Source: Polyangiales bacterium
Lineage (GTDB): Bacteria > Myxococcota_A > Polyangia > Polyangiales > Ga0077539
Direction: 5' to 3'
DNA: 64,000 bases
Assembly (NCBI GenBank): GCA_044229975.1
Contig: JBGARZ010000028.1
Span: 33,492 to 97,491, forward strand
The notes below the pieces were generated by a model. That model was not told the DNA's origin. It did not search any database and saw nothing but the letters and a program-made list of their open reading frames with translations. Position 1 is the first letter of the stretch, and each line of letters opens with the position of its first letter. The translations under genes were made by a program, and so were the position numbers. Positions 1-64,000 of this stretch are shown here, in pieces.

Positions 1-1
1 C

Positions 2-670
2 TCACGGCTCGCGCTCCGCGCGCAGGCGGTAGCCCAGGCCGCGCACGGTCTCGATCATCCACGCCGCGTCGCCGAGCTTGTCCCGCAGCCGGCTCACATG
101 GACCTCGACGAGGTTCGATCCGGGGTCGAAGCTCGTCTCCCAGACCTGCGCGAGCAGCTCGGAGCGCGAGGTCACCCGGCCCGCGCGGTGGGCCAGGTGC
201 AGCAGCAGCGCGTACTCCTTGGCGGTGAGATCGAGCGACGCGCCTCGCAGCAGCGCGCGCCTCCCCCGTCGGTCGATGTGCAGCTCGCCCAGCCGCACGT
301 CGTAGTGACCGACCGCCCGTCGCAAGAGCGCGCGCACGCGAGCCAGCAGCTCTTCGACCTCGAAGGGCTTCACGAGGTAGTCGTCGGCGCCCGCGTCGAG
401 GCCGAGCACCCGCTCGCGGGTCTCGCCCCGCGCGGTGAGCATGAGGATGGGCGTGGTCACCCCGGCGCGCCGCAGCTCGCGGCAGACGGAGAGGCCGTCG
501 AGGTCGGGCAGCATCCAGTCGAGGGCGATGACGTCGTAGAGGCCGTCCGCGGCCTGGGCGAGGGCGTCGGCGCCGCGGCCGCAGGTGTCGGTCGCGAAGC
601 CCTCCTCGGCAAACACCCGGGCGAGGAAGCGCGCGACCTTCCGGTCATCCTCGACGACGAGCACCTTCAT
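2..670 (-). CDS. OmpR/PhoB-family response regulator
   Basis: Receiver domain (MKVLVVEDD, LDWMLP, GADDYLVKPF) plus winged helix (VEVHVSRLRDKL, IETVRGLGY); start moved to ATG at 670. Confidence 0.95.
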   Translation of the reverse strand: MKVLVVEDDRKVARFLARVFAEEGFATDTCGRGADALAQAADGLYDVIALDWMLPDLDGLSVCRELRRAGVTTPILMLTARGETRERVLGLDAGADDYLVKPFEVEELLARVRALLRRAVGHYDVRLGELHIDRRGRRALLRGASLDLTAKEYALLLHLAHRAGRVTSRSELLAQVWETSFDPGSNLVEVHVSRLRDKLGDAAWMIETVRGLGYRLRAEREP

Positions 671-888
671 CGCGCCGACCTTAGGCCCCTGTTCGAACCA
701 TGCACAGGTGCACCATGCACCTTGCACACGCGCTACGCGCTCCGCGCCGGCTCATCGCGGCAGTGTTGCCGCGCTCCTTCGCCGGTGCGCTCGTACGCGA
801 GTCATCTTCGTGCGCGCCACCCGGCGCGCACCTGCGGCATCCGTGGACGCGCGCGTCGGCCCGGCGTTCGCAGTGCACGCCGACCGTT

Positions 889-1995
889 GTGAAGAACTTG
901 ATCGCACGTCGGTGGCCACGTCGCTTCGCGCTCGCCGCCCTCATGTCCGTGACGGCTGCGTGTGGCAGCGAGGCTGGGTCCATGCACGACACCGTGTGGG
1001 ACGAGGACGCGAGGGGCGGCGGCAACCCCGACATCGTGGGTACCGAGACCGCGACCGAGCGACCCGTCTCGCAGGGCGACGCAGGGCAGGTCTTCCGCAG
1101 CATCGCGGGGCAGTCGTGCGAGCGCGGCCTCATGTGCAACGGCCACTCGTGCTGCGAGACCATCTCCGTCCCGGGTGGAACGCTCCTCTACGGTCGCTCG
1201 GTCGCAGGCGAGGATGCGTACAACGTCCCCAACCCGGAGGAGCTGCCCGAGCACCCGGTGACCATCCCGGGGTTCTATCTCGACCGCTACGAGGTGACGG
1301 TCGGGCGCTTCCGCAAGTTCGTCGAGGGCTGGAGGGGTGCTCCCATTCCGGCCGGCGCGGGCGCCCACCCCGCGGTGCCCGGCAGCGGATGGCAGGCCGA
1401 GTGGAACCGTCAGCTCCCGCCCGACCGCGACGCCTTCGTCGGCGCGCTCCACTGCGCCGGCGGGCTCGAGTCGTGGCACGACGAGGTGGGACCCGACGAC
1501 GCGCGGCCCATCGGTTGTCTCAACTGGTACGAGGCATTCGCGTTCTGCATCTGGGATGGCGGCCGCCTGCCCGTCGAGTCGGAGTGGGAGTACGCCGCGG
1601 CCGGCGGCTCGCAGAACCGCCTGTACCCATGGGGCGCCGAAGAGCCGGACTGCACCCGCGCCCGTCCGGCCGGCAACTGCACGGCGGCCTCGGACATCCT
1701 CGCTCCGGTCGGTACGCGCCCCGCCGGCGCGGGCCTCTGGGGTCACGAAGACTTCGCCGGGGGCGCCATGGAGTGGGTGCTCGACTACTACGAAAACTAC
1801 GAGGTCAACCTGCCCGGCCTGCACGCCCGCCTCGTCCTGCCGTACCGCGCCATGTCGCGGCGCGCGCTGCGCGGTCTGAGCTTCCACGGTGGCGGCGGCG
1901 ACATGCGCAACACCGACCGCGGCAACGCGCTGCCCAGCTCCCGCTACGAGCGCTTCGGCGTCCGCTGCGCGCGCAACGCGGCGCTGACCCCGTAG
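889..1995 (+). CDS. FGE-sulfatase (SUMF1)-domain lipoprotein
   Basis: Motifs FYLDRYEVT, RLPVESEWEYAA, YPWG, GVRCAR; lipobox-like VTAAC; start uncertain, GTG at 889 chosen. Confidence 0.85.
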   Translation: MKNLIARRWPRRFALAALMSVTAACGSEAGSMHDTVWDEDARGGGNPDIVGTETATERPVSQGDAGQVFRSIAGQSCERGLMCNGHSCCETISVPGGTLLYGRSVAGEDAYNVPNPEELPEHPVTIPGFYLDRYEVTVGRFRKFVEGWRGAPIPAGAGAHPAVPGSGWQAEWNRQLPPDRDAFVGALHCAGGLESWHDEVGPDDARPIGCLNWYEAFAFCIWDGGRLPVESEWEYAAAGGSQNRLYPWGAEEPDCTRARPAGNCTAASDILAPVGTRPAGAGLWGHEDFAGGAMEWVLDYYENYEVNLPGLHARLVLPYRAMSRRALRGLSFHGGGGDMRNTDRGNALPSSRYERFGVRCARNAALTP

Positions 1996-2002
1996 CGCGA
2001 CC

Positions 2003-3814
2003 TCAGTTGCAGGTGCTCATGGCGGTGTTGCACGAGCGGCTGCAGCAGTCGGCCGACGCCGAGCAGCTCGCCCCCGCCGCGCGGCACGCGCAGCGCCCGC
2101 TGGTGCAGAGCATCCGTCCGCAGCACTGATTGCTGTCGGTGCACGACACGCCCGCCTCGTAGCAGCACAGCGAGGTGGTGGGCGACGGCCGGTACGAGGT
2201 CCCCGCGCAGCACGACCCGCCGCTGTCGCGGGGGTTGCCCGCGACGTCGCACGCCGACACCACGCAGCTCCCGCCACTGCAGGTCATGCCCGCGCAGCAG
2301 AAGCCGGGCAGCGAGCACGCCTCGCCCGCCACGCCGCAGGTGTCCGAGCGGCACGTCCCCGAGATCACGTCGCTGCACGAGTAGCCGGTGCAGCAGGGCG
2401 TGAAGATGGTGCACGAGCGGCCGTTGCATCCCCCGGCCACGCACGCCCCGCCCGAGCAGACCTGTCCGCCGCCGCATCGCACGTTGCACCCGCCGCAGTT
2501 GGCGGTCGACGCGAGGCTCGACTCGCAGCCGTCGGCGGTGTTGCCGTTGCAGTCGCCGAAGCCCGCATTGCACGCGAGGGTGCAGCCCGACCCGGCGCAC
2601 ACCCCCGTCGCGTTGGTCGCGCCCACGCACGTCGTCGTGGTGCTGGCCGTCCCGCTCGCGTTGCAGATGCTCAGCATCGACGACGAGAGGCACATGGCCG
2701 TCCCCGGCGAGCACACCGTCGTCGTCGAGCACGTCCCCGCGGCGCAGGTCTGGCCCGCCGCGCAGGCCGTCGGCGTGTACCCGAGGCCGTCTGCGTTGCA
2801 GACCTGGCGCGTCGTCGGCCCCGCGCAGGAGAGCTCGCCCGGCGTGCAGAACCACGCGAGGCAGGCGCCCGCCCGGCACGTCGTTCGGGCGGCGCAGGTG
2901 GTCATGGTGAAGGCGGTTCCGTCGCCGTTGCAGGTGCGCACCGACGTCGTCCCGACGCAGTCGGCCGCACCGGGCGTGCAGACCCGGCTGGTGCACACGC
3001 CGCCGGAGCAGGTGGTGCCCGCCGCGCACGGGGTCGCGGTGTAGTCGAGGCCGCTCGCGTTGCAGACCTGGCGTGCGCTCGACGAGGCGCAGCTCGCCGC
3101 GCCGGGCGTACACACCCGCGCCCGACAGATGCCGCCCGAGCAGGTGGTGCCGGTCGCGCAGACCGTCTCCGTCCACGCGCTGCCGCGGGCGTCGCAGGTG
3201 CGGGCGCGGGTGGCGTCGATGCACTCGGCCGTGGAGGGCGGGCATGCCTGCGCGCGGCACGTCGCGTCGGCGCCGCACGCCTGCCCCATCGGACAGTCGA
3301 CGTTGGTGAGGCAGTCGACGCAGTAGCCGCGGACGGCGTCGCACACCTGCCCGCTGCACATGCGCGACGACGCGCACGGGGTCACCGTCGTGCAGCGCCC
3401 GCCCACGCACATGCGCCCGGCGTCACCGCAATCAGTCGCCGCGAGGCACTCGACACACAGCCCCTGCGCGCGGTCGCACAGTCGTCCGACGGGGCACTCG
3501 CGGTCGTTGCGACAGCCGGCGCCCGCGTCGCCGACGTCGACGGTCCCCCGGTCGGACGCGACGACCGTGTCCGTGCTCGGCGTGTCGATCACGGTGACGG
3601 GACGATCGATGGCCGCCGCGACGTCGGGCTGATCGAGGGTGGGCACGTCATCGTCGGTGAAGACGTCGGGGTCGGCGGAGACGTCGAGGGGACCAGCGTC
3701 GACGGGGAGGTCACCGCCGGTGCTGCGCGGGGCGCAGGCCAGCGCGAGGGAGCCTACGGTGAACAGCATCGCCGAGAGGCGCGGCAGGGTCGTCGTCTTC
3801 ACGGCGAGCACCAT
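2003..3814 (-). CDS. Cys-rich repeat surface lipoprotein
   Basis: LALAC lipobox, acidic D-rich linker, tandem CTPG...CN..G...C...C.GG.C repeats; true start may be GTG at 3802. Confidence 0.8.
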   Translation of the reverse strand: MVLAVKTTTLPRLSAMLFTVGSLALACAPRSTGGDLPVDAGPLDVSADPDVFTDDDVPTLDQPDVAAAIDRPVTVIDTPSTDTVVASDRGTVDVGDAGAGCRNDRECPVGRLCDRAQGLCVECLAATDCGDAGRMCVGGRCTTVTPCASSRMCSGQVCDAVRGYCVDCLTNVDCPMGQACGADATCRAQACPPSTAECIDATRARTCDARGSAWTETVCATGTTCSGGICRARVCTPGAASCASSSARQVCNASGLDYTATPCAAGTTCSGGVCTSRVCTPGAADCVGTTSVRTCNGDGTAFTMTTCAARTTCRAGACLAWFCTPGELSCAGPTTRQVCNADGLGYTPTACAAGQTCAAGTCSTTTVCSPGTAMCLSSSMLSICNASGTASTTTTCVGATNATGVCAGSGCTLACNAGFGDCNGNTADGCESSLASTANCGGCNVRCGGGQVCSGGACVAGGCNGRSCTIFTPCCTGYSCSDVISGTCRSDTCGVAGEACSLPGFCCAGMTCSGGSCVVSACDVAGNPRDSGGSCCAGTSYRPSPTTSLCCYEAGVSCTDSNQCCGRMLCTSGRCACRAAGASCSASADCCSRSCNTAMSTCN

Positions 3815-3866
3815 AGTCCGATCGCGCGTTGCATCGCCATGAAGCGGCCACGGTGATTGGAGTCCC

Positions 3867-3882
3867 TGGCACGGGCCCTGCT
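3867..3882 (+). promoter_or_regulatory. Candidate sigma-54 promoter
   Basis: TGGCACGGGCCCTGCT has GG-N10-GC spacing and is close to the TGGCACG-N4-TTGC consensus; intergenic, upstream of the 4024 gene. Confidence 0.5.
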
Positions 3883-4023
3883 CAACGATTGGTCACACGC
3901 CTGCGGGCGGGACGCAGGTCGCGTCCTCATCGCGCGCAGCACGTGAGGTGGGCGGCGCCGGGGCGGTGATTCGTGCGTGTTGCGCGGGTGCCTCGGTGCG
4001 CGCGGTTCGAAGCGAGGTCAGTC

Positions 4024-4602
4024 ATGACGATGCGACACGTTCGAGGCAGTGGTCTTCTCCGTCTGGGCGCGCTCGCGCTCTTCGCCGCCGCGGCCCTGCC
4101 GGCCTGCGGTGCGAGCGTGGGCGGCTCACCCAACACCGCGGTCGTCGACGGCGGCGGGGCCGATCGTCCCTCCACCCCGCCCACCAACACCGGCGGCTGC
4201 CCGGCGCTGTGCGCGCACCTCCGCGCGGCCGCGTGCGGCGCCTTCAACGAGCAGTGCGTCGCGGCCTGTCAGCAGCTCGCATCGCAGGTTCCGGCGGAGT
4301 GCCGCGCGCGCTTCGATGCGTTCGTCACCTGCGGCGCGACGGGGACCATCACCTGCGCCTCCGACGGCCCCGAGATCGGCGGCTGCGACGCCCAGTCGCG
4401 CGCCCTGGAGCAGTGCGGCGACGAGCCTCCCAGCACCGACCAGTGCCTCCCCGACTCGTCGATTCCGACCGACATCGCGGCGCAGATCTGCGTGAGCGTC
4501 CCGGCGACCCCGGTTCCCCACGACTGCCCCGGCGGCGCGCCGTCGGCGGGGTGCGTCCCGTCGCCCGGCGGCGAGGCCAACGTGTTCTGCTGCCCGCGCT
4601 GA
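4024..4602 (+). CDS. Cys-rich lipoprotein, unknown function
   Basis: Signal peptide ending LPAC; CxxxC helical motifs; ends FCCP. Confidence 0.75.
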   Translation: MTMRHVRGSGLLRLGALALFAAAALPACGASVGGSPNTAVVDGGGADRPSTPPTNTGGCPALCAHLRAAACGAFNEQCVAACQQLASQVPAECRARFDAFVTCGATGTITCASDGPEIGGCDAQSRALEQCGDEPPSTDQCLPDSSIPTDIAAQICVSVPATPVPHDCPGGAPSAGCVPSPGGEANVFCCPR

Positions 4603-4705
4603 CCCTCGACGGACGACTCGCGCCACGGTCGCGCGGGTTGCGCCGATCCTGCTCCATCCGTCTCGCCGCTTGCGCTGCCACCGCCACGACGTAGCGTCGA
4701 CCGCG

Positions 4706-5563
4706 GTGCCTCGCTCGACCTCGCCTTCCATTCCCCTCGTCATCGCGACGGTGCTCGTCGCGCTCCCGCTCACGGCGCAGCCGCGCGCCCCGCGGCCGTC
4801 GACGCCGCCGCCCCTCGATCGCGTGCTCGTGCCTGCTGGCGCTTTCATCATGGGCACCGACACCGACGGCGAGCCCGACGAGCGACCGCGGCACACCCGC
4901 ACGCTGCCCGCGTTTCGCATCGACCGCACGGAGGTGTCCCGCGAGGACTGGTCGCGCTGCGTGCGCGCGGGTCGCTGCCAGGACGCGTGGGCCCGCGCGA
5001 CGTGGACCGACCGGCGGGCGCCGGTGACATCGGTGACGTGGTTCATGGCGCGGGACTACTGCCGCTGGGCGGGCGGTCGTCTGCCCTCCGAGGCCGAGTG
5101 GGAGAAGGCCGCGCGCGGGACCGACGGGCGCACCTTCCCCTGGGGCGCCGACCCGCCGACGCCCGCCCGCGCGGTGTACGGCCAGCGCATGAACGTCGGC
5201 CAGCCCGCGGCCGTGGGCACCCACCCGGCGGGTGCATCGCCCGTCGGCGCGCTCGACATGGCGGGCAACGTCTGGGAGTGGACCGCCACCGTCTACGATC
5301 CGTACGGCTATCGCACGCCGACGAGGGAGGCGACGTGCGAGACGGCGCTCGCGGCGTACGCCGATCTCCAGCGGCGCAACCTGTGGGCCTTCACCGGGTC
5401 GATGGGCATTCCCCACAACTGCCAGCAGGTGCTCCGCGGCGGCGCGTGGAACTACCAGGCCGCCGGTCTACGCGTGACCAACCGCGTGCACCACGAGCCG
5501 ACCGGGCGCTACCCCGTGAGCGGGTTTCGCTGCGCGGATGACTCGGTGGGTACAGGCGGCTAG
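4706..5563 (+). CDS. FGE-sulfatase (SUMF1)-domain secreted protein
   Basis: VPAGAFIMG, RLPSEAEWEKAARG, DMAGNVWEW, RGGAW, GFRCA; start uncertain. Confidence 0.9.
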   Translation: MPRSTSPSIPLVIATVLVALPLTAQPRAPRPSTPPPLDRVLVPAGAFIMGTDTDGEPDERPRHTRTLPAFRIDRTEVSREDWSRCVRAGRCQDAWARATWTDRRAPVTSVTWFMARDYCRWAGGRLPSEAEWEKAARGTDGRTFPWGADPPTPARAVYGQRMNVGQPAAVGTHPAGASPVGALDMAGNVWEWTATVYDPYGYRTPTREATCETALAAYADLQRRNLWAFTGSMGIPHNCQQVLRGGAWNYQAAGLRVTNRVHHEPTGRYPVSGFRCADDSVGTGG

Positions 5564-5847
5564 ACGTCCTTCACCACCACGCCCTTCCAGAACGCCACGC
5601 GCCCCGTGATCTGCTTCGCGGCGTCCTTGGGCGTCGGGTAGAACCACGCCGCGTCCGCGTTGGTCTTTCCCCCCGCCACGACGTTGAAGTAGCTCGCGGT
5701 GCCCTTCCACCCGCAGACCGTGTGCGTCGCGCTCGGCGTGAAGTGCTCGCGTCGCAGCGCCGCTTCGGGGAAGTACGCGTTGCCCTCGACCACCACGATG
5801 TCGTCGGACTCGGCCAGGACGGTCCCGTTCCACTCGGCTCGCTTCAT
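5560..5847 (-). CDS. DUF427 protein
   Basis: AEWNGTVLAESD, VEGNAYFP, CGWKGTASY, AAWFYPTP, VAFWKGV; AAGGAGA RBS upstream. Confidence 0.9.
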   Translation of the reverse strand: MKRAEWNGTVLAESDDIVVVEGNAYFPEAALRREHFTPSATHTVCGWKGTASYFNVVAGGKTNADAAWFYPTPKDAAKQITGRVAFWKGVVVKDV

Positions 5848-5863
5848 CAATCGTCTCCTTCGC

Positions 5864-7564
5864 TCAGCCATGGACGGCGTCGCCGAGCTCGGCGATCGCC
5901 TTGTGCACCAGTTGGATGCAGATCGACCCCTCGCCGACCGCCGACGCCACGCGCTTCACGCTGTTGGCACGCACATCACCCACCGCGAACACCCCCGGCA
6001 GGCTCGTCTCCATCAGGTACGGCCGTCGCGCGAGCGGCCAACCGAGCGCCTTCGCATCGCCCAGGTCGTCGCCCGTCCGCACGAACTCCTTGTCGTCGAG
6101 CGCCACGCACCCGCGCAGCCACGCCGTGTTGGCCATCGCGCCCGTCATCAGGAAGACGTGCCGCGTCGCCCGCGTGACCCGCTCGCCGCTGCGCGCGTCG
6201 TGCAGCGTCACCCGCTCCAGCCGTCCATCCCCTTCGAGCGCCTCGACGGTCGTGCGCGTGAGGAGCTCGACGTTGGACGCCTCCTCGATGCGCCGGATGA
6301 GGTAGCGCGACATGCTCTCGGCCAGCCCCGGGCCCCGCACCAGAACGCTCACCCGCGCCGCCGTGCGCGACAGGAACATCGCGGCTTGCCCCGCGGAGTT
6401 GCCGCCCCCGACGACGATGACCTCCTCGCGACCGCAGAGCTGCGCCTCGACGTGCGTGGCGCCGTAGTACACGCCGACGCCCTCGAAGCGGGCGAGGTCG
6501 GGCAGCTCGGGCTTGCGGTACTGCGCGCCCGTGGCGACGACCACGGCGCGGGCCCGCACGGACTCGCCGCCGGAGAGCGTGAGGCGGTACGGGCGATGGG
6601 TGCAGTCGATCTCCACCACGTCGCGCGCGACGGTGAAGCGCGCGCCGAACTTCTCCGCCTGCAAGAGCGCGCGAGACGCGAGCGCCTGCCCCGAGATGCC
6701 CGTCGGGAAGCCCAGGTAGTTCTCGATGTGGGAGCTCGACCCGGCCTGTCCCCCGGGCGCGTGGGACTCCACCACGAGCACGTCGAGGCCCTCGGAGGCG
6801 GCGTACACCGCGGCCGCGAGTCCCGCTGGGCCTGCGCCCACGACCACCACGTCGCGCACCATGTCGGGGTCGAGCGGCGCGTTGAGCCCGAGGCAGTCGG
6901 CGACCTCGGCGTTGGTCGGTCGCTTGAGCACACGCTCGCCGCGGCAGATGAGGACGGGGATGTCGTCCGCGCCGACGTCGAAGGCGCTGAGCAGCGTCTT
7001 GATGTTGGGGTCGGTGTCGAGGTCCAGGTACGTGTGCGGGTGCCCGTTGCGGGTCAGGAACTCATGCACCCGCAGCGAGTCCGCCGAGCGCCGCGACCCG
7101 ACGAGCACCACGTCGCCCTGGTGATGCGCGATGAGCCCCGTGCGCCTCAGGATGAACGCCCGCAAGAACACCTCCGACAGCTCGCTGTCGGTCTGCACCA
7201 GCGAGAGCAGTCGCTCGCGCGGCACCTCCAACAGCACGCAGTCGGTCTCCGCGCGCCCGGCCACCAGCGTGCGGTGTCCCGCGATGAGGCTCACCTCGCC
7301 GGTGAACTGACCCGCCTCGTGGACGGTGATGATCTCCTCCTCGCACGACGGCGGCTGCGGCGGACGGGTCACCGCGAGGCGCCCTTCGCACACGACGTAG
7401 AGGTTTACGTCGCGCTGCGCCTGCTCCCAGACCGTCTCTCCGGCCGCGACGTGTCGCCGGGTGCCGACCGCTGCGAGTCGCGCGACTTGCCCCGCCGTGA
7501 GCTTCGGAAACATCTGTCCCTGCCGCGCGTCGATGGCGGCGGTGTCTTCGGTCGTGTCGCTCAC
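5864..7564 (-). CDS. cNMP-binding domain + thioredoxin reductase-like FAD/NAD(P)H oxidoreductase
   Basis: N-terminal CAP-like domain (GQFTGE), GAGPAG, VVGGGNSAGQAA, GDVRANSVKRVASAVGEG; GTG start overlaps the upstream stop. Confidence 0.9.
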   Translation of the reverse strand: MSDTTEDTAAIDARQGQMFPKLTAGQVARLAAVGTRRHVAAGETVWEQAQRDVNLYVVCEGRLAVTRPPQPPSCEEEIITVHEAGQFTGEVSLIAGHRTLVAGRAETDCVLLEVPRERLLSLVQTDSELSEVFLRAFILRRTGLIAHHQGDVVLVGSRRSADSLRVHEFLTRNGHPHTYLDLDTDPNIKTLLSAFDVGADDIPVLICRGERVLKRPTNAEVADCLGLNAPLDPDMVRDVVVVGAGPAGLAAAVYAASEGLDVLVVESHAPGGQAGSSSHIENYLGFPTGISGQALASRALLQAEKFGARFTVARDVVEIDCTHRPYRLTLSGGESVRARAVVVATGAQYRKPELPDLARFEGVGVYYGATHVEAQLCGREEVIVVGGGNSAGQAAMFLSRTAARVSVLVRGPGLAESMSRYLIRRIEEASNVELLTRTTVEALEGDGRLERVTLHDARSGERVTRATRHVFLMTGAMANTAWLRGCVALDDKEFVRTGDDLGDAKALGWPLARRPYLMETSLPGVFAVGDVRANSVKRVASAVGEGSICIQLVHKAIAELGDAVHG

Positions 7565-7854
7565 GCCGAGAGCACCGCCTCGTCGACGTAGCAGTAGGCC
7601 CAGGTCTCGCCGACCTCCGCGGAGGTGACGACGGGGTGCTTCGTGGCGTGGAAGTGCCTGGTGGCGTGCTGGTTGGGCGACGAGTCGCAGCAGCCGACGT
7701 GGTTGCACGTGAGGCAGTAGCGAAGGTGCACCCAGCGGGCTCCCACCTTGAGGCACTCCTCGCAGCCCGCGGCGGGGCGCTGGACGTGGCGCACCGTGGT
7801 CTCGGCGACGTGCTCGCAGGGGTTGGAGAGGTCGATGCGGTCGCGGTTGCTCAT
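7561..7854 (-). CDS. UBP-type zinc finger protein
   Basis: CEH, GCEECL, WVHLRYCLTCNHVGCCDSS, HATRH, WAYCYVD. Confidence 0.9.
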   Translation of the reverse strand: MSNRDRIDLSNPCEHVAETTVRHVQRPAAGCEECLKVGARWVHLRYCLTCNHVGCCDSSPNQHATRHFHATKHPVVTSAEVGETWAYCYVDEAVLSA

Positions 7855-7958
7855 GCGGACACCATTGGGGTTGCAGGGAGGAGGAGGGCAGGGCTCACCA
7901 GTCCTATACCGACAACGGCGCTTTCGGGCGTCTCCCTCGAAGGCGTAACGTCCTTTCC

Positions 7959-9998
7959 ATGGCGACCTCGACGACCCGCTGGAGCCTGCTGCTCGGGTCC
8001 GCGCTGACGGCGTGCAGCGCGACACCCGAAGACTGCACCGAGCCCGCGGGGTGCGTCGTCCCGGTCGACGGTGATGCCGCTGCTCCCGATGCGGGTGTCT
8101 CCTCGGGCTGGGACGTCCTCGCGCTCGACCGCAACACGGCGCGCCCGTCGGAGCTCGTCGCGCTCGAGCTCGCGCCCGTCGACCCGGTCATCGAGGTCAC
8201 CGACACCGCGCGCCCGACCGTCACCTTCCGCGCCCGCGGGACGCAGCGCGACGGCCTCTCGCGCGCCCTCACCACGGGCGTTCGCTTCTCCCTCGACGAC
8301 ACCAGCCTCGGCGCCCTCGACATGTCCACCGGGGTCTTCACGCCGAGCGGGGTTGCGGGCGTCGGCCGCGTGCGCCTCGCCACCGTCGACGGCAGCGCGC
8401 TCACGGCCGAGACCAACCTCACCGTCATCGTGCGCCGCTCCTTCCGCGGTCCCGGCGTGACCGACGCGATGGTCGCCACCCTCACCGGCGCTGCGCTCAC
8501 GGGCGAGGGGACGGCGCAGTCGCCGCTCGTCGACTATCCCCTTCAAGGGGCGGTGATGCCTCGCAACGTCTTTCCGCCCGACTTCCAGTGGACGCCGCGG
8601 CACCCAGGCGCGGCCGCCACGGACGTCTACCGCGTGCGCCTGGAGCGAACGCATGCCACCGTCGACGCCTACTTCGTCGCGGCCGCGGGCTTCCGTCACC
8701 AGTGGGTCCCCGAGGCGACGCTGTGGTCGGACTTCGCGCAGTCGGACGTCGGCTCGCCGGTGCGGCTCACGGTGCGGGTGCTCGCGCGCTCGATGGCGTG
8801 GCAGAGCGCGGCGCGGGAGTTTCGCACCGTCGACGCCTTCATCGCGGGATCGGTGTACTCGTGGTCGCCGTCGCGCATGGCGCTCACCCGACTCGACGTC
8901 GACTCGGCGCGCGTCACCAACTTCCTCCCCAACCCCGGCGACACCTGCATCGGTTGCCACTCGGTCTCGCGCGATGGCCAGCGCCTGTCGGGCTTCCTCG
9001 AAGGCAGCGGAGAAAACCTCGCCCTCTACGACCTCTCCCGCGACCTCACCGGAAGCCCCGCGCCGACGATCGCGCGCCTCCGCTACACCGTCCGCCGGTG
9101 CACCTCCTTCAACGCCGACGGCAGTCGCCTGGTGAGCGGCGATTGCGGCGCCAACCCGACCACCAACCGCTTCTCCCTCATCGACGCGATGACCGGCATG
9201 GAGGTCGCGGCAGCATCAGGATCACCCGGCGACGGCTTCGACCCCGAGTGGTCTCCCGACGGGACGGCCATCGCGTTTACCGACCGCACCAACAACCTCA
9301 ACGTCACGCCCGCGATGGGCGGCGATCGCTTCGGTGCTGCGGCCGTCATCCACCGCGCGAGCAGCTCGCCCGACGGCGCTGTCGATTGGCACCCGACGTG
9401 GACGCCCGACAGCCGCTGGATCGTCTACCAGCACGGCGACTCCCGCCGCTCGGGCGTGGCGATGGACGGCAGCGGCGTACGCGGGAACCTTTGGATGGTT
9501 CCGCGCGCGGGAGGGACGGCGGTGGCGCTGCGTCAGGCCAACTTCGGCGGCAATGGCTTTGACACCTGGCGGCCGATCTTCTCGCCCTTCGACTCGGGCG
9601 GTTACTTCTGGGTGCTCTTCACGACGGCCCGCCCGTACGGCAACACGCTCGCCGGAACGCGCAACCTCAAGCAGATCTGGGTCGCCGCGATCAACCGTCG
9701 TCCCGACGGCACCACCGACCCGTCGCAGGTCGGCTTCTACCTCTCCGGCCAGGAGCGCGTGAACTCCCTCTCGCCCTACTGGACCCCCGCGCCGTGTCGC
9801 CCGACGGGCCGCGGCTGCCAGACCGGCGCGGACTGCTGCACGGGCGTCTGCGAGCCCGACACGGCGGGCATGCGGGTGTGCGTTCCGCCGACGATGGCGT
9901 GCCGTCCGCGCGGTCAGATGTGCGAGCGCGACAGCGACTGCTGCATGGGCCTCGCGTGCAGCGCCGCCCGCATCTGCGACACGCCCTCACCGGGCTGA
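7959..9998 (+). CDS. TolB-like/PD40 beta-propeller lipoprotein with Cys-rich tail
   Basis: LTAC lipobox; PEWSPDG, PTWTPDS and PIFSP repeats; CIGCH; C-terminal CC knottin-like repeats. Confidence 0.8.
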   Translation: MATSTTRWSLLLGSALTACSATPEDCTEPAGCVVPVDGDAAAPDAGVSSGWDVLALDRNTARPSELVALELAPVDPVIEVTDTARPTVTFRARGTQRDGLSRALTTGVRFSLDDTSLGALDMSTGVFTPSGVAGVGRVRLATVDGSALTAETNLTVIVRRSFRGPGVTDAMVATLTGAALTGEGTAQSPLVDYPLQGAVMPRNVFPPDFQWTPRHPGAAATDVYRVRLERTHATVDAYFVAAAGFRHQWVPEATLWSDFAQSDVGSPVRLTVRVLARSMAWQSAAREFRTVDAFIAGSVYSWSPSRMALTRLDVDSARVTNFLPNPGDTCIGCHSVSRDGQRLSGFLEGSGENLALYDLSRDLTGSPAPTIARLRYTVRRCTSFNADGSRLVSGDCGANPTTNRFSLIDAMTGMEVAAASGSPGDGFDPEWSPDGTAIAFTDRTNNLNVTPAMGGDRFGAAAVIHRASSSPDGAVDWHPTWTPDSRWIVYQHGDSRRSGVAMDGSGVRGNLWMVPRAGGTAVALRQANFGGNGFDTWRPIFSPFDSGGYFWVLFTTARPYGNTLAGTRNLKQIWVAAINRRPDGTTDPSQVGFYLSGQERVNSLSPYWTPAPCRPTGRGCQTGADCCTGVCEPDTAGMRVCVPPTMACRPRGQMCERDSDCCMGLACSAARICDTPSPG

Positions 9999-11339
9999 TC
10001 GACGGCGCCTCCGCCCGATCAGCAGCGCCGCGAGCAGCGCCCCCAACACTCCGCGCGTCGGTCGCGTCTCGACGCCCGCCCGGCACTGGCAGCCGCCGTC
10101 CATGTCGCCCATCGGGTCGGCGTCGCCGCCGTCGCCGCCTTCGTTGACGCCGCCGCCGAGCTCGTCGACCACGTCGTCGGTCGCCACCGCGACATCCTCG
10201 CTCCCGGCATCCGCCACGCCCGCGTCTGCCACTGCCACATCGACCGTCGGGACGTCCCTCGGCGCGACGACATCCACCGCTACACCCGCGTCGCGCGCCC
10301 TCGGATGAACGAGCACCGCGCAGCGCACGGCATCGTCGGCGGGGCCGAACCACGTCGTCCCTTCCTGCACGAGCCCGTAGGTCTCGCTGATGGTCTGGTC
10401 GGCGTCGACCTCGGGGATGCTGAGCACGAACGAGAACCGCCCTACCGCCCCCATCGCCGTGTCGCGATCGACCGCGGACGGCCGGGTGGCGCCGACCCAG
10501 TTCTCCATGTCGAAGAAGGTGCCGCGGTGGTCGCGCGGACTGGTGGTTCCGAGTCGTGTGCCGGGCGCGCTCCAGGTGGTGGTGCCGGTGTTGCGGTACT
10601 CGACGTAGGCCACGGGGCGCTCGCCCGAGCGGGCTTCGCGGGGACAGCTCACCGTCACGAGCGTCGCGGCATACGCGGGGGTGGTCGGCGGCGCGGTGCA
10701 TCCCTCACGGGCGAATCCGGCGGCGGGCGAGCGGGCGACGCGGGCGGCGGTCATCGGGCCGTAGGCGCCGTCCTCGTCGATGCGGTCGCTGGTGTTGTTG
10801 ACGTTCCAGAGGCGCTGGAAGGCGCGGACGGAGTCGGCGCGGCGGTCGGAGCCGGGGCAGTCGAAGTGGACGTCGTCGGTGCCGGGGTACGGGTGTCGGC
10901 AGCCCGCGTTGGTCATGGCGCGCAATGCGGCCGACCAGTTGGCGAGGTCGACGGCGATGCCGGTCTCGTGGTTGGAGTTGCCGGGTGTCGCGGCGAGACC
11001 GCAGGCGCCCGAGTGATAGAGCACGTACTGGTCGGCCAGCGTGCGAAACATCGAGTTGATGCGGATGGGGGTGACGGCTGCGGCGTTCCAGAGGGCGGTG
11101 CGCGCGCTGGCCTGGGCGAGCGAGAAGATGCGCGACTCGGAGAGTGTGACGCCCGCGTGCGGCGTGGCGTTGAGGAAGACGCCGGGGAACATGCAGATCT
11201 GCGTATCGACGAGCTGACGCGAGACGCCGACGACGCCGGCGGTGGAGCACTCGCGGCGGGCGGCGACAGTGGCGACGGTCTGCGCAGAAGCGAGCGGGGC
11301 CGCGGTGAGGAGAGACAGGAGGAGGGCGACCCGGCGCAT
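9987..11339 (-). CDS. Secreted peptidase M15-like/peptidoglycan-binding protein with Ig-like module and MYXO-CTERM-like tail
   Basis: INSMFRTLADQ, ATPGNSNHETGIAVD, DDVHF (M15 Zn ligands); DGAYGPMT PG-binding motif; GGCQC + TM + RRRRR. Confidence 0.75.
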   Translation of the reverse strand: MRRVALLLSLLTAAPLASAQTVATVAARRECSTAGVVGVSRQLVDTQICMFPGVFLNATPHAGVTLSESRIFSLAQASARTALWNAAAVTPIRINSMFRTLADQYVLYHSGACGLAATPGNSNHETGIAVDLANWSAALRAMTNAGCRHPYPGTDDVHFDCPGSDRRADSVRAFQRLWNVNNTSDRIDEDGAYGPMTAARVARSPAAGFAREGCTAPPTTPAYAATLVTVSCPREARSGERPVAYVEYRNTGTTTWSAPGTRLGTTSPRDHRGTFFDMENWVGATRPSAVDRDTAMGAVGRFSFVLSIPEVDADQTISETYGLVQEGTTWFGPADDAVRCAVLVHPRARDAGVAVDVVAPRDVPTVDVAVADAGVADAGSEDVAVATDDVVDELGGGVNEGGDGGDADPMGDMDGGCQCRAGVETRPTRGVLGALLAALLIGRRRRRSAR

Positions 11340-11396
11340 GGGGCGCAGGATGCCTGAGGAGCCGAAACCATGCGAGGAGGGCGCGATGGTTTCAAC

Positions 11397-11435
11397 GCCC
11401 GCCAGTCGTGGGTTTTCAACCCGCGGCAGGCGGGC
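11397..11435. repeat. REP-like palindrome / possible terminator downstream of aceA
   Basis: GCCCGCC...GTGGGTT-TTC-AACCCGC...GGCGGGC stem-loop. Confidence 0.55.
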
Positions 11436-11444
11436 ACAGTGATC

Positions 11445-12722
<1,278 letters not shown>

Positions 12723-12772
12723 CGGTGTTCCTCTTCCTTGTGGGTTATCGGTTGTGGGTTGTGGGTTGAAGG

Positions 12773-14359
<1,587 letters not shown>

Positions 14360-14363
14360 GGCG

Positions 14364-14436
14364 GTGTCAATGTCAGTCAAATCATCAACCTGCTCAATTC
14401 ACGGCTGTCAAAGCCTGTCATTGACAAGTGTTGACT
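14364..14436. promoter_or_regulatory. Divergent aceBA/regulator control region with TGTCA/TGACA motifs
   Basis: TGTCAA at 14365 and 14406, TGTCAG at 14371, palindrome TGTCA-T-TGACA at 14416-14426; locally AT-rich. Confidence 0.55.
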
Positions 14437-14453
14437 GGTAAAGACCGTCGGTC

Positions 14454-15914
14454 ATGGCCGAGCGAATTGCAGTCAAGCGTCCGGATGCGCCGCGGTTGGG
14501 GGAGAAGGTGCGGGCCCTGCGCCGCCAGAAGGAGATGTCCCAGACGCAGCTCGCCGAGCGGCTGGGCATTTCGGGTTCGTATCTCAACCTCCTCGAAGCC
14601 AACAAACGGCCGCTCTCGGCGACGCTTCTCCTCCGCGTCGCGTCCGAGCTCGGCGTCGACCTCGGAACCTTCGCCAACGAGTCCGACACCCGTGCCGAGC
14701 AGGCGCTGCGCGAGGTGTTCGGCGATCCCCTCTTCGAGCCGCACGCGTTGACCAACGCCGACGTCCGCGAGCTGGTCGAGGCGTCACCCAACGCCGCGCG
14801 GGCGGTGCTCTCGCTCTACCGCGCGTACCGCAGCGCGCGCGAGTCGACGGACACCATGGCCGCGCGCATGAGCGACGAGGAGGCCGACGTGCTCGCGCTG
14901 TCCCGCGCGCCCACCGAGGAGGTCAACGACTTCATCCAGGCGTGCAACAACCACTTCCCGACGCTGGAGGAGCGGGCCGAGCGGCTCGTGCGCGAGGAGA
15001 AGCTGGAGGGCGACGATCGCTACTGGCGCCTCGCCGATTGGCTACGACGCACGCACGGCATCGAGGTGAAGGTCGAGCGCCTCGTCGACGAGCGCGGCAC
15101 GTTGCGGCGCTACGACCGGGCCACGCGACGGCTCACGCTCTCGGAGCTCCTCCCGACCCGGAGCCGATCGTTTCAGCTCGCGCACCAGGTCGGGCTGCTC
15201 GACCAGAAGGCCGAGCTCGACCGGCTCAGCCACCACGCCATCCTCACCTCGCCGGAGTCGCGGGCGCTCGCTCGCGTGGCCCTCGCGAACTACTTCGCCT
15301 CGGCGGTGCTCATGCCCTACACGGCCTTCCTGCGCGCGGCGATGGACGAGCGCTACGACCTCGACGTGCTGGGGCGGCGCTTCCGGGTGGGCTTCGAGCA
15401 GGTCTGCCACCGCGTCACCACGCTGCGCCGCGAGAAGGCTGCCGGGGTGCCGTTCCACATGATCCGCATCGACGTCGCGGGAAACATCTCCAAGCGCTTC
15501 TCCGCCTCGGGCATCGGCTTCGCCCGCTTCTCCGGCGCCTGCCCCAAGTGGAACGTCTTCTCCGCGTTCAACACCCCCGGGATGATTCGCATCCAGGTGT
15601 CGGTGATGCCCGATGGCCACCGGTACTTCTGCCTCGCGCGCACGGTGCAGAAGGAGGCCACCGGGTACTTCAACCAGCACCCGTTGCAGGCCATCGGCAT
15701 CGGCTGCCGCATCGACCAGGCCGGGTCGCTCATCTACGCCGACGGCATCGACCTCACCAACGACCGCATCGCCATCGAGGTGGGCGTCACGTGTCGGAGC
15801 TGCGAGCGGAGCGACTGCGCCCAGCGGGCCCACCCCTCGGTGCGTCACCCGCTGAGCATCGACGAGAACCTCCGCGGCCCGACCATCTACACGTCGTCGA
15901 CGTCTCGCGGCTGA
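14454..15914 (+). CDS. ramB: RamB/ScfR short-chain fatty acyl-CoA regulator (XRE-HTH)
   Basis: HTH LAERLGISGSYLNLLE, FQLAH, ANYFA, VGFEQVCHR, AGNISKRFS, C-terminal CRSCERSDCAQRA; divergent from aceBA. Confidence 0.85.
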   Translation: MAERIAVKRPDAPRLGEKVRALRRQKEMSQTQLAERLGISGSYLNLLEANKRPLSATLLLRVASELGVDLGTFANESDTRAEQALREVFGDPLFEPHALTNADVRELVEASPNAARAVLSLYRAYRSARESTDTMAARMSDEEADVLALSRAPTEEVNDFIQACNNHFPTLEERAERLVREEKLEGDDRYWRLADWLRRTHGIEVKVERLVDERGTLRRYDRATRRLTLSELLPTRSRSFQLAHQVGLLDQKAELDRLSHHAILTSPESRALARVALANYFASAVLMPYTAFLRAAMDERYDLDVLGRRFRVGFEQVCHRVTTLRREKAAGVPFHMIRIDVAGNISKRFSASGIGFARFSGACPKWNVFSAFNTPGMIRIQVSVMPDGHRYFCLARTVQKEATGYFNQHPLQAIGIGCRIDQAGSLIYADGIDLTNDRIAIEVGVTCRSCERSDCAQRAHPSVRHPLSIDENLRGPTIYTSSTSRG

Positions 15915-15916
15915 CG

Positions 15917-16195
15917 GCGGAGGGGGCTTGGGCCCGCTGTGCGCCGGAGTTCGCGTGACCCCATCGCGAGTCCGTGCAGTCGCTCACTCCGGGCTATTTC
16001 AGGTGGTCACCTCGCTGCGCGAGGTTGCAGGGGCTTACGACCGACCACGAATGTCCAATGCGCTGTTCGTTGAAACCAGCGCTGCAACCTCGCGCAGCGA
16101 GGTGACCACCTGAAATAGCCCGGAGTGAGCGACTGCACGGACTCGCGATGGGGTCACGCGAACTCCGGCGCACAGCGGGCCCAAGCTCCCTCCGC
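15917..16195. repeat. Long inverted repeat (114-bp arms, 51-bp spacer), MITE/REPIN-like
   Basis: 15917-16030 is the reverse complement of 16082-16195 with one mismatch; fills the gap between two convergent stop codons. Confidence 0.95.
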
Positions 16196-16896
16196 TACGC
16201 GCACCCCTTCGGTCCGCAGACCTCGCCCTCGGTCGTCCCCTCTTCGGGCAGCGCCTCCCAGGCCTTGTTGAGCGCTTGCAGCAGGACGTCCGCCGGCTGC
16301 GCTCCCGACAGCCCGTACTTCTCCGCCACCACATAGAAGGGCACACCGTTGATGCCCATCTCCCGCGCCGCGCCTTCCTCCTCGCGCACCTCGCGGGTGT
16401 AGCGGTCGCTCTCCAGCATCGCCGTTGCCTCGGCCTCGGGCACGCCCACTTCGCCCGCGAGCCGCGCCAGCACCGCGCGATCGCCGATGGCCTCGCCCTC
16501 GGTCATGTAGGCGCGAAACAGCCGCTCCTTCATCGCGCCCTGAACGCCGCGCTCGGCCGCGAGGTGCAGCAATCGGTGCCCGTCGAAGGTGTTGCCCGCC
16601 TTCGCGCGATCGAAGCGCAGGTCGAGGCCGTCGCCCGCCGCGACATCCTTCGTCCGGTCGATCATGCCCTGCGCCTCGCGCTCGCTGCGGCCGTACTTCT
16701 TCGCGAGCCGCGCGGCGAAGGACACGCCGTCGTCGCGCACCGCCGGGGCCGTCGGGTCGAGCTCGAACGACCGCCACGTCACTTCCACCGCATCACGATG
16801 GGGAAAGCGTTCGAGCGCCGCTTCGAGCCGCCGCTTGCCCACGTAGCACCAGGGGCAGGCGATATCCGACCACACGTCGATGGAGAGCTTCTTCAT
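16195..16896 (-). CDS. DsbA/FrnE-family oxidoreductase
   Basis: WSDIACPWCYVG, NTFDGHRL, GVPF, SGAQP, C-terminal CGPKGC. Confidence 0.92.
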   Translation of the reverse strand: MKKLSIDVWSDIACPWCYVGKRRLEAALERFPHRDAVEVTWRSFELDPTAPAVRDDGVSFAARLAKKYGRSEREAQGMIDRTKDVAAGDGLDLRFDRAKAGNTFDGHRLLHLAAERGVQGAMKERLFRAYMTEGEAIGDRAVLARLAGEVGVPEAEATAMLESDRYTREVREEEGAAREMGINGVPFYVVAEKYGLSGAQPADVLLQALNKAWEALPEEGTTEGEVCGPKGCA

Positions 16897-17019
16897 GGGC
16901 GCAGTCGTACGGCGACGACACTCCGATGGCCAGCGCGGACAACCGACACCGCGCCGCGACCATTGGATACAACCGTCGTACAACCGCGCGCGTCGGACGG
17001 GAGCACCGTCGATGGTGCG

Positions 17020-18510
17020 ATGGAGACCACTCCCGTCCCGACCTCAGGCGACCGCGTCCGATGGTGGCTCGGTGGCGCGGCGATCGTCCTCGGGGCGCTC
17101 GCGATACGCGCCTGGAACCTCGGACGCGAGAGCTACTGGCTCGACGAGCTCTGCTCGCTGTCGACCATCCGCGGCGACTGGCACTCGCTCCTCGACGAGC
17201 TCGCCCGCAGCGACGTCCATCCGCCGCTCTACTTCGCGCTCCTCAAGCTCTGGACCCACGTCTTCGGAACCACCGAGGCCGCCGGTCGTTCGCTCTCCGT
17301 CGTCGCGGGTCTTGCCGCCGTGCTCTCCGCGGGCCGCCTCGCGCGTGAGCTCGCCGGTCGTCGCGTAGGTCTCGTCGCCATGGCCCTCGTCGCGTGCTCG
17401 CCCTTCTGCGTCTACTACGCGACCGAAGCGCGGGCCTACAGCCTGCTCCTCGCCCTCTCGCTCGAAGCCACGCTGCGCCTCGTGCGTGCAGCCCGCGACC
17501 CTCGCCCCGCAGCGCTCGCGGCCTACGCGCTCCTCGCGGTCACGCTCCCGTACACGCACGTCTTCGGGTCGTTCACGCTCGCGGCGCATGGGCTCACCGT
17601 CGTCGGCGCGGTCGTCGCTGGACGCATCCCACGTCGCACGGCGCTGCGCCTCCTCGCGGTGCTGGTGCTCGTGGGCGTGGCGTTTGCGCCGTGGGTTCCG
17701 GTGCAGCTCCGACAGATGCACCGGGTGAGTCAGGGCTTCTGGCTGCCCAGCAACGCGATGTGGTGGTGGACCACCTGGGTTCGCAGCGGCGACCTCGGAA
17801 CCGTCTGGACCCTCGGCACGGTCATCGCCGCGTCGCTCACCCTCCGCCGCTGGCTGCGCGATCGGCACGCGGGCACGGGTCTCCTCCTCACAGGTCTGCT
17901 CGTTCCGGTCGTCTTCCCGCTGGTCATCACCTACGCCGCGCAACCGGTGTTTCAGCCGAAGTACGCCATCGCCGCGACGGGTCTGCTGTTGGTGACGGCG
18001 GCCCCGACGCTCGCGCGCAACCTACCCGCAACGTTGTTGCTCTGCCTCGTCGGTGTCCTCGGCGCCGGTCGCGATCTCTACGTCACGCGCCACCGCGCCG
18101 ACTGGCGGGCGCTCGCCGCGTTTGCGCGACAGGAGTCCGTCCGCCAGGGCGCGCCGCTCGTCATGAACCGCGGCCTCAACCGACAGCTCGCGGTCTACCT
18201 CGGTCAGCACGTCGAGGTGCGCGACGTCGAGCCCGGCCGTGAGATGCGGCTGCCGCGTCGGTTCTGGCTGCTCAACGTGCACCCCGAGTGGACCGACCCG
18301 CGCCTCGCTCCATTGCTCGCCGCGCACTGGAAGCCCGTGGAGCGCAGGGCCTTCTACCGGGCCGAGGCGATTCTCTGGGAGGCCGAACGCGAGGGCGTCG
18401 ACGAGGTCGCGCTGGAGGTACACAAGCCGCCCACGCCCGAGGTCATCGCCGACGCGGGCGTCGAGACGCGCACGCCGGAGCGTTGCCCCACCTCGCCGTT
18501 GCGCCTATGA
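17020..18510 (+). CDS. GT-C (ArnT/PMT-like, GT39/83) membrane glycosyltransferase
   Basis: YWLDE, DVHPPLY, EARAYSL, multiple TM helices; start re-placed at ATG 17020. Confidence 0.82.
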   Translation: METTPVPTSGDRVRWWLGGAAIVLGALAIRAWNLGRESYWLDELCSLSTIRGDWHSLLDELARSDVHPPLYFALLKLWTHVFGTTEAAGRSLSVVAGLAAVLSAGRLARELAGRRVGLVAMALVACSPFCVYYATEARAYSLLLALSLEATLRLVRAARDPRPAALAAYALLAVTLPYTHVFGSFTLAAHGLTVVGAVVAGRIPRRTALRLLAVLVLVGVAFAPWVPVQLRQMHRVSQGFWLPSNAMWWWTTWVRSGDLGTVWTLGTVIAASLTLRRWLRDRHAGTGLLLTGLLVPVVFPLVITYAAQPVFQPKYAIAATGLLLVTAAPTLARNLPATLLLCLVGVLGAGRDLYVTRHRADWRALAAFARQESVRQGAPLVMNRGLNRQLAVYLGQHVEVRDVEPGREMRLPRRFWLLNVHPEWTDPRLAPLLAAHWKPVERRAFYRAEAILWEAEREGVDEVALEVHKPPTPEVIADAGVETRTPERCPTSPLRL

Positions 18511-18525
18511 GGAGGAACCCACTTC

Positions 18526-19815
18526 ATGCAACGACAGTCGTCTGAGCGCGCCATCGTCCTCCTCGTGGCGATGGTGCAGTTCGTCAACATCCTCGACTTC
18601 ATGATGGTGATGCCGATGGGGCCCGATTTCGCGGCGGCCCTCGGCATCCCCATCTCGCGCCTCGGCCTCATCGGCGGCAGCTACACCTTCGCCGCGATGG
18701 TCTCCGGCCTCGCCGGGTCGCTCTTCCTCGACCGCTACGGCCGCCGCAACGCCCTCCTCGTCGCCATGCTCGGCCTCTCTGTCGGAACCGCCCTCGGCGG
18801 CTTCGCAACCGGCTTCACCTCGCTGCTCGTCGCCCGCGTCCTCGCGGGTGCCTTCGGCGGTCCGGCCACCGCCGTGTCGCTCTCCATCATCGCCGACACC
18901 GTTCCGGCCGAGCGCCGCGGCAAGGCCATGGGGCTCGTGATGGGAGCGTTCTCCATGGCGTCGGTCTTCGGCGTCCCGTTGGGTCTTGAGCTCGCGCGCC
19001 GCGGCGGCTGGCGCCTGCCCTTCTTCGCCGTCGCGACGCTCGGGCTCGTCGCGTGCGCGGTCGCTTCGGCGCTGCTCCCACCGCTGCGCGGTCACCTGGA
19101 GCGAACGGTGTTCAAGGCCGACGGGCTCGCCGGTTCGTACCGCGAGTCGCCCGAGACCTCTGCCGCACCGGTCGCCCCGCCGACGACGTGGTCGCTGCTG
19201 CGGAAGCCCGCGGTGCAGCTCTCGTATCTGATGTCGGCGACGTCGATGATGGGCGGCTTCGTGCTCATCCCCAACATCTCGCCGTACCTCATCCGCAACC
19301 TGGGCTATCCCCGCGAGCACCTCGGGATGCTCTACCTCGTCGGGGGCCTGTGCTCCTTCGCGACGTTGCAGGTGGCGGGTCGCCTCGTCGACAAGCTGGG
19401 CGGGCTGAAGGTCGCGACGCCCGCGACGCTGCTCATCACCTGGGTGGTCTTCGAGGGCTTCGTGCGCGAGCGGCCGTGGATGCCCGTGATCGTGGTCTTC
19501 GTGCTGTGGATGACCGCGATGGGCTTCCGCAACGTGGGGATGCAGACCACCACGTCGAAGGTGCCGTCACCCGTCGAGCGGGCGCGCTTCATGTCGCTCC
19601 AGAGCGCGGTGCAGCACGGGTCGTCGTCGCTGGGTGCGATGCTCTCGACGGTGCTGCTCACCGAGGGCGCCGACCACCGCATGGTGGGCATGCCGCGCGT
19701 GGCCATCGTGACGGTGGCGTTGTTCGCGGCGCTGCCGCTGTTGCTGGCCGCGTTGGAGCGGGTGGTGCGACGCGAGGCGCAAGCGACCGCGCCCGTCGCG
19801 CCGCTGGTCGCGTAG
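18526..19815 (+). CDS. MFS transporter
   Basis: Motif A DRYGRR, ARVLAGAFGG, about 12 hydrophobic segments; GAGGA RBS. Confidence 0.92.
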   Translation: MQRQSSERAIVLLVAMVQFVNILDFMMVMPMGPDFAAALGIPISRLGLIGGSYTFAAMVSGLAGSLFLDRYGRRNALLVAMLGLSVGTALGGFATGFTSLLVARVLAGAFGGPATAVSLSIIADTVPAERRGKAMGLVMGAFSMASVFGVPLGLELARRGGWRLPFFAVATLGLVACAVASALLPPLRGHLERTVFKADGLAGSYRESPETSAAPVAPPTTWSLLRKPAVQLSYLMSATSMMGGFVLIPNISPYLIRNLGYPREHLGMLYLVGGLCSFATLQVAGRLVDKLGGLKVATPATLLITWVVFEGFVRERPWMPVIVVFVLWMTAMGFRNVGMQTTTSKVPSPVERARFMSLQSAVQHGSSSLGAMLSTVLLTEGADHRMVGMPRVAIVTVALFAALPLLLAALERVVRREAQATAPVAPLVA

Positions 19816-20130
19816 CCCGCCGAGCAAGCACCCGCCTACGCCCTCGGTGGACGTCCGAAGGGACGCGAGCGCTTGCGTCCGACGCAGGCATGCTCGCCAG
19901 ACTCTCCGAGGCCGCGGCGACTCGGGAGGTAAGGCGAAGGACCGGCATCCAGTCATTTCAACCACTTGAAAGATTGTTGTCGAATGTTCTTGACTCGGTT
20001 GGAGGGGGGGGGCGTACAGGCCCAAGATCGAGGGTCAGAACTCTCTTCGTACATGACGATGGTCGGGGGCGGTGCCGGGGGCATGGCATCCCCATCGGTG
20101 TTGCCCAGTCGCCTTCGTGGGAGGTCGTGA

Positions 20131-20511
20131 ATGGCATTCAATCGATTCTTTGATGAAGAGATCGGACGCGCGGCGCAACTGAGCTGTGTCAACGACGGTG
20201 CCATCGCAGACGCAAAAGCGTACGGTTTTGAACTGGACGATGAGGCCGAGGACTTCTCCGGCATCGCAGCCGGCATCTACGACGCGTTCCTCAAAGAGAT
20301 GGACGCGGGGAAGACGGTGCTCTTCCGGGTTCGGAGGGTTGCCGACGGAGAGGAACATCTGGTGACACCGACCGATACTCCGATCGTGCTTTCGATGTTT
20401 CCGGGCAGCGTCGTCGCGAGGATTCGATTCATGCCCGGCAAAAAGGTGCTGACCGCGCGGCTGCTCTCGGGCACTGGCACTCTCTATCTTGTCCCAATCG
20501 TCCCATTGTGA
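20131..20511 (+). CDS. Hypothetical small beta-rich protein
   Basis: GGGAGG RBS; ends LTARLLSGTGTLYLVP, reminiscent of small phage virion proteins. Confidence 0.7.
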   Translation: MAFNRFFDEEIGRAAQLSCVNDGAIADAKAYGFELDDEAEDFSGIAAGIYDAFLKEMDAGKTVLFRVRRVADGEEHLVTPTDTPIVLSMFPGSVVARIRFMPGKKVLTARLLSGTGTLYLVPIVPL

Positions 20512-20550
20512 ATCCAAGGCTGAGGGGCAACTGCGCACCGGAGCACAAAT

Positions 20551-20913
20551 ATGGCCACTAGCATCATTCGGGTCACCAAGGGCATCCAGCGCGTAACGTC
20601 AGACGGGCTGGTTGGCATCGATCAGGCGGTCGATGTGACGGGCTATCATACGGCCCGGCTGGCCTTGAAGATTATCGGAGTCGAAAACGCTGACTCGCCT
20701 CATCTCGTGGTCGCCATTCAGACCTCGATGACGCTGGATGACCCAGACAACGCTCCTCTCCTCGGTGGCTTCGTATTCTCCGAAGAGAAGGGGCTCGTGA
20801 TGGTGCAGACCTTCCCCGGCCTGCTCCGTTATTTGTGGTTCAACGCGTCAGAGTTCGAGGGAGAGGGCGCCGACGCCTTCTCTTTCAGCCTCGAAGGGCT
20901 CGTCTACGACTGA
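20551..20913 (+). CDS. Small putative jelly-roll protein, paralog 1
   Basis: Shares QTSM..DD, GLLRY and F.LEG motifs with the next two ORFs; GGAG RBS. Confidence 0.8.
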   Translation: MATSIIRVTKGIQRVTSDGLVGIDQAVDVTGYHTARLALKIIGVENADSPHLVVAIQTSMTLDDPDNAPLLGGFVFSEEKGLVMVQTFPGLLRYLWFNASEFEGEGADAFSFSLEGLVYD

Positions 20914-20997
20914 CCGGCCGGCGACATCGGATTCCCCCAATGCCGACGGTCTCGAAGGCGTCGGCCCAACGTCAACAGAAAGCGAAGGAGCAAGACC

Positions 20998-21360
20998 ATG
21001 GCTGGACAACCCATCAACATCACCCGCGGTTCGACCACCCTTTCGGCGACAGCGTCGCAGTCCGCCAAAGAGGCCATCGACCTTCAGGGCACTAGCGGGC
21101 TCCGCTTCGACTTCGCCCTACGGGGTTACTTCATCAGCGGTTCGGGGGCGAGTGTCACGGTGAAGGTGCAGACCTCGATGTTCAACGATGACAATCCCGG
21201 AAATTGGGTTGACCTGGCGACCTTTGGCGCGGTGACAGGCTCCAACGTCACGGAGGTCAGCAGCGTTGACTCCGGGGTGCTGCGGTACCTCCGCTACGTC
21301 GCCACGCTCAATGCCAACACCACGAGCTTCACCTTCGAAGTTCAGGGCATGGCCTGGTAG
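20998..21360 (+). CDS. Small putative jelly-roll protein, paralog 2
   Basis: VTVKVQTSMFNDD..WVDLATF..GVLRYLRY..FTFEVQG; AAGGAG RBS. Confidence 0.85.
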   Translation: MAGQPINITRGSTTLSATASQSAKEAIDLQGTSGLRFDFALRGYFISGSGASVTVKVQTSMFNDDNPGNWVDLATFGAVTGSNVTEVSSVDSGVLRYLRYVATLNANTTSFTFEVQGMAW

Positions 21361-21366
21361 GCTGTC

Positions 21367-21714
21367 ATGGAGGCCGTCATCCGCTTCACGGAGAAGCCGC
21401 AGTGGGTGACGGCCACGGGGCCGTCGTCCTCGTGGGACGTGATGAGCTTCGTGAACTTCCGCGGGCTCGAGCTGTCGCTGCGGCTCGTCGGGTTTGAAGG
21501 CGCGAGCGATCCGGTGCTACAGGTCGCCATGGAGACCGGGATGAGGTTCGACGAAGACTTCGCGCCGCTCGGGCGCTTTCTCCCGCTGGTGATGCCGGGG
21601 GAGGTCTGCACCCGTCGCTTCGAGGGCCTGCTCCGCTTCGCCCGTTGGAACGTGGTGCAGCTCGCTGGAGCGACCGCGGCGTGCTTCGTCCTCGAAGGCA
21701 AGGCGCTGCCCTGA
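21367..21714 (+). CDS. Small putative jelly-roll protein, paralog 3
   Basis: VAMETGMRFDED..GRF..FEGLLRFARW..FVLEG. Confidence 0.8.
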   Translation: MEAVIRFTEKPQWVTATGPSSSWDVMSFVNFRGLELSLRLVGFEGASDPVLQVAMETGMRFDEDFAPLGRFLPLVMPGEVCTRRFEGLLRFARWNVVQLAGATAACFVLEGKALP

Positions 21715-21739
21715 CGGGCTGGTCGCAGGGAGGTCGTCG

Positions 21740-23830
21740 ATGTCGCTGTTCGATTCCATCAACAAGGTCATCGATGTCACCGCCCATGGGGTGAGGCCCG
21801 GCGCGCCGGGAGAAGCGCTCGTCGACAACACCGCGGCCTTCAACACCATCATCAACCGAGGCGGTAGCGACGGACTTCGGGTGAATACGGCGGGCTTCAG
21901 CCCTCCGTTTGTGGCGCCCCAGTACCGGGGTACGCTCTACCTGCCTCCCGGACGTTACCTGTTCCGAACGGACCCCGCCATAACGCTAAATTGGCTGATC
22001 AACTTCGCCAATGAGGTTGGCGTCAACGGCACGTTCAGGCAGGAGATGCAAGACGCGCAGCAAGCTCGGCTTGCGCGGCCGTTTGGGGATTCGGTGCGCT
22101 TCCCGGAGGGCACGACTTTGTGGCTGGCACCTGGCGCGGTCCTGGTCCCCGAGCGTGGCTGTGTCGTCGATATATCTTCGTTGCTCATCTGTGGAGATGA
22201 AGGCTGCTTTGATCTCTCGCTCGGTGGCCTAGTCGTGTTCGGTCGAGCCGTGCCCGTTCTCCGTCCGGAGTGGTGGAGGGTATCTAGTCCAGCTCGGAGC
22301 GGCGTTGAGGACGTCGGTGACTCTGCGGTCATTCAATACGCGATCGACGCCGCAATCCACAATCGATCAATTGTCTACCCTTTCGTGTATCCGCAGTACG
22401 TCGTGGCTGGTGGGCAAAACGTTCTATCCCGCTGGTATCGGGGCGAAAAGAGCATTCGGCGACCATCGTTGGTCGTCGAGTTTCGTGGCGAGTACACGTT
22501 GCAGCAGACCGTCAACGTTCGCGCTGACGCCCTTCACAATGGGATCTGGTTGCAGCGTAGGACGCCAGGTAACACTTCCGACTCCCTGCCGAGCGGCGCG
22601 ACCAGCTTCACGCGAGACGGTATCGCTAGTTCCGAGGCCGCGACCGTGCTCCGCGGCGTGTGGAACGGAGGCCGCTTTCGTGGGGCGACCTTGAACGCGG
22701 GCAAGCGATTGGGCGAAAATCCCCTGTTGCGGCTGACCTTCTGTCAAGGCATGACGGTCGAGAACCTCACCTTTGTGTGTCCATCGGGCGGCTATCAGCC
22801 CGGCATCGAGTTCCGAGCGTCGTCGGTCGAGGAGTTTGGTGGAGCTTTCCTGGCAGCAGCGCAGGACATCGCGGTTCGACAGTGTCGCTTTGACGGTACT
22901 GCCCAACCGATGGTGCAAGTCGGCGCTCGAACCGAGCTGTTCACTGGACGACCTCGCCTGACTGAACTCCCGTACGCGATAGGCCGCAACGATGCCGGCA
23001 CGGACCTCTCCCTGCTGTCTTTCGAGGACTGCGAGTTCGTGCTCTTCGACCGTGCGATCGGCATCGATGTGAGGGCCAACCAGTCTTTCGCGATGCGATA
23101 TACGCGCTGCGATTTCAAGGGAGGCGCGGCGGCGATGCTGTCACTGTGGGGAGGCTCGCACTACCTGCATGGCTGCCGCTTCTTCAACAACTGGCGGGTG
23201 CCATCCAGTACGCCCCTGCCGAGCAACCCTACGGATAGCCGCGGGTTCGAACTCCCCGACTCGTCAGACTTGTTCCTGCGAGCGGAGCTTCCGATGTTGG
23301 TCCCCGCAGCGGTGGCCGCCCCTCGCGGGGCACTCGCGGCCTACACTCGCCTGGCGTTATCGAGCCCAGGTGGTCAGGCCGTCGTCGTGACGAATCAAGA
23401 CTTCCTCCCGAGCGTCCTGACCCTCGGGTGCGTGTCAGACAGCGTTCAGTTTCTCTCCACGGTTGCACCGGGCCCCCTTGTCTCTGCTCAGAATGCTGAC
23501 TGGCCTGTGGTGCTGGTGGGCACCCGTCATCGGGCGCCTTCGGGCTCGGTTGCTCCTTCCGTGCGCTGGGGGCTCATCAACACCGCGAGGGTGGCGACTC
23601 GGGGACCCGACTCGAGGCGCGACATGAAGCGCGGGGGGCCGTTGGCCATCGTGGGAGGGTTCTATTCGGGCGGAATGTTCGTCCTTCGAGCGGCATGCCA
23701 GAGCGCGGTCGTGGGCGCGAGGATGGGAGTCACCCCAGGCGTCTGGATGGAGGGTGGAGCCAATCCTGTCGGTAGCTGGCCGGCGACGACGGTCTTCGGT
23801 CTCCGTGCGGATCAGGGGAGACCCCTGTAA
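21740..23830 (+). CDS. Tailspike/pectate-lyase-like beta-helix protein, paralog A
   Basis: IDVTAHGV..DNTAAFN..GTLYLPPGRY; second cap RPEWW..DSAVIQYAIDAA; periodic ..C.F. coils; no signal peptide. Confidence 0.72.
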   Translation: MSLFDSINKVIDVTAHGVRPGAPGEALVDNTAAFNTIINRGGSDGLRVNTAGFSPPFVAPQYRGTLYLPPGRYLFRTDPAITLNWLINFANEVGVNGTFRQEMQDAQQARLARPFGDSVRFPEGTTLWLAPGAVLVPERGCVVDISSLLICGDEGCFDLSLGGLVVFGRAVPVLRPEWWRVSSPARSGVEDVGDSAVIQYAIDAAIHNRSIVYPFVYPQYVVAGGQNVLSRWYRGEKSIRRPSLVVEFRGEYTLQQTVNVRADALHNGIWLQRRTPGNTSDSLPSGATSFTRDGIASSEAATVLRGVWNGGRFRGATLNAGKRLGENPLLRLTFCQGMTVENLTFVCPSGGYQPGIEFRASSVEEFGGAFLAAAQDIAVRQCRFDGTAQPMVQVGARTELFTGRPRLTELPYAIGRNDAGTDLSLLSFEDCEFVLFDRAIGIDVRANQSFAMRYTRCDFKGGAAAMLSLWGGSHYLHGCRFFNNWRVPSSTPLPSNPTDSRGFELPDSSDLFLRAELPMLVPAAVAAPRGALAAYTRLALSSPGGQAVVVTNQDFLPSVLTLGCVSDSVQFLSTVAPGPLVSAQNADWPVVLVGTRHRAPSGSVAPSVRWGLINTARVATRGPDSRRDMKRGGPLAIVGGFYSGGMFVLRAACQSAVVGARMGVTPGVWMEGGANPVGSWPATTVFGLRADQGRPL

Positions 23831-23838
23831 GCCGATCG

Positions 23839-25800
23839 ATGCGCGAAGAGAGGTGTCGAGTGGTCAAGCGATCCGGCGGGCGGCGATGGTGTGCTTTGGG
23901 TGCGACTCTGCTCTTTGCCGGGTGCTCGAAAGAGGCGGCGAGCCATGTGGCGCACGACGCGTCTGTCGATCGGTCAGCCGTTGCCGTGGACGTTTCGGAC
24001 ATCGCCGGGGACGTCTCGGACATCGGCGAGGACGTTGCCTCGTCGCCGGACGCTGGAATCGATGTGGTGACGCCCCGTGACGACGGACGCCGTGATGTTG
24101 TCGTGGTTCGCGACGCTGGGTCTCGCGACGCCGGCGCTATCGTCCCAGTGGACCTCGGGCCGGCGCTGGAGGTTCCCCTCGATCCGATGGGTGTTCCGGC
24201 ACCGGGAAGTGAATGCACCGGAGATGCGGGCGTGCGACCGGGCGACCCCAGCATCGCGCCACCGCGACCTATCCTGCCGCAGTCGGTGTCGCGAGTCACC
24301 TCGCAGAGGCCGTCGTTTCGCTGGGTGCTGCCTGAGGGGACAACGGGCGCGCGAGTCGAGGTCTGCGCCGACCGATGCTGCGTACGGGTGATCCAGACGC
24401 TGGAGGCCGAAGGGACGACGGTGCGGCCAACAACAGCGCTGCCGCCGGGGGTGGTGTATTGGCGGATGTTCGGCCGCCGGGCGGGGATGACGGGGTCGCG
24501 GGCGTCCTACACATGGGAGTTCGAGGTGCGGCGAAGGGACACGCCCGTCGACTCCAGTTGGGGGACGATTCGGGACTTCACGGGGGACGGGTATGACGAT
24601 CTGTTGATGCGGGCTGATGATTACAATTCCGACGGGACACGATCACTATACGTTGTAGAAGGAGCGCTGGGCGGGCCGAGGCCGCCGCGTTTGATTGCTC
24701 AGTTGAACGTCGTCCCATACCTCGGTCGGGCGAAGGTGGGCGATTTCAATGGCGATGGTCGCGCAGACATCGCCTATTATTCAAGTGACAGTGAGCATAG
24801 CGTAGTTGGAGTCGTCCAAAGTGAGGCGGCTGGATCACACCGCGCCTTCTCGATTGGATTCCCTCGTGCGGAGCAAATTGGGATGAGCGGACCGACAATA
24901 GTGGACTGGGACGGTGATGGATACTCAGATCTTGTGGCCACAGCCTATAGTCGGCCAGTGGACGACTTCTGGGGATCTCTGTTGCTGATCTATCGGGGAT
25001 CGCCGAGCGGGCTTTCTGCCCGTCCGCAGTCGATCGCCCGAATGTCGACACGTCTAGGTCCGTTGATCTATATCCACGGATCTGTTAGCGACGTTGATAG
25101 TGATGGTTATGGCGACATCATGATTGCGTATCTGGCGGGTAACGGACGACACCTTGGTTATTCGCTGGTGTTTGGCGGCGAGCAGGCGGCGGTTCGTTCT
25201 GAACCCCTCTGGTCGACGGCGGTCCCCGATGGATTAAGCGATGGCCAGGCGCTGTTGCAGTGTGTCGCGGATGTGGACGGCGATGGCCAGGGAGATCAAG
25301 TTGTATCGCTTTTGGGATCGCCCGGATTCTACCTCTTTCGACATGCATCGGGGTTCGACGTGCCATCTTCGTTCATGTTGGCACCGCCAACCGCCGGAGG
25401 AGCAGATTTCGGATTCATCGTAGAGCCGACCGACCTGAACGGTGATGGTTTCGCCGACCTACTCGTGAGGTCGTCCAGCAGCGCGACCGAAACCTGGGGA
25501 ATGACTGGTTTCCCGTTCAACGCCGGACGCATGTACGTCTACTTTGGCGCACGAGATGGCGTGTTCGCTGATCCAATCTGGTTTGACCGGATGCGACCGA
25601 CGGATCCTGCCGACAACCCGCGTGCCTTCGCCGCGACGGTGCTGTCTCCGGGGGACCTCAATGGAGATGGCTTCGACGACGCGGCGATAGGTGATCTCTC
25701 GCGACGCGCGTGTTGTTACGTGATGGGAAGCACCAGTCCGGTGGGGTCGCATCTTGGCGGATGTCTCGCGATTCCTGGACACGGCTTGGATCTCTACTGA
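23839..25800 (+). CDS. FG-GAP/VCBS repeat lipoprotein
   Basis: LLFAGC lipobox; repeated DFNGDGRAD, DWDGDGYSD, DLNGDGFAD, DLNGDGFDD; AGRMYVYFG. Confidence 0.85.
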   Translation: MREERCRVVKRSGGRRWCALGATLLFAGCSKEAASHVAHDASVDRSAVAVDVSDIAGDVSDIGEDVASSPDAGIDVVTPRDDGRRDVVVVRDAGSRDAGAIVPVDLGPALEVPLDPMGVPAPGSECTGDAGVRPGDPSIAPPRPILPQSVSRVTSQRPSFRWVLPEGTTGARVEVCADRCCVRVIQTLEAEGTTVRPTTALPPGVVYWRMFGRRAGMTGSRASYTWEFEVRRRDTPVDSSWGTIRDFTGDGYDDLLMRADDYNSDGTRSLYVVEGALGGPRPPRLIAQLNVVPYLGRAKVGDFNGDGRADIAYYSSDSEHSVVGVVQSEAAGSHRAFSIGFPRAEQIGMSGPTIVDWDGDGYSDLVATAYSRPVDDFWGSLLLIYRGSPSGLSARPQSIARMSTRLGPLIYIHGSVSDVDSDGYGDIMIAYLAGNGRHLGYSLVFGGEQAAVRSEPLWSTAVPDGLSDGQALLQCVADVDGDGQGDQVVSLLGSPGFYLFRHASGFDVPSSFMLAPPTAGGADFGFIVEPTDLNGDGFADLLVRSSSSATETWGMTGFPFNAGRMYVYFGARDGVFADPIWFDRMRPTDPADNPRAFAATVLSPGDLNGDGFDDAAIGDLSRRACCYVMGSTSPVGSHLGGCLAIPGHGLDLY

Positions 25801-25809
25801 GAGGTTAAG

Positions 25810-27737
25810 ATGTCGGACGACTACGGATCAGAACTACGCAACGTTCTCAACGGTATTCTGCCTGATCAACGACCTCTGGCGGCCGACGTCACCTCCTACG
25901 GACCTTCCATATCGAGCGTGTTCAGGTCTCTCGCTCGCATCGTCTCGGATCCGGTGGGTGGCACCACTGGCACGCCACCTCAGATTCTATATTTTCCGCC
26001 TGGGCGCTATGTACTAAACCGTAGCCCCGAACTTAACGCGGAGACATTTACGGTTCCCAAGGAGTCGAACTCTTCTTTGCCAATGACGCCATTCTCCGCG
26101 TCGGCCCGGGCGTTACGCTGGTGATCGCCGGGACGATCCGCGCAGGTCAGCAACAGATCTTCGGCTTCAATCGCTTCGAGATATCAGGCCGTTTCGATCG
26201 CGAAGGCCGTTTCGATCCGGCGGGCAGCAACCTTCGACTCGGCGTGTCGTTCCCCATCCCGAACGGCATGGTACCGGGTGTACCTGCGACGGTCACCTGG
26301 CCGGTCGGGGTAGTCGATGAGTCCGGGCGCCGGGTACCCTGTGGACGAGTCGTGATCTCCAGCGACGACGTTCCGCTGGTCCGTCCCGAGTGGTGGGGCG
26401 CCCGTGCTTGGGATGTGTCAGAGATCCAGGCGGCGACCACACCGCCTGCGGGCCACGACTCCTGGGATGCCTTTCAGGGTGCGATCGACGCGGCCTGCAT
26501 CGGACGTGCGGTGCGAGGTCGGCCCCCGATCCCCATCGCATTGACGGGGCTGTACCAGATCGTCCGCGCGTTGGAGATCCGTCCGCCGACGGGCCCGAGT
26601 GGGGCCTTGATTCCCACTTGTCTGGTGTGGCGTGGGACTGCGGGTTTGCGTAGTCGGCTGGCCACTGTGGCACGCAATCCTTTGGCGGCACGCACCAAAC
26701 GTGGGCAACCCGCCGAGGTCCTCTTGCGGTTGCATCCAGGGGTTGACTTCGATCTTCGGGACGTCAGCCTCAGCACCGACTTGAACATCGATGGTGTGAT
26801 CGAGGTCGTCTGCGACGATAGCGAAGCTTCGGGACGACGGGGCCTCCTGAAAAGAGTCACTCTCACCGGAACCGCAGCACAGTTTCTGTTGCGAATCGTC
26901 GAGACGGGTAACTCGACCGCGCGTCGTCAGTTTGTTGTTGACAGTTGTGCCTTGGTGCAGATTCCCAATCTTCCATGTCGCCACGACGTGCAACTCGACA
27001 CCGGCCCCGGGGTCATGCTTCGAGTCAGCAACACGCTGATGGGACCGCCTACGCAACCGAACGAAGTTCTGCAGTTGACTCCCGAGGCCATCGGCCACGC
27101 GACCTGCCATCTGACAGGAGGAGCCGCGCTGTTGGATTCGCTGTTGTTCCACCAGGCGCTAGGGCCGCGTCCGTCGCGCGATCCCCCGCTGCTCGACGAG
27201 CCCGATGGTCAAGACATCTTCCTCGGAGCCCCGAGCAAGGGTAGTGGCCGTCCGGCGACTCAACTGACGGTCATGATGTGTGAGTCGCAGGGCTTCTGGC
27301 TGCTTGGACGCGATTCTAACGTGACCCGGGCTCATCAAGCGGTGTTGCTCGGTGTGGCTCACTACCTGTCCGTTGATGCGAGGAACGATCTCCGTTGGAC
27401 TGAATGGACCAGGCAGCCGCCGCCAACGGAGGCGCAAGCGTCGTCGCGCATGGTCCCGAGCGTGGTCTGGCGAGGGGCGGTCGGACAGTGCGTAATGATC
27501 GGATGTCGGCTGGGGATGTCGATGGTGCTAAGTGAAGCCGATACCATCGTGAACGTGGCGACGACCTTCAACAACCTGGATGTAGGGGATAGCCGCAAGT
27601 TGTACCTGCGTGAAGAGCACATGGTTCGGAGGGGGACTGGATACACGCACCCCGACCTCGCGATGGCATCCAACACCTTCGACGGTGCCGTGCGGCACCT
27701 GGTGCCTATCCTCGAAGACGGCAGGATGGTGCGATGA
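25810..27737 (+). pseudogene. Tailspike-like beta-helix paralog B, split by a frameshift near 26056-26060 (ORFs 25810-26124 and 26121-27737)
   Basis: Frame 1 gives LYFPPGRY..TFTVP; the -1 frame continues QGVELFFANDAILRVGPGVTLVIAG, matching FPEGTTLWLAPGAVL and IPSDVTMAFAPGAVL in the paralogs; RPEWWGA..DSWDAFQGAIDAA. Confidence 0.75.
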
Positions 27738-29260
27738 CACTCGGGGCATTTTTCAGTCCCTTCGGCGACAGCGTCGGGAGTGAGTCTGGGTTTGAGGACA
27801 GCATCCGTCTGCGGGATACGTTGAGCTTCATGACAAGCGAGGCGAGCCGCAATGCCCCACTGATTCTGTGGGTCTCGCGCTCCGCCCGTCTCTTGATGCC
27901 TATCGACTTCACGATTCCGAGCGATGTGACCATGGCGTTCGCCCCCGGCGCCGTGCTCACCGTTGGCGAGGGTGCCACGCTCGACATCGCGGGGCGCCTC
28001 GACATCGGTCCGGGCCGTCACTTTCAACGTAACGGAGGGCGGATCGTCCTGCGCGGACCCCTCGATGAGATCGACGCCTCATGGTGGGCGGACGAGCGTT
28101 CGAGGGGCACGTCAGTTGTCGAGGCGCTTGACGTCCTGTGGGACCGCTATGAGCGCAGCTTGCCCCAGGCGCCGATCGTTCTTACCGGGCCCTACTGGTT
28201 GGAAGAGACGCTCCGAGTGGTCCCTCCCGAGTCGCTGGTTCCGGCATCCGGTCTTCCCTTCGACGTGGTGATGCGAGGTCGGCACTATGGTCGGAGTAGC
28301 CCGACGACCTTTGGGGTGAGCGCATCCAAGTCGGTCGGTGCCCTCGATGCGCTGGTCGCGGTGGACGGCACGGTGGTGCTCACGCTGGAGAACATCGGTT
28401 TCGATCTCGCTCGTCCGGAGGGCTTCCCGGCGGTGCGTGCAGCGCTGCTGCTCACGGGCGCATACGACCGCAGCCGCATCGAAGCGTGTACCTTCCGGCT
28501 GGCTGGAGGCACGGGCGTTCATGTGACGACGCTCTGGGACGTGTGGCGTCAGGTCACGGGCGAGGTGCCCAACAGCTTCACGGGCCTGGAAATCGCTTTC
28601 GCTCTCCCCGTGCTCGAGGCGAGAGCGACCCGGCAGGCCAGTAGGCTCGTCATCGCGGGCTGCGATTTTGAGGGCGGCGATGGGGCCAGCGTCGGCGTAC
28701 GAGTCGATCTCGTGGCTCCGACCATGCTCGACGTCTCGGACTGCCTGTTTCGCGGGGCATACCATCGCGGCATCTCCTTCCCTAGTGCTGACCTGATGGT
28801 GACCAACTGCGCCTTCGACAACACGACCACAGCGACGACGACCGAACCGTTGCCCGCGGTGGACATCTTCCTCGGTTCCCGAGAGCGCCTGCCGGATGGC
28901 TTTACCCGGTTGGCTGGAGCCAACGCTCAGTTCACCGCAACCCACTGTGTCTCTACCAGCCCGATCTTCCTTGTGGCGCAACGGGTGTTCCTCCCGGGCG
29001 ACTCGGGTGGCGCAGTGCTTACCAACGTCCTTCACCAACCTCGCCTGAGGGCCAGTGACGCAGAGGCGACCTCTATCCAGTTGATGGGCGCGTACGAGAG
29101 TCGCAGCCTGGTGCTTCAGGGGTGTGAACTGGGTGGATCGGTGCGCTTCGTCAGCGTGTCGGCGATTGGAGTCGTGGTCGAACTCGGAACCCGCTTCGCT
29201 ATCGGCGTCGTTCCTTACGTCGGCTTGGCCAATGCCATGGTGGGCCTCGAAGCTCCGTGA
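27734..29260 (+). CDS. Tailspike-like beta-helix protein, paralog C
   Basis: FAPGAVL, IDASWW, IEACTF/IAGCDF/VSDCLF/VTNCAF coils, DIFLG; ATGA overlap with the previous gene. Confidence 0.72.
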   Translation: MTLGAFFSPFGDSVGSESGFEDSIRLRDTLSFMTSEASRNAPLILWVSRSARLLMPIDFTIPSDVTMAFAPGAVLTVGEGATLDIAGRLDIGPGRHFQRNGGRIVLRGPLDEIDASWWADERSRGTSVVEALDVLWDRYERSLPQAPIVLTGPYWLEETLRVVPPESLVPASGLPFDVVMRGRHYGRSSPTTFGVSASKSVGALDALVAVDGTVVLTLENIGFDLARPEGFPAVRAALLLTGAYDRSRIEACTFRLAGGTGVHVTTLWDVWRQVTGEVPNSFTGLEIAFALPVLEARATRQASRLVIAGCDFEGGDGASVGVRVDLVAPTMLDVSDCLFRGAYHRGISFPSADLMVTNCAFDNTTTATTTEPLPAVDIFLGSRERLPDGFTRLAGANAQFTATHCVSTSPIFLVAQRVFLPGDSGGAVLTNVLHQPRLRASDAEATSIQLMGAYESRSLVLQGCELGGSVRFVSVSAIGVVVELGTRFAIGVVPYVGLANAMVGLEAP

Positions 29261-29327
29261 CATCGCCCGGCGCCCCTCCGCTTCGCTCCGGGTGAGGGCG
29301 CACTGGGTGGACCTGAGCGGTCGCTTG

Positions 29328-31232
29328 TCAGCCTCGCGAAGCCCGACGCCGTCGCCGCACGCTCGCGACCACCGCCAGCGCCGCGACGCACAGCCCGCCC
29401 GGCACGCTTCCGCGCCCGCTCGTCGGCCCCGCGCTGCACCCGCCTTCGAGCGCGCCCGTCGTCTCGCTGACCTCGTCGCCCACGAGCCCGCCGTCCGTCT
29501 TCATCGGCGTCTCATCCCCCGCATCGGGCTCCTCGACCACCGTGCCCGCGTCGACTTCCTCACCCGCGTCCGCCGTCACCACCGGTACGTCCACCGCCGC
29601 CGGCGGAACGTCCCTCGTCGGCGTCCCGGCGTCCGCGACCGGCGCCACCGCGCGCGGGCTCACCCGCACCTGGCAGCGCGCGTCGGTCTCCCCGCCAAAC
29701 CACGTGACGCTCTCCTGCAACGGCCCGTAGGTCTCCGTCAGCGTCGTCGGGGTCGCCACGTCGGGGATGCCCAGCACGAAGGAGAACCGCCCCACCGCGC
29801 CCGGCGCCGTCGCGCGGTCGACGCCCGACGGGCGGTTGCGCGAGACCCAGTTCTTCTCGTCGAAGAAGGTGCCGTTGTGGTCGCGCGGGCCCGTGGTGCC
29901 CAGCCGCGTCGACGCGATGGCCCACGTCGCCGTCCCCGTGTTGCGGAACTCGAACCATGCCACCGGCCGCTCGCCCGACGTCGCAGTCGTGGGGCAGCTC
30001 GCGCCCACGAAGGTCGCCGCGTAGGCGGGCGTCGTCGGCGTCGGAGGCGCCACGCTGCCGTTGCCGCGGACGAGGTCGAGGTAGTGCGACCAGTTCCACC
30101 CGGCGCCGCCGTTGCCGGGGTCGGTGTGGCCGCCCGCGCCGCCGCAGTTGGTGGCGTTGGTCGCGCACGGCGCCCCGCTCCCGCTCCGCGGAACCTGGTA
30201 GTGCCCGATGATGTGCGCCCGATCGATGGGGATGCCGTAGCGGTCGCAGATCGCCCTCGTGAGGCGCGCGCTCGCGACGTACATCGCCTCGGTGTACCAG
30301 CGGCCCGGGTCGGCTACGTAGCCCTCGTGCTCGATGCCGATGGAGCGCTGGTTGATGTTCCAGTTGCCGGCGTGCCACGCGGTGTTGGAGTGCGCGACCA
30401 TCTGCGTGATCTCGCCGTCCGACGAGCGGATGTTGTAGTGCGCCGACGCTCCCGCCGCGGGGTTCTGAAACCACGACGTGCTGCCCGAGTAGGAGCCCTG
30501 CATCGTGTGGATCACCACGTACTGGATGCTCCCGCCCGTGCGCCCCGCGGTGTAGTTGCTCGTCGACGCGGGCACCCAGCGCGCGGGCCCGTAGTCGGCG
30601 CTCGCGGACACCGCCTGCGTCACCCCGAGGCGCGCCTCCGCCTGCGGGAGTGACGGGTGCGCCGCGACGCGAATACCCTCGCCGGTAAACGCCCGTCCCG
30701 ACACGCCCGACCGCAGCACACCAAACACCTGCGACGCGTAGGACACCTGCATCACCCGGTCGCGCAGACCCGAGTAGCGCGCCACGGCCTCGGCCCAGGT
30801 CGCGAGATCATCGGGGTCGGCGCCGGTCTGCTCACCGAGTTCTGCGAGCACCGCGGCGGCGCCCGCCACGCCGAGGCCCGTGTTGGTGCGCAGGGCCTCG
30901 TCGCCAACGCCCAGGAGCGCCCGCGCCCGCGCGGCGGTGTCGATGGCGCCCGTCGCGCGGAGGTGCAGCGCGCCGAGCTCGACCTGTCCGTGCGCCTCAT
31001 GCGCGCTCTCGTCAGTGTGATCGTCGACGACCACCGGGTTGCCGAAGCGCGTCTCCGACCAGGCCACCGCCGCGAGCAGGTCGCGCGGGACTTCGTAGGC
31101 CGTCGCCGCGCGGGTGATGGCCTCGTCGAGGGTGACCGCCCCGGCGAAGGTCGCTGGGTCGACCGGAGCGCGCCCACAGCTCACCAGAAACAGGGCCGAC
31201 AGGGGGAGGGCGAAGCGGAGCCTTGAGCGCAT
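29328..31232 (-). CDS. N-acetylmuramoyl-L-alanine amidase (Amidase_2) lipoprotein with lysozyme-like N-region, Ig-like module and MYXO-CTERM-like tail
   Basis: VVIHTMQG, ASAHY, AWHAGN, SIGIEHEG, IIGH, HTDPG; LLAAVAWSETRF; GGCS + TM + RRRRR. Confidence 0.9.
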   Translation of the reverse strand: MRSRLRFALPLSALFLVSCGRAPVDPATFAGAVTLDEAITRAATAYEVPRDLLAAVAWSETRFGNPVVVDDHTDESAHEAHGQVELGALHLRATGAIDTAARARALLGVGDEALRTNTGLGVAGAAAVLAELGEQTGADPDDLATWAEAVARYSGLRDRVMQVSYASQVFGVLRSGVSGRAFTGEGIRVAAHPSLPQAEARLGVTQAVSASADYGPARWVPASTSNYTAGRTGGSIQYVVIHTMQGSYSGSTSWFQNPAAGASAHYNIRSSDGEITQMVAHSNTAWHAGNWNINQRSIGIEHEGYVADPGRWYTEAMYVASARLTRAICDRYGIPIDRAHIIGHYQVPRSGSGAPCATNATNCGGAGGHTDPGNGGAGWNWSHYLDLVRGNGSVAPPTPTTPAYAATFVGASCPTTATSGERPVAWFEFRNTGTATWAIASTRLGTTGPRDHNGTFFDEKNWVSRNRPSGVDRATAPGAVGRFSFVLGIPDVATPTTLTETYGPLQESVTWFGGETDARCQVRVSPRAVAPVADAGTPTRDVPPAAVDVPVVTADAGEEVDAGTVVEEPDAGDETPMKTDGGLVGDEVSETTGALEGGCSAGPTSGRGSVPGGLCVAALAVVASVRRRRRASRG

Positions 31233-31312
31233 GGGCGCACGATGCCAGCAATCACCGTGCCCCGTCACGGCGCCCTCGGAGCAACACCACGGTTGGGGTA
31301 TAGGTCCCGCCC

Positions 31313-32188
31313 ATGGCGAACGTGATCGACGGCAAGGCGGTAGCGGCGGCGCTGCGGCTGAGGGTGGCGGCGGCGGCGGCGGATTTTGCGACGCGCGCGG
31401 GGCGACGGGCGGGGCTCGACGTGGTGCTCGTCGGCGAAGACGCGGCGTCGCAGGTGTACGTTCGCAACAAGGGCAAGGCGTGCGAGGAGGCCGGGATGCG
31501 CAGCGCGATCCACCGGCTGCCGGCGGACGTCTCGCAGTCGGCGCTGACGGCGCTGCTCGACGGGCTGATGGCCGACGACACGGTCGATGGCGTGCTGGTG
31601 CAGTTGCCGCTGCCGAAGCATTTCGACGAACAGGCGGTGCTCGATCGGGTGGTCCCGGAGAAGGACGTTGACGGCTTCCATCCGAGCAACGTCGGGGCGC
31701 TGTGGCAGGGGAGGGAGGGGTTGGTTCCGTGCACGCCGTGGGGCTGCATGCGGCTGCTGGAGACGACGGGCGTGAAGCTGGAGGGCGCGCGCGCGGTGGT
31801 CATCGGACGCAGCAACATCGTGGGCAAGCCGATGGCGGCGCTGCTGCTGCAACGGAGCGCGACGGTGACGGTGGCGCACTCGAAGACGAAGGACCTCGCG
31901 GCGCTGTGCGCGGAGGCGGACGTGCTCGTGGCCGCGGTGGGCCGCGCGAAGATGGTGGGCGCCGACTGGGTGAAGCCGGGCGCGGTGGTCATCGACGTGG
32001 GCATCAACCGCACGGCCGAGGGCAAGCTCGTGGGCGACGTGGACTACGACGCCGTGGCGGAGAAGGCGGGGGCGATCACGCCGGTCCCGGGTGGGGTCGG
32101 GCCGATGACCATCGCGTGCCTGTTGGAGAACACGCTGCGCGCGGCGTGGCGTCGGGCGGGGCTGCCGAAGGGCGCGCTCACGATCTGA
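31313..32188 (+). CDS. folD: Methylenetetrahydrofolate dehydrogenase/cyclohydrolase
   Basis: [43 protein letters not shown]. Confidence 0.98.
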
Positions 32189-32262
32189 CCCGGTGGTCAG
32201 TCGGGTGTCCGGTCACGGGAGCCTCCGGTCGTTCCGTGGCCTTCACGCCGCGGAACCGATCT

Positions 32263-33273
32263 TCACCCCATCGGCACCTCCGCCGCTCGCGCGAGCCGAT
32301 CGCGGACGCCGTCCCACGCGCGCCCGTCGGGCACCTCTTCGACGATGATGCGCGTGCACCCGAGGTCGTCGAGCGCGTGCAGCACCGCGAAGAGCGAGCG
32401 CGCATACCCCACCGGGTCCGCTGGCAGCGTGCGCGTCACGGCGTCCGCCACGACGCCCGCACCTCCCTCGATGCACACCACGCCGATCGTCCCGTCGCTC
32501 TCGCGCACCCTCTCCGCCAACGCGGCGCCCTTCGCTCTCAGCAGCGTCGCGCGCGGTGCGTAGTGCCTTCGCACCATGCCCGGTGACGGCAGCGCCTCGC
32601 CCGTCTCCTCCACCGCCCCATCGACGACCACCAGCGACGGAATCTCCATCCGCAGCAGGTCGTGCGCGAGTGATCCCGGTCGCAGCAACCTTGGCGGGTC
32701 GCTCGTCACATCGACCACCGTCGACTCGATGCCGTGCGTCGTCGGCCCACCGTCGAGCACCAGGTCGACCCGTCCATCGAGACCCTTCAGCACATGCGCC
32801 GCCGTCGTCGGCGAGAGCTGCTGGTACCGGTTCGCGCTCGGCGCCGCGACGGCGAAGTCCACCGCCGCCAGCAGCGCCCTCGCCACCGGGTGCGACGGAA
32901 CCCTCACCGCAACCGTGGGCCCACCGCCCGTCACCGAGTCAGCCACACCCGATGGCCCGCGCGGCACCACCAGCGTCAACGGCCCCGGCCAGAACCTCTC
33001 GGCCAGTGCCTCCGCGATCGCTGGCCACGCCCCTGCCAGGTGCCTCGCGTGCATCACGTCCGCGACATGCGCGATGAGCGGGTTGAACGACGGTCGCCCC
33101 TTCGCCGCAAACACCGACCGCACCGCCGCCTCGTCGTCGGCCCGCGCCCCGAGCCCGTAGACCGTCTCCGTCGGGAAGGCCACGAGCCCGCCGCGGCGCA
33201 GCACCTCCGCGGCGCGTGCGATGGCGGCGCCGTCGGGGCGCGCGGGGTCGACGGTGAGAACCTCGGTCGGCAT
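32263..33273 (-). CDS. tsaC: L-threonylcarbamoyladenylate synthase (Sua5 type)
   Basis: VAFPTETVYGLGA, KGRPSFNPLI, FWPGPLT, APSAN, GIESTV, SPGM..HYAP. Confidence 0.95.
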   Translation of the reverse strand: MPTEVLTVDPARPDGAAIARAAEVLRRGGLVAFPTETVYGLGARADDEAAVRSVFAAKGRPSFNPLIAHVADVMHARHLAGAWPAIAEALAERFWPGPLTLVVPRGPSGVADSVTGGGPTVAVRVPSHPVARALLAAVDFAVAAPSANRYQQLSPTTAAHVLKGLDGRVDLVLDGGPTTHGIESTVVDVTSDPPRLLRPGSLAHDLLRMEIPSLVVVDGAVEETGEALPSPGMVRRHYAPRATLLRAKGAALAERVRESDGTIGVVCIEGGAGVVADAVTRTLPADPVGYARSLFAVLHALDDLGCTRIIVEEVPDGRAWDGVRDRLARAAEVPMG

Positions 33274-33297
33274 GGCGTTCGGGTATAACGGCTCGCG
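33274..33297. promoter_or_regulatory. Putative bidirectional leaderless promoter
   Basis: Only 24 bp between divergent ATGs; TATAAC (+) and TATACC (-) each lie 8 nt from their ATG. Confidence 0.6.
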
Positions 33298-34494
33298 ATG
33301 CGACACGCACTCCTGACCGAGCAGTGGTTCCCCGGCATCGGTGGTTCGATCCAGCTCTTCGACGCGCTCTACGGCCAGCACCTGCCGCCCGGCGACTCGG
33401 TGCACATCATCGCGGGCGGCCCGCCCCGCAGCGCGGCCCACGACAAGACCTATCCGCGGCCCGTCACGCGCTTCGACGACACGCGCTACCCCTGGATGAA
33501 GCCCGAGTCGGCGGCTGAGTACGCCCGCATGGTGGCCGCCACCGCGTGGGTCTGTCGTCGTGAGCGCATCGAGGTGCTGCACGCCGCGCGGGTCATCCCC
33601 GAAGGCATCGTCGCCATGGCCGTCGGTCAGTCGCTGAAGATCCCCTACACGGTCTGGGTGCACGGCGAGGAGGTCTCGCTCTTCATGCGCTACGCGGTGA
33701 AGAAGAGGCTCATGCCGCAGGTGTTCAGCCGCGCGCGGGCGGTGTTCGCCAACTCGTCGTTCACGCAGGGCAAGGCGCTGCTTGCGGGTGCTCCGCCCGA
33801 GCGCCTGCACGTCATCAACCCGGCCGTCGACGCGGCGGCGTTTGCGGGCCCCTTCGACACGGCCGACCTCGTCGAGCGCTTCGGCCTCGCGGGCAAGACG
33901 GTGCTCCTCACGGTCGGTCGCCTCACGCGGCGCAAGGGCCACGACAAGGTGCTCGCGGCGCTGGCGAAGCTTCGGCCCGCCGGGCTGCTCGAGGGCGTCG
34001 TGTGGCTCGTCCTCTCCGACGGCGAGCTCGAAGAGGAGCTCAAGAAGACCTGCACCGCGCTCGGCCTCGACGACGTGGTGCGCTGGGTGGGTCCGGTCTC
34101 GCGCGACGCGCTGCCGCGCTACTACGCGGCCGCGGATGTGTTCGTGCACCCCAACCGCACGCTCGATGACGATGACGTCGAGGGCTTCGGGATGGTCTTC
34201 CTCGAAGCGAGCGCGTCGGGGCTCGCGGTGATCGGTGGTCGGTCGGGCGGCGTGGTCGACGCGGTCGAGGACGGCGGCTCGGGGATGCTGGTCGACGGGA
34301 CGTCGGTCGACGCCGTGGCCGACGCGATCGCCTCGCTGCTGCGTGACCCGGTGCGGCGCGCGGCGATGGGAGCGCGCGGTCGGGCCTGGGCGCAGCGCTT
34401 CCAGTGGGGCGTGCAGGCGGCGCGGATGCGGGCGATCGCGGCGGGCGAAGGCGACCCGGGCGCGGGCGTGGACACCGCGGTCGTCACCGGGTGA
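33298..34494 (+). CDS. GT4 (GT-B) glycosyltransferase
   Basis: TVGRLTRRKGHD, EGFGMVFLEA, SGGVVDAV. Confidence 0.93.
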   Translation: MRHALLTEQWFPGIGGSIQLFDALYGQHLPPGDSVHIIAGGPPRSAAHDKTYPRPVTRFDDTRYPWMKPESAAEYARMVAATAWVCRRERIEVLHAARVIPEGIVAMAVGQSLKIPYTVWVHGEEVSLFMRYAVKKRLMPQVFSRARAVFANSSFTQGKALLAGAPPERLHVINPAVDAAAFAGPFDTADLVERFGLAGKTVLLTVGRLTRRKGHDKVLAALAKLRPAGLLEGVVWLVLSDGELEEELKKTCTALGLDDVVRWVGPVSRDALPRYYAAADVFVHPNRTLDDDDVEGFGMVFLEASASGLAVIGGRSGGVVDAVEDGGSGMLVDGTSVDAVADAIASLLRDPVRRAAMGARGRAWAQRFQWGVQAARMRAIAAGEGDPGAGVDTAVVTG

Positions 34495-34698
34495 CGGCAG
34501 CGGTCACCCGGCGCAAGCGGGTGACGGGAGGTGCGTAGATTTCTTCGCACGGGGCGGGTGCGGGGTAACGCGGCGCGGCCGAAGTTGACGCGGGTTGGGC
34601 GGAGGTGTGAGAAGCCCGCGACCCCCGGCGCAAGCCGTGCACATCAACGAGGGCTGACGGGCCGACGAGGTCCGCCGCCCACGAACGGAGACCCGACG

Positions 34699-36315
34699 AT
34701 GTCGAAGCCCAAGAAGACCACGCAGCTCAAGCAGATGGTGCAGCGCCAGGAGCTGGCGTTTCTCATGGAGGCCCACAACGGGCTGAGCGCGAAGGTCGCC
34801 GAGGAGGCGGGGTTCGAGGGCATCTGGGGCAGCGGGTTGAGCATCTCGGCGGCGCTCGGTGTGCGCGACCACAACGAGGCGAGCTGGACGCAGGTGTTGG
34901 AGGTCGCCGAGTTCATGAGCGACGCGACCACGGTCCCGATGCTGCTCGACGGCGACACCGGCTACGGCGACTTCAACAGCATGCGGCGCCTGGTGCGAAA
35001 GCTCGAGCAGCGCGGCGTCTCGGGCGTGTGCATCGAGGACAAGATCTTCCCCAAGACCAACAGCTTCATCCGCGGCGCGGCCCAGCCGCTCGCGTCCATC
35101 GAGGAGTTCGCGGGCAAGATCAAGGCGGGCAAGGACGCCCAGGCCGACGACGACTTCGTGATCGTGGCGCGCGTGGAAGCCTTCATCGCGGGCTGGGGCA
35201 TCGAGGAGGCGATGAAGCGCGCCGAGGCGTACCGTCTCGCCGGGGCCGACGCGATCCTCATGCACAGCGCGCTGCGCTCGCCGGTGGAGATCCTGGCCTT
35301 CTTGAAGGAGTGGGCCAACCGGCTGCCGGTGGTGATCGTTCCGACCAAGTACTACCAGACGCCGACCGAGGTCTTCCGCGACGCGGGCGTCTCCGTGGTC
35401 ATCTGGGCCAACCACCTCATGCGCTCGTCGCTCGCGGCGATGCAGGCGACGGCGAAGACCATCCACACCGAGCAGACCCTCCTCAACGTCGAGGAGAAGG
35501 TCGCGCCGCTCGCCGACGTCTTCCGCCTTCAGGGGGAAAACGAGCTGGAGCAGGCCGAGAAGCGCTACCTGCCGAAGCACGGTCGCTCGGTGAAGGCGAT
35601 CGTCCTGGCGGCGTCGCAGGGCGCCGAGCTCGGCGAGCTCACCCGCGACAAGCCCAAGGCGATGGTCAGCATCGCGGGCAAGCCCCTGCTCGCGCACATC
35701 CTCGACGCGTACCGCTCGGTCAACGTGAAGGAGCTGTCGGTGGTGCGCGGCTACAAGAAGGAAGCCGTCAACCTCGGCAACGTGAAGTACTTCGACAACG
35801 ACCAGTACGCGACGACGCAGGAGGTGAGCTCGCTCGCCGCCGCGACCAGCGCGCTGGAGGGCGACGTCATCGTGTCGTACGGCGACGTGCTGCTGAAGAA
35901 GTACATCCTCCAGGAGCTCATCGACACCGACGACGACTTCGTCGTGATGGTCGACGCCAACCACGCCGAGAGCCGCAACCGCGGGCGCAACGCCGACTTC
36001 GTGAGCGCGTCCGAGCCCAACTCCCGCCGCGCCTACCAGAACCTCATCACCCTCAAGGGCTTCCGCCCCGAGCGCGAGGACGAGGTGCACGGCGAGTGGA
36101 TGGGCGTCGTGAAGCTCTCGCCCGCCGGGACCAAGCTGGTGCGCGACAAGCTCGCGTCGCTGGCCGCTGAGCCCGACCGCGTCCGCACCATGAAGCTGCC
36201 CGACCTGCTCCAGCTCCTCATCGCGGACGGCGCGAAGGTGCGGGTCATCTACACCACCGGGCACTGGCTCGACGTCGACTCCGTCGAGGACGTGGTCGTC
36301 GGCGCGGCGTTCTGA
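34699..36315 (+). CDS. pepM: Phosphoenolpyruvate mutase fused to a C-terminal nucleotidyltransferase domain
   Basis: PepM signature [10 protein letters not shown] (EDKx5NS), [20 protein letters not shown]-terminal [25 protein letters not shown]. Confidence 0.96.
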
Positions 36316-36332
36316 GAGAGGCATCCCCACCG

Positions 36333-37478
36333 ATGATCCCCGCGTCGAGCTTCATCGATTCGTGCAAGACCCACGGCCTCACGCTCTGGACGGGCGTGCC
36401 GTGCTCGTACCTCAAGCCCTTCATCAACTACGTCATCGACGCGCCCGACCTGCGCTACGTCGGCGCGACCAACGAGGGCGACGCCGTCGGCATCGCGGCG
36501 GGCGCCGACCTGGGCGGTCAGCGCTCGGTGGTGATGTTCCAGAACTCGGGCTTCGGCAACACCGTCAACCCGCTCACCTCGCTCAACATGATCTTCAAGG
36601 TGCCGTCGCTGGTCATCACGACCCTGCGCGGCGAGCCGGGCGGCGCGCACGACGAGCCGCAGCACGAACTCATGGGCCAGATCACCGGCGGCCTCTTCGA
36701 CCTCATGCAGATCCCGTGGGCTTATTTCCCTACGGAGGTCTCGGAGATCGAGTCCGTGATGGCGCGCGCCGTCGCCCACATGGACCAGAACCGCACGCCC
36801 TTCGGGCTGATCATGCGCAAGGACTCCGTCGCGGACTACAAGCTCCAGACGAAGGCCGCGCCGAAGCCGCTGCCCGCCGGCGTCATCGAGGCGTGGGGCA
36901 AGCAGGAGTCGTATCCGACGCGCCGCGAGGTGCTCGGGATGATCCAGCGCCTCGCCCGACCGACCGATGCCTTCGTCGCGACGACGGGCTTCACGGGCCG
37001 CGCGCTCTACGCGCTCGATGACCGCGCGAGCCAGCTCTACATGGTTGGTTCGATGGGCTGCGCGAGCTCCTTCGGGCTCGGCCTCGCGCTCGCCCAGCCG
37101 CAGCGCCGCGTGGTGGTGCTCGACGGCGACGGCGCCGCGCTCATGCGCCTCGGGGCGTTTGCGACGCTCGGCTACGAGCGGCCCGACAACCTCATCCACG
37201 TGCTGCTGGACAACGAGGTCCACGACTCGACGGGCGGTCAGTCCACCGTGTCGCACTCGGTCGACCTCGCGGGCGTGGCCTCCGCGTGCGGCTACCCCAC
37301 CGTCATTCGCGCGCACTCGCTCGCCGAGGCCGAGGCGGCATTTGCCAACGCGAAGGGGCTGACGTTCATCCACGTGAAGACGGCGCCCGGCGAGAAGGGC
37401 GACCTGCCGCGGCCGAAGGAGACCCCGGTGCAGGTCATCGACCGGATGCGCGGGTGGTTGAAGGAGACCGCGGGATGA
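36333..37478 (+). CDS. aepY: Phosphonopyruvate decarboxylase
   Basis: GVPCSYLK, NEGDAV, QNSGFGN.VNPL.SL, DEPQH, VGSMG, ThDP motif DGDGA..DNEVHDSTGGQ. Confidence 0.95.
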   Translation: MIPASSFIDSCKTHGLTLWTGVPCSYLKPFINYVIDAPDLRYVGATNEGDAVGIAAGADLGGQRSVVMFQNSGFGNTVNPLTSLNMIFKVPSLVITTLRGEPGGAHDEPQHELMGQITGGLFDLMQIPWAYFPTEVSEIESVMARAVAHMDQNRTPFGLIMRKDSVADYKLQTKAAPKPLPAGVIEAWGKQESYPTRREVLGMIQRLARPTDAFVATTGFTGRALYALDDRASQLYMVGSMGCASSFGLGLALAQPQRRVVVLDGDGAALMRLGAFATLGYERPDNLIHVLLDNEVHDSTGGQSTVSHSVDLAGVASACGYPTVIRAHSLAEAEAAFANAKGLTFIHVKTAPGEKGDLPRPKETPVQVIDRMRGWLKETAG

Positions 37479-38584
37479 CCGCGATCGATCGCCGCTACCG
37501 CCTGCTCAACCCGGGCCCCGTGACGCTCACCGAGCGCGTGCGGGCGTCGCTCCAGCGGCCCGACCTCTGTCACCGCGAGCAGGAGTTCTACGACCTGGCG
37601 CTGGACGTCCGTGGGCGCATCGAGCGCATCTACGACGGCGTCGCCGGGAAGTACGCCGCGGTGCTGCTGACGGGCTCCGGAACGTCCGCGGTCGAGGCGA
37701 TGGTGGGGTCGATGGTTCCGAAGGAAGGCCACGCCCTCGTGGTCGCCAACGGCGTCTACGGCGACCGCATGGCCGCGATGCTCACGGCGCAGGGCAAGCG
37801 CTTCACCGTCGTGGCCGCCGACTGGCTCGCCCCGATGGACCTCGCGGGCGTCGAGCGCGCCCTCGCGGCCGATGCGAGCGTGACCCACGTGCTCGCGGTG
37901 CAGCACGAGACCACCACGGGGCGCGACAACGACGTCGCCGCGCTCGGGGCGATCTGCAAGCGCTTCGACAAGCCGATGCTGCTCGACGGCGTGAGCAGCT
38001 TCGCGGGCGAGCCCATCGACTTCGACGGGTGGAACCTCGAAGCCGTCGCCGCCACCGCCAACAAGTGCCTGCACGGCGTGCCGGGCGTGTCCTTCGTGGT
38101 GGCGCGCGAGTCGGCGTTTACCGCGCGGGCCTCGGGCGCGACCTCGGTCTACCTGGACCTCTGGAAGTACTGGAAGGACCAGCGCACCGGCTCGTCGCCG
38201 TTCACGCAGTCGGTGCACTGCATGTACGCGCTGCAAGAGGCGCTGAAGGAGCTCGACGACGAGGGCGGCTGGCGTGCGCGTCACGCGACCTACGCGCGGC
38301 GGGCGAGCGCGGTGCGCGAGGCGCTCTTCGAGCTGGGCGTGGAGCTGTTCCTGACGGACGGGGCGACGGCGTCGTCGTCGATCCTGACGGCCTTCAAGGT
38401 GCCGGCGTGGACGACCTACGAGGCGCTCCACGACGGGCTGAAGGAGCGCGGGTTCATCATCTACGCGGGCCAGGGGCCCTACGCGGGGAAGATGTTTCGC
38501 ATCGCGATCATGGGCGCGCTGACCGAGCACGACATGACGGAGCTTCTCGACGGGCTGAGGGCGCTGTTGAGGCGCCCGGGGTGA
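37475..38584 (+). CDS. aepZ: 2-aminoethylphosphonate aminotransferase (PhnW/AepZ)
   Basis: LLNPGPVT, GSGT, NGVYG, HETTTG, DGVSSF, ANKCLHGVPG, IYAGQG; ATGA-coupled to aepY. Confidence 0.92.
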   Translation: MTAIDRRYRLLNPGPVTLTERVRASLQRPDLCHREQEFYDLALDVRGRIERIYDGVAGKYAAVLLTGSGTSAVEAMVGSMVPKEGHALVVANGVYGDRMAAMLTAQGKRFTVVAADWLAPMDLAGVERALAADASVTHVLAVQHETTTGRDNDVAALGAICKRFDKPMLLDGVSSFAGEPIDFDGWNLEAVAATANKCLHGVPGVSFVVARESAFTARASGATSVYLDLWKYWKDQRTGSSPFTQSVHCMYALQEALKELDDEGGWRARHATYARRASAVREALFELGVELFLTDGATASSSILTAFKVPAWTTYEALHDGLKERGFIIYAGQGPYAGKMFRIAIMGALTEHDMTELLDGLRALLRRPG

Positions 38585-38604
38585 GCGACGCAGGAGGTAC
38601 ACCG

Positions 38605-39543
38605 ATGGCGGATGGAGCGAGTCCCAACCCCCGACACGAGGCGTCCAAGACGGCCCTCGAACTCACGGTGAACCCCTGCGACCGGCTGTGGCGCTACCCC
38701 ATCGGGCACGCCGTGGTCGGTGCCGCCCTCAAGACTCCGATCACCCCCAACCACGTCACCATCGGGCACGCGCTGCTGGGCATCTCCTCGGGCGTGCTCA
38801 TGTCCACGGGCCGCCCCGAGATGCTCGTCGCCGCCGGCCTCATGTACGAGGTGCGCTCCATCCTCGACTGCTTCGACGGCGTGCTCGCCCGCGCCCGCGG
38901 CACCTCGTCGCCCTACGGCCGCGCGATGGACCAGACCTCCGACGGCCTCTCCTACGCCGCCATGGTGATTGGCTGCGGCGTCGCCTTCGCCCGGCAGATG
39001 GGCACCACCCGCGCCGTCGCATTGGTGCTGGTCACCACCGCCGTCAGCGCCGTCTGCACGCTCTGCTGGGACTTCTACAAGCGGCGCTTCACGTCGATCT
39101 TGCTGGAGGGCAGGGACGAGGTCGACGACGAGTACGTCAAGACCCAGGTCGAGGCGCGCGAGCGCGGCGGCTTCGCCCGGAAGTTCTCGGCCTTCCTCGC
39201 GCACCTCCAGATGCTCTTCTTCACCCCGTCGTCGCTGCCCGGTCTGCGGGCGCGCGTCGAAGCCCGACAGCTCCTCCCGGTCGAGGGCAGCTCCCATCCG
39301 GCGGCTGGTCGGCTGCGCGCCATGGTCGAATCGAATGACCCCGCGCTGCGCTCCACGCTGCTCAAGGTGGGCTTCTCCGGCGGCGACACCGCCATCTTCA
39401 TCATGAACGTCGCGATCGTCCTCACGCGCCCCGTGGAGGGATTTCTCGCCGCGGCCGCCTATTGTGTGGTCATCCTCGCGGCGACGATCTCCGCGAGCAA
39501 CCGGTTGCTCCACGCGCAGCCCGTGACCGCCTCTTCCCACTGA
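38605..39543 (+). CDS. CDP-alcohol phosphotransferase
   Basis: ITPNHVT and signature DCFDGVLARARGTSSPYGRAMDQTSD; GGAGG RBS. Confidence 0.9.
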   Translation: MADGASPNPRHEASKTALELTVNPCDRLWRYPIGHAVVGAALKTPITPNHVTIGHALLGISSGVLMSTGRPEMLVAAGLMYEVRSILDCFDGVLARARGTSSPYGRAMDQTSDGLSYAAMVIGCGVAFARQMGTTRAVALVLVTTAVSAVCTLCWDFYKRRFTSILLEGRDEVDDEYVKTQVEARERGGFARKFSAFLAHLQMLFFTPSSLPGLRARVEARQLLPVEGSSHPAAGRLRAMVESNDPALRSTLLKVGFSGGDTAIFIMNVAIVLTRPVEGFLAAAAYCVVILAATISASNRLLHAQPVTASSH

Positions 39544-39554
39544 GTACCCACCGA

Positions 39555-40361
39555 ATGATCGACAAGGCCGTGATTCTCGCCGCGGGGCAGGGCAACCGCA
39601 TCGCCCGCGCCTCGCAGACCCCGAAGCCCTTCCTGTCCCTCGACGGCACCGCGGACGGGCCCTGCTTCATCGACTGGCACATCGAGCAGCTCGCCGCCGT
39701 CGGCGTGCGCGAGGTGTTCCTCGTGGGCAACCACGTCACCACGCAGCGCAACTTCAAGGGCCCGCGCGGCTGTCGCGTGCAGTGGGTGCTCAACCCCACC
39801 GACGACCTCTCCACCTCCGGCAGCGGGCACTCGTTCTGGTTCGCGCTCCACAGCGAGCAGGAGATCCTCGACGGCCACGCCCGCGTGGTGCTCATGGACG
39901 CCGACATCCTCTACGAGCCTGGCGTGCTGCACGCCCTCGGTGCGCCCTCCCGCGACGGGCGTTCGCGCTCGCTCGTGTGCGGCGACTACCGCGAGTCCAA
40001 CGAGGAGGTCATGGTCTACGGTCGCGACGGGCGCGCGCTCACCCATGGCAAGGGGCTGCTCGACACCTCCGCGGGCAAGTCGCTGCTGCCGGGCATGAGC
40101 TGCTACGGCGAGGCCACGGGCATGCTCCTCTGGGAGCCGGGCGACCACGCGCTGGTCAGGGCCGCGACGGACTGGTGCATCCAGTACTCGACGGCAAAGG
40201 CGCGCAGCGAGCACGAGGACATCACCCAGCGGATGATGCTGGCCGATCGGGTCAACGCGTCGGTGTTCCACGAGCTGATGTTCATGGAGTGCGACACGCC
40301 CGAGGAGTACGCGACGCTCACCGGGGACTTCTTCCCGAAGCTCCGCGCGATGAAGGACTGA
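39555..40361 (+). CDS. LicC/PntC-like cytidylyltransferase
   Basis: AVILAAGQGNRI..PKPFL, MDADILY, GEATG, ECDTPEE. Confidence 0.85.
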   Translation: MIDKAVILAAGQGNRIARASQTPKPFLSLDGTADGPCFIDWHIEQLAAVGVREVFLVGNHVTTQRNFKGPRGCRVQWVLNPTDDLSTSGSGHSFWFALHSEQEILDGHARVVLMDADILYEPGVLHALGAPSRDGRSRSLVCGDYRESNEEVMVYGRDGRALTHGKGLLDTSAGKSLLPGMSCYGEATGMLLWEPGDHALVRAATDWCIQYSTAKARSEHEDITQRMMLADRVNASVFHELMFMECDTPEEYATLTGDFFPKLRAMKD

Positions 40362-40373
40362 CGGGTCCCACGG

Positions 40374-41762
40374 CTATCCGCGCGACAGCACGCGCGAGGC
40401 CATCGCCGCGAACACCACCGTGTTGATGAAGACGTGCAGCAGCACCGGCGCCAGCAGGCGGCCGGTCGCGAGTCGCACCCAACCGAGCACCAGTCCGTAG
40501 ACCACGATGAGCAAGGCGCCGATGCCGTACTGCGGGACATGCAGGACGGCGAAGAGCGCCGCGCTGATCACGATGGCGGCGGCGGGCGTGCACCACGCGA
40601 GCAGGCCCGGGAGCAGCAGCGAGCGGAAGAGGAGTTCTTCGCCGAGGGGCGCGGCGAGGGCGACGACGGCGAAGCCGAGCGCGGCGCCACCGAGGGTGAA
40701 GTCGAGGCTTGCGGCGATCTCGCGGATGGCGCCCGGCTCGGAGCGGGTGTGGAAGACCGACTCCAGAAAAGGGAGCAGGACACCGACGCGCGCCCCGACG
40801 GTGAGGAGGTACCAGACCGCGAGCGCGAAGCCGGTGCCGAGCGAGTGGGTGGGCGGCGGCTCCGGAGCAAGGAGGCCGCGGCGGGCGAAGCGGGCGCGCA
40901 CCCACGCCGCGGACAGTCCCAGCAGGAGGGGCGGGAGGCCCATGAGGATCATCCCGACGCCCAGCGAGAGGTTCACCGTGCGCGGCAGGACGACCTCGAC
41001 CGCGAGGGGCGCGACCGTCGAGCCGAAGAGCAGCAGGGCCGTCGCGAGCACCGGGCGCGTCGCGGCGGGGCCGTGCCGACGGGCGGCGACGCACAGCGCG
41101 AGCAGGATGGCGGCGGACAGCCCAAGGCCCACGAGGTCGCGCCGGTGAAACGACCACGGCGAGGCGTCCTCGCGGGTGTGGGGCGTCGATGCGAAGAGGG
41201 GGACCGGGCGGCGGGGTGTTCGTCGGCGGTCGTCGGGGACGACGGTGGCGTCGAGCTCGGCCTGGCCGCGGCGCAGGCGGAGGGTTCGCGCGACGCCCGA
41301 GCGGCCCGACGAGATGGCGCGACGGAACCACTCGCGGTCGACCACGGGCCGTCCGTCGAGGGCGAGGAGGGTGTCGCCGGGGAGCACGCCGGCGCGGGCC
41401 GCAGGCGAACCGGGCTGCGTCTCGCCGACGACGACACGGGTCGGCGCACCGCCGGGCTCGAAGGTGATGCCGACGGTGACGCGCGGGGTGAGCGGGTCGT
41501 TGTCTCGCGCGTGCGGGGGGCGGCCGGCCATGAGCACCGCGCAGAGCAGGTCGACGGTGACGAGGACGGCGATGCGGCGGCCCCAGCGGAGGTTGTCGCG
41601 GTCGGTGGTGGGCCAGAAGCAGTAGTAGGCCGCGAGCAGCGCCCCGAGGGGGATGAGCAGCTTCGGCAGGAAGATGCCCGCGAGGAGGAAGTGGAAGTCG
41701 CGCCGACCCGACGCACCGACGGAGGACTGCGAGGACGGGGCGTGGGTCATCGGCCGTCGCAT
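40374..41762 (-). CDS. CPBP (CAAX/Abi) intramembrane protease with PDZ domain
   Basis: GSPAARAGVLPGD (PDZ); EELLFR, FAVLH, HVFIN. Confidence 0.88.
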   Translation of the reverse strand: MRRPMTHAPSSQSSVGASGRRDFHFLLAGIFLPKLLIPLGALLAAYYCFWPTTDRDNLRWGRRIAVLVTVDLLCAVLMAGRPPHARDNDPLTPRVTVGITFEPGGAPTRVVVGETQPGSPAARAGVLPGDTLLALDGRPVVDREWFRRAISSGRSGVARTLRLRRGQAELDATVVPDDRRRTPRRPVPLFASTPHTREDASPWSFHRRDLVGLGLSAAILLALCVAARRHGPAATRPVLATALLLFGSTVAPLAVEVVLPRTVNLSLGVGMILMGLPPLLLGLSAAWVRARFARRGLLAPEPPPTHSLGTGFALAVWYLLTVGARVGVLLPFLESVFHTRSEPGAIREIAASLDFTLGGAALGFAVVALAAPLGEELLFRSLLLPGLLAWCTPAAAIVISAALFAVLHVPQYGIGALLIVVYGLVLGWVRLATGRLLAPVLLHVFINTVVFAAMASRVLSRG

Positions 41763-41839
41763 CGGACGCCCGCGAGCCCGATGGTGTCAACGCGGCACCG
41801 ACCGTGGGTTTGCAGTGGAGGCGAAAAGGGGCGGGTCAA

Positions 41840-41940
41840 GCCGCAAGGGCGCGAGGGTCGCAAGGGAAGAGCCATCCGAGGCACAGACCTCCATCCGGTC
41901 TCTCCCTTTCGATCCCTTGCGACCCTCGCGTCCTTGCGGC
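41840..41940. repeat. Intergenic inverted repeat (28-bp arms)
   Basis: GCCGCAAGGGCGCGAGGGTCGCAAGGGA (41840-41867) pairs with 41913-41940, one mismatch. Confidence 0.85.
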
Positions 41941-41998
41941 CGGATCGACCGCAGCCCTTCAACTCTCCGTCGGAAAGCGACTAGCGTCGGTGCACGCC

Positions 41999-43402
41999 AT
42001 GACCCCCGCTGAGCGTGTCGCCGTCGAGTTGGAGCGATCGATCGGCCCCTCGCGGGTGCTCACCGACCCGGAGCTGTGCGCGGGGTACGCGCGCGACGAG
42101 AGCGAGGCGGAGTCGGTGGTTCCGCCATGCGTGGTGCGCGCGGAGACGGTCGGCGACGTGGCGAAGGCGCTGCGGGCGTGCGAGGCGCACGGGGTCGCCG
42201 TGGTGGCGCGGGGCGCTGGGACGGGACGCACGGGCGGTGCGACGGTGGCGGTGCCGAGCGTGGTGGTGGACACCACGGGCCTCGGCGGCATCAAGGACAT
42301 CGACCGCGCCAACGGACTCGCCGTGGTGGGCGTCGGGTTGCGCACGGGCGCGCTGCACGCGGCGGTCGAGAGCGAGGGGTTGTTCTATCCGCCGGACCCG
42401 CAGAGCGCAGAGTGGTGCTGCATGGGCGGCAACCTCGCAGAGAACGCCGGCGGCCCGCGCGCGGTGAAGTACGGCGTCACGCGCGACTGGGTGCTGGGCG
42501 TGGAGGCCGTGCACATCGGCGGCGCGGTGGTGCAGCACGGTCGGCGCACGGCCAAGGGCGTCACCGGCTACGACACCGTCGGGACGCTGGTGGGCAGCGA
42601 AGGGACGCTCGCGGTGTTCACGGAAACGACCCTGCGGCTGACGGCGCTGCCGACGACGGTGCGCGGGGTGCTCGCGGTGTTCGCCGACGCGGTGGCGGCG
42701 GGGCGGGCGGTGGCGTTGCTCTTGTCCACGGGCGCGCGACCGCGGTGCATCGAGCTGCTCGACGCGATCTGCTGCGAGGTGATGCGCGCTGATGATCCGG
42801 CGGTGCTCCCGGCGGGCGCGGGCGCGGCGCTCATCATCGAGGTGGACGGCTTCGACGAGCGGGCCGTGGCGCGCGAGTCCGAGCGCGTGGCGGAGTGCTG
42901 CGTCGCGGCGGGCGCGGTGAGCGCGCAGGAGGCGGCGGACGCGACCGAGCGGGCGGCGCTGTGGGCGGTGCGGCGGGTGATGTCGCGCGCGCTCCGCAAG
43001 CGTGCCGTGCACAAGCTGTCGGAGGACGTGGTGGTGGGGCGGGCGCAGGTGCCCGAGCTCATCGCGCGGGTGCAGGTGATCGCGGCCGACGAGCGCGTGG
43101 TGATGCCGACCTACGGCCACGCGGGCGACGGCAACCTCCACGTCAACCTGTTGTGGGACCGCGACGACCAGCTCCCCGCGGTGCACCGCGCCATCGAGCG
43201 GCTCTTCCGCGCGACGCTCGACCTCGGCGGAACCCTCTCGGGCGAGCACGGCATCGGCGTGATGAAGGCGCCGTACCTCGCGTGGGAGCAGTCCGCCGAA
43301 CTCATCGCCGTGCAGCGGCGCATCAAGGCTGCCTTTGATCCGAAGGGACTGCTCAACCCAGGCAAGATCTTCGGCCCGGCGTCGTCGCACCGCGCCTGTT
43401 GA
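41999..43402 (+). CDS. FAD-linked oxidase, GlcD/D-lactate dehydrogenase family
   Basis: RGAGTG, YPPDP, GGNLAENAGG, KYGVT, GSEGTL, HAGDGNLH, GEHGIG, LNPGK. Confidence 0.93.
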   Translation: MTPAERVAVELERSIGPSRVLTDPELCAGYARDESEAESVVPPCVVRAETVGDVAKALRACEAHGVAVVARGAGTGRTGGATVAVPSVVVDTTGLGGIKDIDRANGLAVVGVGLRTGALHAAVESEGLFYPPDPQSAEWCCMGGNLAENAGGPRAVKYGVTRDWVLGVEAVHIGGAVVQHGRRTAKGVTGYDTVGTLVGSEGTLAVFTETTLRLTALPTTVRGVLAVFADAVAAGRAVALLLSTGARPRCIELLDAICCEVMRADDPAVLPAGAGAALIIEVDGFDERAVARESERVAECCVAAGAVSAQEAADATERAALWAVRRVMSRALRKRAVHKLSEDVVVGRAQVPELIARVQVIAADERVVMPTYGHAGDGNLHVNLLWDRDDQLPAVHRAIERLFRATLDLGGTLSGEHGIGVMKAPYLAWEQSAELIAVQRRIKAAFDPKGLLNPGKIFGPASSHRAC

Positions 43403-43454
43403 GACGGCCGTCGTGCGCTCGACGGCCTCGCGTCGCTGGGGCACGATCGACGCC

Positions 43455-44018
43455 ATGCGCCACTCCCCCCGTCAGCATCGCCCGCCGCGTTCGTCGTCCC
43501 CGTCGGGCGACGCCTTCTACCGACGCCCGTCCGGCTCTGGGTCATCGGGGCAGGGGCGACGGCCCGACCCGGAGCAGCAGTTCACCCACGCAGCCGATCA
43601 CAGTCACGACCACGACCACGACCACGACCACAGCCACGACCACGACCACAGTCACGACCACGACCATGGACATGCCCATGAGCATCGCGAGGTCGACGCC
43701 CATGCTGGGCATCACCTGGAGCATCACCGCGACGCGGTCGAACACCATCATCACGGCGACGGGCATCACCACCACGCGGGCGGCGATCGTCCGCATGAGC
43801 ACCGCGGTCGGGACGAGGAGGGTCGCGGTCGCTTCGAGATCCCCGACGAGAAGCGCCTCGTCGATCTGATCGTGGCGAGGGTGGCCGAGCGGGTGGAGGA
43901 GATCGTTCAGCGGCGCGTGGAGGACATCGTCGCGCGCCACCTGTCGGCGCTGAACAACCCGGGGCGCGGCGATCGCGGAAGGGGCTCTAGCGGCGGCGAC
44001 CGCGGCGGGGGAGGGTGA
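43455..44018 (+). CDS. His-rich low-complexity protein with a C-terminal amphipathic helix
   Basis: (HD/HS)n tract; C-terminal LVDLIVARVAERVEEIVQRRVEDIVARHL. Confidence 0.65.
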   Translation: MRHSPRQHRPPRSSSPSGDAFYRRPSGSGSSGQGRRPDPEQQFTHAADHSHDHDHDHDHSHDHDHSHDHDHGHAHEHREVDAHAGHHLEHHRDAVEHHHHGDGHHHHAGGDRPHEHRGRDEEGRGRFEIPDEKRLVDLIVARVAERVEEIVQRRVEDIVARHLSALNNPGRGDRGRGSSGGDRGGGG

Positions 44019-44379
44019 CCACGCGAGGTGCGGTGGGGTCGGGCCGGAAGGGCTCGACCCCGGCCGGGGCGATGTAGGCGCCGCCGCATGGAGCGCACTC
44101 CGCGATGCACGCCCGGTAGCGCTGCAGGCAGGCCGTCTCGCAGCGCTCGAACTCGATCGGGGGCCGCTGCGCCAGCGTGGTCTGGCAGGTGGTGCGACAG
44201 GCGTTGGCGGGCGTCCCGCACTGCTCGCGCATGCACGTCATGCACGCCTGGCTCTGCGCCGCGCGCGGAGCGGGAGTGACGGCCGGGGTGCTGTTGATGG
44301 GGTCGCGGGCGCTCACCGGAGCGCCGAGCGTGAGGGACGCGAGTGCGAGAGAAGTGACGACGGTCGAGCGAAGGGACAT
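43987..44379 (-). CDS. Small secreted Cys-rich protein
   Basis: Signal peptide; CxxCxxxC helical motifs; its 3' end overlaps the convergent gene. Confidence 0.6.
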   Translation of the reverse strand: MSLRSTVVTSLALASLTLGAPVSARDPINSTPAVTPAPRAAQSQACMTCMREQCGTPANACRTTCQTTLAQRPPIEFERCETACLQRYRACIAECAPCGGAYIAPAGVEPFRPDPTAPRVVTLPRRGRRR

Positions 44380-44436
44380 CGGGCGCCTCCTGCGGCAGAA
44401 CGCTACCACCGAAGGCGCAGACGCGGTGGCGTAGCC

Positions 44437-45339
44437 CTACTCTTCGAGGCTCGCGAGGGCGCGCTCGATGATGCGCTCGCTCTCACGGTCGGCGTAGCCC
44501 AGCGCCGTGGCGAGCTCGCCCAGGGCTTCCTCTTCGTCGTCCGAGAGGTCGTCGTCGGCGGCCGCGACCACCGTCGCGATCTCCAGCGCCTGTCGACGCA
44601 TCGGGCCCGTCCCGATGGCCTCGACGGCCCTCGCCACGAAGGCTTCGTAGTCGGCCTCGATCTCCTCGTCCCACGCGAGCATCTTGGCCTCCAGCTCCTC
44701 CTCGTCGACCTCGTCTCCGAGCAGCTCGCCGAGGGTGTCGACGATGCCGTCGTACTCCTCGTCGGAGAGCTCATCGTCCCAGGTGGCGACCCAGTAGGCC
44801 GCGGCGATGACACCCTCGATGCGGGCCGTGGCCGGGTCGACGTTGCTGTTGTCGGGAGTCGATGAGCGAGCGCCCTTCACGCCGCGCCGCCCTCGCTCCC
44901 AGGTCTCGGCCACCTCGGGCTGCTGCACCAACGCACCCAACACGCGGGCCTTTGGTGAGAGCTTCGCCGACCCGTCGTCCGGTCGATTCACCTTCACCGG
45001 AACGGGGCGGGGAGCGCCCGACCCGATGCGCGGCGAGACCCTCTGGGGCGCGGCCTCGGCGGCAGGAGCGGGCGCACGAACCGGCGCTGCCGCGGCGGGA
45101 GCAGGCGCGGGCGTCGCGACGGGCGCAGGCATTGGCGCGACCGCGGGCACCGGCGCAGCGACCGCGGGCGTCGGCGCGACAGCCTGCGCGGGCCGGGGCG
45201 CGGGGGCAGCGGGCGCGGCGACGGGCGGGTCCTGCGGGTTGGCGGGGTCCACGTTCCAGTGGTTGCAGTAGCCGCAACGGAGGTTGAGGCGGTGAATCAC
45301 CGCGCCGCAGATGGCGCACTTGAAGAGTGGGGTCGACAT
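44437..45339 (-). CDS. Zn-ribbon + Pro/Ala linker + TerB-like domain protein
   Basis: CAICG..CGYC; acidic TerB-like motifs DDELSDEE and ADDDLSDDEEEAL..LA.ALG. Confidence 0.75.
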   Translation of the reverse strand: MSTPLFKCAICGAVIHRLNLRCGYCNHWNVDPANPQDPPVAAPAAPAPRPAQAVAPTPAVAAPVPAVAPMPAPVATPAPAPAAAAPVRAPAPAAEAAPQRVSPRIGSGAPRPVPVKVNRPDDGSAKLSPKARVLGALVQQPEVAETWERGRRGVKGARSSTPDNSNVDPATARIEGVIAAAYWVATWDDELSDEEYDGIVDTLGELLGDEVDEEELEAKMLAWDEEIEADYEAFVARAVEAIGTGPMRRQALEIATVVAAADDDLSDDEEEALGELATALGYADRESERIIERALASLEE

Positions 45340-45451
45340 GGTGGGCCCGACGATAACCTCCGTCGTGCGACGTCGATACGCCTTCGTGCGATGTCCACGG
45401 CCCGGCTGTGGCAGATTCCGGCGCCGCTCTCCACCCCTTGAAGGTCTTGTC

Positions 45452-46411
45452 ATGCGCGTAATGGTCACCGGCGGAGCGGGATACATCGGGAGCGTGGTCG
45501 TCGAGGCCCTGCTCGCGCGCGGCCACCGCGTGGTCGTCCTCGATGACCTGTCAACCGGCCACGCCGACGCCGTCCCGGAGGGCACTCCCCTGGTCGTTGG
45601 TGACCTCCGGCAGGCCGCCACCTGTGAGACGGTTCTTCGCGCCCACGCCGTCGAAGCCGTCGTCCACATGGCGTCGCTCTCGATCGTGGGAGAGTCGGTG
45701 CGCGAGCCCGCTCGCTACCACGAGCACAACGTCGGCGGCGCGCGCAGCCTGCTCGACGCGATGGCGACGTGCGACGTGCGGGCGCTGGTGTTCTCTTCGT
45801 CGGCCGCGGTCTATGCGCCGACACCGGGGCGACTCGACGAGTCCGCGCCGCTCGGCCCCAACAACCCCTACGGCGAGACCAAGCGCGACGCCGAGGCGCT
45901 CATCAACCAGCGCGCATCATCGGGGTCGCTGCGTGCGACGAGCTTGCGGTACTTCAACGCCGCCGGGGCGAGCGCCACCCTCGGCGAGCGCCACGAACCA
46001 GAGACCCACCTCATCCCGCGGGTGCTCGACACCGCCCTCGGTCACCACGACGCGGTCGACCTCTTCGGCGACGACTACCCGACGCGAGATGGGAGCTGCG
46101 TGCGCGACTACGTCCACGTGCTCGACCTCGCCGAGGCCCATGTGCGCGCCATCGACCTGCTCGGCGCGGGGCGCTCGCTGCCGGCGGCGATCAACCTGGG
46201 ATGCGGCGCGGAGGGCTACACCGTGCGCGAGGTCATCGCGCGGGCGCGGGCCGTGACGGGGAGGGAGATTGCGGTGCGGGTGGGGCCGCGGCGGGACGGA
46301 GACCCGGCGGCGCTGGTGGCCTCCATCGGGCTCGCCGAGCGGGCGCTCGACTGGCGCCCGACGCGAGGGCTCGACGCCATGATCGAGAGCGCGTGGCGAT
46401 TGGTCGGCTGA
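45452..46411 (+). CDS. galE: UDP-glucose 4-epimerase
   Basis: VTGGAGYIGS, FSSSAAVY, YGETK, LRYFNAAG, DGSCVRDYVHV. Confidence 0.93.
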   Translation: MRVMVTGGAGYIGSVVVEALLARGHRVVVLDDLSTGHADAVPEGTPLVVGDLRQAATCETVLRAHAVEAVVHMASLSIVGESVREPARYHEHNVGGARSLLDAMATCDVRALVFSSSAAVYAPTPGRLDESAPLGPNNPYGETKRDAEALINQRASSGSLRATSLRYFNAAGASATLGERHEPETHLIPRVLDTALGHHDAVDLFGDDYPTRDGSCVRDYVHVLDLAEAHVRAIDLLGAGRSLPAAINLGCGAEGYTVREVIARARAVTGREIAVRVGPRRDGDPAALVASIGLAERALDWRPTRGLDAMIESAWRLVG

Positions 46412-46420
46412 GCCCGACCG

Positions 46421-47335
46421 TTATCGGCAGCGGGCGTTGATGCAGGTCGAGGGGGCGGTGCAGTCCGCGGTGCGGGCGCACTCGGGGCGCAGCTCCAATG
46501 GGTTGGTGCACAGCAGGTCGGGGCCGCAGGTGTCGAAGGCGACGTCGACGCGCAGGCACTCGGCGATGGTTCCGTTGGGGCAGGCGGCGCGGCAGCTCCC
46601 GCGGCGGCACACGCTCCCGGCGGCGCACTCGGCGTCGCGCTCGCAGAAGCGCCGCGGCGCCGTGTCCACCCGGCAGAACCCCGCGACGCACACCTCGCCC
46701 GCCCCGCACGGCGTCGCCGTCGAGCACGCCGCCACGCACCGGCCGTCGGCGCAGACCGAGCCCGCGGCGCAGTCCGTCGCCCGCGTGCACTGACCGCCCG
46801 TCGTCGTCGGCTCGGTGCAGTACCCGCTCACACACACCTGGCTGCTTGGGCAGGCCGAGGCCGCGCCGCAGCCCGCTAGGCATCGCCCGTCGACGCAGTC
46901 CCGTCCGCCGCCGCAGTCGGTCGCGAACTGGCACACCGCCGTCAGCGCGAGGCACCGACCCGCGAGGCACACCTCCCCGCTCGCGCACTGGGCGTCGGCG
47001 GTGCACTGCGTCGGCGCTACGCACGCGCCCGATCGCACGTCACAGACGAGGCCCGCTCCGGCTGCCGCGCAGTCCCGGTCGAGGGCGCATCGCCCCGTGC
47101 TCGTGGTCGCGTCGGCGGCTCCAGCGTCGACCACGGTCTGTCCGCCCGCGTCCGGTCGGCTCCCAGCGTCCCTCGTCTCGACCTCGCACTCGTCGTCACG
47201 ATCGGGCGGGCGACGGCGCTCTGTCCTCGATCCGCGGTCGTGGTCGTCGCGGTGGCATGGGTCGTCGTCGCAGCCGTCGTGGAAGTGGCAGCCCGTCATC
47301 GCGATCGCGCCCAGCACAAGCATCCATCGGTTCAT
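46421..47335 (-). CDS. Cys-rich repeat lipoprotein
   Basis: MTGC lipobox; repeated C..D.DC..G..C..G.C; GAGGAG RBS. Confidence 0.8.
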   Translation of the reverse strand: MNRWMLVLGAIAMTGCHFHDGCDDDPCHRDDHDRGSRTERRRPPDRDDECEVETRDAGSRPDAGGQTVVDAGAADATTSTGRCALDRDCAAAGAGLVCDVRSGACVAPTQCTADAQCASGEVCLAGRCLALTAVCQFATDCGGGRDCVDGRCLAGCGAASACPSSQVCVSGYCTEPTTTGGQCTRATDCAAGSVCADGRCVAACSTATPCGAGEVCVAGFCRVDTAPRRFCERDAECAAGSVCRRGSCRAACPNGTIAECLRVDVAFDTCGPDLLCTNPLELRPECARTADCTAPSTCINARCR

Positions 47336-47510
47336 CGGTCTCTCCTCGATTGGTGGAAGGACGGGGCGCGTCACGCACCCTCGTCGACTGCCCCATCGCC
47401 CCGACCGGTCGAGTGCCTTCATCGCGAGGCGTCGATTCGCGCGCTCGGACGATTTCGGAGAAGTTCATGAAGGTTCTCCTCCGTCGCGGCGACGGACCAC
47501 GAGCAAGCCC

Positions 47511-48452
47511 ATGCAGCGCCGATCCATCACCGCCCCTGCGATCGTCGCCGCGGCCCTCGTCGCTGGTCGTTCCGCCGCGGCCCAGTCGCCGCCGCCCGCC
47601 GCCTGCCCACCGTCCTTCGAGCTCTCCGAGTCCATTCCTCCGCGCGTCGCGCAGCGCCTCCGCCGCGCGCTCGACCACGCCGCGACCGCGCTTCCCACGC
47701 ACGCCGCTTGTCAGCCCTCGCGCGCCCGCCTCGAATGGAACGCCCGCGAGCTCACCATCCACATCTCCCTCGACGACGGTCGCATCGCGGTGCGCAACCT
47801 GGAGTCCCTCGAAGACCTGCTCCCCACGCTGCTCTCGGTGCTCGCCGTCCCGGCCTCCGATGCGGCGCCCGTCGAGCCCGCTGCCCCGCCCGAAGCTCCC
47901 GTTGCGCCGCCTGCTCCGGTGGTCCCGCCCGCCCCGGCGCCCGTCGTGATCGTGCGCCCGACACCTCCACGGGCGCCTCGCAGCGCGTGGTCGCTCCTCG
48001 TCTCCGGAACCATCGGCGCCACCTACGCGGACAACGATCTGAGCGGACGTTGGACCGCCGAGATCGGCGCCGCCACGCCGCGGATTGCGCTCACCTTGCG
48101 CGCGGGCATGAGCTTCGCGCGTGGCAACAACGACGATGAACGCGACGCTCCACGCTCCGTTCGTCAGGAGGCGCAGGGCCGCACGCAGTCGTTCATGGTC
48201 GTCTCGGCCCGCGCGCGCTGGACCATCGGTCGCTTCACCCTCGAAGCAGGCGGCTTTGGCGGCATCTCCCATGACGCGGCCGCCGAGCCCTCGCGTTGGC
48301 TCCCGCGCCTCGGCATCGAGGCGTCCGCCGGGTGGCGCTTCACCCGCTCGCTCGGCGCCTTCGTCCGCGTGGAGGGCGCGGTCGATGTGGGCGCCGACAA
48401 CCCTCCCGCGTCGGCGCTCTGCCTCGGCCTCACCTGGGAACCCCACCGATGA
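47511..48452 (+). CDS. Secreted protein with probable C-terminal beta-barrel
   Basis: Signal peptide, Pro linker, alternating beta-strands ending LGLTW; ATGA-coupled to the ECF sigma gene. Confidence 0.6.
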   Translation: MQRRSITAPAIVAAALVAGRSAAAQSPPPAACPPSFELSESIPPRVAQRLRRALDHAATALPTHAACQPSRARLEWNARELTIHISLDDGRIAVRNLESLEDLLPTLLSVLAVPASDAAPVEPAAPPEAPVAPPAPVVPPAPAPVVIVRPTPPRAPRSAWSLLVSGTIGATYADNDLSGRWTAEIGAATPRIALTLRAGMSFARGNNDDERDAPRSVRQEAQGRTQSFMVVSARARWTIGRFTLEAGGFGGISHDAAAEPSRWLPRLGIEASAGWRFTRSLGAFVRVEGAVDVGADNPPASALCLGLTWEPHR

Positions 48453-49042
48453 GCCCGCGCGCCCACGCCCGACCGATGCTCGCGCTGGTCCCCGAGGACG
48501 ACGCCGTGCTGCTCCGACGGGTCGCCGCGGGTGACGCCAGCGCGCTCGGCGTCGCCTTCGATCGCTACCACCGCGACGTCTACGCCGTGCTCGCCCGCCT
48601 CCGCGGAACACACCTCGACCTCGACGACCTCGTGCAGACCACCTTCCTCGCGCTCCCCGGCGCCGCCCACAACCATCACCCCGAGTCGTCGGCGCGGTCG
48701 TTCATCATCGGCGTGGCCATCCAGCACGCGCGCCGCGAGCGTCGCAACCTCGTGCGTCGTTGGCGCCTCTGGCAGGCCCATCAGCACGAGCTCGACCTGC
48801 CCCACGACGCCATTGACCCCGAGCGGCAGGCCAGCGACCGGCAGGACATGGCGGCCTTCGAGCGGGCCCTCGCCGGGCTCTCGCACGCGCAGCGCGAGGT
48901 GCTCGTCCTGCACGAGGTTCAGGGTCTCAAGGGCGAGGAGGTGGCGCAGGCGCTCGGGGTTCCGATCAACACGGTGTGGACGCGGCTGCACCACGCACGG
49001 CTCGCGTTGCGTACCGTCCTCGACGCGCGAGGTGCCTCGTGA
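48449..49042 (+). CDS. ECF RNA polymerase sigma factor
   Basis: DDLVQTTF; region 4 QREVLVLHEVQGL..EVAQALGVPINTVWTRLHHAR. Confidence 0.92.
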   Translation: MSPRAHARPMLALVPEDDAVLLRRVAAGDASALGVAFDRYHRDVYAVLARLRGTHLDLDDLVQTTFLALPGAAHNHHPESSARSFIIGVAIQHARRERRNLVRRWRLWQAHQHELDLPHDAIDPERQASDRQDMAAFERALAGLSHAQREVLVLHEVQGLKGEEVAQALGVPINTVWTRLHHARLALRTVLDARGAS

Positions 49043-50196
49043 ACACCGCCGCGCTCGCGCCCTGTGACCGCTCGCTCGACGTCGAAGCCGCCTTCGACGG
49101 ACGCCTCGATCCCACCGCCCACACCGCGGCCATCAACCACGCCCGCGGTTGCTCCGCCTGCGAGGCCCACTTCGCCTCGTTGCGCTCGCTGCGCGAGACC
49201 GCGTCGTCACTGCCCGAGGTCGCGCTCGACACTGCGGCCGCGCAACGCGTGCGCGCGGAGGTCATCGCGTCCCTGTCGCGCGCTCGCCCGTCGACCCCGT
49301 GGGTCACCCGCGCCGTCATGGTCGCCGCGGTGCTGGCGATGGCCGTCGTCGGTGTGCGCGTGTCGCGTCGCCCGTCGCCGGTCACGCGCCCGCCCATCGC
49401 CCGCACCGACGGCGTCGACCTCGCAGGTGCAGGTACGCTCCGCCCCGACCCCGGTGCCCTCTACCGCGTCGAGCGCGCCGGGCCCGACACCCGCATCGCC
49501 CTCACCGCCGGAACCATCCACCTCGCGGTGGTGCACCGCCGCCCGACCGAGCGCTTCGTGGTGGCGCTCACCGACGCCGAGGTCGAGGTGCGCGGCACCC
49601 GCTTCGCGGTCGAGGCCCACGAGGGTCATCTGCAAAGGGTTCGCGTCACCGAAGGGCTGGTGGCCGTTCGGTACCTGGGCGCGACCGAGCGCCTCATCGC
49701 CGCGGGTGACTCCTGGGAGCTCCCCACCGCAGTGGTCGCCGAGCCGTCGCCCGTCGTCGCGCCGCCCGTCGTCACCCCGCGCGCCGAGCCATCGCGCGTG
49801 CAGCTCCCATCGCCCGCCTCGCGGGACTTCCGCGCGGGGGCGCTCGCCTATCTACAGGGCGACCCCGCGGCCGCTGCGACTTCCCTCCGCCGCTTCCTCG
49901 CAGCGTCACCCGCGAGCGACGCCCGCCGCGAAGACGCTCGCTACGTGCTGGTGCTCGCGCTCGACGCCACCCGCGACGCCTTGATGGAACGCGCGGCCCG
50001 CGACTACCTCACCGAGTTCCCCCGCGGGGTGCGGCGCGCGGAGGTCACCCTGCGACTCACCGTGCGTCTCGCTCGTCGTGGCGCCTGCGACGCGGCCGCC
50101 ACCGTCGCGCTTGGCATGCCCGAAAACGCCGAAGCCTCGCTCCGCACCCAGGCCGCGCAGGCGCTGTCCCGCTGCGCGAGCGCTGGGTCCGACTGA
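49039..50196 (+). CDS. FecR-domain anti-sigma factor (zf-HC2, TM, FecR, TPR-like)
   Basis: HARGCSAC, one TM helix, VEVRGTRFAV..VTEGLVAV, YLTEFPRG. Confidence 0.85.
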   Translation: MNTAALAPCDRSLDVEAAFDGRLDPTAHTAAINHARGCSACEAHFASLRSLRETASSLPEVALDTAAAQRVRAEVIASLSRARPSTPWVTRAVMVAAVLAMAVVGVRVSRRPSPVTRPPIARTDGVDLAGAGTLRPDPGALYRVERAGPDTRIALTAGTIHLAVVHRRPTERFVVALTDAEVEVRGTRFAVEAHEGHLQRVRVTEGLVAVRYLGATERLIAAGDSWELPTAVVAEPSPVVAPPVVTPRAEPSRVQLPSPASRDFRAGALAYLQGDPAAAATSLRRFLAASPASDARREDARYVLVLALDATRDALMERAARDYLTEFPRGVRRAEVTLRLTVRLARRGACDAAATVALGMPENAEASLRTQAAQALSRCASAGSD

Positions 50197-50249
50197 CCGC
50201 TGCCTCCTCCGATGGACACCCGCCGCCCCGGCGTGCGATTTCGTCCGCC

Positions 50250-51467
50250 ATGGCACTCGTCCGACCGTTTCGCGCGCTGCGCCCACCGGCCGCCATCGCC
50301 GCCCGCGTCGCATCGCCCCCGTACGACGTCGTCAACACCCGCGAGGCCCGCGCGCTCGCGGCGGGCAACCCTGACAGCTTCCTCCGCGTCGCCCGCCCCG
50401 AGGTCGACCTCCCGCCCGGAACCGACGAGCACGCCGACGAGGTCTACACCCAGGGCGCGCGCAACCTCGCCGAGTTCACCGCGCGTGGCGTGCTCGTCGC
50501 CGACCCCGCGGCGCGTCTCTACGTCTACGCGCAGACCATGGGCGCCCACCACCAGGTCGGCCTCGTGGGCTGCGTGTCCGTCGAGGAGTACGACCGCGAC
50601 ATCATCCGCAAACACGAGAAGACCCGCGCTGACAAAGAGGACGATCGCACCCGCCACATCGACACCCTCGGCGCCCACGACGAGCCGGTGTTTCTCGCCT
50701 ATCGCGCGCGTCCCGACATCGACGCGATGGTCGCCGCCATCACGGCCACCGCGCCCGACACCGACCTCACCACGGACGATGGCATCCGCCACACCGTGTG
50801 GGTCCCGACGGCGGCGCAGTCCGACGCGCTCGTGCGCGCGCTGGTCGCGGTGCCCAACCTCTACGTGGCCGACGGGCACCACCGCAGCGCGGCGTCGTCG
50901 CGGGTTCACGCGAAGCGCCAGGGCATGTCGGGCCAGCACAACGCCTTCCTCGCGGTGCTCTTCCCCGACGCGCAGCTCCAGATCCTCGCGTACCACCGGC
51001 TGGTTCGCGATCGACAGGGGCGCTCGCCCGAGGCGCTGCTCGCGGCGCTGATGGACGTGTGCTCCATCGAGCCCGCCGAGCGAGCCGAGCCGCCCGCGCC
51101 GAAGAGCATGGGCTTCTTCCTCGACGGCCGCTGGTACCTCGCGACGGTGCGCCCCGGCCTCTGGGACAACACCGACCCGGTGGCCTCGCTCGACGCCTCG
51201 CTCTGCCAGGACCTCATCCTCGATCGGGTGTTTGGCATCACCGACCCGCGCCGCGACGACCACGTCGACTTCGTCGGCGGCATCCGCGGAACGGGCGAGC
51301 TCGAACGCCGCGTCCGCGAAGAGGGCTGGTCGCTGGCCATCGCGATGTACCCGACCGCCATCAGCGAGCTGCTCGCGGTGAGCGACGCCGGTCGCCTGAT
51401 GCCGCCCAAGAGCACGTGGTTCGAGCCCAAGCTGCGGAGCGGCCTCTTCGTGCATTCGATGGAGTGA
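50250..51467 (+). CDS. DUF1015 protein
   Basis: PFRALRP, SPPYDV, KHEKT, YVADGHHR, MPPKSTWFEPKLRSGL. Confidence 0.92.
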   Translation: MALVRPFRALRPPAAIAARVASPPYDVVNTREARALAAGNPDSFLRVARPEVDLPPGTDEHADEVYTQGARNLAEFTARGVLVADPAARLYVYAQTMGAHHQVGLVGCVSVEEYDRDIIRKHEKTRADKEDDRTRHIDTLGAHDEPVFLAYRARPDIDAMVAAITATAPDTDLTTDDGIRHTVWVPTAAQSDALVRALVAVPNLYVADGHHRSAASSRVHAKRQGMSGQHNAFLAVLFPDAQLQILAYHRLVRDRQGRSPEALLAALMDVCSIEPAERAEPPAPKSMGFFLDGRWYLATVRPGLWDNTDPVASLDASLCQDLILDRVFGITDPRRDDHVDFVGGIRGTGELERRVREEGWSLAIAMYPTAISELLAVSDAGRLMPPKSTWFEPKLRSGLFVHSME

Positions 51468-51475
51468 GCACCGCG

Positions 51476-52996
51476 ATGTCCCTGCGAACGGCCTTGCTGG
51501 CGTTGGTGATGGCGGGCTGCGGAGCTCGCACCGGCCTGATCGTCGAGGCCCGCGACGCCGCATCGGACGTTCCCGATGTGCCCAGCGCCATCGACCTCCC
51601 TGACGTCCCCAGCACCATCGACGCACCCGACGTTCCCAGCACCATCGACATCCCCGATGTCGCGGTGTCCGTGGACGTCCCCGATGTCTTCGACGCCCCC
51701 GATGTGTTCGATGCGAGTGATGCTCCCGACGTCGTCGATGTCAGGGACGTTCCCGATCGCCCCGATGTGTGCGCGCCCGTCCCCGATCGCTGCGGCCGCG
51801 TCGAGCTCTGCGGCAACGGGCTCGATGACGATTGTGATGGTCCCATCGACGAAGGCTGCACCTGCCTCGCGGGCGCGGTTCAGCCGTGCTTCGACGGCCC
51901 GCCGGGTCGCCGCGACGTGGGCGCCTGCCGAGACGGAACCCAGCGCTGCCTCGCCACCGGCCTCTGGGGCGCGTGTGAGGGAGGCATCTCCCCGCAGCCC
52001 GACGTCTGCAACGGCCAGGACAACGCGTGCACCGGCTGTCCCCGCGAGACCGACTGCCCGATCCTCTGCCCTGGCCCTGGTGATTCACGCGTCCCCGATG
52101 GTCGACCCTTCGCGGACTATCCGCTCAATGGCGGGCTCTTCTTCGGCGGCCGCGCGCTCTCCTGGCGTTGGACCGTCCGCGGCGGACCGTGCGACCAGCT
52201 CGTCGCCATCCCGAGCTTCGCGCTCACGACGCCCAACGCCCGCGATGCCGTATTCCGTCCGTCGCTCTCCGGCGACTACACCGTGACGCTCACGGTCGTC
52301 ACGGCCGAGGGCGTGACGCTCACGTGTACCTTCGTCGTGCACATCGCCGGCCCTGGCCTGCGCGTCGAGCTCTGCTGGGACCGCAGCAACGACGTCGACG
52401 TCGACCTCTACCTGAGCCGCCCCGGAACGATGGATCCGTGGTGGCCCGGCCTCGGCGCTCGCGAACCCAGCGCGGAGTCCAACTGTAGCTGGGCCAACTG
52501 CGAGGCCGTGATCCGCGGGATGGACGGCGCGACGCCCCGCGCCAACTGGGGCTACGCCAACTCGCCGCTCAGCGAGTGCCAGGACGGCCCACACGGCGCC
52601 GAGTGGCGGGCGCTGGGCTTCTGCGCCAACCCCCGGCTCGACATCGACAACAACCTCTCGAAGATCCGCGGCACCCCCGAGAACATCAACATCGACCGCC
52701 CCCGCGACGGCGACACGTTCCGGGTGCTGGCGCACAACTTCTCCAACACGCTCACCCACCCGCTGGTCAACATCTTCTGCGGCGGTCGTCTCTACGGAAC
52801 CTACGGCGCCGCCCCCGACCTGGTGACGGGCTTCGTCGGGGTCGGCGGCTTCGGCCGCGGCGCCATGTGGCGCGCCGTCGACGTCACCACACGCGTCAAC
52901 GCCGCCGGTGTCATCACCAACTGCGAGCTGCGCGAGGTGCACCCGCCCGGGATGACCACCGGCTACGACGTCACCATCGACAACGTCCGCTTCTGA
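51476..52996 (+). CDS. Myxobacterial lipoprotein with DVP repeats, Cys-rich (MopE-like) and Ig/PKD-like domains
   Basis: MAGCGARTGL lipobox, CGNGLDDDCDG, GDYTVTLTV, DVDLYL, RLDIDN..PENINID. Confidence 0.78.
   Translation: MSLRTALLALVMAGCGARTGLIVEARDAASDVPDVPSAIDLPDVPSTIDAPDVPSTIDIPDVAVSVDVPDVFDAPDVFDASDAPDVVDVRDVPDRPDVCAPVPDRCGRVELCGNGLDDDCDGPIDEGCTCLAGAVQPCFDGPPGRRDVGACRDGTQRCLATGLWGACEGGISPQPDVCNGQDNACTGCPRETDCPILCPGPGDSRVPDGRPFADYPLNGGLFFGGRALSWRWTVRGGPCDQLVAIPSFALTTPNARDAVFRPSLSGDYTVTLTVVTAEGVTLTCTFVVHIAGPGLRVELCWDRSNDVDVDLYLSRPGTMDPWWPGLGAREPSAESNCSWANCEAVIRGMDGATPRANWGYANSPLSECQDGPHGAEWRALGFCANPRLDIDNNLSKIRGTPENINIDRPRDGDTFRVLAHNFSNTLTHPLVNIFCGGRLYGTYGAAPDLVTGFVGVGGFGRGAMWRAVDVTTRVNAAGVITNCELREVHPPGMTTGYDVTIDNVRF
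51566..51770 (+). repeat. Intragenic degenerate tandem repeat encoding (DxP)n
   Basis: Units such as DxPDVPS[AT]I recur about three times, followed by further DxP triplets. Confidence 0.7.
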
Positions 52997-53022
52997 TCGC
53001 AGTCCCCTTCGGGTCTTCGGCT

Positions 53023-53082
53023 GGGGACGGTTTCAGCTTTTCACCTCGTTGCCCCACAAGGTGAAAAGCTGAGTCCGTCCCC
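53023..53082. repeat. REP-like stem-loop
   Basis: GGGGACGG-TT-TCAGCTTTTCACCT pairs with AGGTGAAAAGCTGA-GT-CCGTCCCC; 12-nt loop. Confidence 0.8.
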
Positions 53083-53103
53083 GCCCTGATATAACTCCCG
53101 CCG

Positions 53104-55065
53104 ATGTCCACGAGCTCATCCCGGGAAGCCTGTGTTCGCGCGTACCTCTCGGCCCTCGCGGAGTTCGAGTCCGCGCTCGCGGTGCTCGACCTCGGCGACC
53201 GCTGCCTCCGCGACGGCCTCGCGCCCTTCGCTGACGTCGCGACCCACCTCACGACCGAGTCCTCCGCCACGGCCGCCGCGCCCTCTGCCGATCGCCTCTG
53301 GCGCCCGCGCGACTCGTCCACCCTCCAGGGGCTCACCGATGTCTACGAGGTGTCCGGTCGCTTCGCGTTCCAGGGCGACGACGACGCCAACCTCACCGCG
53401 CTCGCGACCTGCGTCACCGCCGCCCGCGCCGAGCTCACCCGCCAGCTCACCCGCCTCGAACAGCTCTCCGCCGCGCCCGCCCGCATCAGCGCCGTCGCCG
53501 AGTCCATGGAGCGCACCGAGCTCGAACACAGCCGCGCCCAGGAGGCCGAGCTCCTCCGTCAGTTCGAGCCCGAGGCCGCCCAGCTCCGCGACCTCTGCAA
53601 GCGCCTGCTCGAAGCCGTCCGCGCCGCCAAACGTCCCGACCTCACCCGTCTCGACACGGCCGACGCCCTCTACCTCGAATATGTCGCTCGCGTCGGTGGC
53701 CTCTACGGCAAGGCCCTCCCGGTGCTCCGCGATGCCATCGCCGCGCTCTCCAAGGTCGCCCGCTGCGAGGTGCCGCCGTCGTGGCCCGACGCGCTGCCCT
53801 TCGCAGCCCACCTGCCCGACGACCTCATCACTTCACCCGTCCCCGAGACCCCGGCGGTGCAGCAGCTCCGTCAGGCCATGGAGTCGCTCGCCCAGCAGGA
53901 GGCCAACCTTCTCCGCGCCCAGGACGAGCTCGGCGTCCAGCTCCGGCGCGTGGAAGGAGAAGTCGCCGCCATGAACGCGCGCGAGGTCGAGCTCCTGCGA
54001 GAGGTCGAGTCCGCCAAGCTGGTGCTGCGCTGGTGCACCCGGCACGACGCGCTCGATCACGCGCGCGGTGCCCTCGCCGCGATCACCTCCGAGGGGCAGG
54101 CGCGCACGCAGGCGATGACCGCGGTGCAGGCCGAGGCGCAGCGGGCGCTCGCGCAGATCGCGACCATCCAGACCGACGCGACCGAGTGGGCGCAGGCGAT
54201 CCAGGTGAAGGAGGCGATGCTGGCCCGGCACCGCAGCGAGGAGCCGACGCTCTTCGGCAAGGACGACTGGCGCAAGAAGCTCCTGGAGCTGGACGACGAG
54301 GTGGGCGACCTGCGCTCCGAGCTCCAGCAGCGGCAGCAGCGCATCGTGGCGGCCAACGCGGAGGTCGCGCGGCTGCGGGGTCGCGAGACCGCAGAGCAGG
54401 CGAGCATCACGGCGCTCACGCAGCAGTTGGAAGAGGGCCGCCGCCGCGAGGCCCAGGCCCAGAAAGAACTCCACGACGTCGAGAAGGAACTCGCCGCCGC
54501 GCTCCCACCACGCCGGCTGGCAACCGCCCAGGCCGAGGAGCTTCTGGCCGCGGCGGTGGCGGCCCGCAACGAGCTGCGCGCGCGGGTCGAGCGGATGACC
54601 ACCGAGTCGCGCCGGGTGAGGGAGGACTCCGATCGGGCGGGCGTTCAGTTGAAGCAGCTCGCGGCCGAGCGCACGCGGGCTGAGTCGGGCCTCGCGGTGG
54701 CGATGCGGCAGGCGGGGTCGGCGCACGAGGAGGCGCTGCGCTCGATGGCGGTGCGTCGGCAGGCGGCCTTCGAGAGCCACGCGGGCCAGGTGCTCGCGGG
54801 TCTGGAAGAGTCGCTGGTGCAGGTCGACCGCAACTTCATCGAGCCCGCGCGGCGGGCCATGCTGGTGCGCGCCGGGGTGATGACCGACGCGCCCGTCACG
54901 CTGCGCGCTCGCGGGACGTCCTTGGAGGAGTCGCTGCCTGGCCTGCGGTCGCGCTGGGCGGCCGTGGTCGATCCGGCGGTGGAGGCGTTGGCATCGGTGG
55001 AGGGAGGGTTTCTGGCGACGATCAGACCGCGGGCGCGCGCCGCGTGGCGCGACGGATCAGCGTAG
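53104..55065 (+). CDS. Long coiled-coil protein, unknown function
   Basis: A/E/Q/R/L-rich heptads through most of the protein; no ATPase motif seen. Confidence 0.75.
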   Translation: MSTSSSREACVRAYLSALAEFESALAVLDLGDRCLRDGLAPFADVATHLTTESSATAAAPSADRLWRPRDSSTLQGLTDVYEVSGRFAFQGDDDANLTALATCVTAARAELTRQLTRLEQLSAAPARISAVAESMERTELEHSRAQEAELLRQFEPEAAQLRDLCKRLLEAVRAAKRPDLTRLDTADALYLEYVARVGGLYGKALPVLRDAIAALSKVARCEVPPSWPDALPFAAHLPDDLITSPVPETPAVQQLRQAMESLAQQEANLLRAQDELGVQLRRVEGEVAAMNAREVELLREVESAKLVLRWCTRHDALDHARGALAAITSEGQARTQAMTAVQAEAQRALAQIATIQTDATEWAQAIQVKEAMLARHRSEEPTLFGKDDWRKKLLELDDEVGDLRSELQQRQQRIVAANAEVARLRGRETAEQASITALTQQLEEGRRREAQAQKELHDVEKELAAALPPRRLATAQAEELLAAAVAARNELRARVERMTTESRRVREDSDRAGVQLKQLAAERTRAESGLAVAMRQAGSAHEEALRSMAVRRQAAFESHAGQVLAGLEESLVQVDRNFIEPARRAMLVRAGVMTDAPVTLRARGTSLEESLPGLRSRWAAVVDPAVEALASVEGGFLATIRPRARAAWRDGSA

Positions 55066-56625
55066 TCGCAGCTCGCCGCGGCCGCGGGCGGCGAGGGCGG
55101 CGAGGAAGGTGCGGTCCTGATCGGGCCCGATGCCGACGACGTCGAGGCGCATGCGGGACGACACCCCCTCGGCGAGACCGAGCAGCGCGTGGGCGATGGT
55201 CTCGCGGTCGGTGGGGCGACCATCGGAGAGCAGCACGATCTGCTCGGGCTGCATCGACGCGGCGGCCTCGATGGCGGCGACGGGCTCGGTCTCGTCGCGC
55301 GGGCGCAGACCGGCGATCCAGCGGATGGCTTCGGAGAGCCCGGCCTGGTCGAGCACGCGCGGGCTCTGCCAGAGCGGCGTGACGTTGGAGCTGAACGCCA
55401 CGATGTTGACCGCGACGTCGGCGGGGAGCGATCCGAGCACCTTCACGAGCTCGGCGCGAGCGACGTCCAGCTTGGTGGGCGTGAGGTCGGGGGCGATGGA
55501 GAGGTCGACCGCGCGCGGGTCGGGCTCACGCATCGAGTACGAGACGTCGACCACCAGCACGATCGAGCGCCCGCGAATCGGGACGTTGTAGAACGCCGGG
55601 GTCGCCCGCTCCGCCTCGCGCAGGGTGACCTGCACCGCGGAGGCGAGGCGGAGTGCGTCGTCGCTCCCGGCGGGCGCCGCGCGCAGCAGCTCATCGAGCG
55701 CGGCCATGGTCGGAACGCCGAGCACCACGTTGCCACCCGAGGGCGCAACCGAGACGGCGGGGGCGTCGCCGGTGAGCGCGAGTCGCTCGTCGCCCATGGC
55801 GGTGACCTCGACGCGGAGGGTTCCTTCGGTGGGGACCCACACCGCGCGGCCCTGGGGGTTGGACCCTTCGGTGTGAACCGCGAGGTCGCCGCCCTGCACG
55901 CGCAGACGCCAGCGATGCCCCGAGCGATCGGCAGCGACGATGACGCCATCGGCGATGCGCCAACGCGCCGAGCCCGAACCCTGGGCGTGCACGCGGACGG
56001 CCGTGCGGGTCGTGACGCGCGTGGTGGTCGTGGTCGTCGTAGTGCTGGTCGCGGTGCCCGAGCGAGCGGCGGGCCCGGTCGCGCCCACGAGGCGAACCTC
56101 ACCGTCGACGATGATGAGTCCACCATCGACCATGGGTGCGCCGTCGAGGGTGATGAGCCCGCCCGCGATGACGTCGTCGTCGCCCGTGGTGGCGATGCGC
56201 TCGATGCTCACCGCGCCGACGCGTCCCATCTGGATGGTGGCCGTCGCGCTGCCCGCGCTGGCGGTCGTCGCAGTCGTTGCCGTGGTTGCCGTCGTGGTCG
56301 TGGTGACGGTCGTCTCGGTGGTGCTCGTCGTCGCGGTTCCGCTCGTCGTGGCGACGCCACCTGAGCTGAGGCCACCGCCCGCGGTGGTGCTTGCTGCCCC
56401 GTGAACCGGAGCGGTCACGGTCGCCTGTGAATCCGCCGACCCACTCTCAGCGAGCGCGGTGGCGAGCCCGGCGAGAACGCCCGCCGCAGCAACGGCGCGT
56501 CCGTCCGCCGTGACGCGCGCCGAAGCACCCTGCGGGGTCACGGTGGCGCGCGCGGAAAACATCGTCCCGCAGCCGGTCAGGGACAGCAGCAGGGCGAGAG
56601 TCGAAGCAGTGGTGGAAGTTCTCAT
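55057..56625 (-). CDS. VWA-domain lipoprotein
   Basis: LTGC lipobox, Thr-rich linkers, MIDAS DVSYSM, LLSDGRP. Confidence 0.8.
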   Translation of the reverse strand: MRTSTTASTLALLLSLTGCGTMFSARATVTPQGASARVTADGRAVAAAGVLAGLATALAESGSADSQATVTAPVHGAASTTAGGGLSSGGVATTSGTATTSTTETTVTTTTTATTATTATTASAGSATATIQMGRVGAVSIERIATTGDDDVIAGGLITLDGAPMVDGGLIIVDGEVRLVGATGPAARSGTATSTTTTTTTTRVTTRTAVRVHAQGSGSARWRIADGVIVAADRSGHRWRLRVQGGDLAVHTEGSNPQGRAVWVPTEGTLRVEVTAMGDERLALTGDAPAVSVAPSGGNVVLGVPTMAALDELLRAAPAGSDDALRLASAVQVTLREAERATPAFYNVPIRGRSIVLVVDVSYSMREPDPRAVDLSIAPDLTPTKLDVARAELVKVLGSLPADVAVNIVAFSSNVTPLWQSPRVLDQAGLSEAIRWIAGLRPRDETEPVAAIEAAASMQPEQIVLLSDGRPTDRETIAHALLGLAEGVSSRMRLDVVGIGPDQDRTFLAALAARGRGELRLR

Positions 56626-56805
56626 GGTGATGACCTCGCGATCGCCTTGAGCAGCGACCGTGCCACCAGTGATCACCGCGTCTGTTCGGGAGGGGCGCGC
56701 GGTACACCCACCGTGTTGCGGACGCCCCTTCGCCACCGACCCGTCAACACTCCTGGTGTGCTGCGCGCCCGTTGGTCACCGCCGCCTCGCACGCTCCAGC
56801 GTTCA

Positions 56806-57930
56806 CTACACCGCTGGTCCACCGCCGCACGACGCACTCTCCCCGGCCGGTGGTGCCGTCGGCGTCGGCGCCACCACGCCACCCATTCGTTCGAGCCGCT
56901 CGCGCAGCGCCGCGTCCGCGGCTGGGGTCACCCCGGGCAACCTCACCGCCCGTCGGTACCCTTCCACCACCGCGGTCGGCGCCATCGCATCGAGCTGCTG
57001 CATCACCGCTGGCGTCGGCGTCGCCTGCGTCACGACGATGTCGAGCACCCGATCGACCACACCGCGCGATGCACCCACGGACGCGGCCCGCAGCGCCTCC
57101 CAGGTCTCGCCGAACTCCCTCGGATACTCCGGGTGCGTGGCCAGCCTCGCCAGCGGAACCCCACACGCAAACGGAATCCCCGCCGCGCTATGCGACAGCA
57201 GGTCGACGCAGTACGCACGCAGCCCGCGGCGCACCACCACCGGGTCGAGGTCCGCGGGCGTGTCCGGTGCACCGAGCGCCTCGGCGATGGCTCGCGCCAC
57301 CGGCTCCCTCGTCTCGCGAATGAACCTCCCGAACTCCTCCTGCCGCTCGCTCTGATCGGCCGTCGGCGCGAGCACCGCCAGCGCCGCGAGGTGGCCCACC
57401 ATGCAGTCGCGGCAGTTGGCGTCGGCGCAGCCCGCGGCGCCGAGGTTGGGCTCACACGCGCTGAGCTGCTCGACGAGCGTGCGCCGTGGCGCCTCGCACG
57501 CGCGGTCGACGGCGATGTTCATCTGGGTGCGCTGGGCCACCGGGGTGTCCCCCGAGCGCAGCGCCCGCGCGAAGAAGCCCACGCACACCGGCGAGAACAT
57601 CGCGCATGAGGCCCCGCGCACCGTTCCGACGGTGCAGTGCTCGAAGGTGAAGGTCCCGTCGGGGTGTCGCTTGTCGACGAAGCGATCGCGAGCGTCGGCC
57701 GAAGCGCGCAAGAACTGGATGCGAAACTCCGTCCGCTTCGCCGGGTCGGTGCGGGCGCGCCAGGTCTCGTCGAGCTGGGCTTCGCAGGCGCGGCACGCGG
57801 GCGTGGCGCACCGCGGGGCGTTGCCGGAGAACTGCACCGGACTCTCCCGACACGGCGCCCACGGGTCACCCCGCTGACAGGAGAGGGCGAGGGCGCACCA
57901 GAGGAGGGTGGCGGCGATCGGGCGACGCAT
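56806..57930 (-). CDS. Hypothetical Cys-containing lipoprotein
   Basis: ALSC lipobox; directly downstream of lepB. Confidence 0.7.
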   Translation of the reverse strand: MRRPIAATLLWCALALSCQRGDPWAPCRESPVQFSGNAPRCATPACRACEAQLDETWRARTDPAKRTEFRIQFLRASADARDRFVDKRHPDGTFTFEHCTVGTVRGASCAMFSPVCVGFFARALRSGDTPVAQRTQMNIAVDRACEAPRRTLVEQLSACEPNLGAAGCADANCRDCMVGHLAALAVLAPTADQSERQEEFGRFIRETREPVARAIAEALGAPDTPADLDPVVVRRGLRAYCVDLLSHSAAGIPFACGVPLARLATHPEYPREFGETWEALRAASVGASRGVVDRVLDIVVTQATPTPAVMQQLDAMAPTAVVEGYRRAVRLPGVTPAADAALRERLERMGGVVAPTPTAPPAGESASCGGGPAV

Positions 57931-57956
57931 GACGCCCGCGGGAGTCTATCGAAGAA

Positions 57957-59162
57957 TCAGTGGTCGCGACGCTGGCAGGAGCGCAGGCCGCTCGTGAGGT
58001 CGGGCGGGACGGTGGGCTCGCCGAGGATGTTCTGTCCGAAACGTTCCCAGCGCGGGTTGAAGCCGGCGCCGGGGAGGCTGGAGAACCAGATGTTCATCGC
58101 GCGCCCCTTGATGTTTCGCATCGGGACGAAGCCCCAGTAGCGGGAGTCGTAGCTGTTGTCGCGGTTGTCGCCCATCACGAAGATGTGGCCCGCGGGAACG
58201 GTGCACGGCGCGCGCACGCAGTGCTCGGCCATGGAAGACTCGCGCTCGGCCGGGTCGCGCGATTGGAGCGTGAGGTAGTGGTACTGCCCGTGGGTCTCGC
58301 GGAAGAGCCGCCGCAGCGGAACCTCTCCCCGCGTGATGCCTTCGCCGTCGTCGCCGCGCCACGGTCCGACCTCACAGCGGTCGAGGGGATGGCCGTTGAC
58401 CTCGATGGACCCGTCTTCGCGCACCCAGACGCGGTCGCCGGGGAGGCCGATGACCCGCTTGATGAAGTCCTTGGAGGGGTCCTGCGGGTAGACGAAGACG
58501 ACGACCTCGCCGTGCGTGGGCGTGCGGCCCTGGAAGAGCCGGTTGAGCGAGAAGGGCACCATCGGCCCGAAGACGAACTTGTTGACGAAGATGTTGTCGC
58601 CCACGGAGAGCGTCGGATACATCGACGGCGACGGGATCTTGAACGCCTCCACGACGAAGGAGCGCACCCCGAGGGCCACGAGCACCGCGACGCCGATGGC
58701 CTCGACGTACTCGCGGGTGGTTCCCTTGCGAACGCCACCGAGGTGCTGGTCCATGGCGACGTCGAGGGCGCGCACGGCCTTGGCAGCGCGCTGAGGGTCC
58801 TTGGCCTCGATGGCGCTGTTGATGGCCGCGTTGGCCTCGGCGAGGGCGGTCTTGGCGGCGCCGGCGATGGCGGCCTTCTTGGAGAGGCGGTCGCACTCGC
58901 GCTGGAGTTCGTGGGCTTCGGAGGTGATGGTGCGGAGGTCCATGACGCCGAGGCCGCGGGCGCCCATGACCCGGTCGCGCACGCCGAGGACGACCACCTC
59001 GAGCACGGCGAAGGAGAGGAGGTAGAGCCACGGGGCGGCGTCATCGATGACGTGGAGGAGGGCGAGGGACTGCACCAGCGCGACGGCCAGGGCGGCAGGG
59101 ATCACAAAGTACCAGGCCGCGTACCAGATCCGGTCCTGCATGGTGGGAGAGCTCATCGACAC
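57957..59162 (-). CDS. lepB: Signal peptidase I
   Basis: IPSPSMYPTL, DFIKRVIGLPGD, GDNRDNSYDSRYWG. Confidence 0.96.
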   Translation of the reverse strand: MSMSSPTMQDRIWYAAWYFVIPAALAVALVQSLALLHVIDDAAPWLYLLSFAVLEVVVLGVRDRVMGARGLGVMDLRTITSEAHELQRECDRLSKKAAIAGAAKTALAEANAAINSAIEAKDPQRAAKAVRALDVAMDQHLGGVRKGTTREYVEAIGVAVLVALGVRSFVVEAFKIPSPSMYPTLSVGDNIFVNKFVFGPMVPFSLNRLFQGRTPTHGEVVVFVYPQDPSKDFIKRVIGLPGDRVWVREDGSIEVNGHPLDRCEVGPWRGDDGEGITRGEVPLRRLFRETHGQYHYLTLQSRDPAERESSMAEHCVRAPCTVPAGHIFVMGDNRDNSYDSRYWGFVPMRNIKGRAMNIWFSSLPGAGFNPRWERFGQNILGEPTVPPDLTSGLRSCQRRDH

Positions 59163-59190
59163 CTCGGGCGCGGGGAAGGGGGGCGGCGTA

Positions 59191-60993
<1,803 letters not shown>

Positions 60994-61047
60994 GGTCGGT
61001 CGACCGGCGTCCTAGCAGATTTCCGCGAGGAGATATCTACGAGTCGT

Positions 61048-61248
61048 CTACGGCTGGCGGCGGGCGGCCGATGCGTCGACGAGGGCGAGCTGGCCGGGGA
61101 GCTTTTCGCGATGCTTCTGCAAGACGAGGTCGATGCCCTCGCGGATGTACTCCGCCATCGGCACCTTCGTGCGCTCGTTGAGGAGCTTCAGAAGCTCAAG
61201 CTGCTCTGGCTCGATGTAGATCGTCGTCGAGACCTTCTTGCGCGGCAT
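61048..61248 (-). CDS. cdbA: Ribbon-helix-helix protein, CdbA-like
   Basis: MPRKKVSTTIYI..Q...LK.L...TKVPMAEYIREGIDLVL resembles, from memory, the M. xanthus c-di-GMP-binding RHH protein; alternative start at 61344. Confidence 0.65.
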   Translation of the reverse strand: MPRKKVSTTIYIEPEQLELLKLLNERTKVPMAEYIREGIDLVLQKHREKLPGQLALVDASAARRQP

Positions 61249-61617
61249 GACCCTCTGTCCCGCAGCGATCGGTGGCGTAGATGGCACTTCGTCCCGGGTG
61301 AGGGGCAGGTTGGCGATCGCGGTGCTTCCGAGCTTTTCGTCCACGATGCACCTCTGCGCAACCCGGAAATCGGGGTGACCAATGACTGTACCCTACGATG
61401 CGGGTAGGGCCACCGTCAACGCGATCTTCCGGGGTCATGGCCTGGCATCGGGCTTTCCCGGATTTGTATCGGAACGAGGGTGATTTCGGGGTTGGGCTTG
61501 CGGGTCGGCGGGGGGAGTGGCAGGCGCGCTTGCCCGTGGGGGGCGAAGATCCGTAGAGTGCGCCGTCCGCGCTGGTCGCGGTTGGACGATAGGTCTGCGA
61601 GGCGGACGGAGCAGTGC

Positions 61618-62316
61618 ATGACGGACCGGGTACGGGTAGTGGCGGCGTTGGCCGCGGTGGTGATCGCGGGTTGTTCGAGCGACGCCACGTCGGGGGTGGG
61701 GCGGCGATCGGGGGAGAGCGCGGCGGCGTCGCGTGAGCCGCGGAGCGCGGCGATGCCGCACGAGGCGTGCGTGACGGGGACGGACGTCACGACGCTGGAC
61801 GTCAACGGCGATGGGCAGGTGGACATCCGGACCGAGATGTCCGGCGGTCGGCCGCGTTGCCGCGAGACGGACGCCAACTTCGACGGTCGGGTGGACATCC
61901 TGCGGTGGTTCGACCCGTCGAGCGGTCAGGTCACGCGGGTCGAGGACGACTACGACTTCGACGGTCGCATCGACGTGGTGGCGACCTTCGAGGGCGGTGC
62001 CATCGCGCGGGACGTGATGGACACCAACTTCGACGGGCTGACCGACACCTGGCGGGAGTACCGCGGGGGCCGCGTGGTCGAGCTGCGGCGCGACGCCGAC
62101 GGCGATGGGCGCGTGGACACCTGGGAGCGCTTCGACGACTCCGGGCGGGTGACGTACTCGGCGACGGACGCCAACCGGGACGGGTCGCCCGACGAGGATG
62201 ACGCCGGAACTCCAGCGTCTGCGGGAGCGGGCGGTACGACGGTGACGACGGTGACGACCCCGGCGGCGACGGCGGGTGACGCTGGTGTCGGCGGGCAGAA
62301 GGGTGGCGGGCGATGA
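61618..62316 (+). CDS. Lipoprotein with Dx[DN]xDG repeats
   Basis: IAGC lipobox; DVNGDG, DANFDG, DYDFDG, DTNFDG, DADGDG, DANRDG. Confidence 0.8.
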   Translation: MTDRVRVVAALAAVVIAGCSSDATSGVGRRSGESAAASREPRSAAMPHEACVTGTDVTTLDVNGDGQVDIRTEMSGGRPRCRETDANFDGRVDILRWFDPSSGQVTRVEDDYDFDGRIDVVATFEGGAIARDVMDTNFDGLTDTWREYRGGRVVELRRDADGDGRVDTWERFDDSGRVTYSATDANRDGSPDEDDAGTPASAGAGGTTVTTVTTPAATAGDAGVGGQKGGGR

Positions 62317-63083
62317 GGCGCTGGGCGGTCCTGGGAGTGGTGTTGGCGTTGGGGTGTTCGAGCAGCGGGACGACGGCGCGGCGGCTGGTGCTGCGCAACG
62401 CGACGGGGTTGCAGACGGCGACGGCGCGGGAAGACCGCAGCCGGTGCGACGCGACGCGGCCAGGGCGGACGTCGAGCGAGTACGACACCAACAGTGACGG
62501 GGTGACGGACGTTCGGAAGGTGTTTCAGACGGTCGGCGAGGGGTCGGAGGTGCACTCCGTGCTGGTGTGCCGCGAGGTCGACCTCAACCATGACGGGAGC
62601 AAGGACGTCTTCCGCTTCTACAACGACGAGGGACGGACGCTCCGCGAGGAGGAAGACCGCGACTTCGATGGCCGCATCGACGCAATCACGTACTTCGAGG
62701 GCGGGGAGGTGGTGCGGCGCGAGTCGGACACCAACGCCGACGGCATGGTCGACATGCGCCTCTACTATCGTGACCGCCGCCCCTTCCGCGCCGAGCGGGA
62801 ACTCCAGGCCGACACGAGCCCCGACTTCCACCCGGACTATTGGGAGTTCTTCGACACGCACGGCAACGTGGTTCGCATCGGTCGGGACTACGACCACGAC
62901 GGTCGCGCCGACCAGTGGGACCGCATCGATCGGCTCGCACCGGCGCGCGTGCAGCAGAGCGCGCAGCAGCCGTCGTCCCAGCCCGCGCCCCCGCCGGGGA
63001 CGCCGACACCTGACGCTCCGGCTCCGACCGCGGCTCCCACGACCCCGACGACGCCTGCGACGGCTCCGAGCCCGACCCCGTGA
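62313..63083 (+). CDS. Lipoprotein with Dx[DN]xDG repeats (paralog)
   Basis: ALGC lipobox; DTNSDG, DLNHDG, DRDFDG, DTNADG, DYDHDG; ATGA overlap. Confidence 0.8.
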   Translation: MRRWAVLGVVLALGCSSSGTTARRLVLRNATGLQTATAREDRSRCDATRPGRTSSEYDTNSDGVTDVRKVFQTVGEGSEVHSVLVCREVDLNHDGSKDVFRFYNDEGRTLREEEDRDFDGRIDAITYFEGGEVVRRESDTNADGMVDMRLYYRDRRPFRAERELQADTSPDFHPDYWEFFDTHGNVVRIGRDYDHDGRADQWDRIDRLAPARVQQSAQQPSSQPAPPPGTPTPDAPAPTAAPTTPTTPATAPSPTP

Positions 63084-64000
63084 CGACCACCAAAGGTGAG
63101 CGTTTGCAGAAGGTGCTCGCGCGCGCTGGCGTGGCTTCACGTCGTCACGCCGAGGAGCTGATCGCTGCGGGCCGCGTTCGGGTGAACGGGCGGGTCGTCA
63201 CGGACATGGGCGTTCGGGTCGACCCGCGACGCGACAAGGTGGAGTTCGACGGTCGGCGTCTGGTGTCCGAGCCGCTGGTGCACGTGGTGATGCACAAGCC
63301 GCGCGGCGTGATGACGACGCTCAATGACCCGGAGGGGCGGCCGACCGTGGCCGACATCCTCAAAGATCTCCCGGCGCGGGCCTACCCCGTCGGACGGCTG
63401 GACTTCCACACGTCGGGCGTGATGCTCGCGACCAACGACGGCGCGTTGGCGCAGGCGCTGTTGCACCCGCGGAAGGCCGTTCCGAAGGTGTACGTGTGCA
63501 AGGTGCGCGGGGTGGTGACCGACCTTCAGCTCGACAAGCTGCGGGAGGGCGTGATGCTGGCGCCGTCGGAGAGCGACCCCGACGAGGCCCGGCGCAAGAC
63601 CCTTCCGGCGGAGGTGAAGCTGCTGAGGCACACGCCGTCGATGGTGTCCGATGAGCGGGGCGAGCCCATCAACGATGGCGCGACGTGGATGGAGGTGACG
63701 CTCAAGGAGGGGCGCACCCGGCAGATCCATCGGATGTGTGAAGCGGTCGGGTTGTTCGTGATGCGCCTCGCGCGGATGTCCTTCGCCGGCATCACGGCGG
63801 AGGGCTTGCGGCCTGGCGAGAAGCGCACGCTCACCGACGACGAGGTGACGCTGCTGCGGCGGGAGTACCTGCGCCCGGCGGAGATGGCGGCGTTGCGGGA
63901 GGACGAGTTCGCCGACGACACGGACGAGTCGGTCGGAGACACGGCCGCTCCCAAGAGGAAGCCATCGGGGACGCGGGCTGGCGGTGCAGGTGGGCGCTCT
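63080..64000 (+). CDS. rluB: Pseudouridine synthase RluB/RsuA family (runs off the window; absent from the ORF track)
   Basis: Manual translation from GTG 63080: ERLQKVLARAGVASRRHAEELI (S4 domain), HKPRG, YPVGRLDFHTSG, EGRTRQI. Confidence 0.92.
   Translation, partial: MTTTKGERLQKVLARAGVASRRHAEELIAAGRVRVNGRVVTDMGVRVDPRRDKVEFDGRRLVSEPLVHVVMHKPRGVMTTLNDPEGRPTVADILKDLPARAYPVGRLDFHTSGVMLATNDGALAQALLHPRKAVPKVYVCKVRGVVTDLQLDKLREGVMLAPSESDPDEARRKTLPAEVKLLRHTPSMVSDERGEPINDGATWMEVTLKEGRTRQIHRMCEAVGLFVMRLARMSFAGITAEGLRPGEKRTLTDDEVTLLRREYLRPAEMAALREDEFADDTDESVGDTAAPKRKPSGTRAGGAGGRS

Follow-up and report, generated by a model that had tools for sequence, protein, structure and literature searches.

The mosaic adhesive trimer (MAT) fibres of Bdellovibrio are phage-like adhesins on the surface of this predator, encoded by many chromosomal paralogs; each joins a constant N-terminal beta-rich domain to glycan-binding tips that vary (PMC10769870). 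Other described proteins resemble single parts of the locus studied here. Podophage cement or decoration proteins (BPP-1 Bbp16, PDB 3j4u chain H; a Carin1 capsid chain, PDB 8cjz) are the nearest folds of its small proteins, and phage tailspikes (Sf6, HK620, Dettilon gp208, and the CBA120 TSPs) share a right-handed parallel beta-helix body with one of its large proteins, g8. We found no description of a cassette that combines such parts in full-text work on myxobacterial tailspike/FG-GAP proteins or on jellyroll cement/decoration proteins.

We analysed a 64,000-nucleotide stretch of DNA from a Polyangiales bacterium (hereafter, the window), in which an earlier note had proposed a phage-free operon of spike-like proteins. 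Our preferred reading, to which we assign a probability of roughly 0.35, is that the cassette encodes a phage-derived, envelope-associated complex predicted to bind or process a glycan. On this reading, the cassette is a chromosomal unit complete in itself and independent of phages, and its proteins have folds of the phage-virion type.

The cassette and its surroundings

The cassette consists of eight tightly spaced genes on the + strand, which occupy positions 20131-29260 (~9 kb) and appear as nine ORFs in the present assembly. The gaps between them range from -4 to 84 nt, and GGAG-type Shine-Dalgarno motifs lie upstream of g1, g2, g3, g5, g7a, and g8. GC content per kb is 0.59-0.65 in the cassette versus 0.69-0.75 in the flanks, and GC3 is 0.60-0.90 in cassette genes versus 0.83-0.95 in nine flank genes. 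The ORF, gap, and GC data thus bear out the earlier note, which had described eight co-oriented, closely packed genes of lower GC with Shine-Dalgarno sites. A 315 nt intergenic region (19816..20130, + strand), between the stop of an MFS gene and the start of g1, is the putative promoter region; no consensus sigma-70 site turned up there in a scan begun at 19700.

Twelve flank ORFs were scanned in the window, where the flanks encode housekeeping functions (ICL, malate synthase, MFS, Amidase_2, and FolD). Capsid, portal, terminase, sheath, and integrase families, which the note had also reported missing from the window, are not represented among these 12 ORFs. There is no transporter gene within the cassette, and no signal peptide was recognisable at the N-termini of the seven proteins other than g6 (judged by eye, with no predictor). 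Seven of the eight genes, g6 being the exception, had no match in NCBIfam or in PADLOC, the latter of which covers phage defence only.

The first gene, g1 (20131..20511, + strand), leads the cassette and encodes a 126-aa protein of unknown fold, for which Pfam, PHROG, NCBIfam, and PADLOC held no match and the ESM Atlas no usable one. It has just eight close homologs, all unnamed, and its position is conserved in L009, L010, L012, L015, L016, and L037. The possibility that g1 is a fourth jelly-roll was rejected (hhalign probability versus the jelly-roll family, 0.3%).

Three small jelly-roll proteins

The next three genes on the + strand, g2 (20551..20913, 120 aa), g3 (20998..21360, 120 aa; the best-conserved gene of the cassette), and g4 (21367..21714, 115 aa; immediately 5′ of g5), each encode a jelly-roll paralog of a distinct type. 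As the note had surmised, these 115-120 aa proteins are true paralogs (blastp g2-g4, E 1e-14; g2-g3, E 1e-5), and the family profile matches only g2, g3, and g4 in their own 10-Mb genome. Phylogenetically, g2 and L009_8665 form a clade of their own (support 97/90), as do g4, L009_9957, and L010_12087 (support 96/83). The three types are separate supported clades, each common to several cassettes, which suggests, at the level of sequence, that they have distinct roles. A g4-type gene adjoins a g5-type gene in L003, L009, L010, L012, L015, L016, and L037.

Fold matching placed the small proteins among eight-stranded jelly-rolls of ~120-140 aa, with phage capsid cement proteins nearest, confirming what the note had called jelly-roll-like. 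A search of BFVD returned 154 matches at E≤1e-3, headed by phage proteins of 110-130 aa (TM 0.76-0.78), and within 110 family members there were PHROG matches to phrog_9522 (17/110), phrog_5707 (7/110), and phrog_427 (4/110). The PHROG and BFVD matches suggest that the small family is of phage ancestry. The family comprises 421 representative clusters. When g3 and P0024 were run by tblastn against 50,697 phage records, nothing matched at E≤1; the PDB sequences gave no significant hit to profiles from A2, A4, A3, A7, and g5; and a profile scan of genome contigs with A3 found a single record, “MAG: Deltaproteobacteria bacterium”.

The jelly-roll fold by itself does not assign function. An Hcp-like role was rejected, as Hcp is absent among the top 50 fold matches, and so were Ena-like fibres, since the small proteins differ from the Ena (DUF3992) endospore appendage subunits in lacking the N-terminal cysteine connector. 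In several family members, an N-terminal jelly-roll is fused to cysteine-rich Stig1-like segments, with no signal peptide, and these fusions suggest an extracytoplasmic, oxidising destination. It is conceivable, if rather improbable, that Myxococcota-like bacteria possess an undescribed scaffold for assembly or export, without a capsid, whose conserved core is the jelly-rolls. Such a scaffold would have arisen from phage cement proteins and would carry interchangeable, fast-evolving payloads outside without Sec signals. In the present cassette the payloads would be beta-helix enzymes; in G306 they would be other proteins that lack annotation, and elsewhere cysteine-rich or fibre-like domains in covalent fusion.

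The large beta-helix family

The large proteins are encoded on the + strand by g5 (21740..23830, 696 aa), g7 (25810..27737), and g8 (27734..29260, 508 aa). In this assembly, g7 is frameshifted and consists of g7a (25810..26124, 104 aa), its 5′ part, and g7b (26121..27737, 538 aa), which has a GTG start in a frame that is open from 26037. Pairwise blastp similarity is weak (g5-g8, E 5e-4; g5-g7b, E 4e-3). Homology is firm at the profile level, since iterated profiles from g5, g7b, and g8 reach the same ORFs. The three large paralogs of the earlier note are thus homologous, although the third, g7, is split here by the frameshift.

No PHROG matched g5, g7, or g8, and Pfam gave only sub-threshold matches to PF12708 and PF13229 (for g5, a weak N-terminal PF12708 match at E 0.002, under the cut-off). 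Fold matches identify g8 as a right-handed parallel beta-helix of the pectate-lyase-like class, with its N-terminal residues 1-110 barely covered, and g5 and g7 are assigned to the same superfamily through their profile homology to g8. For g8, the note's beta-helix prediction held. The top fold neighbours of g8 are epimerases, lyases, and GH28 enzymes, all of which act on extracellular polysaccharides, a further hint at a destination outside the cytoplasm. Residue conservation was computed over 18 near-full-length members of the superfamily: W117, Y154, R181, G182, C252, G341, F361, D377, S407, and S409 (g8 numbering) are kept in ≥80%, and the only polar positions kept across the superfamily are R181, D377, Y154, and S407/S409. 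As there is no obvious conserved acid pair across these 18 members, catalysis by the large proteins remains putative.

Orthologs of g5 share a conserved N-terminus, M-x-x-F-G-x-E-F-V-N, and a homologous motif, VELFFANDAILRVGPGVTLVIAG, is found in the g7b frame 5′ of its GTG start. The site of the g7 frameshift lies between ~26030 and ~26060, and an intact ortholog (L037:14588-16381) is a single 597-aa ORF. Between 6 and 15% of sampled words were present in wastewater/activated-sludge DNA runs (n=5); four DNA runs yielded scattered contigs, mostly of 151 to ~330 nt, with no indel reported and cover of the frameshift site not shown. A metagenome scan with g7b, the first such scan, returned no relative.

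The g6 lipoprotein

The remaining gene, g6 (23839..25800, + strand), encodes a lipoprotein of 653 aa in which an acidic linker of low complexity accompanies an FG-GAP propeller of seven repeats. The note's identification of an FG-GAP lipoprotein is well founded: the lipobox reads LLFAGC (LLVAC in the L037 ortholog), PF01839 is matched at E 2.3e-22 in six stretches, and the calcium-type loop motif D-x-[DNS]-x-D-G occurs seven times. The protein also matches NF047539, the XAC2610 family, weakly (38.3 bits against a cut-off of 35, with no individual stretch above it); the repeat motif is the probable cause.

In the window cassette, g5 and g6 are separated by 8 nt, and in L012, L015, and L016, all from one genus, the g5 ORF continues into the g6 signal peptide/lipobox, a coupling of g5 to g6 that favours our envelope reading. 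Taken literally, this fusion puts g5 on the membrane's cytoplasmic side and counts against that reading. An intracellular alternative is a cytoplasmic or inner-membrane machine, in which epimerase- or lyase-like beta-helices would act on a nascent polymer while tethered to the periplasmic propeller. We regard this as unlikely, since the glycosyltransferases nearby belong to the high-GC flanks and do not recur along with the cassette, which has no linked polymerase or exporter, AlgE-type epimerases and all other top fold matches work outside the cytoplasm, and the destination suggested by the cysteine-rich fusions is an oxidising one.

We also considered an interbacterial effector-immunity island, in which the beta-helix proteins would be enzymes delivered without signal peptides into the envelopes of neighbouring cells (e.g., by a T6SS), the jelly-rolls would be their loading adaptors, and g6 would protect the producer. 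The direct succession of signal-less enzymes and a periplasmic lipoprotein is in keeping with such an island, as are the weak match of g6 to the XAC2610 family, the fast divergence of the large proteins, the several copies in some genomes, and the presence of TssC in G000 and four of five other cassette carriers. However, TssC was not found in G011 (93% complete, with at least three cassettes) or in any of five distant jelly-roll carriers (94-100% complete), and VgrG, PAAR, Hcp, and known adaptor Pfam families are absent from the nine cassette ORFs and the 12 flank ORFs. Furthermore, the three large proteins would have to share a single lipoprotein, it would be odd for a toxin and its immunity protein to be fused, as g5 and g6 would be in L012, L015, and L016, and PADLOC was empty, though its library is limited to phage defence. 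Such an island therefore seems to us improbable.

Recurrence in other genomes

Relatives of g5 were found in 6 of 41 related genomes. Searches with tblastn revealed the same gene order in L003, L009, L010, L012, L015, and L016, and cores of large and FG-GAP genes in L011, L013, and L014, while the metagenome contig L037 carries a complete cassette. Together with the one in the window, these 10 further cassettes (L003, L009-L016 members, and L037) make 11, and the carriers are uncultured wastewater/activated-sludge bacteria, some of which hold several copies. The shared order is g1, jelly-roll(s), beta-helix, FG-GAP lipoprotein, beta-helix, beta-helix. Contexts differ between loci, and every flank scanned is housekeeping, with kinases, Aldedh, OmpA, and similar proteins among 30 ORFs flanking L009-L013, and Ddl, radical SAM, and phosphatase genes beside L037. 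The note had proposed looking for the same order away from prophages; the 10 further cassettes, with no phage gene in the flanks scanned, answer that search and contradict the notion that homologs occur solely in intact prophages.

Between the window and L037, identity is 66-88% for the small proteins, 44-50% for the large proteins, and 53% for g6, a gradient consistent with adaptors that stay conserved and specificity-setting parts that diverge. Across 11 cassettes, whose proteins are 25-88% identical, the gene order and most of the reading frames have been preserved, which indicates long-term purifying selection. This conservation, together with that of the paralog types and the absence of phage genes from all flanks scanned, argues against a prophage module (tail or receptor-binding) that is left over, decaying, and now without function, for which the low GC of the cassette relative to its flanks, the frameshift in g7, and several frameshifts and stops in the G002 and G011 copies might otherwise speak; the frameshifts could stem from errors in assembling long-read metagenomes. 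We judge a remnant very improbable.

As an alternative, the note had suggested that a phage-like particle with its genes at another locus (a GTA, tailocin, or eCIS) receives its spikes or decoration proteins in trans from the cassette. Virion parts typically have folds of these two classes, and RcGTA-type systems scatter their accessory structural genes. However, nothing in the genome to which the window belongs (39 contigs, 93% complete) matches Phage_sheath_1, Phage_capsid (HK97; PF05065), Phage_portal, Terminase_6N, or TerL_ATPase, profiles that do match in control genomes, and the cassette is self-contained and often occurs in several copies. The housekeeping flanks and the lack of matches to these particle families in the genome leave neither a prophage remnant nor spikes for a particle supported, and we think in-trans supply highly unlikely. 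Overall, the note's interpretation finds partial support, in its jelly-roll and beta-helix folds and its phage-free recurrence, but not in its spikes supplied to a particle.

Discussion

If the cassette does encode an envelope-associated complex that acts on a glycan, the three beta-helix paralogs would evolve fast and confer its substrate specificity, whether as enzymes or as binders of a glycan that is acidic or complex. The jelly-rolls, conserved in three types, would serve as adaptors or lectin-like subunits for holding or assembling the beta-helix proteins, possibly via the conserved N-terminal peptide of the latter. The beta-helix proteins would fold in the cytoplasm in a tailspike-like manner, a path encoded outside the cassette would then take them to the envelope or out of the cell, and g6 would anchor or position the complex at the envelope. 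We infer the protein contacts within this putative complex, and export is assumed, given that seven proteins have no signal peptide recognisable by eye and the cassette no transporter.

If this reading is correct, a capsid-cement jelly-roll and a tailspike-class beta-helix have been taken out of any virus and kept as a cellular system, in which virion modules, often in several diverged copies, are coupled to a propeller lipoprotein. It would be a second, differently built case, beside the Bdellovibrio MAT fibres, of bacteria using phage-type glycan recognition, and would point to an unknown release path for signal-less proteins. Three families that are unnamed in Pfam, PHROGs (as to function), NCBIfam, and PADLOC, namely g1, the small jelly-rolls, and the large beta-helix proteins, are definable from the present data. 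As the carriers are uncultured, any test must be heterologous.

Comparison with known systems

Unlike Bbp16, g2-g4 have no PF21190 match at E≤1, and the likeness of the g3 family to it is structural only (hhalign probability 0.8%); PF21190 is found on merely 11% of members in the ESM look-alike cluster. Whereas Bbp16 is a phage protein, the jelly-rolls come as three divergent paralogs encoded by a cellular cassette, with no HK97-type capsid gene beside it or in the genome. Tailspikes are not the top fold matches of g8, but are tied with, or just under, epimerases, lyases, and GH28; the large proteins of the cassette match no PHROG or Pfam tailspike family, and their genes are not in a phage. 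To the AlgE4/AlgE6 mannuronan C5-epimerase A-modules, the Vibrio polysaccharide lyase RbmB, and GH28 polygalacturonases, g8 is 9-12% identical, with no family membership, and in contrast to these enzymes the large proteins have neither RTX-type R-modules nor signal peptides. With FG-GAP/integrin-alpha-type propeller lipoproteins (e.g., the XAC2610 family), g6 shares a lipobox and seven calcium-type repeats, but the cassette includes no cognate peptidoglycan hydrolase effector. Finally, the MAT proteins have signal peptides and form single long fibres, whereas the cassette assigns its constant part (jelly-roll) and its variable part (beta-helix) to different genes without signal peptides and adds a propeller lipoprotein.

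Gene content and chromosomal setting of the cassette

The cassette occupies window positions 20131–29260 on the forward strand and comprises eight tightly packed genes, g1–g8, all encoded on that strand. The products of g1–g6 and g8 are 126, 120, 120, 115, 696, 653, and 508 aa, respectively, whilst g7 is present in two pieces, g7a (104 aa) and g7b (538 aa). Intergenic spacing ranges from −4 to 84 nt, and GGAG-type ribosome-binding motifs precede six of the starts. The GC content per kb is 0.59–0.65, compared to 0.69–0.75 in both flanks, and GC3 is 0.60–0.90, compared to 0.83–0.95 in nine flanking genes. The flanks consist of ordinary chromosomal genes, encoding isocitrate lyase, malate synthase, a ScfR-type regulator, a PMT_2 glycosyltransferase, and an MFS transporter upstream, and a convergent 646-aa Amidase_2 protein, FolD, GT4, and a PEP-mutase cluster downstream. 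The earlier note's description of a lower-GC cluster of eight close-set genes in phage-free surroundings is therefore accurate with respect to ORFs, GC content, and flanking genes.

Several neighboring loci deserve mention in their own right. Isocitrate lyase and malate synthase form a glyoxylate-shunt unit beside the ScfR-type regulator, which carries HTH and M78 peptidase domains (11445–15914). A 748-aa ORF (7752–9995) contains PD40 repeats and a C-terminal match to the Toxin_12 knottin family that falls below the cut-off (E 6.5e-4). The Amidase_2 (N-acetylmuramoyl-L-alanine amidase) gene lies at 29331–31268 on the reverse strand within a high-GC stretch, and nothing equivalent to it adjoins the other cassettes. 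The GT4 glycosyltransferase, a PEP mutase–nucleotidyltransferase fusion, and a TPP enzyme are grouped at 33289–37478, in what looks like a phosphonate-type biosynthesis cluster.

Small jelly-roll proteins

The claim that the cassette encodes three small paralogs holds: blastp joins g2 to g4 (E 1e-14) and to g3 (E 1e-5), which makes the three true paralogs, and no further match turned up when the 10-Mb genome was searched with the small-family profile. Thirty-three small proteins went into a maximum-likelihood tree: the three of the window, ten encoded at near loci, and 20 from elsewhere whose envelope spans 86 residues or more, shorter pieces being left aside. The g2-, g3-, and g4-types form separate supported clades (97/90, 97/96, and 96/83), each of which also takes in cassette members of a sister genome. 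By this phylogeny the triplication is old, and the three types are probably not redundant.

Foldseek agrees on a jelly-roll fold. Against predicted viral structures, the small protein gave 154 matches at E ≤ 1e-3, the best of which are uncharacterized phage proteins of 110–130 aa (TM 0.76–0.78). At the sequence level, phrog_9522, which bears the annotation "major tail protein", is matched over its C-terminal domain by 17 of 110 family members (best E 1.2e-7). Sequence homology to Bbp16, the jelly-roll capsid cement protein of phage BPP-1, was not detected, either as a match to its family, PF21190, or by hhalign (probability 0.8%).

Among 1.84 billion representative proteins, the small family amounts to 421 clusters at E ≤ 1e-3 and 156 at E ≤ 1e-10, mostly stand-alone proteins of 110–130 aa, and it is present in 15 of 401 genomes sampled from the phylum. 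At the 14 distant loci retrieved, the jelly-roll gene is the only recognizably related one, and its scanned neighbors are again chromosomal; in one case (L029), the order is rpsD-rpoA-rplQ-fur, jelly-roll, a 753-aa protein without assignment, and an FG-GAP protein. A few members are N-terminal jelly-rolls, without signal peptides, fused to cysteine-rich Stig1-like segments and large unannotated C-terminal domains, or to a fibre-like Gly/Ser/Thr-rich region. With low probability, the jelly-roll core may be the mark of a new scaffold for assembly or export.

The near-complete genome G306 holds a different conserved cassette in four copies (L024, L025, L026, and L031). A tandem pair of jelly-roll genes comes first, followed by genes for a 136–170-aa protein, paralogous 265–335-aa proteins, and a 650–946-aa protein, and two of the four copies also include a GT2–sulfotransferase fusion. 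Among the members of the L024 and L031 copies that were compared with Pfam or PHROGs, that fusion is the only one with a match.

Large proteins, g6, and g1

Pairwise likeness among g5, g7, and g8 is weak (E 5e-4 to 4e-2). However, iterated profiles begun from each of them reach the same set of ORFs in relatives, so that the three constitute one superfamily and their proposed paralogy is borne out at the profile level. Pfam assigns the large proteins to no family at its cut-off, and PF13229 is touched by only two of 15 g8-type members (E 0.015). The best fold matches of g8 are AlgE6 (28.7), AlgE4 and the RbmB lyase (both 28.2), polygalacturonases (~27), the PfbA adhesin (26.6), and the Dettilon and Sf6 tailspikes (26.4). 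As modeled, g8 certainly belongs to the beta-helix class, and the jelly-roll and beta-helix folds guessed previously are both correct; these matches do not, however, separate a "tailspike" from a secreted polysaccharide enzyme. A g8 homolog (P0010; 62% identity) lies on a 5-kb contig labeled "MAG: Rhodoglobus sp.", an actinobacterial name; the contig is probably mis-binned, rather than evidence of a transfer.

A single frameshift near 26030–26060 interrupts g7 (25810–27737). We regard g7a and g7b as one broken gene because the motif VELFFANDAILRVGPGVTLVIAG, homologous to g5 and g8, sits in the g7b frame 5′ of the nominal GTG start of g7b, and because the ortholog on metagenome contig L037 (14588–16381) is an intact 597-aa ORF. 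The earlier description needs correcting on this one point: g7 is whole in L037 and frameshifted in the window, where it could be a true pseudogene or reflect an assembly indel.

The g6 product is a lipoprotein with the lipobox LLFAGC, an acidic linker, a PF01839 match (E 2e-22), and seven calcium-type motifs. No named family or known structure matched g1 in the sequence, profile, and structure libraries searched.

In the window, g5 and g6 are 8 nt apart. In three cassettes of one genus, a stopless g5 ORF runs via "…IFGLQ" into the hydrophobic segment and lipobox of g6, giving 804 aa until a further frame break (L012:8777–11188), or ORFs of 1303 aa (L015:532–4440) and 1428 aa (L016:4992–9275). 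The short gap and the read-through show, at the level of gene structure, that g5 and g6 are functionally linked. Taken literally, the fusion would place g5 at the cytoplasmic face of the membrane, although the two parts might still be separated if lipoprotein signal peptidase cuts between them or if translation starts internally. This topology, together with the AlgE-like top fold matches, favors an intracellular or inner-membrane polysaccharide-modifying complex, a reading that we consider doubtful. An effector–immunity island, which we think unlikely, would account for signal-less enzymes adjoining a periplasmic lipoprotein, and most carriers have a T6SS; however, the T6SS marker TssC was not found in G011, a genome with related cassettes, nor in five of five distant jelly-roll carriers.

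Distribution and absence of phage

Relatives of g5 occur in six of 41 related genomes, all of which belong to the same family as the window, and in several of them more than one copy is present. The order g1, small gene(s), large, FG-GAP, large, large is retained in G002 and G009 (two cassettes each), G018, and G014, whilst G011 has large-plus-FG-GAP cores with small genes. With a complete cassette on L037 and that of the window, the total is 11. One relative's record reads "MAG: Deltaproteobacteria bacterium", and the sequencing runs that contain fragments are wastewater or activated-sludge samples.

The Pfam flank scan covered, among near loci, L009–L013 and L037. There, as in the window, the flanks all differ and every one is made up of housekeeping genes. 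The same gene order thus occurs in relatives away from prophages, and homologs are not confined to prophages. As the folds also agree with the guess, neither of the outcomes named in the earlier note as refuting it has come about. That the cassette is a decaying remnant seems highly improbable to us. In the window's own genome (93% complete), Phage_sheath_1, Phage_capsid, Phage_portal, Terminase_6N, and TerL_ATPase were not matched, whereas control genomes do match. Together with the housekeeping flanks, this disfavors the earlier suggestion that the spikes are supplied in trans to a GTA, eCIS, or tailocin encoded elsewhere in this genome, which we now consider very unlikely.

Between the window and L037, identity is 66–88% for the small proteins, 59% for g1, 53% for g6, and 44–50% for the large proteins. 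Taken with what is seen across the wider small family, these values suggest a conserved handle in the jelly-roll and a variable payload in the large proteins.

Proposed function and relation to known systems

Our leading interpretation, held at a probability of roughly one in three, is that the cassette encodes a complex, derived from phage and associated with the envelope, that binds or processes glycans. Within it, the beta-helix paralogs would provide specificity or enzymatic activity, whilst the jelly-rolls of each type would serve as adaptor or lectin-like subunits and g6 as the envelope anchor. A share of probability about equal to that of the intracellular reading falls to none of the named explanations. 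The jelly-rolls may grip a peptide conserved at the N-terminus of the large proteins, M-x-x-F-G-x-E-F-V-N in the g5 orthologs, for which Bbp16 offers a possible model by analogy, its sheet being augmented by the N-terminal loop of a capsid protein (PMC3863775). This reading is weakened in that no conserved catalytic pair is evident in the large proteins, whose conserved polar residues are R181, D377, Y154, and S407/S409 in g8 numbering, and in that a cassette-encoded export route is missing.

This is a real cassette, conserved and unusual but unnamed, and it is carried by uncultured bacteria. Its parts belong to known fold classes, yet none is a sequence member of any named family, and our full-text literature search found no description of such a gene arrangement. 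The nearest concept is the mosaic adhesive trimer (MAT) family of phage-like surface adhesins of Bdellovibrio; these have signal peptides and a single-chain design (PMC10769870), unlike the cassette. The cassette may be another form of something already known in kind, namely the bacterial use of virion-type glycan-recognition modules.
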